From a virus, in IMG/VR virus record IMGVR_UViG_3300008954_000003, positions 32,001-96,000 of that record: a stretch of 64,000 nucleotides of DNA. One strand, written 5' to 3'. The translations under genes and the position numbers were made by a program. The notes under the pieces were generated by a model. The model ran no database searches, was not told where the DNA came from, and saw only the letters and a program-made list of their open reading frames with translations. Position 1 is the first letter of the stretch, and the number at the start of each line of letters is the position of its first letter. Shown piece by piece: positions 1 to 64,000 of the stretch.

Positions 1-350
1 AATTCTCTGACCTGATTGACAAGGAGTTGAGTGGTTTTGGCCATTTCCCAGAAGTGATCTGGAAAGCCATGCACATTTCAAACATGCTGTACCTTTCAGA
101 TGTGTCATCTATCGCTGACATCGAAGCTGCAATCTGTAGAACCCCTGTGTTTTTACCGAGAGAAGGTTCTCTTGTCGAAGAAAAGTTGAAGTTTATGAGC
201 CCGAGATACAAAGATCTGTTTGAAAGGGGTTTGATTTTTGATTCGATAGAAGGGTGGAGTGAGTCCGAGTACAAGAAAGGGGTTGAAGACTTCATTCAAG
301 AATGGTACAATACGGACGTAAATGAATTTTGGAAGCGGGTATACGAATGA
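1..350 (+). CDS. 3' part of a probable GT-B fold transferase (TagF/capsule-biosynthesis/sialyltransferase-like); truncated by the window edge
   Basis: The frame is open from the window start. The motif YLSDVSSIADIEAAICRTPV resembles the C-terminal 'SDxSS...EA...PV' segment of GT-B/TagF-like proteins. The stop overlaps the pseB start (ATGA). Confidence 0.4.
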   Translation, partial: FSDLIDKELSGFGHFPEVIWKAMHISNMLYLSDVSSIADIEAAICRTPVFLPREGSLVEEKLKFMSPRYKDLFERGLIFDSIEGWSESEYKKGVEDFIQEWYNTDVNEFWKRVYE

Positions 351-1315
351 AAATATTGATAACAGGAGGATCTGGATCTCTTGGAAGAGCTTTGGTCGCG
401 ATATTGAAAGAAGAGGGTCGGCACACCATTGCCGTTTATAGTCGTAATGAGGCTAAGTTGGCGAAGTATTTTGGTAGAGAACCCAGCGTCAAATGTTTCA
501 TTGGTGATGTTAGAGATTATAAAAGACTTAATAGTGTCATGAAGATGTTTCAACCAACTCATGTAATTCATGCTGCGGCATTGAAAAGAATTGATGATAT
601 GGAAATACACCCAACAGAGTGTATCGCTACGAACGTTGAGGGGTCAAAAAACGTGGCAAATGCCGCTATTGAGAACGGTGTGCAGAGATGTGTTCTTGTG
701 TCGACAGACAAAGCTTGTTTGCCAGTGAATACATATGGTGCAAGCAAGTTCTTAGCTGAACGACTTTTTACAAACTTTGATTACAGCTACTCTTCAACAA
801 GGCTTGCTTCAATACGATATGGAAATGTCATTGCAAGTCGTGGGTCTTTTATCCCAATGTGGATGAACGCCATAAAGAATGGCGAAATGATTGGAGTCAC
901 TTCGCTTGAGTGCAGTCGATTCTTGTTCACACTTCACGATGCAGCCAAGGCTGTCATTTCTGCACTTCATTATATGAGCGGCGGGGAAGTGTTTGTTCCT
1001 AAGTTAAAATCTTATAGGATGACGAGTGTGCTGGAAGCTTTGAAAAAATGTCTTGATGTGAAAGATATATCATATGATGTAATTGGTTTGCGGCCCGGAG
1101 AAAAGATTCATGAAGATATGTTATCTGAACTGGAATTAGAGCGAACGTTTGAAGTCAATGGGAAATTGTTGGCGATATTGCCGCAGTATTCTAATAGAGC
1201 GCATTTTGGGACGATACCATACAAAGGGGCTCTTTTGAATTCTGATTTGTGTGCTTCCAAAGATAACGAAGAGCTTGCAAAACTTATAATTCGTGGAGTT
1301 GAGGAGTCAAAATGA
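347..1315 (+). CDS. pseB: UDP-N-acetylglucosamine 4,6-dehydratase (PseB/FlaA1, polysaccharide biosynthesis protein family)
   Basis: ILITGGSGSLG Rossmann motif, GDVRD, HAAALK, STDKA, NTYGASK, RYGNVIASRGS, GLRPGEKIHE. ATG at 347 overlaps the upstream TGA. Confidence 0.9.
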   Translation: MKILITGGSGSLGRALVAILKEEGRHTIAVYSRNEAKLAKYFGREPSVKCFIGDVRDYKRLNSVMKMFQPTHVIHAAALKRIDDMEIHPTECIATNVEGSKNVANAAIENGVQRCVLVSTDKACLPVNTYGASKFLAERLFTNFDYSYSSTRLASIRYGNVIASRGSFIPMWMNAIKNGEMIGVTSLECSRFLFTLHDAAKAVISALHYMSGGEVFVPKLKSYRMTSVLEALKKCLDVKDISYDVIGLRPGEKIHEDMLSELELERTFEVNGKLLAILPQYSNRAHFGTIPYKGALLNSDLCASKDNEELAKLIIRGVEESK

Positions 1316-2589
1316 TGAGGACGAAGGAGGTGAGATTGTGGGAGAATGCTTGTCGTTATATCCCAAGAGGGACGATGACACTTAGTAAATGCCCAGATCA
1401 GTTTGTTGAGGGGGTTTATCCTATATTTGCAGATAGAGCTTACGGCGCAACGATTGTTGGTATAGATGGCCGGGAATACCTTGATTTTATGTGCGGGCTT
1501 GGCCCAATTGTTCTTGGATACGGGGATCCTGTTGTGAACGAGGCGATTAAAAAGCAGTTGGAGAAGGGAACAATTTTTCCGTTACCAACACTATTGGAAA
1601 CCAAACTTGCGAAACTTATTGTTGAAACTGTTCCAAGTGCAGAAATGGTTCGGTTTGCAAAGAACGGAACAGATGTCTGCACAGCAGCAGTTCGTATCGC
1701 AAGGTCATACACTGGGAAAGAACATGTTTTGAAGTGCGGCTATCATGGGTGGTCTGATTGGCATGGTATTACAACAGGCCGTGAACACGGCATTCCGAAG
1801 AGCATGAAAAAGATAATCAGCGAGTTCAAATACAACGACTTGGACGACCTTGAGAGTCTTTTGAAAAAATATGAAGTTGCCTGCATCATCATGGAAGCTG
1901 AGGCTTTGGAAGCGCCGAAACCGGGTTATTTAGATGGTGTGCGCGAACTTGCAACAAAGTATGAGGCTTTGCTTATCTTTGATGAGGTCGTGACAGGATA
2001 TCGTTGGGGCCTTGGTGGCGCACAAGAAATGTTTGATGTCATTCCAGATTTGACAACACTTGGGAAATCGATTGCAAATGGACTTCCACTAAGTGTTATT
2101 TGTGGAAAGAAGAAATACATGGAAGAATTGAATCATGTTTTCTTTTCAATGACTTTTGGAGGGGAATGTCTTTCGATGGCGGCAGCAGTTGCAACGATTG
2201 AAGAATTGAAGAAAAAAGATTACGGAGCACTGTGGGAACTAAACCGAAAGTTTATACAAGGAATCAATAATGCCGCAACCAAACACAAACTCCTCATTAA
2301 TTTTGCAGGGACTGGCTTAAGACATAACCTTACTTTTGATAAATCGTATAAGGACCCCTCCGGGATGAGAGATTTGTTTTATCAGAGGATGATCGATTTT
2401 AACGTCTTTTTCTCAAACGTCCTATACCTTCAGTTCTCACATACAGAAAGTGATATTGAAGATGCAGTAGCTGCGGCAGAACAATCATTCGCCTTTGTGA
2501 AAGCGAACATGAATGATATCGATGGGGCTTTGAACGGAAAAAGAAGCGTTTCTGTTTTTCTAAAGAGAGACAAAGATGAGGAAGATTGA
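1312..2589 (+). CDS. Class-III PLP-dependent aminotransferase (glutamate-1-semialdehyde aminomutase-like), probably a sugar aminotransferase
   Basis: DGREYLDF, VRFAKNGTD, GYHGW, LIFDEVVTGYR, PDLTTLGKSIANG (PLP lysine), TFGG; lies inside the sugar operon. Confidence 0.85.
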   Translation: MMRTKEVRLWENACRYIPRGTMTLSKCPDQFVEGVYPIFADRAYGATIVGIDGREYLDFMCGLGPIVLGYGDPVVNEAIKKQLEKGTIFPLPTLLETKLAKLIVETVPSAEMVRFAKNGTDVCTAAVRIARSYTGKEHVLKCGYHGWSDWHGITTGREHGIPKSMKKIISEFKYNDLDDLESLLKKYEVACIIMEAEALEAPKPGYLDGVRELATKYEALLIFDEVVTGYRWGLGGAQEMFDVIPDLTTLGKSIANGLPLSVICGKKKYMEELNHVFFSMTFGGECLSMAAAVATIEELKKKDYGALWELNRKFIQGINNAATKHKLLINFAGTGLRHNLTFDKSYKDPSGMRDLFYQRMIDFNVFFSNVLYLQFSHTESDIEDAVAAAEQSFAFVKANMNDIDGALNGKRSVSVFLKRDKDEED

Positions 2590-3268
2590 AGATACTCTTT
2601 TCATAATTCAAGCAAGGGTCGATTCATCTCGCATTGAGCGGAAGATGATTCGACCTTTTGCTGATTCGTGCCTGTTTGAAATAGCAATAAAGAAAGTGCT
2701 CTCCTCTAAGATTCCAAAGGAGAATTTTTATGTGTCGATATTGGACAAAGAGCTTGAAGAGATTGCCCTCAAATACAAAGTGAATATGTTTATGAGGGGC
2801 AAGGGGACCTTGGAAGAACCAATAACACTTCAAAAGATATTTGAGTGGAGACTATTACCCTTTAAACATTATGTGAATTTGGGTGCCTGCAATCCGCTTG
2901 TGACCACAGAAACAATCGACAATTTTATTGAAGAGTTTCTTGCAATGCCTGAAGAGCGGACGGGAATGTTCGCGGTGGTTCCAAGAAGAAACTTCTTTTA
3001 TAACAGCCAAGGGAAGATGATAAATCTCTTTCATGGAAAAAAAGAGCACCTTGTTACCCTGGAAACAAAATTGGTTGGAACAACCTATGAAGCGGCACAT
3101 ACATTGTATGCCGGACAAATTGAAGATATTGAAAAAGGAATTTATATGGGTAATTTTGAAAATTACGAAGTCGCCTTTTATAGCATGAAAGAAGAAGAAG
3201 TCTTTGATATTGATTATCCATGGCAATTTGATTTGGCAGAACAGATGTATATTTTGAGGAACAAGTGA
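2576..3268 (+). CDS. neuA: Acylneuraminate (CMP-nonulosonic acid) cytidylyltransferase, NeuA/PseF family
   Basis: N-terminal IIQARVDSSRIERKMIRPF and C-terminal FDIDYPWQF motifs; near the NeuB homolog. Confidence 0.8.
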   Translation: MRKIEDTLFIIQARVDSSRIERKMIRPFADSCLFEIAIKKVLSSKIPKENFYVSILDKELEEIALKYKVNMFMRGKGTLEEPITLQKIFEWRLLPFKHYVNLGACNPLVTTETIDNFIEEFLAMPEERTGMFAVVPRRNFFYNSQGKMINLFHGKKEHLVTLETKLVGTTYEAAHTLYAGQIEDIEKGIYMGNFENYEVAFYSMKEEEVFDIDYPWQFDLAEQMYILRNK

Positions 3269-4134
3269 AAGCAGTTATAATTGGGAATGGTTCAATCGGA
3301 AAGCGCCATAAGAGGAATTTGAAGGAGATGGGCATTGATGTTCGAACAGTTGATGTCGACGAGGCTCACAACCTTAATGCGATATTAAACAGTCGTGTTT
3401 GGGATTTTGGCCTTGTGTGCAGCCCGACGAACCTTCATCTTCAACACACATATGAACTTGTTAGGAGGGGCATTCCAACGTTTTGTGAAAAACCGTTTTA
3501 TCGAGAAAAAGATAAAGAGCTTTTGACGAAAATAAGGCGTTGTGTGAAACACAAAAACCTTCCAAATATGGTCGGTTGCAATTTGAGATTTCATGAAGAG
3601 ATAGCCCAGGTGGCAAACCATGGCTTTTTTAAGAAACCAGATGTTGCATATGCTCATTTTGGTTATGATTTGAAAAAATGGCATAATGACGGGAAACATC
3701 TTGAATTATATAGTGCAAACAAAAGTATGGGTGGCGGCATAACATTTGATGCCATACATGAGTTCGACTATCTTTATCATTGGTATGGAGAAATTGATAA
3801 GATCGATGTTGTTGCAAAGAAAGTGTCAGACGTAACAGTTGACACAGAGGATGTATGCGATGGGAAGATTTATTTCAGAAACGGACAGGTTGCTTATATC
3901 CATTTGGATTATTTAGCACCAGAGTATACAAGGTTTTTTATGTTTCCTTATTCACCAAGCTGTTATTACTACGACAAACCCATTAATATTGTACCAAGTA
4001 ATGAGATGTATGAATTTGAGATGAGGTACTTTGTAGGAAACCTGATATATGATGTAGAAGGGTGTATCAATTCTTTTGATGAAGCAATACACCTGATTGA
4101 CAAAATAAACGAAGGACTAAAATATGAATTCTAA
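3265..4134 (+). CDS. Gfo/Idh/MocA family oxidoreductase
   Basis: GNGSIGKRH, CSPTNLH, CEKP, VGCNLRFH, GGG-FDAIHEFD. Confidence 0.85.
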   Translation: MKAVIIGNGSIGKRHKRNLKEMGIDVRTVDVDEAHNLNAILNSRVWDFGLVCSPTNLHLQHTYELVRRGIPTFCEKPFYREKDKELLTKIRRCVKHKNLPNMVGCNLRFHEEIAQVANHGFFKKPDVAYAHFGYDLKKWHNDGKHLELYSANKSMGGGITFDAIHEFDYLYHWYGEIDKIDVVAKKVSDVTVDTEDVCDGKIYFRNGQVAYIHLDYLAPEYTRFFMFPYSPSCYYYDKPINIVPSNEMYEFEMRYFVGNLIYDVEGCINSFDEAIHLIDKINEGLKYEF

Positions 4135-5143
4135 AAAGACATATGTAATCGCGGAAGTTGGAGCCAACCACGATCGTGAGTTCGGCAAAGCTTGGAAGAT
4201 GATAGAGGTTGCTGCCGAAGCGGGAGCTAATGCCGTCAAGTTTCAGACATATTCAGCGGAAACTTTATATTCAAAAAACACCCCTGATTTTGCTGGGTAC
4301 AAAAACATCAATAAGCTTATCAAAAGAATTGAAATTCCAAGACATTGGCAAAAGGATTTAAAAGAAATTTGTGAGAGTTTTGACGTTGAGTTCTTGTCGA
4401 CACCGTTTGATGAAAGAGCGGTTGAAGAGCTTTATGAGCTTGGAATGAAAAGATTTAAAATTGGAAGTTTTGAGGCGAGTGACCCGAGATTCGTCAGGCT
4501 TGTTGCCTCAACAGGTTTACCATTGGTTATATCACTTGGCTGTGGGGCAAACCCAAGCGATATCATTGATTGGGTCTTGGAAGAAAATAAAGATCCCGAC
4601 ATAACATTCCTTCATTGTAATAGTGCATACCCGACGCCGCTTGAAGATATTAGGCTTGGAACCATTCGATATCAAACAGTTTATAGGAAACAATTTAGTA
4701 AAGAGATATGCCCAAAGCGCGGCCTCTCTGATCACACAAAGGGGATCTTGATCCCACCAGTTGCTGTTGCATTAGGGGCGTCAGTGATAGAAAAACATTT
4801 CACGATGGATAGAGAAGGTCGTGGACCTGACCATAGTTTTGCTATTGAACCTAATGAGTTAAAACAGATGATTGAAAATATTCGCAAAGTTGAAATAGCA
4901 ATGGGAGAAAGGCACGGATCAACATTAACGATAAGCGAACAAAAATTTGCTCATGCGAAAAGGTCAATCGTGGCGAAAAAGCGTATTAATCCCGGTGAGA
5001 TTTTTACGAAAGACAACATAACAACGATAAGACCGTGTTTTGAACATAATATTCCGGCTGAAGAGTTTTATAATATTCTTGGTAAAGAGTGCAAGGAGGA
5101 GTTGTTGGAGGGCGAGGCTTTAACAAAGTGGGGAAAAAAATAA
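4124..5143 (+). CDS. neuB: N-acetylneuraminate/pseudaminate synthase (NeuB/PseI) with C-terminal SAF domain
   Basis: IAEVGANH, AVKFQTY, FLSTPFD, HCNSAYPT, GLSDHT, IEKHFT, GPDH, RSIVA (SAF). Confidence 0.93.
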   Translation: MNSKKTYVIAEVGANHDREFGKAWKMIEVAAEAGANAVKFQTYSAETLYSKNTPDFAGYKNINKLIKRIEIPRHWQKDLKEICESFDVEFLSTPFDERAVEELYELGMKRFKIGSFEASDPRFVRLVASTGLPLVISLGCGANPSDIIDWVLEENKDPDITFLHCNSAYPTPLEDIRLGTIRYQTVYRKQFSKEICPKRGLSDHTKGILIPPVAVALGASVIEKHFTMDREGRGPDHSFAIEPNELKQMIENIRKVEIAMGERHGSTLTISEQKFAHAKRSIVAKKRINPGEIFTKDNITTIRPCFEHNIPAEEFYNILGKECKEELLEGEALTKWGKK

Positions 5144-5844
5144 TGGCATATATTCTTTGTAAAGATTTAAAATATATTGATGTTGAGAGACTGAGGCAAC
5201 GAAGTGCCACCCAGTGGTTTGTTATCCAGGAAGAAGATCTATTGAACCCGGATCCTATGTGGGCAAATGTACACACTGTCATCGAGCACTTTACTTCGTC
5301 CTCGGATAGGAAAATCTTTGTTCCATTTTACTCAAAGAAGATTCCAAAAGAAATTTATGAAAAGTACGAGGTGATAATTTTTCACATGACGGATGTTCCT
5401 TATGGCCGAGGAGGCTCACCTCTTCAAAATCTTATAAAAAGAGGCCATAGCTTGACAAAAATAGCAGCATTACAATGTACTGACAATTTAGACGCAGGAG
5501 ACGTTTACCTTAAAGAGATGTTATCCCTCGATGGGACAGCAGAAGAAATTTACAAGAGAGCAGGTCTTATTATTGAAGATATGATGTGGAGAATCGCAAA
5601 AATGAACATTGTTCCAAAGCCACAAATTGGAACTGTGACAAAATTTAAACGCCGAAAGCCGGCGCAAAGTGAGATTGTTACCGAATGTGGCTTGACAGAG
5701 CTTTATGATCACATCAGAATGTTAGATGCGCCTGATTATCCAAAAGCTTTTGTTGAATACAACAATTATCGTTTGGAATTTACAGGGGCACGCTTGGAAA
5801 ATGGCAAGTTAACAGCGAACGTTGAGTTCGTGGAGGATGAATAA
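5143..5844 (+). CDS. Sugar N-formyltransferase (methionyl-tRNA formyltransferase-like, short type)
   Basis: FHMTDVPYGRGGSPLQNLI, LDAGDVY, IRMLDAPDYPKAF. ATG at 5143 overlaps the TAA of neuB. Confidence 0.8.
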   Translation: MAYILCKDLKYIDVERLRQRSATQWFVIQEEDLLNPDPMWANVHTVIEHFTSSSDRKIFVPFYSKKIPKEIYEKYEVIIFHMTDVPYGRGGSPLQNLIKRGHSLTKIAALQCTDNLDAGDVYLKEMLSLDGTAEEIYKRAGLIIEDMMWRIAKMNIVPKPQIGTVTKFKRRKPAQSEIVTECGLTELYDHIRMLDAPDYPKAFVEYNNYRLEFTGARLENGKLTANVEFVEDE

Positions 5845-6497
5845 TGAAAGTTTTAGTAATGGCAGCGCACCCCGACGATGAGCTTCTTGGCTGTGGAGGG
5901 ACCATGGCGAAACTTATTGAAGAGGGTCATGAAGTTCACATTCTTGTCTTTGCAGATGGTAGTGGGGCAAGGGATAATGAGTACGAAGGGTACACAAGAA
6001 TACCGGAACTCATGACATTGGCAAACTTTATGGGAGTCAAGAGCTGTAAGGCGGGCAACTTCCCAGATAACAAGATGGATTCTGTTCCATTGCTTAATGT
6101 CTGTAAGTTTATTGAAAAGAACGTGAACTTTGAGCCGGATATCATTTTTACACATCACCCGAGTTGCTTAAACATTGATCATGCGACAGTCACTAGGGCA
6201 ACTTTGACAGCTTTTAGGCCGCAACATGGAAGCGAAATGGCGATTTATGCTTATTTTGTACCGTCTTCAACGGATTATAACCCGCTTAACACTTTTCAAG
6301 GAAACGTATATTTTGATGTTGAGGATCATCAAAAGGTTAAACTCGACAATATTGAACAATATTATGGTGGAGAGTTGAGAGAGCACCCTCATTCAAGATC
6401 TCGTGAAAATTTAGAAAACCTTATGAGAGTTTGGGGAGCAGAAGTCGGCCTTGAATATGCTGAAAAGTTTCAATTGTTACGACAGGTGGTGAAATGA
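5844..6497 (+). CDS. PIG-L/LmbE family N-deacetylase
   Basis: AAHPDDELLGCGG, THH..LNIDH, HSRS..., AEKF. Confidence 0.9.
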   Translation: MKVLVMAAHPDDELLGCGGTMAKLIEEGHEVHILVFADGSGARDNEYEGYTRIPELMTLANFMGVKSCKAGNFPDNKMDSVPLLNVCKFIEKNVNFEPDIIFTHHPSCLNIDHATVTRATLTAFRPQHGSEMAIYAYFVPSSTDYNPLNTFQGNVYFDVEDHQKVKLDNIEQYYGGELREHPHSRSRENLENLMRVWGAEVGLEYAEKFQLLRQVVK

Positions 6498-7015
6498 TAA
6501 AAGGCAAAAGGATAATATTGAGAGCGGTTGAAGAAGAGCACCTTAGTAAGTTGTTGTTGTGGCGAAATATGTATTTGCCTTATTTCCGTGAGTATAGGGT
6601 CATGGGAATCGAGGATCAGCGTCGTTGGTGGAGAGACAAAATTCTTAATGATGATTCATGGCAGTACTTTGTAGCGTGCGACCAAGCTACTGTTGTTGGG
6701 GCTGTTGGCTTAACATATATTCACCCGATTTATCAGACAGCAGAGTTTGCTATAACCGTTGGGGAACGATATCGTGGCAATGGTTATGGTTCTGATATGT
6801 TAAAGACAATAATAAAACACGGCTTTGAGAGTTTAAACCTTAACAGAATTTGGTGTGAGGTGTATGACAACAATGAAGCTATTGGTTTGTATAGAAAAAT
6901 CGGCTTCAAAGACGAAGGGACTCTGAGACAACATGTTTACAAAGATGGTAAATATCTTGATGCTCATGTTCTTGGAATGTTAAGAGAAGATTATAAGTGG
7001 AGAAACTGGAAGTGA
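6494..7015 (+). CDS. GNAT (RimJ/RimL-type) N-acetyltransferase, PseH-like
   Basis: WRN, RGNGYG acetyl-CoA motif, NNEAIGLYRKIGFKDEG; sugar operon context. Confidence 0.8.
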   Translation: MIKGKRIILRAVEEEHLSKLLLWRNMYLPYFREYRVMGIEDQRRWWRDKILNDDSWQYFVACDQATVVGAVGLTYIHPIYQTAEFAITVGERYRGNGYGSDMLKTIIKHGFESLNLNRIWCEVYDNNEAIGLYRKIGFKDEGTLRQHVYKDGKYLDAHVLGMLREDYKWRNWK

Positions 7016-7869
7016 AAATATTAGTAACAGGTGGGCTTGGATTTGTTGGTTCTAATCTTGTTGATGAACTTATGAGCAAAGAGGGTTGCGAGGTTTTTGT
7101 CATAGATAACCTTTGTTCGGATTCTTCTTCAAGAAACTATATGAGAAACGATGTGACTTATTGGATTGACGACGTTAGGAACTTAAACACATACAAATAC
7201 GATGGCCATAAATTTGATGTGATTTATCATCTTGCAGCGTTGGCGAGAATCCAACCAAGTTTTAAAGATCCGTTAACATACCTTTCAACAGATGTTCTTG
7301 GAACAGCGTGTGTTTGTGAATATGCGCGTCGGTGTTTTGCGAAGCTTGTTTATGCAGGATCATCATCAGCATATGCGGGGCCAATGTTAAACCCTTATGC
7401 TTTCGCAAAACACACCGGAGAACAAGTTTGTGAGTTATATCACCGCGTGTACGGCATGAGTACCGTTACAGCGCGGTTTTTTAATGTTTATGGTAAGAGG
7501 CAACCAACGAAAGGTGCCTATGCAACAGTTGTTGGAATTTTCGAAGGCTTAACATCAGCAGGAAAACCGCTTACAGTAACAGGTGATGGCGAGCAAAGAA
7601 GGGATTTCACACATATTTCAGATATTGTGGCAGGGTTTATATCGCTTGGAGAAGGGATTTGGCAAGCTCAAGTATTTGACCTTGGTTGTGGAAAAAACTA
7701 TTCTATAAACGAGCTTGCAGATATGTTCGGTGGAGAGAAAGTTTATATTCCAAAACGACCTGGCGAAGCAAGAGACACATTGGCAGATTTTTCTGAGATG
7801 TTCAAAGCAACAGGTTGGGAGTCCAAGGTCAAACTTGAGGGATACATTACAAATTGGTTGGTGAGGTAA
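7012..7869 (+). CDS. NAD-dependent sugar epimerase/dehydratase (extended SDR)
   Basis: VTGGLGFVG, HLAA, YAGSSS, PYAFAK (YxxxK), RFFNVYG, GDGEQRRDFTH. GTG at 7012 overlaps the upstream TGA. Confidence 0.9.
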   Translation: MKILVTGGLGFVGSNLVDELMSKEGCEVFVIDNLCSDSSSRNYMRNDVTYWIDDVRNLNTYKYDGHKFDVIYHLAALARIQPSFKDPLTYLSTDVLGTACVCEYARRCFAKLVYAGSSSAYAGPMLNPYAFAKHTGEQVCELYHRVYGMSTVTARFFNVYGKRQPTKGAYATVVGIFEGLTSAGKPLTVTGDGEQRRDFTHISDIVAGFISLGEGIWQAQVFDLGCGKNYSINELADMFGGEKVYIPKRPGEARDTLADFSEMFKATGWESKVKLEGYITNWLVR

Positions 7870-7871
7870 AG

Positions 7872-8756
7872 ATGAGAAATGCAAAAGTAGGTGTTGTTGG
7901 TTTAGGTTTTGTAGGTTCGGCTCTGATTAAGGGCCTAAAGAAGAAAGAGTATTTTAATGCAATTCACACTTATGATAAATATAAAAATTCTTCGTGTGAG
8001 TCACTCAAAGAGCTTTGCAAACAAACAGAATTAATTTTCGTTTGTGTGCCAACGCCGATGAAGACGGCAGACGGTGGAGCAAACGTAAGTTATGTTCGGG
8101 ATACGATTCTTGAAATAGATTCATACAAAAAGAATCACATTGTTGTTATAAAATCAACAGTCCCGCCGGGAACGACAAAATTAATTCAAAAGTTGTGTAC
8201 CAACTGCTCGATAGTGTTCAGCCCAGAATTCTTAACAGAAGCCAATTTCCTTAACGACTTTCTAAATCAGGACCGTATTGTCCTTGGGGGAAGTTGGAGT
8301 GCAAAACATGCGGTGAAAGACTTTTTCCAAAAAGGTTGGCAAGAAGGTGCTTCTATTACTGGTAGGGTGGGAACAAAGTATCTGTTAACAGATTCAACAA
8401 CAGCAGAAATGGTTAAATATTTTGCTAATTGTTTTTTGGCGACAAAGGTAACGTTTGCCAACGAGATGCACAATCTTTGTGAAACAGTTGGTGTTGACTA
8501 TGGAGAGGTGGTTCATATTGCGACACACGATAGAAGAATAAACAACTCCCACTTTGAAGTTCCAGGCCCAGACGGAGGTTTTGGATTTTCAGGAAGTTGT
8601 TTTCCGAAAGATCTTTGTGCATTGTTGGAGCTATTAAATCTTCATGGTCTTACAGCACCAATGTTAAACGGGGTTTGGGAATCAAATTTGCTCTCAAGAC
8701 CAGAAAGAGATTGGGAAAAATTAAAAGGTCGGGCAATAACCGACGAGGAGAAATAA
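7872..8756 (+). CDS. UDP-glucose/GDP-mannose dehydrogenase family protein, short form lacking the C-terminal domain
   Basis: GLGFVG, CVPTP, KSTVPPG, SPEFL, AEMVKY, GFSGSCFPKD (catalytic Cys); ends at about 295 aa. Confidence 0.85.
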   Translation: MRNAKVGVVGLGFVGSALIKGLKKKEYFNAIHTYDKYKNSSCESLKELCKQTELIFVCVPTPMKTADGGANVSYVRDTILEIDSYKKNHIVVIKSTVPPGTTKLIQKLCTNCSIVFSPEFLTEANFLNDFLNQDRIVLGGSWSAKHAVKDFFQKGWQEGASITGRVGTKYLLTDSTTAEMVKYFANCFLATKVTFANEMHNLCETVGVDYGEVVHIATHDRRINNSHFEVPGPDGGFGFSGSCFPKDLCALLELLNLHGLTAPMLNGVWESNLLSRPERDWEKLKGRAITDEEK

Positions 8757-8757
8757 A

Positions 8758-8949
8758 ATGGTAATTTTAAGTGATCAGGCTCTTGGGGCCGTGATGATGG
8801 CACTACAAAAGAGTTTGATGGATCAATCGGATATTGTTCCGGTTCTCAAAGGATTCCAGTTTGCTCTTCATGAGAAGAAAAACGAAACAGAGTTGATCGT
8901 TTTGAATCCGCCAATCGTCAAAGTTGACAAAGAAGATGCCGACTTATAA
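8758..8949 (+). CDS. Small hypothetical phage protein
   Basis: 63-aa ORF with GAGGAG SD, coupled to its neighbours. Confidence 0.6.
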   Translation: MVILSDQALGAVMMALQKSLMDQSDIVPVLKGFQFALHEKKNETELIVLNPPIVKVDKEDADL

Positions 8950-9190
8950 ATACAAATGTCATGTTTGTGAGAATGTTTGGGAACAGAGACACCTGTTCTC
9001 TGAAAAGCCGGAACCTTGTGAATGCAGTTCTGAGGATATAGAACGAGTACCCTCTTTCGTTCGAATAGAATCTAAAATTGAGAAGAGGCAGCTTGTTGGT
9101 GATGTGGTAAAAGAATTTTTGAAAGAAGCAACGGAAGATTTGGGACAACAACAACAAGATTACCAAAGTAAAGAATACGGAGAAGAATAA
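8936..9190 (+). CDS. FmdB-family zinc-ribbon protein
   Basis: MPTYKYKCHVC...PCECSSEDIERV is the typical FmdB N-terminus. ATG at 8936. Confidence 0.75.
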   Translation: MPTYKYKCHVCENVWEQRHLFSEKPEPCECSSEDIERVPSFVRIESKIEKRQLVGDVVKEFLKEATEDLGQQQQDYQSKEYGEE

Positions 9191-9513
9191 TGTTTTGGAC
9201 AATTTCAACAGTTGTGTTGGCTTGTGTTGTTGGTGTTCTTATAGTCTATATAAAGAATTTTTTAAAAATGTATAGTTCTATAATTGATGAATTTTTGGAG
9301 TTGAGAGAAGAGTTATTTTCTTTTCATTTCAGATTGAAGAAGGTTTATAAGATGGATCTCTATTATGGGGATGAAACCTTGAGATCGCTGATAAAACACC
9401 TGGATGTTTTGTCGGTTAAGGTTGAAGATTTTCTTGAAGCTATTGTGATTGAAGATTATGAAAAAGACGAAGACGAAGAAAGCGACGAAGACGAAGAAGA
9501 ATTATTACTTTGA
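9190..9513 (+). CDS. Hypothetical membrane-anchored protein with acidic tail
   Basis: N-terminal hydrophobic helix, YYGDETL motif, D/E-rich C-terminus. Confidence 0.65.
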   Translation: MFWTISTVVLACVVGVLIVYIKNFLKMYSSIIDEFLELREELFSFHFRLKKVYKMDLYYGDETLRSLIKHLDVLSVKVEDFLEAIVIEDYEKDEDEESDEDEEELLL

Positions 9514-10162
9514 TAAAAAGCATGAAAAGGCTGTCGTTGATTATGTTGAAGCGGTAACTCGGGAAGAGAAAACAAAGCTTTACGAAAATCTACTACAACC
9601 AGCTTTTGATGAAATGGTAGATAAGATTGTTTATACTTATAAATTCGTTTCGCTGCCAAATATTGACGATTTAAAGGATGAATGTAAACTTCATTTGATA
9701 ATGATTTTGGATAAATATGATCCGAATCGTGGTTCAACTGCGTTTGCGTATTTTTCTGTTGTGACAAAAAACTGGTTTATACAAAAAGCAAAAAAGACCA
9801 AGAAGAGAATGCAAACAGAGGTCGGCTCTGAAGAAAAGATAAAAGAATCTTTGCATCCTAACCTTGTTACGATGAACCCAAGTGAAGAGAATAGGGAAAA
9901 GAGAGAGTACTGGGAGTATCTTCTTGAAGAAATTGAATACTGGAAGAAGCTTCCCCTAAAGACAAACGAACTTGAGGTTCTTTTGGCTATTGAACATTTG
10001 ATGGAAAACATAGATGAAATAGAAATTTTTAACAAAAAAGCTATTTACCTATACATGAGAGAGATCACTGGTCTTTCAACAAAACAGATTGTTTCGTGTC
10101 TTTCAAAGATACGAAAGCAATATCGAAAGTTCAAAAGTGATTGGGAAATGGGGGAGTACTAA
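9458..10162 (+). CDS. Phage sigma-factor-like protein (T4 gp55-type late sigma, sigma70 region 2)
   Basis: DDLKDEC...KYDPNRGSTAFAYFSVVTKNWFIQ resembles the gp55/sigma region 2 pattern (F-D...AY...N.F). C-terminal helix-turn-helix-like REITGLSTKQI. Confidence 0.65.
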   Translation: MKKTKTKKATKTKKNYYFDKKHEKAVVDYVEAVTREEKTKLYENLLQPAFDEMVDKIVYTYKFVSLPNIDDLKDECKLHLIMILDKYDPNRGSTAFAYFSVVTKNWFIQKAKKTKKRMQTEVGSEEKIKESLHPNLVTMNPSEENREKREYWEYLLEEIEYWKKLPLKTNELEVLLAIEHLMENIDEIEIFNKKAIYLYMREITGLSTKQIVSCLSKIRKQYRKFKSDWEMGEY

Positions 10163-10467
10163 TGTCAAACAATAAATACGAAGCTCTGCTTGAGGAAGCT
10201 TTAGACAATATTCGTGCAGACAGGATTTTGACAAGCCACTTTATGGCCAAAGTCAAGAAACTTGCCGAAGAAGAAGGTGCTGATCATACCAAGCTCGGCT
10301 TCATTGTGGCAAAGTACCTTGAGACTTTGCAGCGTTCCAATGAACAACTTGTGAAATTAACCTCTCTGAAGGCTAAGAAAGCCGCGCCAGAATCTGAAGG
10401 CATGACCCCTGAAGAGCGTAGATCTATGTTCGAAGAGATCAAAGAGTCGAAAGAATCGAAAGGGTAA
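10162..10467 (+). CDS. Hypothetical helical phage protein
   Basis: GGGGAG SD; ATG overlaps the TAA of the sigma gene; KYLETLQRSNEQLVKL coiled-coil. Confidence 0.65.
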   Translation: MSNNKYEALLEEALDNIRADRILTSHFMAKVKKLAEEEGADHTKLGFIVAKYLETLQRSNEQLVKLTSLKAKKAAPESEGMTPEERRSMFEEIKESKESKG

Positions 10468-10473
10468 AAATGA

Positions 10474-12438
10474 ATGCCTACGAAAACCTCTTTAGCTAAT
10501 TTAAAAATAGAATTTAAGAACACACAACTTCTTGATTCCATCGGAAGACATAGTTTTGATGGTGAAAACCTTCTCGACTATATGGCCAGAGAAGCTGCAA
10601 GTAGGACGAAAGGTGGCGAAGACAACAGAAAGATAGGGATTGTTGTTGATGTTGTTGATGAAGATTCAAAAAACGAGGCCATTTTTGATGTCGTAAAACA
10701 CCAGAATGATAACGCTCAAAGAATTGAAAATGCTTCAACCAACAAGACAAAAACATCCTTTAAAACAGTTTATGTTCACATTTACGGCTCTTATACTTTG
10801 AAACCTGATTTTAAATCGATTGGCGTTGAACGACATTTCACAGAGGCCATTGAGTATAATGGCGATGAGGCGTTGAGTGTTGGAAGCATTGTTTCTATTA
10901 CATACTTGAACAAGGAAACTTTGGTATCGCCGAAAATTCAAAATGTTTTGAGCTTTATGGACCTAATGGTTTTTGGTGACAAGTCAGAAAATGAGTTAAG
11001 CACAAAAGCTGTGGCGGCAGATGTTGCGTTTTGCAGGCTTTCTAAGTTTAAAGATGGTCAAGGGGAAACCATAAAATCCCAATGGGCTCTTAATGACAAG
11101 ACGAAGGGTGGCTTTTATGACATCTATGAGTTCTTGAGAAGGAACATATACGATTCAGATTTCATGAAAAACGCTATCCTCAGTGTTGGCCCCCAAAGTC
11201 TTAAGTCCGCACTGGGTGGTAAAGTTGCGAAGGAGATAATTGGGAATCCGGTTGTATTTGCAAAGGGGCAAGTGAAAACTTTCTTTTCGACGAGGCCGAC
11301 TTCTATAAAAATTGTGGATTTTGAAGAAGATGAAAAATTGCTTGGAACAAGAATTGAGTTGAGACATGAAGATGAGGTTATAAAGCCAGATTCTGATTTG
11401 GCGAAGATTTTTTCACAGTATATTTTGAAGAGAATTGAGAAACAGTTCGATGTCAAAGTTAGCGTTAAAGGAGATATCGTCTTGATCGATCTTGATTTGG
11501 ATGGTGGAGTAGTGGAATATGTCAATTATAGCAATGCAAGATATGCAAGCTATCAAGAGTTTGCCTCGCATGAATCAACCTCTCAAAGCCAGATTGAACA
11601 AAACTTTGCACCACCAAGCACAATAAAAGGGAAGACGGAGTTTGAGGAGTGCTTACGAAAACTTGACCGACAAGCAACAGAAAAATACTTCGACATCAAC
11701 GGTAAAGAGTGGAAGAGACAACAGGATAGAGTTGATGTCCAATTGTTCTTTAAGGATGGTGCGGTGAATCAAACCTCTTTATCACTTGTTTCAGTTGAGG
11801 ATGGGCAGGTCTTTCCGATTCAAAACGATGTAGAGATTGAATATGGCTTAGAACAAGAAATTAACACTTACGATAAGTCTGTTTTGAAAAGAGGAATCTC
11901 TGTAAAGAAGGTGAAAAAGAATATTGCCAAATTACGCACTTTTATTGATCAGTTAAGAAACCTGATAAAAGAAACCGAAAAGCCGGATGATATATTCATA
12001 AAACACCTATCTGTTTTTAGAGCACCCCCACCCGTGTCCTCTTTCAAAGTTGGGGTGGATAAAAATAGCCAACATTTTTACGGCAGAGCCATTGATTTTG
12101 TCGTTTACATTAAACTAGAGGAAAAGATATATCAGATTCCACCAGAGATTGTTCACCTCTATGTTCTAAAGCTGATGTCGATGGATAAGGAGTTTGTTGG
12201 TGGCGCTGCGCTATTTCGAAGTGGTAACACAATGTATAATCATTATGAATCGCACGCCGGGGTGGATGTGAGCGGGACGCCAACGAGATGGACAAGTTTA
12301 ACTGGAAAAGATGAGCTTGAGACTCGATTAAGACCGCTTGGAGATGAGGGAAAAGATAACGAAATATTAAGATACGTTGTGTCTACATATAGTGTAGGCA
12401 AGAAATTACCTCCAAAAATAAGGTTTTTAGTATTATGA
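10474..12438 (+). CDS. Baseplate-associated protein with C-terminal peptidase M15-like (peptidoglycan peptidase) domain
   Basis: SVFR...SQHFYGRAIDF and later NHYE fit the M15 Zn ligands (SxHxxGxAxD...H). N-terminal LSVGSIVSITY resembles a gp5/gpV OB-fold strand. Confidence 0.6.
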   Translation: MPTKTSLANLKIEFKNTQLLDSIGRHSFDGENLLDYMAREAASRTKGGEDNRKIGIVVDVVDEDSKNEAIFDVVKHQNDNAQRIENASTNKTKTSFKTVYVHIYGSYTLKPDFKSIGVERHFTEAIEYNGDEALSVGSIVSITYLNKETLVSPKIQNVLSFMDLMVFGDKSENELSTKAVAADVAFCRLSKFKDGQGETIKSQWALNDKTKGGFYDIYEFLRRNIYDSDFMKNAILSVGPQSLKSALGGKVAKEIIGNPVVFAKGQVKTFFSTRPTSIKIVDFEEDEKLLGTRIELRHEDEVIKPDSDLAKIFSQYILKRIEKQFDVKVSVKGDIVLIDLDLDGGVVEYVNYSNARYASYQEFASHESTSQSQIEQNFAPPSTIKGKTEFEECLRKLDRQATEKYFDINGKEWKRQQDRVDVQLFFKDGAVNQTSLSLVSVEDGQVFPIQNDVEIEYGLEQEINTYDKSVLKRGISVKKVKKNIAKLRTFIDQLRNLIKETEKPDDIFIKHLSVFRAPPPVSSFKVGVDKNSQHFYGRAIDFVVYIKLEEKIYQIPPEIVHLYVLKLMSMDKEFVGGAALFRSGNTMYNHYESHAGVDVSGTPTRWTSLTGKDELETRLRPLGDEGKDNEILRYVVSTYSVGKKLPPKIRFLVL

Positions 12439-13325
12439 CAAGAGTGAAACCGCGATCACCAAAAGATTTAGATCCCTCGCAAAAAGAAAGTATTGATGAG
12501 GTAAAGAGGAGATTGGACAATTCCCCAGAGCAAGGTGGTTCTGGTTTGGGAGGCAGTCTTTCAATCTATAATAACCCAAAAACCCTCAAACTTGAAAATC
12601 AATATATAAAGAAGCATCCCGATTGCCCATCAGGGATTGCGCTTATAAACGATGCGAGATACCGAGATAAAAGTGGGTTGCCGGCACCATCTGTTCTTAT
12701 GTACAACATAAGCGAAAAAACAGATACGAACGAAACAATTGACTTGAGAAATAGAGAGACCCTTGCGTTCGCTTCAAGATTTGAGGTGTCATCAATGACG
12801 GACATCAAGACACCCTCGATACCTGGAGATTTCAAAGCAAGGTCTGCGATCATAGCAAGAGCAGATGTTATTGATTTGAAGGGTTCTGAGTTTGTTCAGA
12901 TTCAAACAGGTGGTCGTCGTTATAATTCAAGAGGTGCTCGGATTGATGTGCTTGGTGGTGTGCATATTGTTGCGGGCGAGGCAGATAGATTTCCGGTTCA
13001 ACCACTTGTTAAAGGATATAACCTGAAAGACTTCCTTGATGATGTCATGAAAAACATTGGAGATCTCGCGTCAACAATGCAAAAGATGCACACGGAGATA
13101 ATGATATTAAAGGCGTCCCTTGCTCTTCATTTTCACATAGGTGCAACAGGTCCGGTCGCACCGTCGCTAGATTTGTGCGCTGGTATAATAAGCATGGTGG
13201 CTGGAGATTTTACAACCACTGCAAACCTTATGGGTATGATTGCGAACATTGAACTAACAAAGGTTAATTATTTGATGCCGTTTGCAAAGAAATGGATTTT
13301 GAGCAGATACAACAAGGCGAATTAA
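12435..13325 (+). CDS. Probable baseplate central spike (gpV/gp5 C-terminal-like)
   Basis: Short beta-repeat region (IIARADVIDLKG, VHIVAG), QPLVKG, helix, then H-F-H (HxH metal-binding apex); upstream of gp25/gp6. Confidence 0.5.
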   Translation: MTRVKPRSPKDLDPSQKESIDEVKRRLDNSPEQGGSGLGGSLSIYNNPKTLKLENQYIKKHPDCPSGIALINDARYRDKSGLPAPSVLMYNISEKTDTNETIDLRNRETLAFASRFEVSSMTDIKTPSIPGDFKARSAIIARADVIDLKGSEFVQIQTGGRRYNSRGARIDVLGGVHIVAGEADRFPVQPLVKGYNLKDFLDDVMKNIGDLASTMQKMHTEIMILKASLALHFHIGATGPVAPSLDLCAGIISMVAGDFTTTANLMGMIANIELTKVNYLMPFAKKWILSRYNKAN

Positions 13326-13328
13326 GAA

Positions 13329-16300
13329 ATGTCAAAGCCAACATTACAAGAAATCAGAGCATTTGCAAAAAAAGGACAACAAGCCCTTTTTACAAAAACT
13401 CCTATTCTTAATCCCGAAGACCACTCGGAGCATTATTTTTTATTTATAAGTTGTTTGCGATATATTTTCGGCACAGACAACTCAGACCTTGAAATAACCG
13501 AGGAGACTTCAGCTCTTGGCCTTGTTTCGTTTGAAGAGAGTGAAGCTTTAAAAAACACGATAACAAAGATCCAACTTGGAGAACTTGATTTGCCAATTGG
13601 GCAGATTCTTAAACCATATGAAGAGAATAATCTTGGTAAACTGTCAAGAAGAACTTATGAATCTGTTGTTCAGCACGCCTTTTACGATTGGTTTAGAAAG
13701 AAATATATTCTTGGAACGGGTAAAGAAGAGATAATAAAACGGGCAAATTTTGCTGACGGTTCAGTTGGCGGGTGGCACGAAGCGATTGTTGGTGTAAATG
13801 ACACTGTTTTGTTTGTTGATAATGGGGGCGGCCCGATAAAAGAAATCAAAAACCCGGAAGCAAAGCCACCGAAAAGAAAAGTATTAAGGTTTACAACTCC
13901 AACAGTTTGTGTTGTTTCAAAGAAAAAGGATACAGTAACCAATCTTAAGAAGGCAGAGAACATAGAAGCTCTTAAAAAAGAGGCATTGGAAGTCGTCAAA
14001 GGATCGTTCAGAAGAGACGTAAGTTCAAAAGCGAAGACAGAGGTGTTTTTCAGAGCCGTAACCAGAAAGGGCGTCAACCTTGTTAAAACGTGTGTTACTT
14101 TCAATTTTGCAGAAGTGGTTTTGTCCGAGGAATTTGAACAACAAGAGCATTACCTTGATACAATCAAAATCGGCCTTGATTCTTTGTCCAAATATTCTAT
14201 TACATTTCCAAATTTAGGGTCGGAGGATACGTTGTCTTCTATATTTTTCACCAATTTGAATATAGTGAGAGATGTTTTGAACCCTTTGCAAAATATGCCA
14301 GCAAATTCCAAACAATCTCTTTTTTATCAAGAGGTCGATAAGTTAGCCGCTGAGATTGAATCTTTTAAATTTGACAACAAACAAAAAGCTGCCGAGGTTC
14401 TTGGTAAAGAATACAAATTTCCCCCAAAAACAGTTACATCTATTTTGATAGAGGGACAAGAACTTCTACGGAATGAATATCTTTTGGAGAAAGGGGGGAA
14501 TCCGGTCTTTGCGAATTACAACAAAGCAGTAAGCAATGAATCGATAACCTATCATTACGATGATTCTATGAATCTTTTGGCAATATCATCTATTAGACCT
14601 CCAATTTCTTTAGGTAATACCGGGAATACAGCGAAAACCCTCGGTAAGCCGGACAAGGATGCGGAAAACATACCTTTCGATGAAGACAACCAAGATTATG
14701 AATTAAATCCAAAACCCGAAGGGTTGACCTTCGTTCCGCGCATCAATGCGCTTGGAAAGGGTTTTGGGGCTGTTGTTGGTGACATTGCTATTGTTACAGA
14801 CACCTTTGCAGAAAAATTTTATAAGAACTTTGAGGTTGTCGGTAAAACAGCCAACGCTCTCGGCGAAACCAAACTTAAAGGGGCGAGCAAGAAAAACCTC
14901 TTTATAAAAATTGAGGAAACAATAAAATTTAAACCAATTTTTGTGAGGACAATCACAAGACAAAAAATGATAGAGGCCATTGATGTTCCGGTGCCACCAT
15001 CAGAGCGTGACAACCCAGAGTTGCTTGAAAAAACACCTTATCCGATTATTCAAATGAAAACAGCAAACAACCTGTTTTTATCAAACAAGAACATTATTGG
15101 TCCGAACAAGTCTGTTCTTTGGGGCAATTTTGTTCAAAACGTTCATTATCCAAAAATCGATCTCAAGCCATCAGCGAAAAAAGACAAGAAGAAAAAAGAG
15201 AAAGGTAAGGACCCAAACGAAAGAAAACAAAAGCCGACCAAAGAGGACATGGAGAGTTCATTCAGCCTTTCGATTCCACTTGGGGCCGCTGTCGCTTCAA
15301 AGTATAATTGCTTCGAAGATATTGTCACCGTCTTTAGAAAAAGGGATCTTGGTACAATATTCGAATTTCTTTTTCATAAGTTTCCGTGGTATGAGCTTTT
15401 AACCAGAATTCTTGCTGCGAACAGAGACAAGCTTGAAAGACTCGGAGAAGATTCAAGCTTCTATGCGTGCTTAAACCAATTGAATGTAAATCAATTGTTC
15501 GCGGCATATATTAATTTTAAGAACCTCATTTTAAACCCACAGTGGCTTTTGAGCGTTATCCCTCAGATTCCAGAGATTCCCCAAATTCCGTATATCCCAT
15601 TGGTTGATTTTTGGGCATTCATCAAGGCAAAGATAATCGAACTCATAATAGAAGCCCTTCTTCTTGCGCTTGAATCCTTGTTGGGGTTTGCGATAAGAGA
15701 TCTTCTTAATATGTGCAATTTAAGCGATGAGGATATCAATAGGTTGGCAAGTCAGTCAGGTGGTGGTGGGGATCCTTATTCGAACTTTGCTTCGGTTGGT
15801 GATGGCTCAAAACTTGATTTTGTTTCGTGTGATATAAATGTTTTGATTCAAAGAGGCTCACAGTTTTCATTGAAAGAGGTCTTGTTCCTTTTACAAGAAC
15901 AGTTTCCACTCCTTAGTGGGTTAAGCGAGCAGGAGTTGAGGGGTTATTTCGATATAGTTTCTGAAAACATTGATTCAACAGAGCTTGTCTCACTTTTGAG
16001 AGGGTTTGCGAACGATGGCCTGTTGGAAATCGTTGCTGATCTTGGTTCAATTTCACAACTTTCATTCAAAGAAGGTGTGAGAGACTTCTATAAGCATCTT
16101 GGAACACTGGTTAATTCTGAGCTGTGTATAACAGGAATCCTTGAAGACGCAAAGAGAGCGGCGAATCCTTGTCCCCCACAAGATATAAAAGTCTTGCTTG
16201 CCCAAAAAGGCTTACCGGAAAACTACAAAGATCAACTCGTCGAGGATGCTCTTTCAAACATTGAAGAATTGTGCAAAAAAATCAATGATACGGTTTATGA

Positions 16301-17111
16301 TCTTTCAAAATCTATTCCAAACCTTATTGGTCAACAAGGGAGGAAGGCGTTGCAGGCGGCAGTTGATGCACCCTTCAAAGCTTTGGAAGGGCAAACGAAA
16401 TCTTCTTTGGAACAAACGACTGATTTGATTGGAACAAAGATAAAGTCATTGGGTTCAAAGCAAAAGGTGGAGTCTGGACCTATAAAACTCTCTCTTGAAT
16501 CTCTGTATTGGAACAACCCAATTGATGAAAGCGAAAAACCAGAAGATGGCTCTATTCTTTTTGATTTAATTGGGAAAGCAGAACAGGTAGGAAGTGAGTT
16601 GAAAGGGTCACAAGAGTTTTCTGTGGACGGAAAAAGTGGACAGGTGGTTCTGAAAATAGGTGGCGATAAAGGGGTTGCGATTAATGAAAAGGGAGAGGTT
16701 CTCTACAACGGCCAAATAGTTGTCACGGCGAAAAAAAGTGCAAAAGAGGCGGACTATATAAAAGACGGAGTGGTTAATACGGCAAGAGGGTTCATTTCTG
16801 ATTACGAACTGAAAGACTCCAACGAATTCAGTAAGAAAACGATTCGCTTAATTGATGAAGATGCGACAAGAGTGGGTCTTGTGAAAGCGCTGTTTAACAC
16901 AAATATCACCACATTCCCTTTGTTACAGGATCTTGAAAAGGGAAAGGAATTTGTCAAGACTTTGTTTGATTTGCGTAGGTTTGGAGAGGGGGATGATGTG
17001 GTGACGTACAAAAAAACTTTCCAAGACTCGTTAAATAAATCCGGAGATGCTTCAAAAGGCGTTGAAAACGTTTTGTTATATAAAGAAGTCTTGAAAAGGT
17101 TGGAGAGTTAA
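13329..17111 (+). CDS. Large hypothetical virion (tail/baseplate region) protein
   Basis: 1260-aa ORF in the structural module; IPQIPEIPQIP repeat and long helical regions; no recognisable catalytic motif. Confidence 0.6.
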   Translation: MSKPTLQEIRAFAKKGQQALFTKTPILNPEDHSEHYFLFISCLRYIFGTDNSDLEITEETSALGLVSFEESEALKNTITKIQLGELDLPIGQILKPYEENNLGKLSRRTYESVVQHAFYDWFRKKYILGTGKEEIIKRANFADGSVGGWHEAIVGVNDTVLFVDNGGGPIKEIKNPEAKPPKRKVLRFTTPTVCVVSKKKDTVTNLKKAENIEALKKEALEVVKGSFRRDVSSKAKTEVFFRAVTRKGVNLVKTCVTFNFAEVVLSEEFEQQEHYLDTIKIGLDSLSKYSITFPNLGSEDTLSSIFFTNLNIVRDVLNPLQNMPANSKQSLFYQEVDKLAAEIESFKFDNKQKAAEVLGKEYKFPPKTVTSILIEGQELLRNEYLLEKGGNPVFANYNKAVSNESITYHYDDSMNLLAISSIRPPISLGNTGNTAKTLGKPDKDAENIPFDEDNQDYELNPKPEGLTFVPRINALGKGFGAVVGDIAIVTDTFAEKFYKNFEVVGKTANALGETKLKGASKKNLFIKIEETIKFKPIFVRTITRQKMIEAIDVPVPPSERDNPELLEKTPYPIIQMKTANNLFLSNKNIIGPNKSVLWGNFVQNVHYPKIDLKPSAKKDKKKKEKGKDPNERKQKPTKEDMESSFSLSIPLGAAVASKYNCFEDIVTVFRKRDLGTIFEFLFHKFPWYELLTRILAANRDKLERLGEDSSFYACLNQLNVNQLFAAYINFKNLILNPQWLLSVIPQIPEIPQIPYIPLVDFWAFIKAKIIELIIEALLLALESLLGFAIRDLLNMCNLSDEDINRLASQSGGGGDPYSNFASVGDGSKLDFVSCDINVLIQRGSQFSLKEVLFLLQEQFPLLSGLSEQELRGYFDIVSENIDSTELVSLLRGFANDGLLEIVADLGSISQLSFKEGVRDFYKHLGTLVNSELCITGILEDAKRAANPCPPQDIKVLLAQKGLPENYKDQLVEDALSNIEELCKKINDTVYDLSKSIPNLIGQQGRKALQAAVDAPFKALEGQTKSSLEQTTDLIGTKIKSLGSKQKVESGPIKLSLESLYWNNPIDESEKPEDGSILFDLIGKAEQVGSELKGSQEFSVDGKSGQVVLKIGGDKGVAINEKGEVLYNGQIVVTAKKSAKEADYIKDGVVNTARGFISDYELKDSNEFSKKTIRLIDEDATRVGLVKALFNTNITTFPLLQDLEKGKEFVKTLFDLRRFGEGDDVVTYKKTFQDSLNKSGDASKGVENVLLYKEVLKRLES

Positions 17112-18779
17112 ATGCTTGGTTACGATTCTATTAATTCTGTTTTACAAGGAGCCTCTGCAAGAGAGAGGATAAGAGCCTTTCTTACTGACTACTTGTTGTT
17201 TACATATCCGGCGTATGCAGAGATACCAGGGCTTACTTCCGACAAACTTAAACCATTGGTTTCTTTTTTCATGGAGAGATTTGAGAACGACGTTGGCGAT
17301 TTATTAGTGGCCTATAGACTTGCAGCTTTGTTCGAAGACAAAGATTTTTTGTTCGAAGGGAAAGGGGAGACGGAAATTGTAGAAGCATCTAAAAAAGCCC
17401 TCTTTGATGTGTTCATGAGTGTTCTTTATGAGATGTTAGAAGAGCTTGGAAAGAGGTTCTCAACAAAGAAAAAGAAGCTTGTTTCTGATGGGTTCATTGG
17501 GCAACTTTTCAATACAGATAGCACTTGGGGATATATCCCAACAAACATGTATAATTTGTGGAACATCGGGAGCTATATTAGTGAGGTCGGAAAGGTAGTC
17601 CAAGGGAACGATAAGATATTTCCAGAGTTTTTAACCGGAGAAGGCGACGATCTTTTATTTGGAGAGCATTACGCATCAAATGATTTGATAAGCTTTGGAG
17701 ATATTAGGAAGTTTGATTCTTCAATAAAGCCAGAAAATAAAACAGAGAGATTTGATTTAGAAACAACAGCCGATTGGAATTTTTTGAAGACAAGGCCAAA
17801 GTTCTTTTTGGAGATCTTTTTCAGAAATTCAAAACTGGTTGGATTTGGAAGAGAGCAATTTAAATATATGTCTTTATCCGAAGCTGGAAAGGCAATGGTG
17901 AGGCTTAAAGAACTGAAGTCAGTTACGAGTAAACAGCATCTTCAAAACTTCCCGCCTCTTGTGCCAGATGAGATTGGTGTGAGATTGGTCATGAACTTAT
18001 CTTACGTTGAAGCTTTGAGGGCGGGCTCCATATACTCACTATTAAACAGCACAAATGAAATAGAAAGCCCAAAGCCAACATTCGGGTGGAACATGCACCC
18101 GGAACTTGGGAAAGTTTCGACAATTTTGGATAGCGGTATATTTCAGGGATCCACTTTAAGTGGATGGCGCTCTGTTGACACCCTAAGACTCCATTTCAGA
18201 GAGGGCACAAAAGGTATTTTATCGCAAATATTGTCGGGTAAGTTGCCGGAAAAGAAAATTGATACGGAAAAAATGATGATGGAAAAAGCAGGAATAAGAG
18301 TTGGCTTTGTCAACGAAGTTCCCCAAGGAACCATTGGAAAGAAATTCGCTGACGGACAAAAGTTTCCCGGTTTTAAGTTAGCAAAGAAAGATAGAATCTT
18401 CACATTAACGTTCCCCGTTGTCATTTCAGAGGCGGTAACTCCAATAAACCCTTTTGAGTTTGAACTTATTTCTCAAGCGCCAGCTTTGCAACTTGCTGGA
18501 CAGGGAACAGGGGCGACGTTCTTTTCTATTCTTTCAAAGCCGGTTCTTGCTCTTGAAAAAGATCAGAAGACAAAAGATTTTATCAATAAAACCCTTCCGT
18601 ATGACTTACTTAATGCAATCTATCCTATTTATTATAGTTCTTTGGTGGATCGCAAAGTTGGGAAAGATAACAAATCGATGAGAGACATTATCAGAGAAGA
18701 GGATAGGTTTGAATTGAACAAGTATAAGAAATCAATCGATGCGATGTTGAGGAATTTGTCAAAGTTTGACGAGGTATAA
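17112..18779 (+). CDS. Hypothetical protein, structural module
   Basis: 555-aa ORF abutting the upstream stop, GGAG SD. Confidence 0.6.
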   Translation: MLGYDSINSVLQGASARERIRAFLTDYLLFTYPAYAEIPGLTSDKLKPLVSFFMERFENDVGDLLVAYRLAALFEDKDFLFEGKGETEIVEASKKALFDVFMSVLYEMLEELGKRFSTKKKKLVSDGFIGQLFNTDSTWGYIPTNMYNLWNIGSYISEVGKVVQGNDKIFPEFLTGEGDDLLFGEHYASNDLISFGDIRKFDSSIKPENKTERFDLETTADWNFLKTRPKFFLEIFFRNSKLVGFGREQFKYMSLSEAGKAMVRLKELKSVTSKQHLQNFPPLVPDEIGVRLVMNLSYVEALRAGSIYSLLNSTNEIESPKPTFGWNMHPELGKVSTILDSGIFQGSTLSGWRSVDTLRLHFREGTKGILSQILSGKLPEKKIDTEKMMMEKAGIRVGFVNEVPQGTIGKKFADGQKFPGFKLAKKDRIFTLTFPVVISEAVTPINPFEFELISQAPALQLAGQGTGATFFSILSKPVLALEKDQKTKDFINKTLPYDLLNAIYPIYYSSLVDRKVGKDNKSMRDIIREEDRFELNKYKKSIDAMLRNLSKFDEV

Positions 18780-18781
18780 TT

Positions 18782-19174
18782 ATGGCTAGTGGAATTTCTG
18801 TAAAATTGCCCTTGGTGTATAGCAAGATCGATGGGCCATTTGCTCTGACGAAGACCTTTCAAGAGACGATCAAGCAGAATTTCAAGAATATGGTCTTAAC
18901 CGTCAAAGGGGAGAGGATAATGGACCCCGATTTTGGTGTGGGCCTTCACCAACTTCTTTTTGAGAACATAGATTCCGCCTTTATTGAGGTGATTGAAGAG
19001 CGAATCATAACTCAAACTGAAATTTATATGCCTTTTGTTAAAATTGAAGACGTAAACATTCAAACACCAGAGGAAGAACCAAACAAACTTTATGTGGGAA
19101 TTAACTATTATATCATTCCACTCAACGCTGATGATACATTAACCCTCAATATAAGTGATAAGGGAATAGAATAA
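18782..19174 (+). CDS. Baseplate wedge subunit, gp25/GPW family
   Basis: NFKNMVLTVKGERIMDPDFGVGL..LLFE and YMPFVKI are hallmark gp25 motifs. Confidence 0.92.
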   Translation: MASGISVKLPLVYSKIDGPFALTKTFQETIKQNFKNMVLTVKGERIMDPDFGVGLHQLLFENIDSAFIEVIEERIITQTEIYMPFVKIEDVNIQTPEEEPNKLYVGINYYIIPLNADDTLTLNISDKGIE

Positions 19175-20964
19175 TGGCAAAAACAAGACCACCGATTTCA
19201 TATACGAGTAGAGATTTCGAATCAATTCGAAATGACCTCATAAATTATGCAAAGATTTATTACCCTGATACATATAAGGATTTTAACGAGGCTTCGTTTG
19301 GTTCTTTGATGATCGATCTCGTCTCTTATGTTGGAGATATTCTTTCTTTTTATGTTGATTATCAAGCCAATGAAAGTTTTCTTGAAACATCGATTGAGAC
19401 AAAAAACGTTTTAAAACTTGCTCGTCAAATGGGGTACAAAGTACCCGGCTCACCATCATCAACAGGTGTGGCGGCCTTTTTTGTTACAGTGCCCGCTACA
19501 TCAAACGGCGGTTCCCCCAACCCTGACTTAATTCCAATTCTTAAAGCCGGAACCCTCGTCAGCTCAGATAGCGGGGCACAATTTATTTTGAACGAAGATG
19601 TCGATTTTGGGCGCTCTGACACCTTAATTAAAGTCGCAAATGTTGATTCAGACGGGACGGTTATTTCGTATGCGATGAAAGCCTATGGAGAAATTGTATC
19701 TGGCGAGGTTAGAGAAACAACATTTGAGGTCGGCAGTGAACAGAAATTTTTGAAGCTAACCCTGCCAGATGACAACGTTACAGAAATTTTGTCTGTTGTT
19801 GATACAGAGGGTCGTGAGTATTATGAGGTGGATTACCTTTCACAAGATACAGTATTCAAAGGGGTTAGAAACCTTCAATCAGATTTTGAAACAACCCCTT
19901 ATATCTTGAAAGAGCTTCAAACACCGAGAAGGTTTGTCGTGATTCATGATTTGGATGAAGAAACGGCAATACAGTTTGGGTCTGGAACGGAGCAAGAGTT
20001 GATTGACAAAGTGTTCCCCGATCCAACGTCAGCAGTCTTAAAGATGCATGGTAAGGATTATTTCATTGGAACTTCGTTTGATCCAAACAAGATAAGTAAA
20101 ACAGAAAAGATGGGCATAGCCCCCGCCAATACAATTTTAACTGTTCGATATCGCGTCAACACAACTGATAATGTTAATGCCCCTGTGGGTTCAATCGACT
20201 CTGTTGTCTCAACCAATGTCGAATTTAGAGAGAGTGTGACAACAAGAGCTTCGGCGCTTGCATCGATTTCAAATTTTGAAGTTGATAACGAAAATCCTAT
20301 TGTTGGTTCTGTTTCATTGCCGTCTGTTGACGAAATCAAAATGAGAGCGATTGACTCCTATGCTTCGCAAAACAGGGCAGTTACGAGACAGGACTACATC
20401 AGCCTTTGTTATAGAATGCCAGCAAGGTTTGGTGCGGTGAAGAGGGTTAATATCGTTCAAGACAAAGATTCCTTTAAAAGAAATTTGAATCTCTATGTCA
20501 TCTCTGAAGATGTCGATGGCAATCTTATTAGGGCGACAACATCTCTGAAGAAGAATTTGAAAACGTGGCTTAATAGATTTAAGATGATCAACGATACTGT
20601 TGATATTTTGGATGCAACGATAGCAAACATTTCAATAACCTTTGAGGTGGTAAGTGAATTTGATGCAGATAAAACAACGGCTTTGAATGAGTGCCTTCAA
20701 GAGTTGAAAGAGCTTTACAAAACGAAATTTAGGATCGGAGAACCTCTTTACCTTGGAGATATATACAAAGCCTTGAATGACGTTGATGACGTTGTTGACA
20801 CGATAAAAGTTGTCATTAATAGAAAGACGGGAACTAATTACAGTAGCGCACAATTTGATGTCTCTGACAACTTGAAGAAGAATGGGCGTGTGCTTATTGT
20901 CCCAGAGGATATGATATTAGAAATCAGAGATTTGGATAACGATATAACAGGAATCATTAAATAA
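19174..20964 (+). CDS. Baseplate wedge protein, T4 gp6/baseplate J-like
   Basis: SRDFESIR, YKDFNEASFG, DLVSYVGDILSFY, NESFLET, IQFGSG, SQNRAVTRQDY. Confidence 0.9.
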   Translation: MAKTRPPISYTSRDFESIRNDLINYAKIYYPDTYKDFNEASFGSLMIDLVSYVGDILSFYVDYQANESFLETSIETKNVLKLARQMGYKVPGSPSSTGVAAFFVTVPATSNGGSPNPDLIPILKAGTLVSSDSGAQFILNEDVDFGRSDTLIKVANVDSDGTVISYAMKAYGEIVSGEVRETTFEVGSEQKFLKLTLPDDNVTEILSVVDTEGREYYEVDYLSQDTVFKGVRNLQSDFETTPYILKELQTPRRFVVIHDLDEETAIQFGSGTEQELIDKVFPDPTSAVLKMHGKDYFIGTSFDPNKISKTEKMGIAPANTILTVRYRVNTTDNVNAPVGSIDSVVSTNVEFRESVTTRASALASISNFEVDNENPIVGSVSLPSVDEIKMRAIDSYASQNRAVTRQDYISLCYRMPARFGAVKRVNIVQDKDSFKRNLNLYVISEDVDGNLIRATTSLKKNLKTWLNRFKMINDTVDILDATIANISITFEVVSEFDADKTTALNECLQELKELYKTKFRIGEPLYLGDIYKALNDVDDVVDTIKVVINRKTGTNYSSAQFDVSDNLKKNGRVLIVPEDMILEIRDLDNDITGIIK

Positions 20965-22436
20965 TGGGTATCAAGAGATTCTACGCCACAAAAGATACAA
21001 CGATAACAAACGCCTATAAATCAGATTTGTCTACGAGGGCGACGGGTTCAAACATGGGCGCTTCTGATATACTAGAAGTATTCAGTGTTTATGCTCAAGC
21101 TTCAACGTCTTCATCAGAATTGGCAAGAGTTCTGATCGACTTTCCTGTTATGACAGAGATCTCCTCTTCAAGGGCGGCTGAGGATATTCCTTTAAGTGGT
21201 AGTGATAATCTTAGGTTCTATTTGAAGATGTTCAACGCAGAGCACAGCAACAGTCTTCCAAGAAAGTTTACATTGAGTATCGCAGCAGTTTCACGTTCGT
21301 GGACAGAAGGTGAAGGTCTTGATATGGATGAATATAAGGACCTTGATGTTTGCAATTGGACATCTGCGAGTCTTGGATCGGGTTCTGGCTGGCGAGATGC
21401 GGGAGGGGATTTCCTTTCATCGTCGGCGTATACAACATCGAGTCATTATTTTGAAGTTGGGAATGAAGATCTTGAGGCTGATGTAACTTCAATTGTTGAA
21501 AGCTGGATTGCTGGTACGATGGCGAACACGGGTGGTTTTGGGGTGTTTTTGTCTTCAAGCCATGAAAGTGCTGCACAATCATACCATACAAAGAAGTTCT
21601 TTGGTCGAAATAGCGAATACTATATGCGCCGCCCAGTTCTTGAGGCTCGATGGAATTCAGCAAAACAAGATGATTTTAAGAATTTCTATTTAAGCAGCTC
21701 TCTTGTTCCCGGAGAAGATAACCTTAACACCCTTTATCTCTACAATTTTGTAAGGGGGCAAAAGAAGAACATTCCCGGCTTGGACAGGACAAACAAAATC
21801 CTCATAAGTGTTTATGTTTCAGATACTGGCAGCGTGGATCCAAGCCCCAATAAAATAACCTTACCCATCGGGGGAGGGGTCGTTAGCAACAACGATGTGA
21901 ATGCTACAGGTGGATGGGTTGAAACAGGAGTGTATTCGGCCTCATTTGCGTATACAGGCTCTGCAAAGACAATCTTTCCTGTGTGGCATACGGGAAGCAC
22001 AGAGTATCATACCGGCTCTTCGATTTCCGTAAAGACCTTTGAAGCCGGTGAAGAGTACAACACAAAAAGATATGCGACAAAGATTGTTAATTTAAAGGCG
22101 AATTATTCTAAAGATGAAAGGGCAAGGTTTCGCTTGTTCATTCGTGAGAAAGATTGGTGCCCAACTATTTATACGGAGGCAAACGCAAGCGCCTCTAATA
22201 GTGTGATTGAAAAGGTATATTATAAACTGTCTCGTGCGGCTGATGATTTTACCATTTTCAATTATGGAACGGGGAGCACCCAACACACATTATTATCATA
22301 TGATAAGAATGGAAGTTATTTCGATTTGGACATGTCAATGCTAGAACCAGGATTCCAATACAAGCTTAAATTCCTCTATGATATATATGGTGACTTGGTT
22401 GAACCAAAGGAAGAATTCAAATTTAGGGTTGAATAA
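20964..22436 (+). CDS. Virion structural protein (baseplate/tail-associated, beta-rich)
   Basis: Follows gp6; KDTTI start, SWTEGEG, KKFFGR..PVLEARW; rich in S/T-G/A/S-S. Confidence 0.65.
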   Translation: MGIKRFYATKDTTITNAYKSDLSTRATGSNMGASDILEVFSVYAQASTSSSELARVLIDFPVMTEISSSRAAEDIPLSGSDNLRFYLKMFNAEHSNSLPRKFTLSIAAVSRSWTEGEGLDMDEYKDLDVCNWTSASLGSGSGWRDAGGDFLSSSAYTTSSHYFEVGNEDLEADVTSIVESWIAGTMANTGGFGVFLSSSHESAAQSYHTKKFFGRNSEYYMRRPVLEARWNSAKQDDFKNFYLSSSLVPGEDNLNTLYLYNFVRGQKKNIPGLDRTNKILISVYVSDTGSVDPSPNKITLPIGGGVVSNNDVNATGGWVETGVYSASFAYTGSAKTIFPVWHTGSTEYHTGSSISVKTFEAGEEYNTKRYATKIVNLKANYSKDERARFRLFIREKDWCPTIYTEANASASNSVIEKVYYKLSRAADDFTIFNYGTGSTQHTLLSYDKNGSYFDLDMSMLEPGFQYKLKFLYDIYGDLVEPKEEFKFRVE

Positions 22437-25400
22437 TGAGCGCCAAAAAGCTTTTTGAGAAACAAAAAGTCCAACAGCAGAACTATAAAGGTTCTATAAG
22501 AAAAACATTAGGTGAGTTTTCTTCTGATGTTGAGTCTGCTGATTACATAACACAATACAAAAAGAGGACGAAAGGGTATATCCCGAATGTTGACTATACA
22601 ACGGCAAGCAATTTTGCCCGTTACGGTTCAGCAGAGAGGTATTATGAGGATGGTGTTCAACGAATTTATAAACAATATCCATATGATGGCTCAAAGGCAG
22701 AGAAGCTTGAATTTTATAACAACATAACACCTTTTGAGAAACACCTTGTTGACCAAGATTACCCGAGAAGCACAGGTTACGCTATATTTGGTGCTAATCC
22801 GACATATACGAATGATCAGCAGGATGGTTTTGGTTCATCAAGTTCACCAGAATATATAACATTTTATGGTGCAACCGAGGGAAACATCCTTAAGGAGACA
22901 AAGGGTCGCGATAACAATCTGAGAATTGATTTTGCAAGCGGTTCGACTGTCGAGTTTTGGTTGAAGCAAAAGGCTTGGCCCAATTCGTCAACCGAAACAG
23001 CAAAACAATGCATATTTTATCTTATGGATAAAGAGTTGTATCGACAACTTTATATCTATCAAGAGAGTGATGGCACGAATGATCTCATTTCATACACACT
23101 AGCAACGGGGCTTGGAACAACATCGAGTCATTATTTTGAAGTTGGGACACTCCAATTAAATACAAGTCTAACAAGTTCTGCTGATGATACATGGAGGCAC
23201 TATGCAATTGTGCAATCCTCATCGTCACTTGGTTTCAAGGTTCGTCTCTACATTGATGGCGAGTATAAAGATGAAAAGACAACAACATCTTTTGACGACT
23301 TGCCTCCAAGTATCACAGGGTCTTTGAAAGGAACCATCGGTGCGCTTGGCGGAACTGCAATAACAGCATCGGCAGAAGGCTCTGGCAAACTTACAGGTTC
23401 GATTGATGAGTTTAGGTTTTGGAGAAAAGAAAGGACAGGCCGTGAAATCGGAAGAAACTATTTCACACATGTCGGTGGTGGAACAAATACAGACGATGCG
23501 AACACAGACCTTGGCATTTATTTCAAATTCAACGAGGGGTTCACCGGAGTAAACAGCATAGACTCAGCCGTTTTAGATTATTCTGGAAGGCTTTCGAATG
23601 GTTCGTGGCAAGGCTATGTGTCTGGTTCTTCAAGAAGCACAGGTTCTGCTGTAACAGATTCGGGAATTTCAACAGAAGAGCAGGATCTCGTTGTTTATAG
23701 TAAACACCCGAAAGTCGTTGCATACGAGGCAGAAAAGGTTGCTTTAGGAAGACAACATGATGCGACAAACAACTCAAGCTTAGTGAATTCAATGCCGTTG
23801 TGGATTAGAGATGAGGATTCACAAACAGGCTTGCAGTTGACAAAATTTTTGCAGGTGCTTGCGAGTTACTTCGACACACTCCACCTTCAGGCGCAGAACA
23901 TAAACAGAGTTAAAGATATTGAGTACACCAACAATGATGTCAAGGAGTTTTCACATAATAACCGTTTGTTGACAAGTCTTGGTTTTGATGTACCAGAGCT
24001 TTTTGTAGATTCAGATGTTTTAGAGGCACTGCTTGACCAGAACGAAGAAGAGGTCTATTCAGATAGCGTACACAACCTTAAGAATAAGATTTATAAGAAC
24101 ATTTACAACAATTTATCTCACATTTATAAATCAAAGGGAACGGACAAGGCGATAAGGAATCTTATTCGGTGTTATGGTGTCGACGATGAGCTTTTCAATT
24201 TAAATATTTATGCGGACAATGTTGAATATAGGTTTGAGAATGATTTTGTCAACACATCAGGGAAGAAAGATGCGATAGACTTTACAAGATGGTTTGACAA
24301 AGAGAACGTTGGAGCAGTTGTTTATCAATTCAAAGAGTCTGAAAACGATAACAGTGCCGCTTTTGTATCTGGGGCGACAAATAATTTAACTCCGTTCACA
24401 GCAGAGGTCAACGCCTTTTTCCCAAGAGAGTCAAGAAAACAGGGTGAGCTGTTTGAGCCACCAAACACCTTTACAACTAAATCGTTGTTTGGTTGCAGAG
24501 ACGCAAATGAAGATGACCCACAAGACACCGGCTTTGATGGAAGTGGAAATACACAGGTAAGTGTTTATGCGGTTCGTCGTGATAACTTGACAAAATTCAT
24601 ATTAACATCGTCTGTTGGGGTGAACCTTGAGACAGACAATTTTTATGATGTCTATGATGATTCTGTTTGGAATTTATCTTTTAGAGTTAAACCTCTTGAG
24701 TATCCGTTTACAGATGGGATCGTAACAGCCTCATATTATGAGATGAAGTTCAATGGGTATAGATACGAACTTGGGAATTTACAACAGCAATTTTCAGCAT
24801 CGGCGAGTTTTTCAGTGTCCAGGGGAGAATCCTTTGCAACTACAGCAAAGAGGGTTTATATTGGAGCGGAACGTGCAGATGTGACAGGCGCGTTATCATT
24901 CCCCTCAGAATATAGAAACCTTTCAACCAGAGTTTGGCAGGACTATTTGTCAGAAGATGAGTTGAAGGCTCATGCCCGTGATATTTTCAATTTTGGACGA
25001 ACAAATCCTGGGCAAAGTGCTTTTGTTTGGGAGATTGGTCTTACTGCAAGTTCAATTCCAAAGAAAGACACACTCGCTCTTCACTGGGATTTTTCAAAGG
25101 TAACGGCATCGAACACGCAGGGAGAGATTTTTGTTGCAGATGTTTCGTCTGGTTCACTTGCGTTGGCATCGAGATACATTGATTATTCAGATCTTGTAGA
25201 TATCCAACATTATGGGCAAGGAAAGTTTTTCACATCAAGCGGAAATGTCAAAAAGGTGGAGTTTGTTCCAACTTCAAAACAACAAATGCCAGAGAACTTA
25301 AACTCATCTGACATGATTCAAATCCTTGAAAGAGATGACGTTTTCATAAGAGAAGCTCGCCCGATCAAATATTACTTTGCGTTTGAATCAAGTATGTACG

Positions 25401-25921
25401 ATATCATTTCAAGAAACATGCTTGACTTTTTTGCAACGGTTGTTGATTTTAACAACCTTGTTGGTGAGCCAGTCAACAGTTTTGAAACAGAATACAAGGG
25501 CCTTAAGTATTTAAGACAATTATTTTTTGATAAGATTGAAAACGATCCTGATTTAGACAAGTATGTTTCATTGTACAAATGGTTGGATGCGGCACTTGAT
25601 GTGGTTGTGTTGAATCTTGTCCCCGCATCGGCTGATTCGTCGGAAGAGGTCAACACTGTAATTGAAAACCACATTCTTGAGAGAAATAAATATAGGCAAA
25701 AACTATTATATACAGACAGAACAAAAGAAACATCGGCAGGTTTCACAAAAACAAACAAGGTTGGGAAAGCTTCGAACAGACCACAAGAAAAAGAAGGGGC
25801 AATTGTTGACAAACCAAACAAGAGAGTGGCTTCGTTGGATCGCAACAGGGTTTTGTATTACAATAACAAGTTTTATATCGACATAGCATTTGGTCGAGGA
25901 GGCGGCGGAAGTGATAGGTAA
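22436..25921 (+). CDS. Baseplate wedge/tail protein with LamG (concanavalin-A-like) domains
   Basis: STVEFWLK, WRHYA, RLYIDG, GSIDEFRFW (LamG); IYKSKGTDKAIRNLIRCYG (gp7/tail protein I-like KGT motif). Confidence 0.75.
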   Translation: MSAKKLFEKQKVQQQNYKGSIRKTLGEFSSDVESADYITQYKKRTKGYIPNVDYTTASNFARYGSAERYYEDGVQRIYKQYPYDGSKAEKLEFYNNITPFEKHLVDQDYPRSTGYAIFGANPTYTNDQQDGFGSSSSPEYITFYGATEGNILKETKGRDNNLRIDFASGSTVEFWLKQKAWPNSSTETAKQCIFYLMDKELYRQLYIYQESDGTNDLISYTLATGLGTTSSHYFEVGTLQLNTSLTSSADDTWRHYAIVQSSSSLGFKVRLYIDGEYKDEKTTTSFDDLPPSITGSLKGTIGALGGTAITASAEGSGKLTGSIDEFRFWRKERTGREIGRNYFTHVGGGTNTDDANTDLGIYFKFNEGFTGVNSIDSAVLDYSGRLSNGSWQGYVSGSSRSTGSAVTDSGISTEEQDLVVYSKHPKVVAYEAEKVALGRQHDATNNSSLVNSMPLWIRDEDSQTGLQLTKFLQVLASYFDTLHLQAQNINRVKDIEYTNNDVKEFSHNNRLLTSLGFDVPELFVDSDVLEALLDQNEEEVYSDSVHNLKNKIYKNIYNNLSHIYKSKGTDKAIRNLIRCYGVDDELFNLNIYADNVEYRFENDFVNTSGKKDAIDFTRWFDKENVGAVVYQFKESENDNSAAFVSGATNNLTPFTAEVNAFFPRESRKQGELFEPPNTFTTKSLFGCRDANEDDPQDTGFDGSGNTQVSVYAVRRDNLTKFILTSSVGVNLETDNFYDVYDDSVWNLSFRVKPLEYPFTDGIVTASYYEMKFNGYRYELGNLQQQFSASASFSVSRGESFATTAKRVYIGAERADVTGALSFPSEYRNLSTRVWQDYLSEDELKAHARDIFNFGRTNPGQSAFVWEIGLTASSIPKKDTLALHWDFSKVTASNTQGEIFVADVSSGSLALASRYIDYSDLVDIQHYGQGKFFTSSGNVKKVEFVPTSKQQMPENLNSSDMIQILERDDVFIREARPIKYYFAFESSMYDIISRNMLDFFATVVDFNNLVGEPVNSFETEYKGLKYLRQLFFDKIENDPDLDKYVSLYKWLDAALDVVVLNLVPASADSSEEVNTVIENHILERNKYRQKLLYTDRTKETSAGFTKTNKVGKASNRPQEKEGAIVDKPNKRVASLDRNRVLYYNNKFYIDIAFGRGGGGSDR

Positions 25922-28900
25922 AGGAAGACCTTCAAGTGAACATCACCCACAGACAAACGTAGATGACGTTCCGTCTGTGATTGGTGTTGTCCATGAGACA
26001 CCTGAGTACGTTGAGAAGAAATACAATGTAACAGAGGAAGGGAAGCCTTTTGTCTCTGAAGAAGAAAAGAAATATGAAAATCGCCGATATGACGCATCAA
26101 AAGAATCTACCGGAACAAATGTTTGGTGGAACCTGAGAGCAGAAAGAAACGCCAATAGTTTTCCGACAAACAGCTCTGGTGAAGTAAAAAGCAGAATTAA
26201 TATCCATGCGATTTACAACAGAGACTATTCTTTTCTAAACAGAAAACCTTACACACTTTCTCTTAAGAAAAGTCGTTGTTTCGTCGGAGGCCTCAACAAA
26301 AACAAAGGGCACACACCTGACCATTTCAGAGGGTATTTCTCGGTTGACACGGGAGACTATTACAATGTAACTTTGGACTCGGATCAGATTTACACCTCAA
26401 AAGATTATCCTTCAAAAGATGTGGAAAAAACTGTCGTTAGCGTTGTTCCCAACGATGTTCTGAACAATGCAGAGGTTCATGGGTATAACATCTTACCTTT
26501 TGTTTTATATAGCAGTTCCATAAATAAAGGATATCAGACGGCACTCACCCTGTCTCACCCTGTCCAGATGCTAGGGCACCACGACGACGTTTATTATGGT
26601 GATTATTCAAAACCACTTCAAGGCCCGTTCACAAGAACGCATGTTGGTGGGTTCCTTCATAGAAGGCAAAAGCTTTCCGATGGTTCAGACACAGCAGAGA
26701 CAAGACCGGAAATGTTCAGAGTCGACTCTTCAGGCGGAATTGTTTATGTGCGAGAAGGAAGGACGACAGGGGTTGACGAAAGAGATGTTGATCGTCCATT
26801 CTCAAAGTATTCAAGTGAGGAGTTCGTCCGCAGAGCTGTGAATATAAAGAATGTTGAATACCATACAGCATCTGATTTTATTGGAAACTTTGATAAAAAC
26901 TATCAAGTGGTTCAAGCCACCAACAATAATTTGGCATTTATTGACAATAATGGGTTCAATATCCAAGAGGGAGAATCGACGACTGTATCTGGCGTTTTGG
27001 ATTTCGATATGCCAAGAAGACATTTGGCAGAACACAGCAGCTCATTCAACAAGACCGTCATCGTGACAAGGTTCGACGCCCCAGGATCGCCGGAAACTCA
27101 CGGTGGATTCCTTGATGTCGCTTCTGGCCAATATACGGTTTATAGTGCTTTGCCCTATAGAAATTTAACCGTAAGACAACCACTTGTAACTCTTTTATCT
27201 TTGCCGAATCGGTTTGGTGGCCTAAGATCTGGTTCTGCCGCAATTGGCAGAGGCCCAGAGATAACGGCATCTTTCCACAAAATCAACAGCAATCCTGTAC
27301 AGGAACTGCGCCCACTAACCAACACAACCTACTTGTCAGGCTCAAAATATGACAATTATTTTGTCCAATACGCCATTCCGAAGAGCGATATTCGTTATGC
27401 TTGGATCACCGCGTCAGCTTTGATTGAGAAATCACACCCTCTTTTGTATGGTAGAGCACAGTTTGATGGGATGACAACAAGTTCTGATGGTGAAACACCA
27501 GCATTGACCGTTGTTAGCGAAAGTGAATTAAATGCTGATGGATTTTCAACTCCATTTGTCGGAATGACAACCATCATGCAATTGGATCTTTCAAGTTCAA
27601 ATACTGTTCAGTCAAGAAGTGTTGATATTCTTGGAACACTTGAGGAATATGAGAAGTTGAACGCTTACCTTTTGACTCTCAATGGCCCCTATCAGCATCC
27701 AATGTTTAAGCAGATTCGTGGATATGAACACCCAACGACAAGAAACCTAAGAAGAACAAACAGATACCAACACATTGAAGAGTTCCAAAATAAGGCTGGT
27801 TTGACATCTGGAGCCCTTTGCGATGTGACTCATCCACCTGTGAGTAAGAAGTTCCTTCCTATAAATCACACAATCGAGGTTGATAAGGAAAACGTTACGA
27901 TAAAATACACCCACACAAACAACTATGATTTTTTTGGAGACTATTACGACCCTTCAGCCAATAGGATGATAAACATTTCTAGGAAAAAGAACGCGCGAAC
28001 GTCCAACAAAGATGATTCTGTGCTGAACAACATTGCATTATCATACACCGGCTCTGTGAAGTTTGTGACTCTACAGCACAATGAAACAATTTGGCCACGA
28101 GAGTCAAAGGCTTTTATAAAAAATACGAGAGAGCGTGAGCAATTCTTTTTCCCATGGAGAACGACCGAAGGCAACAGGCTTACAAATATTACGAACTCCT
28201 TTGGGATATCACCATTTGAATCGGATGGACCTCTTGGTTTTAGTGTTTGGCCAATGGACGCAACATCTGATGGTAGAAACGGCGAGCTTGTTCAGGGCGA
28301 TAATGACACTTTCTATTCACAACAGGACATAACAGGAACTTTCGAACCAACACCAGATTCCTTGTATATTTCTGCAAGATATGGTCGTTTTTATGGAGAG
28401 GAGTTGCCAAAGAATACCGTTCATAGTGACGCGAACACTGGACCGTTTTTTGATACATATAAGAGTTTTTCGGAAGAGCTGCGTTTGAAAGGGCAAGGCT
28501 ATTCAATTTTACCAGAATACAATATTTCCAATGTCATTGAAGCGTATGCCAAATCTGGTAGTGATGAATTCATTGATGATCTTCACCAACTTGAACTCAC
28601 AGGCACACTTGCGCTTTCTTCAACATCGTCGTTTTTGGAAACATATGCACATAGTGATTATTTGATTGGGGCACAAGATGTAATAAACACTCACAATGCT
28701 AAATTGGCACACGTTGAGATTGAAATCGATGGCCTATTAAAACTGTTACCGTATTATGGGTTTTACCCACAACAGAGAACACTGCAATTGGCGAAGCAGT
28801 TTCAGAACACTTATAGCGCAAAGTCGACTTTGGCTGGTAACGATGCAAACTTTAGAACAATTTTAACACCGTTTTATTCACCAGGAATCTGTTACAATTC

Positions 28901-30563
28901 AATCAAATCAGGTCTTGCTGTTGATTATCCAATATTGGATTCGACGACCTTTGCTGACCACGAGGCTCTTAAAGAAATATCCGCTGACAACCCATACAGA
29001 AAGGATAGTCAAGCGATGCCATTTGAGGCAATAATAGATCCGGTTAAAGAATTCTTTAAGATATCTTCACTTCTTGAGATAGCGGACACAGATTCTGAAA
29101 TTCGGGTTGATTCAACAGGGACGTTTGGCCTTGACAATGATAGCGTATACACTCGTATGGCAGATAACTGGTATCCTTCTGTGGTCGATACTTTTATTGA
29201 GGGTGGGAAGCCAATTAGCTTTGAGTCAAGGCCAGAGAGCGAATGGAAATTTGAAAGTGTAACAGGATCTTTTGGTATCGCAAAATACATTGGGCATGTA
29301 AAAATAAGAAAGACAGAAAACATGACAGTCCATGATGCTGCAAACTATTTTGGGCATCAATCTGATTTTACATCATCGAACGTTCATCACGTTCCACCAT
29401 ATTATGGAATCTTTGGTCCGTATGATACAGCAAATGGGCAGGCTTCAAACACAGCTTATGTTAGGATTCTTTTTGATCCCGCAGGAGTGTTTCAGCAAGA
29501 TCCTGATAGATTTATACAGGGCAAATTTACACTTGATGACATAATCAACCACTCATCTCTGCTTTTCACGAATGATTTGATGGAAACAAATAACGTTTTC
29601 AATTTCATGCCGATAAGTGCGAGTGTCAATTTGTTTGGGCGCTCTGTTGAAAGCGATAAGTGGAATATCCATACTAAGTGGGAATCCCCTGCAATCAATA
29701 TGATAGATTCGAATCCTCTTACTACAGGAAGCGAGCCGACCATGGCTGTAAAGGGTTTGTGGCATCAGTATGGGAAAGTTCCCACAAACAGGACGGAAGG
29801 TTTGTTTTTACAAACGGTAGATAATGAGGCTGGTGTCGGACCCAACCTTATTAGATCAACAGGATCTCTGTTTAAAGCTGTTGGTATAACAGAAGAAGAC
29901 AGAAGAATTGGAGAAGTCGCGAAAACAAAAGAGATTGGGGAAACGGTTGTTGTTATTCCGTATTACTTAGATGACAATAACGAAGAGTCGTTTCTTAAGT
30001 TGGATTTGGTAGAGTTCGAAGAGGCTTACTTAAGTGAGGGTTCTGGCAGCATTGTGAGCAGCTCCCTTGTCGACATGATCAGGCGAACAAGGCAGATCGT
30101 TTTGCCACCAAAATTTGACTTTGTGAAGAGGCGGGACGAATCCAGTGTCCAAATTGATAACCCTGTTGAATATAATCCGGTTTTGTCACCATATGCTATG
30201 TACCTCATAGACTTCAAACACAATCTTTCTCAAGATGATTTGGGTAAGTGGTGGCAGGGGGTCTTGCCGCAGATCGGCTTGGTTTCTGAAGAACAGACCG
30301 TTAAACTTAAACACCCCATAAAGAAGGGTGAAATAATTTCCCCAAAAATGTTGGAAAGTTTTGGAGGGGTTTTGCCGAAGAATTTAAGGTTTAAAGTTTT
30401 CAAGTCCAAAAAATTGGCGGTCAAGAAATACAGTAAGTTTATGAACGATCTTGTCGGGGATAGTGATAAAACAGAGTATAAGTACAATTATAACTGGCCA
30501 TATGATTTCTTCTCGTTGGTGGAAATGGCTCGGATAAAGCTTGGGCTGGGGTTTAAGGAATAA
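25911..30563 (+). CDS. Very large virion structural protein
   Basis: About 1550-aa ORF. GAGGAGG SD at 25896-25902 precedes an in-frame GTG at 25911. C-terminal YNWPYDFFSLVE. Confidence 0.7.
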   Translation: MIGKGRPSSEHHPQTNVDDVPSVIGVVHETPEYVEKKYNVTEEGKPFVSEEEKKYENRRYDASKESTGTNVWWNLRAERNANSFPTNSSGEVKSRINIHAIYNRDYSFLNRKPYTLSLKKSRCFVGGLNKNKGHTPDHFRGYFSVDTGDYYNVTLDSDQIYTSKDYPSKDVEKTVVSVVPNDVLNNAEVHGYNILPFVLYSSSINKGYQTALTLSHPVQMLGHHDDVYYGDYSKPLQGPFTRTHVGGFLHRRQKLSDGSDTAETRPEMFRVDSSGGIVYVREGRTTGVDERDVDRPFSKYSSEEFVRRAVNIKNVEYHTASDFIGNFDKNYQVVQATNNNLAFIDNNGFNIQEGESTTVSGVLDFDMPRRHLAEHSSSFNKTVIVTRFDAPGSPETHGGFLDVASGQYTVYSALPYRNLTVRQPLVTLLSLPNRFGGLRSGSAAIGRGPEITASFHKINSNPVQELRPLTNTTYLSGSKYDNYFVQYAIPKSDIRYAWITASALIEKSHPLLYGRAQFDGMTTSSDGETPALTVVSESELNADGFSTPFVGMTTIMQLDLSSSNTVQSRSVDILGTLEEYEKLNAYLLTLNGPYQHPMFKQIRGYEHPTTRNLRRTNRYQHIEEFQNKAGLTSGALCDVTHPPVSKKFLPINHTIEVDKENVTIKYTHTNNYDFFGDYYDPSANRMINISRKKNARTSNKDDSVLNNIALSYTGSVKFVTLQHNETIWPRESKAFIKNTREREQFFFPWRTTEGNRLTNITNSFGISPFESDGPLGFSVWPMDATSDGRNGELVQGDNDTFYSQQDITGTFEPTPDSLYISARYGRFYGEELPKNTVHSDANTGPFFDTYKSFSEELRLKGQGYSILPEYNISNVIEAYAKSGSDEFIDDLHQLELTGTLALSSTSSFLETYAHSDYLIGAQDVINTHNAKLAHVEIEIDGLLKLLPYYGFYPQQRTLQLAKQFQNTYSAKSTLAGNDANFRTILTPFYSPGICYNSIKSGLAVDYPILDSTTFADHEALKEISADNPYRKDSQAMPFEAIIDPVKEFFKISSLLEIADTDSEIRVDSTGTFGLDNDSVYTRMADNWYPSVVDTFIEGGKPISFESRPESEWKFESVTGSFGIAKYIGHVKIRKTENMTVHDAANYFGHQSDFTSSNVHHVPPYYGIFGPYDTANGQASNTAYVRILFDPAGVFQQDPDRFIQGKFTLDDIINHSSLLFTNDLMETNNVFNFMPISASVNLFGRSVESDKWNIHTKWESPAINMIDSNPLTTGSEPTMAVKGLWHQYGKVPTNRTEGLFLQTVDNEAGVGPNLIRSTGSLFKAVGITEEDRRIGEVAKTKEIGETVVVIPYYLDDNNEESFLKLDLVEFEEAYLSEGSGSIVSSSLVDMIRRTRQIVLPPKFDFVKRRDESSVQIDNPVEYNPVLSPYAMYLIDFKHNLSQDDLGKWWQGVLPQIGLVSEEQTVKLKHPIKKGEIISPKMLESFGGVLPKNLRFKVFKSKKLAVKKYSKFMNDLVGDSDKTEYKYNYNWPYDFFSLVEMARIKLGLGFKE

Positions 30564-31345
30564 TGGAATTCTTCAACAAAAAAGAAGAGGTGCTCGATTT
30601 TGTTTTGACAAAGAAAGGGCGAGAACTGTATGCCAAGGGAAAATTGGCTCCTTACGGATATCGCTTTTTTGATGATGAAGTTGTTTACGACAACGCTTCA
30701 GGCGAGCTTCAGAATGAAATAGCTAAAAGAATCAAGAAGGACCTTAAAGTTAAGGCGATCACATCAGTTGTTGGTTCAAACATTGCGAAGACAGAGGTTC
30801 CGACAGTGAAGCTTTACAACGAGCTTGGACATGTCACAACGCTAACCCAAAGCGCGCCTTCGTGGAAAGTGATCATGCAAGAAGGGTTTGTCGATACAGG
30901 AAGTTATATTTCGTTCCCAACAGGGGTCAAGGGAAATACCTCTGATGAGATGAAAGCTCACCTTGAAAGAATCCCGCAATTGAATCTTGAAGTTAAATAC
31001 GACATATATTCTGAGAATTACAAGAACAACGCTGACAAGAATATGAAAAGGGTTACATTGGAAAAGGATTCAAACGATTTGCTCTTTACATTTGAGGAGA
31101 ACAACGCTTTTGATTTGGGAGAAGAGCAGGAGTTGTATTACGAGGTCTACAAGATCAATTATGATTCGAACAACACCGCTTCGTTGGTGCCACTGGAAAT
31201 GTCAGATAAAGAGTTTTCAAGCGAATTTGTCGGACACTACCTTAATATTTTGGAAGATGACGTTGCAACACAAAAACACCTTTTCAAAATCAAGAATATT
31301 TATGGTACAGAAACTCTGAAAGAAGATGATTTCTGTGAGGAATAA
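30563..31345 (+). CDS. Virion structural protein, paralog of 36532..37473
   Basis: N-terminus FFNKKEEVLDFVLTKKGRELYAKG...FFDDEVVYD matches the N-terminus of ORF 36532. Confidence 0.65.
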   Translation: MEFFNKKEEVLDFVLTKKGRELYAKGKLAPYGYRFFDDEVVYDNASGELQNEIAKRIKKDLKVKAITSVVGSNIAKTEVPTVKLYNELGHVTTLTQSAPSWKVIMQEGFVDTGSYISFPTGVKGNTSDEMKAHLERIPQLNLEVKYDIYSENYKNNADKNMKRVTLEKDSNDLLFTFEENNAFDLGEEQELYYEVYKINYDSNNTASLVPLEMSDKEFSSEFVGHYLNILEDDVATQKHLFKIKNIYGTETLKEDDFCEE

Positions 31346-31348
31346 CTT

Positions 31349-33016
31349 ATGACTTTGACGATTGCCCCGTTTTCAGGTGATTTAGACAGAAACTCTAGGG
31401 CAAATAAAAACCTTTTTCTCTTATACGATAAGCCTTATTTTTCAAGACTGCACCATACATTTGATGGTGAAGGGAACTTTGCTTTCTATTTTTATGTGGA
31501 CACTCGCCAGTTGTTTTTGGACAAAAGCAGGTTTCCAGAGATGCTGGATCTTGAAGGAGTAGGTGACGAACTATTATCAGATGCAATTTTTTCAATAAAG
31601 ACGGAGCTTGTCTCAAAGGATGAAACGGTTATCGTCGAGAACACACAAGAAAACACTTTGTTTGTCAACGAAGACCACCCTTTTTTGAAGATTAGTGGTG
31701 GGGCAAAATACACTGATGCTAGAAAGCTTAAGGATTTCAATCTACAGGCAAGGGTTTATTATCGAGATGTGACATACGATATAGCAGTTCAAAATTTTGT
31801 AGACAAGGATTTCTTTTCACCAGATATGCAGGATTTTGCTTTTGAGTTATATAACGTTGTTTATCCCGGAGATGAAACATTTAATCTTGATAAACTTTTT
31901 CATAATATAAAGGCGAGAATCGAGGTTTTTAAAGAGTCAAAAACAAATGACATTGCGATACTCAAAAACTTGTTCACAGAGGAACTTCGTTTTGAAAATG
32001 AACTTGATGGGGTTGAGTACGTTATTCCAAGGGAAATAACCACAGACGAAATAGTTTCTTTTACTTCGGAAGAGTTTCTGGGGAGAGTTTCCTCCGAAGA
32101 AGAGAGGTACAATTTGTCAGGAGAGTCAATTCATTTATCTCCGAGGGAATTTGATGTAAACGGCTCTTTGTTTGATAGTGCCAATTTCAACTTTTTTAAC
32201 AAAATAGCGAAAAACGAATTGAACAAGGAGGTTTCTGAAAACGCAATAGTGTTTTTGAATATTCTCAATGCAAACAAAAGAATTCATTTTGATGTAACAC
32301 CAAAAGATCGACAAGAAACGGTTGATGTTTTGTTACAAACGAGCCTTATAAGCCACACGGGAATCAATCACAATGTTGGCTTATCTGAGATGAGCACTGC
32401 CACTTCTTTTTCAGTTGAGACTACTCATGGAAAGAGGCGGCCAAAAACCAAAGTGACACAACAGGTGGCAACAGGTTTGCAAACGGGTGCGGCTATGGAA
32501 TCGTCTTTAGAGGTCGAGGTAAAGAGCGCAGAAATCGATAAGAAAGCTGTGTATTCAAAAAACAAAGCCAAGCTTCTTATGCTTGTAACCGTTCTTCGTG
32601 AAGTGGATAATTTTATCAATTCGGATAGACTATTTTTCAGAAGGGTTTTTGAGAAGCTGAGAGAGGGTATAGATGATTTGCCAATTCAATTGCAATTTTT
32701 GTACGGAGAATATCGAAAAGAAGAGCAGAGTTTGATATTTAGTGATGCTGGAGAACCTATAAGAAGCAACGTTCTTTTGTTTGGCTTGCTTTGGAATAAT
32801 TTCAAGAACCTTGTTAATGTAGAGTACTTAGAAGCTCAGAGTTCTACCTTTGCAGAGGCGTGGACACCTCTTAAAAAGTCAATCATAGAAGAGATCCCAG
32901 CGGGTCAAAAAATACTATGTAGACTGAACCCTTATCTGAACAATGATCTTGGAGTTATTCCAACTGAAAAGACCAGCCTTCCTATTTATAATAGGTATTT
33001 TTACATAGAGAAATAA
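31349..33016 (+). CDS. Hypothetical protein, structural module
   Basis: 555-aa ORF, GAGG SD, co-oriented. Confidence 0.6.
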   Translation: MTLTIAPFSGDLDRNSRANKNLFLLYDKPYFSRLHHTFDGEGNFAFYFYVDTRQLFLDKSRFPEMLDLEGVGDELLSDAIFSIKTELVSKDETVIVENTQENTLFVNEDHPFLKISGGAKYTDARKLKDFNLQARVYYRDVTYDIAVQNFVDKDFFSPDMQDFAFELYNVVYPGDETFNLDKLFHNIKARIEVFKESKTNDIAILKNLFTEELRFENELDGVEYVIPREITTDEIVSFTSEEFLGRVSSEEERYNLSGESIHLSPREFDVNGSLFDSANFNFFNKIAKNELNKEVSENAIVFLNILNANKRIHFDVTPKDRQETVDVLLQTSLISHTGINHNVGLSEMSTATSFSVETTHGKRRPKTKVTQQVATGLQTGAAMESSLEVEVKSAEIDKKAVYSKNKAKLLMLVTVLREVDNFINSDRLFFRRVFEKLREGIDDLPIQLQFLYGEYRKEEQSLIFSDAGEPIRSNVLLFGLLWNNFKNLVNVEYLEAQSSTFAEAWTPLKKSIIEEIPAGQKILCRLNPYLNNDLGVIPTEKTSLPIYNRYFYIEK

Positions 33017-33019
33017 TAC

Positions 33020-35161
33020 ATGGCAGAAGAAACAGGCAAAATTTTAACCGCTGAGTGGCGTGAGTCTTGGAAGAACATCATAATCAACGCAGACGGAAAT
33101 CTGTTTGGGGACATACCCTTCAGCAAAGATCAGGGTCATGCTCTTGAGCTTGAATCCGATCAGTCGCCGCCAGCCGGTGAAAAGAAGTTGATAATCAAAT
33201 CGACATTTCATTCTGTGAGGACATATCCCCCACAAAGGGTTCTCGCCGGTATCCCAACAATAATTAAAGCTGGGACATATAGAATCTTTTTTATGAAAAA
33301 GAGTGGGAGAAGGGATTCTGGATATGATTTCCTTCAAAGAAAGAATGGCGCGCGAAGCGTTAAGAAGGGGCTCGTTAAGCCGCCACCGCCGCCACCGCCG
33401 CCACCGCCACCGCCACCGCCACCGCCATTGTTTATTCCTGGGATGAATCTGATTACAACAACCACAACTCTGAAAACAGATGAGGAAAAGGAGAAAGAAA
33501 AGGAAGACAAGGAAACCGTCTTAAAGGATCAGGTAATGTTGTTCAGCCTTGGTGGCGGTGCAAATGACAGTGGTCTTGGCGGGTCTAAAGGGGATAGCAA
33601 TAAGAAAAACGAGGGTAAGAATCAGGGGGGTGGTGATTTGCTCGATGCAGTTAAAAACCTTGGGGAAGAACTTTCAACTGGGCCAAAGTCGACTCCGAAA
33701 TCTTTTACAGAGGTAAAAGACGTTGTTAAGACAGAAGCAACAAAAGTTATTGAAAAAATAAAGAAAGATAAGCCATTGGAGTTGAAGAAGGAAGAGGTAG
33801 AGAATTTAGTAAACGAGGCTCTTATCCCACCATACCCACCGTTGGTAACTTTTTACCCATATGCCGGTGTAAACAACAAAGTACTTATTCTTTTGCAACC
33901 TCAAACAGGCCCTGTGAAAAAGAAGGTTTTTACGCAACTAAGCTTCATAAAGAGTTTTGTTGTGGAAGTTTCCGATAATCCTCTTACAGGGTTCCAGAGT
34001 GGGCGTCCGATTTTACCTGAAAGAGCGGCAATTATTGATCAAGCTCTCAAACCGAATGTAAAGAAGTATTATCGTTTTTTCACCAATTCAAAAACACCAG
34101 GAATCAAGTCTCACTTATCAAAAGTTTATGAAGTCGAGATGGTTGATGATGGTGGGGTTGTGTATTTAACAACTCAAATTTTCAAGAAAAAGCAGAAAAA
34201 GAAATCAATTCGTCGGAAAAATTTCGTAGGAAAACTTCGTATAGAACCATCACTATCACAGCTTATTGTAGACAGAGAAGATATTTTGGAAGGAGAGGCG
34301 GTGGAAAAATCTGACCTTGGAATCGTTCCAAGCGCAGAATCGGTGTATAGTGATAGGCCAAACTTTAAAATTAGAGTTGGTTCGAGGAGAACTAAGAGAA
34401 AAATAGATCTGAATATAAACTTCAAAGCGACATCAAAAGGGCTTGAATCTCCAAAAGGAAGCGGGATTCAAGAGGTCATTGCTGACATTCCAATAAAAAC
34501 GGCGCTGGATAAGGCTGTTGATCTTATTCTTTCTGGAAAAGATCCTTTTGCAAGTGGAGAATCGAGTATTTTAGGAATAGCAAATTTGGGTATAACAACA
34601 GCACTCGGAGAGTCGGTAAAGACAGTTCTTTCACAAGGTGCTGGTTTAGGAAAAGGAACTGATGGAAAAGCGATTAGTATGCTTGGGCTTTTAAATGCGG
34701 TGTTGAACAAAGATGAGAGCAAAGAGGAATCGTCGAATGAGGGGAACGTCCTTGATAAAGTGGAAGAAAACAAAGCAGAAACACCACCTCCACCTCCACC
34801 CCCACCTACAAAACCCGGAGATGATTTGAAATTACAACAAATAAATTTTGTCAAGGATGTTCTTGCAGGGTTGACAAGTATTGAAGGTGTAAAAACAGAA
34901 GATGAAGCAAAAGTTAAACAAGCTGCAAACGAAACGATTAACATTTTATCGAAACCTAATGTAGTATTAGAGAGTAATATCACTGGAGTTGTTGGTGGTG
35001 CGGTAATGAATAAGAAGCCAGTCAACGAAGGTGGCATCAAAAAAGAAGCAGAAAAAATGGTGAAAGCCACGAAGAGTTCTTCAAAAGAAACGGTAGTTTT
35101 GAATTATAGCAAGGTTTACAATACGTTTATAGATCAATTTACAAAGGCGTTGGAAAAATAA
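33020..35161 (+). CDS. Hypothetical virion protein with Pro16 and Pro8 tracts
   Basis: 713-aa ORF. Central beta-rich domain (PPLVTFYPY...KYYRF...VYEVEMVDDGG) flanked by low-complexity polyproline linkers. Confidence 0.65.
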   Translation: MAEETGKILTAEWRESWKNIIINADGNLFGDIPFSKDQGHALELESDQSPPAGEKKLIIKSTFHSVRTYPPQRVLAGIPTIIKAGTYRIFFMKKSGRRDSGYDFLQRKNGARSVKKGLVKPPPPPPPPPPPPPPPPLFIPGMNLITTTTTLKTDEEKEKEKEDKETVLKDQVMLFSLGGGANDSGLGGSKGDSNKKNEGKNQGGGDLLDAVKNLGEELSTGPKSTPKSFTEVKDVVKTEATKVIEKIKKDKPLELKKEEVENLVNEALIPPYPPLVTFYPYAGVNNKVLILLQPQTGPVKKKVFTQLSFIKSFVVEVSDNPLTGFQSGRPILPERAAIIDQALKPNVKKYYRFFTNSKTPGIKSHLSKVYEVEMVDDGGVVYLTTQIFKKKQKKKSIRRKNFVGKLRIEPSLSQLIVDREDILEGEAVEKSDLGIVPSAESVYSDRPNFKIRVGSRRTKRKIDLNINFKATSKGLESPKGSGIQEVIADIPIKTALDKAVDLILSGKDPFASGESSILGIANLGITTALGESVKTVLSQGAGLGKGTDGKAISMLGLLNAVLNKDESKEESSNEGNVLDKVEENKAETPPPPPPPPTKPGDDLKLQQINFVKDVLAGLTSIEGVKTEDEAKVKQAANETINILSKPNVVLESNITGVVGGAVMNKKPVNEGGIKKEAEKMVKATKSSSKETVVLNYSKVYNTFIDQFTKALEK
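33380..33427 (+). repeat. CCG/CCA trinucleotide tract encoding 16 prolines
   Basis: ccgccaccgccgcca... 48 nt, read directly. Confidence 0.95.
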
Positions 35162-36466
35162 ATGGGAATCAAGGAAGCAAAAGAAGTCGTTCGAAGTGGA
35201 AAAGCTTTTTATGAAGAGGCTTTGAAAAACGCTAAAGCAGAGGGGACAAGAAAAATCCTTCAAACGATGAAATTGGGAAGTAATGTTTTTGAAGTCTATG
35301 AGGAGTTCTTATCCGAAGAGCGGATAAGTGATATCCCAGAACTCTTGAAGCCGTTTGGTGCGCTCCTCAATAAAGAACTTGAAAGAAATATAGAAGAGGA
35401 CGAGGTTTCTGAAGCAGATCTTGGAACACTCGTTGAGCTTCTTTCTACGTTCGGAGGACCAGAGGACGTATCATTATTAACAGAAAATACAATTTTGAAC
35501 ACCAAACAAGCATTTGACGATTACAAGAAACAAACGATTGTAAATTTTACAAAACACATTGGTGAGGGATTTGAAGGGTTGAATCTCTTTTTCAAAGAGG
35601 GTGTTGAACTGGACTTAGGCTTCGCATTCAACAAAGATACGTTCGCTCCGCTAGTCTCGGAAGGGCTTAAAGGTGAAGAAATTGCTGAATTTGTTGAGGG
35701 CATGAAAGACATTTTGGTTCAGTTTGAAGATGGTGTAAGCGTGGGTGAGTTTGCAGAACTTGTTGGGTTCATATTTGCGGCGATTGAAGATGATTTTGAA
35801 ACATTACAGGTTGCGATCAAAAGAGCCCTTGACACGTTTGTTCGTGGGATAGTGGTAGGGTCGGAGCAGATCACAGTTAAAAGTGAGATTAAATTAAGGA
35901 AGATGTTCTCTGGGTTGGTGGATTCTATAAAAGAAGAGTTCTCGATCCAATCAGCCAGGGAAGAGAACATTGCGAAGTATCGTGCTGTTTTTGTAGAACT
36001 TCTTGAATCAATCGTAGGCTCAGAGGGGTCCATAGATATTGTTGCAATTGCAGCAGAATATAAACAAGCCCTGAATCAGATGATAAAGGATCTGAAAAAC
36101 GTTAGAGTTGCCGGTAGTGGAGAGGGCACTTCTGTGAGAAAGGGCGATCTTAAAACCGTTGCTACTGGCGCAACAAACAGAGCAAATAAAGTTGCAAATG
36201 ATTTTGTGGTATTGCCGGGGGTTGGTCAAGGGCTTGCAAGTGAGGTTGCTAATTTGGTAGATGCAGAGGGTGTTGCCATCGATCCAGAAGAATTTGCTCC
36301 AAGACCTGAAGCAACGGGCTCATTAAACCTTTCACCTGAAGTTGGAGGGTTTGAGTTTGCCCCGCCAGGAGGACACCTTTCACCTGAAGCTGGAGGGTTT
36401 GAGTTTGCCCCGCCAGGAGGACTACCGGAGGACGAATTAATATTTACTGGCTCTTTGGGTATATAA
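35162..36466 (+). CDS. Hypothetical acidic helical protein
   Basis: 434-aa ORF with a C-terminal 16-aa tandem duplication. Confidence 0.6.
   Translation: MGIKEAKEVVRSGKAFYEEALKNAKAEGTRKILQTMKLGSNVFEVYEEFLSEERISDIPELLKPFGALLNKELERNIEEDEVSEADLGTLVELLSTFGGPEDVSLLTENTILNTKQAFDDYKKQTIVNFTKHIGEGFEGLNLFFKEGVELDLGFAFNKDTFAPLVSEGLKGEEIAEFVEGMKDILVQFEDGVSVGEFAELVGFIFAAIEDDFETLQVAIKRALDTFVRGIVVGSEQITVKSEIKLRKMFSGLVDSIKEEFSIQSAREENIAKYRAVFVELLESIVGSEGSIDIVAIAAEYKQALNQMIKDLKNVRVAGSGEGTSVRKGDLKTVATGATNRANKVANDFVVLPGVGQGLASEVANLVDAEGVAIDPEEFAPRPEATGSLNLSPEVGGFEFAPPGGHLSPEAGGFEFAPPGGLPEDELIFTGSLGI
36327..36422 (+). repeat. 48-bp tandem duplication (2 copies, 1 mismatch), LSPE(V/A)GGFEFAPPGG
   Basis: Units begin at 36327 and 36375. 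Confidence 0.9.
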
Positions 36467-36501
36467 TTTTGTTCGGGGAAGGGTTGGAACTTTAAATATC
36501 G

Positions 36502-36511
36502 ACTAATTATA
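36502..36511 (+). promoter_or_regulatory. Putative late promoter ACTAATTATA
   Basis: Intergenic, just upstream of the AAGGAG SD of ORF 36532; variant of the motif at 58844 and 63504. Confidence 0.5.
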
Positions 36512-36531
36512 GTGATAAAGGAGAGATTAGA

Positions 36532-37473
36532 ATGGCTTTTTTAGATAACAGTGGTGATATTGTTTTAGATGCTGTGCTTACAACAGCAGGAAGGCGACGT
36601 TTGGCAGAGGGAGCTGGCGCTTTTAAGGTTGCTCGTTTTGCTTTGAGCGATGATGAGATTGATTACGCTTTGTACAATTCAAGTCACGCAAGTGGTAGTG
36701 CTTATTTTGATCTTGATATTCTCAAGAGTCCGGTTTTGGAAGCAGTAACCGAGCCCAATGCCGCTTTGAAGTACAAACTATTAACCATTCCAAATCAACA
36801 GCTTCTATTCTTACCAACTCTTAAACTGAACACGAAACAAGCTCCTTTGTCAGCTTTGAACACGATCATTGTTGCGGTTAATGACAAGGTGGTTGAAAGT
36901 TTGACCGGGGGGACAACTCTTCCAAACTACGATACAATTTTTAACGGTGTTAATGGGTACATTGATGGGCGCGCAGCAGCTAAGGCAGCGGGCACCTTGA
37001 TGTTGAAAATTGGACAGGGTTTTGACACAGCAGAAGCCGGCGGTGCAGGAACGGCTATGCCGACTGATTTGGAAGAGACACAGTTTGCAATCGCAATGGA
37101 CGCAAGGTTTGGTCACGTTGTGACTAACACACCGGAGGGTGGAGTTGAAGCCGACCTCTCATTTATTTCAACAGACGGAACAGGAGTTTGGGCCTTGGCT
37201 GATGGTGCAAACCCCGATAACTTCGAAGCAAAACCCGTGGCTGAAAAGATCAATATCGCCGGGCCAATCGGAAGACAATTGAAGTTCAGCATCAAGGGCG
37301 CTTCAAGTATGTTAAACAACGCACAATTTTTCTTTGATAAGTACGGAAGGTCAGATTCCAACTTTAACAGTACAAGTGTTTCATTGAAGAAAATATCAGC
37401 AAACCTGAGAATTCAGGGTTTGACTCAAGGTGGGGTGGTCAATATTCCGCTTCATTTCATAGCAGAATTTTAA
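36532..37473 (+). CDS. Virion structural protein (tail-collar/fibre N-terminal-like)
   Basis: MAFLDNSGDIVLDAVLTTAGRRRLA...FALSDDEIDY; strong SD and its own putative promoter. Confidence 0.7.
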   Translation: MAFLDNSGDIVLDAVLTTAGRRRLAEGAGAFKVARFALSDDEIDYALYNSSHASGSAYFDLDILKSPVLEAVTEPNAALKYKLLTIPNQQLLFLPTLKLNTKQAPLSALNTIIVAVNDKVVESLTGGTTLPNYDTIFNGVNGYIDGRAAAKAAGTLMLKIGQGFDTAEAGGAGTAMPTDLEETQFAIAMDARFGHVVTNTPEGGVEADLSFISTDGTGVWALADGANPDNFEAKPVAEKINIAGPIGRQLKFSIKGASSMLNNAQFFFDKYGRSDSNFNSTSVSLKKISANLRIQGLTQGGVVNIPLHFIAEF

Positions 37474-37488
37474 AGGACGGAGAATAAG

Positions 37489-38562
37489 ATGGCTACAAGT
37501 ATTTTTAAGAATTTGGATGAGAACGATAAAGTAACACAAAAAACTTTATTGCATGAGTCAATTCCGATCACAGGATCGCTTTTGTCTGGTTCGTATGGGA
37601 CGTTTCCGAATGACACAAACGTTAAGTTTTATAGTCATGGCTATTTCCAGTCTGTGTATGATTATCCTTATGCCAGTTCTTCAGCGAACCACATTTTTGA
37701 TATCACATACGGACACAAAGAAGGTTCAGTGCCGGCACCAACAGCAAGCTCTCAAGAGAAAGAAATCAAACATGCAATCTATTCTCAAATGTCACAACTT
37801 CTGTTTGGGTATGATGCAACAGGTTCAGCGATTCCTATCAACGTATCCGGCTCGTTGTCTCCAACATCAGCGGATTGGATTGCAAACCCGTTGTTTATTA
37901 ACTTTTCAAGATTGCTTGTGAAAGATGAGATTAAAAAAGGCTCCTTTGAACTAAAGATTGCAACAAGTGGTTCAAGCTGTGGCAGTGCAAGCATGGACAA
38001 TGTTGCTACAATTGGTGATTATGCCGCAACAGGCAACACCGTGAGCTTTATTGATAATTCACCAGTTGGTGAATACGGAATCCTTTACACAGGCGCGGTT
38101 GAGAACAACAGAGAAAGAGGTTTGGTGTTTTATCAAGCGGGTATTGCTGTTCTTGACCTTGACAGATTCTTTGTAGACGATAACGAATTTAGATTTACGT
38201 CGGGAACCTATGGCTACCGGAGAATCGCTGATTCGATTATTTCGTCAAGTGTCGATGATATAGGAGATGCTGTACGTCGAAGAATCTTCAACATCAGTTT
38301 CCGCAACACAACCGAGCTTAATTCAACGGTTTATTTCTGTCGCCTAAATCACAATGAGTTCAACTATAGTTCGAACCCAACGTATGTGACCGCAAGCAAG
38401 TTGCGTGTGAAGGACAAGAATGAGGATTCACCCATATCATACGTTACAACAGTTGGTCTTTATTCCGAGGACAATGAGTTGCTTGCTGTAGGAAAACTAT
38501 CTGAGCCCTTGAAGAAAACCGCCGCAGACGAGCTTACCATTCGTGTCAGAACAGACTTCTGA
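37489..38562 (+). CDS. Virion structural protein
   Basis: DEIKKGSF, GLVFYQAG, FNYSSNP, C-terminal YVTTVGLYSEDNELLAVGKLSEPLKK...RVRTDF. Confidence 0.7.
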   Translation: MATSIFKNLDENDKVTQKTLLHESIPITGSLLSGSYGTFPNDTNVKFYSHGYFQSVYDYPYASSSANHIFDITYGHKEGSVPAPTASSQEKEIKHAIYSQMSQLLFGYDATGSAIPINVSGSLSPTSADWIANPLFINFSRLLVKDEIKKGSFELKIATSGSSCGSASMDNVATIGDYAATGNTVSFIDNSPVGEYGILYTGAVENNRERGLVFYQAGIAVLDLDRFFVDDNEFRFTSGTYGYRRIADSIISSSVDDIGDAVRRRIFNISFRNTTELNSTVYFCRLNHNEFNYSSNPTYVTASKLRVKDKNEDSPISYVTTVGLYSEDNELLAVGKLSEPLKKTAADELTIRVRTDF

Positions 38563-38576
38563 TTTAAAGGTGGCCC

Positions 38577-47705: not shown

Positions 47706-49839
47706 ACTGTTTCCGATTTGTTTGATCTTATTCGCTTGTTCAAACACGGGAACAGAACAGCCGGTTGTTTATGGTAGTGCGGACGTTTTTAGTTTACCAG
47801 AAACGACGATCAAACCAAATAAAGACACAGCCGAAACGAAAAGTGATTTAACCTCTTTATCAGAGGACACAACAAAAACAACTATATATGAAGAAGACGT
47901 TGTGAAAGACAAGGATGTTTCTTTCAGAACAATAGACGTAAACTATCCAGAGCCAGATGTCCAGAAACCCAGTAAAGATATCGGAGGCATAGGACCGGGG
48001 CCAGGAACAGATATTGTTAAACCAGATTTAGGCCCAAAACCAGATCCCTGCATAGACAATGACAACGATGGTTACGGGGTCAATTGTCCAATGGGGGTTG
48101 ATTGTGATGACGGCAATCCTAATTTTGCTGCTGTGTGCCCAGATTGTACAACCGGGAGCCACCCTGGTTGCAGTTGTAAAGCTGTCGCCGTGAATTGCTA
48201 TTCCGGCCAACAGGGTTGGATTGGTAAAGGTGTTTGCCAAGCAGGAATTCAGCTTTGTAAAGGTGGGTTTTGGGGAGGGTGCAACGGAGAGACTTTACCA
48301 ACACCTGAAGTTTGCGATGGCAAAGATAATGATTGTGATGGGTTGATCGATGAAGGTGTTTTATCGACATGTGGAACGTGTGATCTGTCATGTGTCGAAC
48401 AAAAAATGGGACCAGATTATGGTTCACCCTTTGATCCTTCAAAAGATTCTTCAAACGGAGTCAATCTTGATAAAAATGGCCATGTTATCTTGGACAAGCA
48501 GAATTCGAGTATAGACCTCCATCATATTTGGATTGCCGGAACTGGCTCCAAAGTTATTTCGAAGCTCAACACAAAAACTGGCAAGGAAGAGGGTCGGTAT
48601 GCGAGCTGTGGTTCACCTTCAAGAACCTCTGTCGACCTCAATGGGGACGTTTGGGTCGGTTGTCGTTCTGGCGGACAGGTGATGAAGATTGTAAATAAGG
48701 TTGCGAAATGTCCTGACAAAAACGGCAATGGAAAAATTGAAACATCAAATGGTTCGAACGCACTCCCTTATGGTCAGGATGAATGTGTCCGTTTCATTGT
48801 TAAACCTGATGGCGGTGAAAACACAATTCGCGCTGCGGGTGTCGATAAAGACAATTATGTTTGGGTTGGTGGCTGGAATAAGAAAACACTGTGGAGACTT
48901 CACCCAGATACAGGAGCAGTTGTTAATTCAATTTCAATCGGTTGTAATCCATATGGCCTTGTGATTGATCAAAAGGGGGTTATTTGGGTTTCCGGTAGAG
49001 GGTGCGGACAACTTGTGAGGGCTGATCCGAAGACGAAACAAGTGAGCACCCATGGAAATAGCAAGGGTTCACCATATGGAATCAATGTTGATATGTTTGG
49101 GAACATTTGGATTGCGAATACGAACAGTTATTCTTCAAAATACAATCCCGTGACAAAACAATGGGTTTCTATCAACCATGGGCAGAGGTCGAGAGGTGTT
49201 GCGACAAGCAATGATGGCCATACTTATATTGCGTTAGATAGCACAAGCAGGATTGCTAAGATAAACGTCACAACAAACACTCTTATAGGGCATATATCTC
49301 TTGGTGGTTCACGGTATCCTGTTGGGATCGCTGTGGATTACGATGGTTATGTTTGGGCAGTAAACCAGAGTAAGAGCAGTGCGTCGAAATGTGATCCTAA
49401 AACAATGCAGGTTATCGGAGAATACCCTGTTGGCAAATCACCTTATACATATTCAGACATGACAGGTTATACCTTAAACAACTACACCGCCCCCAAAGGT
49501 CATTACACACATACGTTTGGGTATGGTGGTTGGGGAGGCACCGTTGCTGAGAGCAAAACAAAAACAGTGTGGACACTCATAGATGCGACACTCACAATCC
49601 CAGCGAAAGCTTATGTCAAGATAAGATATAGAACATCAGACACCTTTGTGGGACTTAAGTCTGCCAAATGGTCAAGTCAACTTGGGCCGTTTCCACCACA
49701 AAAGTTTCCCATTGACTTAAAAAATAAAAATGTTGTGGCAAGATATTTACAAGTAGAGGTGTTTATGCAGGCAGGTAAAGATAAACTATCACCAATTTTG
49801 AAATCTTTATCTGCCAAGGGAAAACTAACAACACAGTGA
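47698..49839 (+). CDS. Large lipoprotein with Cys-rich/MopE-type metal-binding repeats and a beta-propeller
   Basis: Lipobox LFAC (Cys14); DNDNDGYG..DCDD and EVCDGKDNDCDGLIDEG repeats; repeated PYG..VD..G.VWV blades; PYTYSDMTG closing motif. Confidence 0.8.
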   Translation: MNKLFPICLILFACSNTGTEQPVVYGSADVFSLPETTIKPNKDTAETKSDLTSLSEDTTKTTIYEEDVVKDKDVSFRTIDVNYPEPDVQKPSKDIGGIGPGPGTDIVKPDLGPKPDPCIDNDNDGYGVNCPMGVDCDDGNPNFAAVCPDCTTGSHPGCSCKAVAVNCYSGQQGWIGKGVCQAGIQLCKGGFWGGCNGETLPTPEVCDGKDNDCDGLIDEGVLSTCGTCDLSCVEQKMGPDYGSPFDPSKDSSNGVNLDKNGHVILDKQNSSIDLHHIWIAGTGSKVISKLNTKTGKEEGRYASCGSPSRTSVDLNGDVWVGCRSGGQVMKIVNKVAKCPDKNGNGKIETSNGSNALPYGQDECVRFIVKPDGGENTIRAAGVDKDNYVWVGGWNKKTLWRLHPDTGAVVNSISIGCNPYGLVIDQKGVIWVSGRGCGQLVRADPKTKQVSTHGNSKGSPYGINVDMFGNIWIANTNSYSSKYNPVTKQWVSINHGQRSRGVATSNDGHTYIALDSTSRIAKINVTTNTLIGHISLGGSRYPVGIAVDYDGYVWAVNQSKSSASKCDPKTMQVIGEYPVGKSPYTYSDMTGYTLNNYTAPKGHYTHTFGYGGWGGTVAESKTKTVWTLIDATLTIPAKAYVKIRYRTSDTFVGLKSAKWSSQLGPFPPQKFPIDLKNKNVVARYLQVEVFMQAGKDKLSPILKSLSAKGKLTTQ

Positions 49840-50138
49840 AAAAGTTTATAGCAATTGTTGGCGCGCTTCTTTTCTTAAGTTTGCCGGTGTTTGCTCAAAA
49901 CAAACCAAGTGTTGTTGCTGACCAAAGAATACATTACGAAAAAATAGCCAAATTGGAACAGAGGGTTGTTTATCTTGAAAGAAAAGAGAGTAATGAAATA
50001 TGGTGGTTTGCTGGAGGTGTTGCTTTGGGGGCGGCAATGTCGATAGGGTTGTTTTATCTTGCGTCTTCAATCATTGGGGATATTTTTGATCAACCACTTA
50101 TCCCTGATGATATGGATATGAACATCAAAACAAAATGA
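49836..50138 (+). CDS. Small exported/membrane protein
   Basis: Signal peptide (MKKFIA...VFA), short coiled coil, C-terminal TM helix. Confidence 0.6.
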   Translation: MKKFIAIVGALLFLSLPVFAQNKPSVVADQRIHYEKIAKLEQRVVYLERKESNEIWWFAGGVALGAAMSIGLFYLASSIIGDIFDQPLIPDDMDMNIKTK

Positions 50139-50491
50139 AAAGAACAGACGAATTCATTGTCGGGCTTGAACGTGCCATTAAAGAGAAGTATGGTGAGGAG
50201 ACAACTCACGATCCTTCAATTCATTGGAATGAGGAAAAAGAAAAAGAATATCTCAAACAACTTAAGGACGTTGTTCATGAAGATGAAAAAGACGGAGTGA
50301 TTGAAGTGTCCGGTGTTTTGGTTTCTAAAAAACTATTTAATAGGAGCACTATCAAAACTTGTAAACTTTGCAACAAGTTTTGTATGGAAGCAAAAAACGA
50401 TTTGTATTTGACAAAATATGATTGTTGCGAGGAATGCTTCATAATTCACATAGAAGGAAGAGAAGACAAATGGCGTCAACGTATGAAATAA
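50135..50491 (+). CDS. Hypothetical Zn-binding protein
   Basis: CKLC...CCEEC cysteine pattern; upstream of the packaging genes. Confidence 0.6.
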   Translation: MKRTDEFIVGLERAIKEKYGEETTHDPSIHWNEEKEKEYLKQLKDVVHEDEKDGVIEVSGVLVSKKLFNRSTIKTCKLCNKFCMEAKNDLYLTKYDCCEECFIIHIEGREDKWRQRMK

Positions 50492-51012
50492 TTCAAGGTA
50501 TTCATCAAGCGGCAGCAAATGCTTATGATGGGGCAACAGAAGAAGATGGAAAGCCAAAGCTGAAGCTGAAGCGTTCCGAAGGTAACATAATGACCGACAA
50601 AAGAGTCATGGATGGTTTTGGTGCCAATGTTGTCAATGGCAAACTTCTACTTACATACCATACAGAGTGTCGTGTTGAAGATATTCACGGTGTTGGTATG
50701 GACAAATATCTTCACGAATTGAAAATGATGTTGAAAGAACTCGTTTCTTATTTGAAAAAAGAATATAAGAAAGTTACCAAACAAACGCTAACCCTCACGA
50801 AAGAAGGGGAAGAGGAAGTTCTTATTGAGCCAATTTCAAAAATTCGCACTTCTGTTAGGGCAACGTGTGTTTACAAGATTGGTGGCCTTAAGGAAGAGAA
50901 GGAAGACCACAGAGACGCAGAAGATTATATGAAGAATTTTTACGCAACCTTAAAAAAGGAATCTCTTGACAAGAAGATCAAGTATCGCTCTCATGTCAGA
51001 CGAGATGTGTAA
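50470..51012 (+). CDS. Hypothetical phage protein
   Basis: Likely start ATG 50470 (MASTYEIIQG...AYDGA); directly upstream of terL. Confidence 0.6.
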   Translation: MASTYEIIQGIHQAAANAYDGATEEDGKPKLKLKRSEGNIMTDKRVMDGFGANVVNGKLLLTYHTECRVEDIHGVGMDKYLHELKMMLKELVSYLKKEYKKVTKQTLTLTKEGEEEVLIEPISKIRTSVRATCVYKIGGLKEEKEDHRDAEDYMKNFYATLKKESLDKKIKYRSHVRRDV

Positions 51013-51020
51013 TAAACCGA

Positions 51021-52607
51021 ATGGGCTACAGGCTTACTAAAAAAGAACAGAGACTTGAAAGATTTAAGTGTGGCAGGGACCCGGCTTATTTCCTGAACAA
51101 TTATGGCAGGATTGTTCACCCAACAAGAGGTCCAATTCCGTTTGATCTTTATCCATTCCAAGAAGAGGTTTTGAAAGACTTTGTTGACCATAGATTTAAT
51201 ATTGTTCTGAAGTCAAGACAGCTCGGATTATCAACAGCAACGGCTGGTTATGTTTTGTGGTTAATTCTGTTTCATGAGGCAAAGAATGTTATCACCGTGG
51301 CAACCAAACAAAGAACAGCGGCGAACCTTGTAAAGAAAGTTAAATATATGTACAAACACTTACCTTCATGGCTTAGAGCGATTGCAGCAGCCGACACAAA
51401 CAACTCTTCAATGTTGTTCCTTGACAACGAGTCGGGAATTGAAGCCCTTTCAACCAGTATGGATGCAGGACGTTCAGATGCTCTTTCATTGCTTGTTGTT
51501 GACGAAGCCGCAATCGTTGAGAAGTTTGCTGAGAAGTGGGGTTCTTTGTATCCAACACTTGCTGAAGGTGGCGCGTGCATTGCGCTTTCGACTCCGAAAG
51601 GTGTTGGCAACTGGTTTCATGAGACTTGCATGGGAGCCCTTGAAAAAACCAACGAATTCAACATCGTCGAGCTTCCATGGTATGTTCATCCAAACCGAGA
51701 CAAGAAATGGTTTGATAAAGAGACAAAGAACCTTTCGAGAGCCTTTATCGCACAGGAATATGAATGCAACTTCAACTTGTCAGGCGACACATTTATTGAC
51801 CCCGAAGATATTCAACGAGTTAAGAAAGCGACGATCGATCCAATGTACAGGTCAGGAGTGGATAGAAATTATTGGATTTGGAAATCGTATGATCCAAGCA
51901 GAAACTACTTCCTTATTTCAGATGTAGCGCGGGGCGATGGTGCAGACTATTCAACGTTCCATATATTTGATGTCGAATCCATGGAACAAGTTGCAGAGTA
52001 TAGAGGGCAGGTGGGCACAGACTTATTTGCACACGTTGTTTTTAATGCTGGGAAAGAGTATGGTTTTTGTATGGTTGCAATGGAAAACAACACGATTGGT
52101 TGGGCAGTGCTGCAAGACCTTCAAAGAATGGAATATCCCAACCTATACTTCTCAAAGAAGACTGGAAACGATTATGTTGAGCCTCACGCAGCAGAAGGAA
52201 ACTCAAGTGTTGTCCCTGGTTTCCGCATGGGTCATACATTGAGAACCTTGTCTCTTGCGAAGCTTGAAGAATATGTCAGGAACAAGCAAGTTACAATCAA
52301 TTCAATAAGGTTGGCAAACGAAATGGACACGTTCATTTGGAACAACGGCAAACCAGAAGCGTTGAAGGGCAAGAACGACGATCTTATGATACCCGCCGCT
52401 ATGGCTTGCTGGATCAAAGACACCATCCTTATTGAGAGCCGAAAAACAATGCAGTACAAGAAAGCTATTCTTGATTCAATTTCCTTAACATCGAGGACGT
52501 TTGATACAAGAATCCAAGGGATGCACGGATATAATCCGAAACGAGAACGAGCTTATCAAAAAGCAAAACAAGATTACATAGGCCACGATTGGGTCATAAT
52601 GGGTTAA
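51021..52607 (+). CDS. terL: Terminase large subunit (T4 gp17-like)
   Basis: LYPFQ, KSRQLGLST (Walker A region), LLVVDEAA (Walker B), LSTPKG, QEYEC, DVARGDGADYS, ENN, DDL nuclease motifs. Confidence 0.95.
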   Translation: MGYRLTKKEQRLERFKCGRDPAYFLNNYGRIVHPTRGPIPFDLYPFQEEVLKDFVDHRFNIVLKSRQLGLSTATAGYVLWLILFHEAKNVITVATKQRTAANLVKKVKYMYKHLPSWLRAIAAADTNNSSMLFLDNESGIEALSTSMDAGRSDALSLLVVDEAAIVEKFAEKWGSLYPTLAEGGACIALSTPKGVGNWFHETCMGALEKTNEFNIVELPWYVHPNRDKKWFDKETKNLSRAFIAQEYECNFNLSGDTFIDPEDIQRVKKATIDPMYRSGVDRNYWIWKSYDPSRNYFLISDVARGDGADYSTFHIFDVESMEQVAEYRGQVGTDLFAHVVFNAGKEYGFCMVAMENNTIGWAVLQDLQRMEYPNLYFSKKTGNDYVEPHAAEGNSSVVPGFRMGHTLRTLSLAKLEEYVRNKQVTINSIRLANEMDTFIWNNGKPEALKGKNDDLMIPAAMACWIKDTILIESRKTMQYKKAILDSISLTSRTFDTRIQGMHGYNPKRERAYQKAKQDYIGHDWVIMG

Positions 52608-52610
52608 CAA

Positions 52611-54614
52611 ATGGTAGACAAGAAAAAGAATCCAAAGAATGAATTATCCCCGTTGTTTAAACGGCTGACAAGACTATTTTCAGGTCCGATTGTCAATTAT
52701 GATGCACAGACTCCGAGAAAGCTAAAAAAGCGTCAACTTGACAAATACGCCAATAGATTTAGATCATTGGCAGGTTTGGATTTTAAGAGGTCTGCTTATA
52801 ATCCGTTTGAGAACTTGCAATCAACGGTGATGAATCAACACAACCGTGGCGAACGCTACGGTGATTTTGATCAAATGGAATATTATCCAATCCTTGCGTC
52901 TGCCATCGATATTTATGCAGACGAGATGACAACCCATAGTATTTACGCCCCAATTCTCAATGTTGAATGCCCCAACGAAGAGATTTCAGGCATATTAAAC
53001 ACGCTCTTTTACAACGTGTTGAATATTGAACACAACTTATACGGATGGTGCAGATCGCTATGTAAATATGGCGATTTTTTTCTTTATCTGGATCTCAATG
53101 AAGATATTGGTGTGAAGTCTGTTATCAGCTTGCCGACTCAAGAAGTTGAACGCCTTGAGGGAGAAGATAAAGAGAACCCCAACTATATCCAATTCCAGTG
53201 GAATGCCGGTGGCCTAACCTTTGAGAACTGGCAGTTGGCTCATTTCCGAATTCTTGGAAATGACAAGTACGCTCCGTATGGAACAAGTGTTCTTGAACCA
53301 GCGAGACGTATTTGGCGACAATTGACAATGATGGAAGACGCAATGATGTCATATCGTATCATCAGATCGCCAGAGCGGTTGATTTACAAAATTGATGTTG
53401 GAGGCATTGCGCCTGAAGATGTTCCACAGTTTATTGAAAAAGTTATAACATCAACAAGAAGGCACTCGGTTGTTGATCCTGATACAGGGCGCGTCGATCT
53501 TCGTTATAACCCATTGAGTGTTGAAGAAAACATCTTTTTGCCAGTTCGTGGTGAAAACTCAGCAACAGAAATTACCGCTCTTCCGGGTGGACAAAACACA
53601 ACACAGATTGATGACATTCAATATTTAAAAAATAATTTGTTTGCAGCCATTAAGATTCCTGAAGCATATCTTTCGATGGGCAAGGACGCAGGAAATGAGG
53701 ACAAGACAACATTATCTCAAAAGGACATTCGTTTTTCAAGAACCATTCAGAGGCTTCAAAGATCTGTCATTGCAGAGCTTGAAAAGATTGCAATCGTTCA
53801 CCTTTTCACTTTGGGTTATCGCGGTGAAGACATTATGTCCTTCAAACTGAAACTTAACAACCCATCGAAATTGGCCCAGATACAAGAGCTTGAACATTGG
53901 AGAACAAAGTTTGAGGTTGCGGGACAAGCGACAAATTCAGGCTTTAGCCGTCCATGGGTTTCAAGAAACGTGTTCAATCTCACAGATGATGAATTCGTTC
54001 GTAATCAGTATGAGCGGTTCTACGATCAGAAGATTGACCTTCAACTTGAAGCAATGGCACAAGAACCAGGGTTTGCTGCTGGTGGTGAAGGAGGGGCACC
54101 CGGTGGTGGTGCGCCCCCAATGGATCTCGCTGCGCCCGAAGGAGAGGGCGCACTTGATGCTGATATGGGCATGGAAGAGCCTGTCGCTCCGTCAGGACCA
54201 GAGGAAAAGACCCCGTTATTGGCCGCACCAGGAGAAGCCCCAATGGGGCCACCGGCTGGAGCACCAGCGAAGAAGGACACCCAAAAAGGTTCAGCGTTCA
54301 AGGGGCCAGTTCCTATGTTTACGCAGTTTAGTGATGGTTCGTATACAACACGTTCCGCCAAGGGCAAGAGGTATAAACCCGTTGCCACAGACAAGAGGCG
54401 TGGCATGGGGCCGCGAAGAAAGAACGCTGCGGCATTAACAGGAAAGAAGCAAGGCTCAAGCCACCCAGGAAAAAGAGAATTAGATAGGATAGGACTTGGC
54501 CTTTATGAGTCAAAGGAAAAGATTTTTGAGAAATTGGAAAGAGACATCCATGAGTATCAAAAAGAGGTCGATGAGGTTTTGGAAACAGTGGAGTCAGATA
54601 AAGATGAAATTTAA
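52611..54614 (+). CDS. Portal protein (T4 gp20-like) with low-complexity C-terminal extension
   Basis: AIDIYADE, KYGDFF, PYGTSVLE, MEDAMMSYRIIRSPER..KIDVG, LPGG, IDDIQY, DIRFSR. Confidence 0.93.
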   Translation: MVDKKKNPKNELSPLFKRLTRLFSGPIVNYDAQTPRKLKKRQLDKYANRFRSLAGLDFKRSAYNPFENLQSTVMNQHNRGERYGDFDQMEYYPILASAIDIYADEMTTHSIYAPILNVECPNEEISGILNTLFYNVLNIEHNLYGWCRSLCKYGDFFLYLDLNEDIGVKSVISLPTQEVERLEGEDKENPNYIQFQWNAGGLTFENWQLAHFRILGNDKYAPYGTSVLEPARRIWRQLTMMEDAMMSYRIIRSPERLIYKIDVGGIAPEDVPQFIEKVITSTRRHSVVDPDTGRVDLRYNPLSVEENIFLPVRGENSATEITALPGGQNTTQIDDIQYLKNNLFAAIKIPEAYLSMGKDAGNEDKTTLSQKDIRFSRTIQRLQRSVIAELEKIAIVHLFTLGYRGEDIMSFKLKLNNPSKLAQIQELEHWRTKFEVAGQATNSGFSRPWVSRNVFNLTDDEFVRNQYERFYDQKIDLQLEAMAQEPGFAAGGEGGAPGGGAPPMDLAAPEGEGALDADMGMEEPVAPSGPEEKTPLLAAPGEAPMGPPAGAPAKKDTQKGSAFKGPVPMFTQFSDGSYTTRSAKGKRYKPVATDKRRGMGPRRKNAAALTGKKQGSSHPGKRELDRIGLGLYESKEKIFEKLERDIHEYQKEVDEVLETVESDKDEI

Positions 54615-55419
54615 ACACAATAAAAAGAGAAACACTGCTTTTTTGTATGAAGCGTTAATCAGAGAGCTTGTGAAGGCAACAATTGATGGGGACGAACACA
54701 AGAAAGAGATCTCAATGTCTCTTGTCAAAGAGTTTTTCAACAAGGATGCCATTCTCGGAAAAGAACTTGCCTTATATAAAACCATTTTGGAAGCAAAAGA
54801 AGTTAATCCCCTGGATGCAGAAAAAATTCTTTATGAAGTTCGAAGAGTGTATTCGACATTCGGAGATAACGAAGTTTATAAGACACAGAGTCGGCTCATC
54901 GCCAAGGTTAATAGAGTTTTGTCCCCAAATGTGTTTTCAAATTATGTCCCAAACTACAAAGAGCTTGCAACGATATATCAGATTTTCAACGATAAGGGCT
55001 CAATTAAGGGGCGAATAATCCTTGAAAAGAAAATCCTTGAAAACATGGTGATTAAAACAAAGAAGAGGCAAGAGACGGTTCTTGTTGACAATATGGTGCT
55101 TGCTTCCTTTGTGAGAAACTTTAATAAGAAATACGATTCGTTTTTGCCAGAACAAAAGAGACTGATAAACCTGTTTGTTAGTTCCGGCACAAAAGATGTC
55201 GAGTTCAAAGTGTTTTTGAATGAAGAGTTTAACAGGATTAAAGAGTCTATTGAATCATCTTATGACATAAAAGAATTACAAGAAGATGAAGGAATGCTGG
55301 AAGGAGCAAAAAAAGTAGTCCAGTGCTTGAAGGAGTATCAAGAAAAACAAGAGTATCAAAAGAAAGATTTTGTATTGATACTCAAAATGCAACAACTCGT
55401 TAAGGAATTACAAAGTTAA
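54604..55419 (+). CDS. Hypothetical head-module protein
   Basis: Start MKFKHNKKRNTAFLYEAL at ATG 54604 after a GGAG SD; follows the portal. Confidence 0.65.
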   Translation: MKFKHNKKRNTAFLYEALIRELVKATIDGDEHKKEISMSLVKEFFNKDAILGKELALYKTILEAKEVNPLDAEKILYEVRRVYSTFGDNEVYKTQSRLIAKVNRVLSPNVFSNYVPNYKELATIYQIFNDKGSIKGRIILEKKILENMVIKTKKRQETVLVDNMVLASFVRNFNKKYDSFLPEQKRLINLFVSSGTKDVEFKVFLNEEFNRIKESIESSYDIKELQEDEGMLEGAKKVVQCLKEYQEKQEYQKKDFVLILKMQQLVKELQS

Positions 55420-56024
55420 TGACTATTGAAGTACAAATTGGCAAAGAAGCGGTTGAAGCCGCAGGTTTCGACTTTCCAGAGGATGATGTTCTTCCGGGGG
55501 AAGAAAAGGGTGAGCCTGATATCGTTGTTACGATCATGGGAGAATTTCTCAAGGTCAAACTCAATGCGAGAAAGACTCTCGATGGCAATATTATAATATA
55601 TGATCACCCACAGATTGATATAACGCTTATCCCGTTTAAGAATAAGATTTTGACATTGCCAAAGACCAATAAGAGTACCGCAGTTTATGCAGCACAAAAA
55701 AGATACTTTGACTTCTTAGCTCAGAAGGGAGCCATTGTTGTTGACAGCATAAGAAGTGGTGGTGTATATGGCTCATTGGAAGCCTTTTACCCTGTTAACG
55801 AAGAAGTTGATGCGTTGCAGGTCGTTCTTCTTGTCACAAAAAGATTCGTTGAGAACGATAAAGAGAAGTACATGACATACGATGAGTATCTCGATGAAGT
55901 CGAAGAGATGTACATTGAGCCCGGTGCCGAAGATTCGACAGAATACGGTGAAGTTCCACAGGGTGAAAAGAAGGGAACAATTGATCCTCTTTATAAACCA
56001 TACGGAATTCTTTATAGGATTTAA
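55419..56024 (+). CDS. Hypothetical protein
   Basis: 201-aa ORF; ARKTLDGN, GGVYGSLEA, STEYGEVP. Confidence 0.65.
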   Translation: MTIEVQIGKEAVEAAGFDFPEDDVLPGEEKGEPDIVVTIMGEFLKVKLNARKTLDGNIIIYDHPQIDITLIPFKNKILTLPKTNKSTAVYAAQKRYFDFLAQKGAIVVDSIRSGGVYGSLEAFYPVNEEVDALQVVLLVTKRFVENDKEKYMTYDEYLDEVEEMYIEPGAEDSTEYGEVPQGEKKGTIDPLYKPYGILYRI

Positions 56025-56026
56025 TC

Positions 56027-56482
56027 ATGAGTTATTTAAAGAAGTGGCAGCAATTTATCACAGAACAGGAGGATAACACTCCTTCAACAGCAGATCCGGC
56101 TACCCACGATGATGGTAAAACCGGAAGTATGGATTCGCCGGAAGCAAACCCTTTGGCGTACATTAAGGGTCAGATTGTTGTACTTCATAATTTATTGATG
56201 AATGATGATATCGATGGTTATTTTGATACGGTTAACGATGAGAAATTGTTTCGAGCCCTTGAGGACCTTGACTTGGCTTTGACAGGCAAGCACGATAATA
56301 AAGTTTTAAAACACGAGCAAGCGTACAAAGAACTTGCAGAAGGCCCACTACACATCTTTTATCTTTCAGATGGTGGATATAGCCGAGTGGTTCTAAATCC
56401 TACAAATGGCAAGGTCCACCTAACACATAACAGCACCGATATGGTAAAACAAAAATACAAAGAACTTGAAGAAGAGCTGTGA
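56027..56482 (+). CDS. Hypothetical protein, possible internal head protein
   Basis: N-terminal KKWQQFITE ends in an I-x-E protease-type site. Confidence 0.55.
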   Translation: MSYLKKWQQFITEQEDNTPSTADPATHDDGKTGSMDSPEANPLAYIKGQIVVLHNLLMNDDIDGYFDTVNDEKLFRALEDLDLALTGKHDNKVLKHEQAYKELAEGPLHIFYLSDGGYSRVVLNPTNGKVHLTHNSTDMVKQKYKELEEEL

Positions 56483-56787
56483 TGACACTCCTATATTTTA
56501 TTTTAATGTGTTATGGATTGACACTGATTTTATGCTACGGGAAAATTTTTGATAAGATTCGTCCAAAGCATCGATTCTTTAAGTGTCCAATGTGTGTGGG
56601 ATTTTGGGCGGGCCTGATTGTTTACGGTTTTTCTTTCTTTTCAAGACTAATTACTTTTGAGCTAGATTGGGGGACTCCAATACTGTTGGGGCTTCTGAGT
56701 TCGGGGACATCATATATCCTTTGTTCGTTGTTTGACGACAATGGATTGAAACTGGAGGTTGAAAATGAATACAGTTGCGACGATTAG
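56479..56787 (+). CDS. DUF1360-like small membrane protein with CxxC
   Basis: Three hydrophobic helices and CPMCVGFW. Confidence 0.6.
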   Translation: MMTLLYFILMCYGLTLILCYGKIFDKIRPKHRFFKCPMCVGFWAGLIVYGFSFFSRLITFELDWGTPILLGLLSSGTSYILCSLFDDNGLKLEVENEYSCDD

Positions 56788-56860
56788 ATGGTTCCTTCAG
56801 CCACCAAGGTTGTGTAGGAAAGGTTGTATAGGCGCGCGGGTAACGCCCGCAGGAGATTAA
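56765..56860 (+). CDS. Small ORF missed by the ORF track (31 aa: MNTVATIRWFLQPPRLCRKGCIGARVTPAGD)
   Basis: GGAGG SD at 56754-56758, ATG at 56765, TAA at 56858-56860; fills the gap between neighbours exactly. Confidence 0.6.
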   Translation: MNTVATIRWFLQPPRLCRKGCIGARVTPAGD

Positions 56861-56861
56861 A

Positions 56862-57068
56862 ATGGCAGACAAGGTTACAATTTCGGTGAAAAGGCTACGA
56901 GAGATCATTCGTGAACAACTCGGTTCTTCTTTTCAGCCCAATAATGAAATGCAAGGAGTTGTTGGAAAAATGGATCCAGCAGCAAAAGATGAGCTTCTTA
57001 TGAAGATGTTGGCTGGAAAGACGCCTGAAGAGGTTTTGTCATTGATGGGTGGAATGCAAAATGGATAA
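56862..57068 (+). CDS. Small hypothetical head-module protein
   Basis: AGGAG SD; ISVKRLREIIREQL amphipathic motif. Confidence 0.6.
   Translation: MADKVTISVKRLREIIREQLGSSFQPNNEMQGVVGKMDPAAKDELLMKMLAGKTPEEVLSLMGGMQNG

Positions 57069-64000: not shown

What the first reader, a model, noticed from the sequence alone, without database searches (positions are those of the whole stretch)
1..8756. Near-complete nonulosonic-acid (pseudaminic-type) biosynthesis operon in a phage, just upstream of the late sigma and structural genes
Seen: eleven translationally coupled genes covering dehydratase (PseB), aminotransferase, acetyltransferase (PseH-like), synthase (PseI/NeuB), CMP-activation (PseF/NeuA), an epimerase and a UDP-sugar dehydrogenase. 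Established: these steps make CMP-Pse/Leg for flagellin, LPS and capsule glycosylation in bacteria. Inference: the phage makes its own activated sialic-acid-like sugar for virion decoration or host-surface remodelling. A PseG-type UDP-sugar hydrolase is not visible in the window.
Basis: partly seen in the sequence, partly recalled or inferred. Interest (0 to 1): 0.8.

Follow-up and report, generated by a model that had tools for sequence, protein, structure and literature searches.

The report
Phage-encoded sialic-acid-like sugar pathway
An uncultured marine T4-like phage carries a complete-looking but non-standard set of genes for an activated sialic-acid-like sugar. The set is the last third of a 25-kb sugar-building island that dozens of related phages keep at the same genomic site with varying content, and what the sugar is attached to is not yet known.

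Summary
Window 1-8756 has eleven overlapping + strand ORFs encoding sugar enzymes, and it is phage DNA, not a chimera.

Three corrections apply:
- The aminotransferase is class III (GSA-aminomutase-like), not PseC-type.
- The operon is the 3' third of a ~25.5-kb, 28-gene island with at least 8 glycosyltransferases, a second NeuB and a second cytidylyltransferase.
- The island holds none of the phage's late-promoter-like motifs, so late expression is not supported.

Comparison shows 59 IMG/VR contigs with a related NeuB. Many place the cassette between the same anchor genes (PD-(D/E)XK nuclease, GT4a, GT4b ... Zn-ribbon, gp55), and 11 of 32 records searched carry a T4-type capsid gene.

The pathway is Pse-like. 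PseB keeps its Tyr, the GNAT is PseH-like, and NeuB is sister to PseI. PseC and PseG are missing. The class-III aminotransferase plus GFO pair is strictly exclusive with DegT (12 loci versus 25, none with both).

The acceptor is unresolved: virion proteins are favoured, host surface glycans are possible, and DNA is unlikely.

The parts
1..350 (+). 3' end of a 375-aa GT-B protein (full gene L003:17223-18350). It is either a candidate CMP-sugar transferase or a nucleotide-sugar hydrolase/2-epimerase analogue.
   Evidence: No Pfam or NCBIfam hit. Only 37 representatives among 1.84 billion proteins. AF2 model pLDDT 93.4. Best folds are NeuC 5zlr Z 18.9, UDP-GlcNAc 2-epimerases Z 18-18.8 and TagF Z 17.2. 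No homologue in the 59 related viral loci.
329..1315 (+). PseB-type UDP-GlcNAc 4,6-dehydratase (Polysacc_synt_2)
   Evidence: Pfam 2.8e-78. TIGR03589 PseB scores 258.5 bits, below the 407.75 cut-off. Best PDB hit is FlaA1/PseB 2gn4 at 197 bits. The STDKA...YGASK motif keeps Tyr where FnlA has Met. Homologues in 49 related viral loci.
1312..2589 (+). Class-III (GSA-aminomutase-like) aminotransferase that takes the place of PseC
   Evidence: Aminotran_3 1.9e-45 and NF004856 319 bits. PDB GSAM 205 bits. PLP Lys and the DEV motif are invariant in alignment A3. Present in 12 loci, all lacking DegT; 25 loci have DegT and lack it. Cellular homologues at 41-45% identity also sit beside NeuB, PseB or GFO.
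2576..3268 (+). CTP_transf_3 cytidylyltransferase, the probable CMP-nonulosonate synthetase (PseF equivalent)
   Evidence: Pfam 1.6e-13. TIGR03584 PseF scores only 39 bits. It belongs to the same blastp family as the CTP_transf_3 genes found in 31 related viral loci (7 of the 12 AT3 loci and 24 of the 25 DegT loci; several loci carry more than one).
3265..4134 (+). GFO/IDH/MocA NAD(P) oxidoreductase, strictly coupled to the class-III aminotransferase
   Evidence: Pfam 2.3e-08 and 1.5e-06. Best PDB hits are weak: YjhC 6o15 at 27 bits and WbpB. Found in 13 loci: 12 with AT3, none with DegT, and the thirteenth is a truncated locus.
4124..5143 (+). Nonulosonic acid synthase (NeuB domain plus SAF domain), PseI-like
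   Evidence: Pfam 9.2e-70. TIGR03569 scores 286 bits and TIGR03586 265 bits, both below cut-off. PDB PseI 8h2c 186 bits, ahead of SpsE 159 and NeuB 139. It is the basal member of a 48-row, mostly viral clade (SH-aLRT 100) that is sister (94) to PGAP-labelled PseI.
5143..5844 (+). Formyltransferase-fold protein (ORF opens at GTG 5089; the likely start is ATG 5143)
   Evidence: Formyl_trans_C_2 3.8e-21 and Formyl_trans_N 5.8e-04. PDB 1zgh 187 bits. The motif FHMTDVPYGRGGSPLQN is present. The family occurs in 24 related loci, usually as NeuB-Fmt-PIG-L. No homologue in GenBank phages.
5844..6497 (+). PIG-L/LmbE-family N-deacetylase
   Evidence: Pfam 5.5e-23 and BshB1-like 5.7e-15. Found in 17 related loci.
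6494..7015 (+). GNAT N-acetyltransferase, PseH-like
   Evidence: TIGR03585 PseH scores 76.3 bits against a cut-off of 93.1, and is the best NCBIfam hit. Found in 18 related loci.
6997..7869 (+). Extended-SDR NDP-sugar epimerase or reductase
   Evidence: Epimerase 2.4e-41 and GDP_Man_Dehyd 5.4e-37.
7854..8756 (+). Short NDP-sugar 6-dehydrogenase lacking the C-terminal nucleotide-binding domain
   Evidence: UDPG_MGDP_dh central and N domains only. TIGR03026 scores 188.2 bits and covers positions 69-303 of 413. The GSCFPKD Cys motif is present. The short form of about 288 aa recurs in 5 loci.
8758..9190 (+). Downstream anchor genes: a 63-aa ORF and a Zn-ribbon protein
   Evidence: The 63-aa ORF has homologues in 16 related loci at up to 65% identity. 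The Zn-ribbon family is in 15 loci. Zn_ribbon_8 8.5e-08.
9449..10162 (+). gp55-type late sigma factor, the downstream phage anchor
   Evidence: phrog_234 4.5e-09. Homologues lie next to the cassette in 21 related viral loci at up to 56% identity.

Best explanation
The stretch is genuine phage DNA. It is the 3' module of a ~25.5-kb, 28-gene, all-soluble glycan-building island (genome 15,293-40,756) in an uncultured marine T4-like myovirus related to Flavobacterium phage immuto.

The core module runs from window 329 to 7015. I infer that it converts UDP-GlcNAc into a CMP-activated, pseudaminic-type 5,7-diamino-3,5,7,9-tetradeoxy-nonulosonic acid by a non-canonical route:
- PseB-type 4,6-dehydration.
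- Amination by a class-III aminotransferase working with a GFO/IDH/MocA oxidoreductase, in place of PseC.
- N-acylation by a PseH-like GNAT.
- Probable remodelling of an N-acyl group by the PIG-L deacetylase and the formyltransferase-fold enzyme.
- Condensation with PEP by the PseI-like NeuB.
- CMP activation by the CTP_transf_3 enzyme.

The nucleotide-release step (PseG in bacteria) has no recognisable enzyme.

The activated sugar, together with other sugars made by the epimerase, the dehydrogenase and the upstream genes, would then be used by the island's glycosyltransferases. These include two TagF/NeuC-like GT-B proteins that resemble known nonulosonate transferases.

The most likely acceptor is the phage's own virion, specifically its tail and fibre proteins, in the cytoplasm.

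Shown here: the gene content, the phage origin, the conserved site with variable content, and the DegT versus AT3+GFO exclusivity. Inferred: the chemistry, the product and the acceptor.
For: Phage origin.
- T4-like core genes fill the rest of the window.
- The island is flanked by phage genes on both sides.
- Composition is continuous across the island.
- 59 IMG/VR loci carry a related NeuB, many within the same PDDEXK-GT4a-GT4b...ZnR-gp55 frame.
- A T4-type MCP lies on the same contig in 11 of 32 records searched, at 39-85% identity.
- Cultured Flavobacterium phage immuto has a sugar island at the homologous site.

Pse-like chemistry.
- PseB keeps TDK and YGASK.
- The GNAT is PseH-like.
- NeuB hits PseI best in the PDB and is sister to the PseI clade, with the LegI reference outside.

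Swap of the aminotransferase.
- There is no DegT in the genome.
- AT3 and GFO occur in 12 loci and DegT in 25, with none holding both. Fisher p = 5e-10, and at least 8 switches are needed on the NeuB tree.
- AT3 relatives in cellular MAGs also sit beside NeuB, PseB or GFO.
- A GSA-like aminotransferase and a cytidylyltransferase lie beside PseG in the Legionella Sg6 O-antigen locus (PMC3694923).

Candidate transferases. unk375 folds like NeuC or TagF, and unk319 resembles Glyphos_transf and polysialyltransferase clusters. The Tannerella Pse and Leg transferases are TagB-like GT-B enzymes (PMC5420450).

Virion as acceptor.
- None of the 28 island proteins has a predicted transmembrane segment, and there is no flippase, polymerase or initiating transferase.
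- The tripeptide [ST][GAS]S is enriched (z = 6-9 against shuffles) in tail-region proteins at 20964-30563 and 37489-40604.
- Virion glycosylation by phage glycosyltransferases has precedent in mycobacteriophages (Freeman 2023, as cited in PMC12619734).
Against: - Every Pse-family NCBIfam score is below its equivalog cut-off.
- No enzyme for nucleotide release is identified. PseG and NeuC are absent. The GT-B candidate unk375 has no homologue in any related cassette.
- An oxidoreductase is not obviously needed if PseB already supplies a 4-keto sugar, so the real chemistry may differ.
- The NeuB tree has few references, no bona fide Neu5Ac synthase, and a long-branch root.
- The formyltransferase-fold protein seems to lack the catalytic Asn. 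I read this by eye.
- For the acceptor there is no direct evidence. Soluble GT2 and GT4 enzymes also build undecaprenyl-linked O-antigens, so the lack of membrane proteins is weak evidence. Ser-rich tripeptides could simply be a feature of fibre proteins. There is no late-promoter-like motif in the island.
Confidence: 0.5

Rival explanations
1. Host-surface remodelling. The phage-made nucleotide sugars and glycosyltransferases act on the infected cell's undecaprenyl-linked LPS, capsule or general O-glycan, or on flagellin or pilin, using the host's flippase and ligase. The result would change the cell surface, giving superinfection exclusion, less loss of progeny on debris, or altered motility.
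For: This is the usual reading of LPS-type genes in marine T4-like phages (PMC7029224). pseI in ocean viromes was read as 'motility augmentation' (PMC6359870 citing Hurwitz 2015). O-antigen GT2 and GT4 enzymes are normally soluble, so one search does not exclude this. The absence of late-promoter-like motifs inside the island would suit an early start on the host envelope. Bacteroidota such as Tannerella cap a general O-glycan with Pse or Leg (PMC5420450).
Against: The island has no initiating phosphoglycosyl transferase, flippase, polymerase, ligase or exporter. Spending 16% of a lytic phage genome on a product that must transit the host envelope within one latent period is costly. The tail-protein tripeptide enrichment is left unexplained.
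Confidence: 0.3
2. The operon makes a different ulosonic acid from a Pse-type sugar. Candidates are a legionaminic-type isomer, a 7-hydroxy or extra-amino nonulosonate, or a higher-carbon acid. In this reading GFO plus the class-III aminotransferase introduce an amine at a position that the canonical pathways do not touch.
For: NeuB scores slightly higher on the NeuB/LegI model (286 bits) than on PseI (265 bits), and JGI labels some homologues as legionaminate synthase. unk375 has a NeuC-like fold, and NeuC/LegG is the Leg/Neu-type nucleotide-releasing 2-epimerase. The best solved relative of GFO is YjhC; from my own recall, not tested here, YjhC acts on sialic acid derivatives. Class-III aminotransferases typically pair with a dehydrogenase to turn an alcohol into an amine, as the C-6' aminotransferases among the hits do.
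Against: The PseB-type Tyr is kept. The acetyltransferase is a PseH-like GNAT, not a LegH/PglD-type one. The NeuB clade is sister to PseI, with LegI outside. Strict exclusivity with DegT argues that AT3 and GFO replace a step rather than add one.
Confidence: 0.25
3. DNA hypermodification. The island's glycosyltransferases decorate phage DNA bases with sugars, as T4 alpha- and beta-glucosyltransferases do, and as the arabinosyl-5-hydroxycytosine systems do.
For: From my recollection of the T4 gene map, not tested here, the DNA alpha-glucosyltransferase gene lies just upstream of gene 55. GT4_a has a weak GT4-conflict hit (1.1e-07). T4 AGT appears among the distant GT-B fold matches of unk375.
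Against: There is no thymidylate-synthase-family hydroxymethylase or hydroxylase in the record, and every known glycosylated pyrimidine starts from one (PMC13326640). There is no TGT/DpdA. In the cultured relative immuto, which has the homologous GT pair, LC-MS found canonical dA, dC and dT, with only G replaced by fdPreQ1 (PMC10516641). No nonulosonic acid has ever been reported on DNA.
Confidence: 0.03
4. Assembly chimera or bacterial contamination. In this reading the sugar genes belong to a host contig that was joined to a phage contig.
For: The genes are of cellular type. Some NeuB homologues are filed under MAG names such as Flavobacteriaceae and Pacearchaeota.
Against: The same junctions recur in 16-21 independently assembled viral contigs. 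An MCP sits on the same contig in 11 records. There is no compositional break. Phage genes lie on both sides. Two of the 'cellular' NeuB proteins are identical to viral-contig proteins.
Confidence: 0.02

Closest known systems
Bacterial pseudaminic acid pathway (PseB, PseC, PseH, PseG, PseI, PseF) of Campylobacter and Helicobacter
   Same: A PseB-type dehydratase with TDK and Tyr, a PseH-like GNAT, a PseI-like synthase with a SAF domain and a CTP_transf_3 cytidylyltransferase. The gene number and overall logic match: UDP-GlcNAc to CMP-nonulosonate.
   Different: There is no DegT/PseC and no PseG. A class-III aminotransferase plus a GFO oxidoreductase replace PseC. A PIG-L deacetylase and a formyltransferase-fold enzyme are added. 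All scores fall below the NCBIfam equivalog cut-offs. The pathway is encoded by a lytic T4-like phage.
Glycan island of cultured Flavobacterium phage vB_FspM_immuto (Immutovirus, MW353176.1)
   Same: Same phage group (MCP 48% identical). Same site and anchors: PD-(D/E)XK nuclease, a small ORF, then two GT4-type glycosyltransferases (33% identical), followed by sugar-nucleotide genes.
   Different: The immuto island is about 11 kb. It carries WecE-type aminotransferases, a PglD-like acetyltransferase and an epimerase, but no NeuB, PseB or cytidylyltransferase (tblastn searches find none).
Virion glycosylation of mycobacteriophages by phage-encoded glycosyltransferases (Freeman et al. 2023, PMC10527164, as cited in PMC12619734)
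   Same: Phage-encoded soluble glycosyltransferases that would modify virion proteins in the cytoplasm. Ser/Thr-rich target stretches occur in structural proteins.
   Different: Those phages use host nucleotide sugars and only a few genes. Here the phage also encodes whole nucleotide-sugar pathways, including one for a nonulosonic acid. Nothing has been measured here.
LPS-type auxiliary genes in marine T4-like cyanophages and pelagiphages, and pseI as an ocean-virome AMG (PMC7029224; PMC6359870 citing Hurwitz 2015)
   Same: Marine T4-like phages with glycosyltransferases and sugar-nucleotide genes in hypervariable regions. pseI was detected in viral fractions.
   Different: Those reports list single genes or small clusters and assume host O-chain or flagellar targets. 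I found no report of a full nonulosonate cassette inside a fixed, anchor-flanked, 10-25-kb island.
TagB-like GT-B nonulosonate transferases of Tannerella forsythia (PMC5420450)
   Same: unk375 and unk319 are GT-B proteins of the TagF/epimerase_2 type and lie next to nonulosonate genes.
   Different: There is no detectable sequence similarity. The unk375 family has no invariant His, so the HP motif is not conserved. Function is untested.

Membership tests
Canonical pseudaminic acid operon | PseB: inverting UDP-GlcNAc 4,6-dehydratase (TIGR03589) | tested here: inconclusive
   258.5 bits against a cut-off of 407.75. Best PDB hit is FlaA1/PseB, and TDK plus the catalytic Tyr are conserved.
Canonical pseudaminic acid operon | PseC: DegT-family C4 aminotransferase | tested here: not met
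   No PF01041 match in the 159.6-kb record, while the control rings in 14 of 14 genomes. Relatives L004 and L011 do have it.
Canonical pseudaminic acid operon | PseH: GNAT N-acetyltransferase (TIGR03585) | tested here: inconclusive
   76.3 bits against a cut-off of 93.1; it is the best NCBIfam hit.
Canonical pseudaminic acid operon | PseG: UDP-sugar hydrolase (TIGR03590) | tested here: not met
   No match at E<=1 in the own record, and a match in only 1 of 36 related viral records.
Canonical pseudaminic acid operon | PseI: pseudaminic acid synthase (TIGR03586) | tested here: inconclusive
   265.2 bits against a cut-off of 340.25. In the tree it falls in the sister clade of PGAP-labelled PseI, not inside that clade.
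Canonical pseudaminic acid operon | PseF: CMP-Pse synthetase (TIGR03584) | tested here: inconclusive
   39.1 bits for the window gene and 121.2 bits for the upstream paralogue, against a cut-off of 205.7.
Legionaminic or neuraminic acid pathway | NeuC/LegG hydrolysing 2-epimerase (PF02350) and a LegC/DegT aminotransferase | tested here: not met
   PF02350 gives only an 11.8-bit fragment elsewhere in the genome, and there is no DegT. unk375 has a NeuC-like fold (Z 18.9) without sequence similarity, so a functional analogue is not excluded.
T4-like (Straboviridae-type) myovirus | gp23 MCP, gp20 portal, gp17 terminase, gp6 baseplate, gp55 late sigma and gp46 on one contig | tested here: met
   PHROG hits: 3.5e-70 (MCP), 3.6e-62 (portal), 4.1e-52 (TerL), 1.6e-22 (gp6), 4.5e-09 (gp55) and 3.2e-49 (gp46).
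Phage virion glycosylation system (mycobacteriophage type) | Glycan demonstrated on capsid or tail proteins and dependent on phage glycosyltransferases | not testable with these tools
   Only indirect evidence: soluble glycosyltransferases and tripeptide enrichment in tail proteins.
Phage DNA glycosylation system | A thymidylate-synthase-family enzyme that makes a hydroxylated pyrimidine as the sugar acceptor | tested here: not met
   No PF00303 match in the record. The record is estimated to be 88% complete, so absence is not absolute.

The most novel reading that the evidence does not exclude
A whole lineage of marine T4-like phages coats its virions with self-made sialic-acid-like sugars. 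The fixed-site island that makes them is shuffled between relatives in the way bacterial O-antigen loci are, so that related phages differ in 'glycotype'. The cassette also embodies an uncharacterised route to diamino-nonulosonates that lacks both PseC and PseG, using a class-III aminotransferase plus a GFO oxidoreductase. The same pairing of genes occurs in diverse uncultured bacteria.
Probability: 0.35. Interest if true: 0.85.

Novelty: new variant of a known kind. Interest (0 to 1): 0.7.

Why it matters
Sugar genes in marine phages are usually listed as scattered 'LPS-type' auxiliary genes with assumed host targets. Here they form a fixed-site, anchor-flanked, highly variable island of up to 25 kb, about 16% of the genome. 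The island includes a full pathway for an activated nonulosonic acid, a sugar class known for capping and masking cell surfaces.

If the target is the virion, phage particles in the sea would carry diversifying acidic glycan coats. That could affect adsorption, defence evasion, aggregation and grazing, and it would extend virion glycosylation far beyond mycobacteriophages.

Independently of the target, the strict DegT versus (class-III aminotransferase + GFO) exclusivity and the general lack of PseG point to unknown enzymology in nonulosonate biosynthesis, which matters for glycobiology and for enzymatic synthesis of these sugars.

A cultured relative, Flavobacterium phage immuto, has the homologous island, so the acceptor question can be tested directly.

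Tried and rejected
- Megablast of window 1-9000 against GenBank phages gave no match.
- A single-sequence NeuB scan of IMG/VR found nothing. An alignment of NeuB homologues was needed to reach relatives.
I therefore could not inspect the contigs behind the 'cellular' NeuB homologues.
- The T4 late promoter TATAAATA is not enriched: 5 on the + strand against about 10.6 expected. I dropped it in favour of the strand-specific motif CTATTTAT.
- The sigma-70 promoter and terminator scans of the island were at shuffle level and uninformative.
- A profile of the unk375 family against PDB sequences gave only chance hits, so the fold result stands alone.
- The genome-contig scan with the AT3 alignment returned only 5 cellular loci, because the patterns used were very specific.
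- Maf-type transferases (PF01973) were not found.
- The papers on glycosylated 5-hydroxycytosine and on large-scale NulO synthase phylogeny contain nothing on phage nonulosonate pathways.
- The primary Hurwitz 2015 paper is not held, so pseI as a viral AMG is cited only through the review.
- I considered that the formyltransferase-fold gene might be the dPreQ1 formyltransferase DpdN of immuto. I rejected this: no similarity at E<=1e-5, no TGT/DpdA in the genome, and a fixed position between NeuB and PIG-L in related loci.

Full report
**What is in the window.**

Window 1-8756 carries eleven + strand ORFs whose ends overlap or abut. Domain searches give, in order:
- the 3' end of an unannotated 375-aa protein;
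- a Polysacc_synt_2 dehydratase (PseB model 258 bits, below cut-off);
- a class-III aminotransferase of the glutamate-1-semialdehyde aminomutase type (NF004856, 319 bits);
- a CTP_transf_3 cytidylyltransferase;
- a GFO/IDH/MocA oxidoreductase;
- NeuB with a SAF domain;
- a formyltransferase-fold protein (PDB 1zgh, 187 bits);
- a PIG-L deacetylase;
- a PseH-like GNAT;
- an extended-SDR epimerase;
- a 300-aa NDP-sugar dehydrogenase that lacks the C-terminal domain.

It mislabels the aminotransferase and omits three enzymes.

**The phage and the true extent of the locus.**

The rest of the window is a T4-like myovirus. It has the gp55 late sigma, gp6, gp46, primase, terminase, portal and gp23-type capsid protein. 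The nearest cultured capsid proteins are those of Flavobacterium phage immuto (48%) and Microcystis phage Mel-JY01. The window is bases 32,001-96,000 of a 159,629-bp IMG/VR record estimated to be 88% complete.

Reading upstream (L003) shows that the operon is the last third of a continuous block of sugar genes. The block starts at genome position 15,293, just after a PD-(D/E)XK nuclease and a small Zn-ribbon ORF. It contains:
- five GT4 and three GT2 glycosyltransferases;
- a 370-aa SDR;
- a carbamoyltransferase;
- two methyltransferases;
- a DUF2334 protein;
- a second CTP_transf_3;
- a second NeuB-like protein without a SAF domain;
- three proteins with no Pfam match.

In total this is 28 genes over about 25.5 kb. 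None of the 28 proteins has a predicted transmembrane segment.

**Not a chimera.**

GC content is level across the window. The tetranucleotide signature of the finding's stretch and of the whole island correlates with the rest of the genome (r = 0.943 and 0.962) as well as any other segment does (range 0.86-0.97).

The stronger evidence is comparative. An alignment of NeuB homologues retrieved 59 IMG/VR loci. tblastn and clustering of their ORFs show a recurrent frame:

PD-(D/E)XK nuclease - GT4a - GT4b - [variable cassette with PseB-like, NeuB and CTP_transf_3] - small ORF - Zn-ribbon - gp55 - orf108.

gp55 lies within 10 kb of NeuB in 21 loci. A more distant lineage (gp55 about 30% identical) places the cassette upstream of the nuclease instead. 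A homologue of this phage's capsid protein (39-85% identity) sits on the same contig in 11 of 32 records searched; the others are fragments that do not reach that far.

Among 50,697 GenBank phage records, NeuB is almost absent. It appears in 3 records, and one of those is a Moritella contig.

**A conserved site with variable content.**

Between the anchors the gene content differs from phage to phage. Many cassettes hold two NeuB and two CTP_transf_3 genes. Formyltransferase-fold and PIG-L genes come and go, and dozens of small families are shared by only a few loci. The window's phage has the largest version seen, with many genes not found in the other loci.

The cultured Flavobacterium phage immuto has the same anchors: nuclease, small ORF, and two glycosyltransferases 33% identical to GT4a. 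These are followed by an 11-kb island with WecE-type aminotransferases, a PglD-like acetyltransferase, an epimerase and more glycosyltransferases, but no nonulosonate genes. The island is therefore a lineage trait, and the nonulosonate cassette is one of its interchangeable modules.

**Which sugar.**

Three enzymes point to the pseudaminic type:
- The dehydratase aligns best with H. pylori FlaA1/PseB. It keeps the STDK motif and the YGASK tyrosine, where FnlA has Met. That PglF and CapE also carry Met at this position is from my own knowledge of those structures.
- The acetyltransferase is a PseH-like GNAT rather than a hexapeptide LegH/PglD type.
- NeuB scores best against the solved PseI structure: 186 bits, against 159 for SpsE and 139 for NeuB.

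In a tree with PGAP-labelled references taken from plasmids, NeuB is the basal member of a strongly supported clade (SH-aLRT 100). The clade has 48 rows, 39 of them viral, and is sister (94) to the PseI references. A LegI from a LegB-LegC-NeuC locus falls outside. Two of the eight 'cellular' members are identical to viral-contig proteins, so the clade may be largely viral.

The tree has caveats: few references, no proven Neu5Ac synthase, a long-branch root, and quick-mode search. All NCBIfam Pse models score below their equivalog cut-offs. This is a Pse-like pathway, not a canonical one.

**The non-canonical steps.**

The genome has no DegT/PseC, no PseG, no NeuC/LegG and no Maf. Relatives such as L004 and L011 have the standard order PseB - DegT - NeuB - GNAT.

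Across 37 informative loci, the class-III aminotransferase occurs in 12 and DegT in 25, and never both. The GFO oxidoreductase occurs in exactly the 12 aminotransferase loci, plus one truncated locus, and in none of the DegT loci. Fisher p is 5e-10. On the NeuB tree the two states need at least 8 switches, so the pattern is not one inherited event.

I read this as a non-orthologous replacement of PseC by the pair aminotransferase + GFO. Homologues of the aminotransferase in uncultured Myxococcales, Thermodesulfobacteriota, Omnitrophota and others (41-45% identity) also lie beside NeuB, PseB or GFO. A GSA-like aminotransferase and a cytidylyltransferase are listed next to PseG in the Legionella serogroup 6 O-antigen locus (PMC3694923). 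I found no paper on the function of this aminotransferase.

Why an oxidoreductase is needed is unexplained. Its best solved relatives are weak: E. coli YjhC at 27 bits and WbpB.

PseG is missing from 35 of 36 related viral records as well. The nucleotide-release step is therefore open for the whole lineage.

**Candidate transferases.**

The 375-aa protein that runs into the window belongs to a very small family, with 37 representatives among 1.84 billion proteins. It folds with high confidence (pLDDT 93.4) as a GT-B protein. The closest structures are NeuC (Z 18.9), UDP-GlcNAc 2-epimerases (Z 18-18.8) and TagF (Z 17.2), above generic GT-B enzymes at about Z 14-15.

A second unannotated protein, unk319, lies just upstream of the second cytidylyltransferase. 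It resembles Glyphos_transf and polysialyltransferase clusters, many of them viral.

The proven Pse and Leg transferases of Tannerella are TagB-like GT-B proteins (PMC5420450). The island may therefore hold two sets of synthase + cytidylyltransferase + transferase. This is a lead, not a result. unk375 has no homologue in any related locus, and its family has no invariant histidine.

**Timing.**

The T4 late promoter sequence is not enriched. A different motif, CTATTTAT, occurs 13 times on the + strand and never on the - strand. It typically lies 20-40 nt upstream of the start codon of a downstream gene, as in the gaps before the window ORFs that start at 58882 and 63539. It does not occur between genome positions 15,293 and 40,756. 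The island is one gap-free array leading into gp55. This rests on a motif only.

**What the sugar is for.**

DNA is an unlikely acceptor:
- The record has no thymidylate-synthase-family enzyme, which all known glycosylated pyrimidines require (PMC13326640).
- There is no TGT/DpdA.
- The DNA of the cultured relative immuto contains canonical dA, dC and dT, with only G replaced by fdPreQ1 (PMC10516641).

Between virion proteins and the host surface the evidence is indirect.

For the virion:
- The island is self-contained and fully soluble.
- Virion glycosylation by phage glycosyltransferases has precedent (Freeman 2023, cited in PMC12619734).

For the host surface:
- Soluble GT2 and GT4 enzymes also build lipid-linked glycans.
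- The literature on marine T4-like phages assumes O-chain targets (PMC7029224).
- pseI in ocean viromes was read as acting on flagella (PMC6359870).

My estimates:

| Claim | Probability |
|---|---|
| Genuine phage pathway that yields a CMP-nonulosonate | about 0.85 |
| Pse-type product | about 0.6 |
| Virion as acceptor | about 0.45 |
| Host surface as acceptor | about 0.3 |
| DNA as acceptor | about 0.03 |

**Novelty.**

Single sugar genes, glycosyltransferases and even pseI have been reported in marine phages and viromes. In the held literature I found no description of three things: a full nonulosonate cassette in a phage genome, the anchor-flanked variable island, or the DegT versus aminotransferase + GFO alternation. 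I file it as a new variant of a known kind, namely phage auxiliary glycan genes and phage glycosylation.

An overlapping window of this same genome was already noted by the scan as a 28-gene, 25-kb island. I reached the same extent independently before reading that note.

Noticed in passing
window 7854-8756: This NDP-sugar 6-dehydrogenase is only 300 aa. It lacks the C-terminal nucleotide-binding domain but keeps the catalytic Cys motif GSCFPKD. The short form (about 288 aa) recurs in 5 related viral loci, so it is not a pseudogene.
   Followed up: partly
genome-wide; for example window 58845, 63505, 32982, 18625: The motif (A)CTATTTAT occurs 13 times on the + strand and never on the - strand, typically 20-40 nt upstream of a gene start. 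It is a candidate late promoter for this phage, different from T4's TATAAATA. It is absent from the 25-kb sugar island.
   Followed up: partly
L003:13714-16619 (genome 27,714-30,619): A second possible ulosonic-acid module: the TagF-like unk319, a second CTP_transf_3 (PseF model 121 bits), an FkbM methyltransferase, and a 236-aa NeuB-like protein without a SAF domain. Many related loci also hold two NeuB and two CTP_transf_3 genes.
   Followed up: partly
L003:8304-9932 (genome 22,304-23,932): A 542-aa NodU/CmcH-type carbamoyltransferase lies inside the island, which suggests an O-carbamoylated sugar. Only one related locus (L022) has a homologue.
   Followed up: no
window 20964-30563, 37489-40604, 58377-58799: The tripeptide [ST][GAS]S is 4-5 times more frequent than in shuffled sequences (z = 6-9) in large tail-region proteins, and also in a 140-aa protein near the capsid gene. 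It is a possible glycosylation tag, or simply a feature of fibre proteins.
   Followed up: partly
proteins P0010, P0027, P0005, P0074 (NeuB homologues): Some NeuB homologues are filed in public sources under MAG names (Flavobacteriaceae bacterium, Pacearchaeota archaeon). The MAG-named ones may therefore also come from phage contigs binned into MAGs.
   Followed up: no
genome 15,114-15,290 (L003:1114-1290): A 58-aa Cys-rich (CxxC...CxxC) ORF fills the gap between the PD-(D/E)XK nuclease and GT4a. Phage immuto also has a small ORF at the same place (immuto35A_88). I did not test whether the two are homologous.
   Followed up: no
MW353176.1 49,128-59,944 (L075, L076): Cultured Flavobacterium phage immuto carries an 11-kb, 13-gene sugar island at the homologous site. 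It is annotated gene by gene in GenBank, but I found no paper discussing it.
   Followed up: partly
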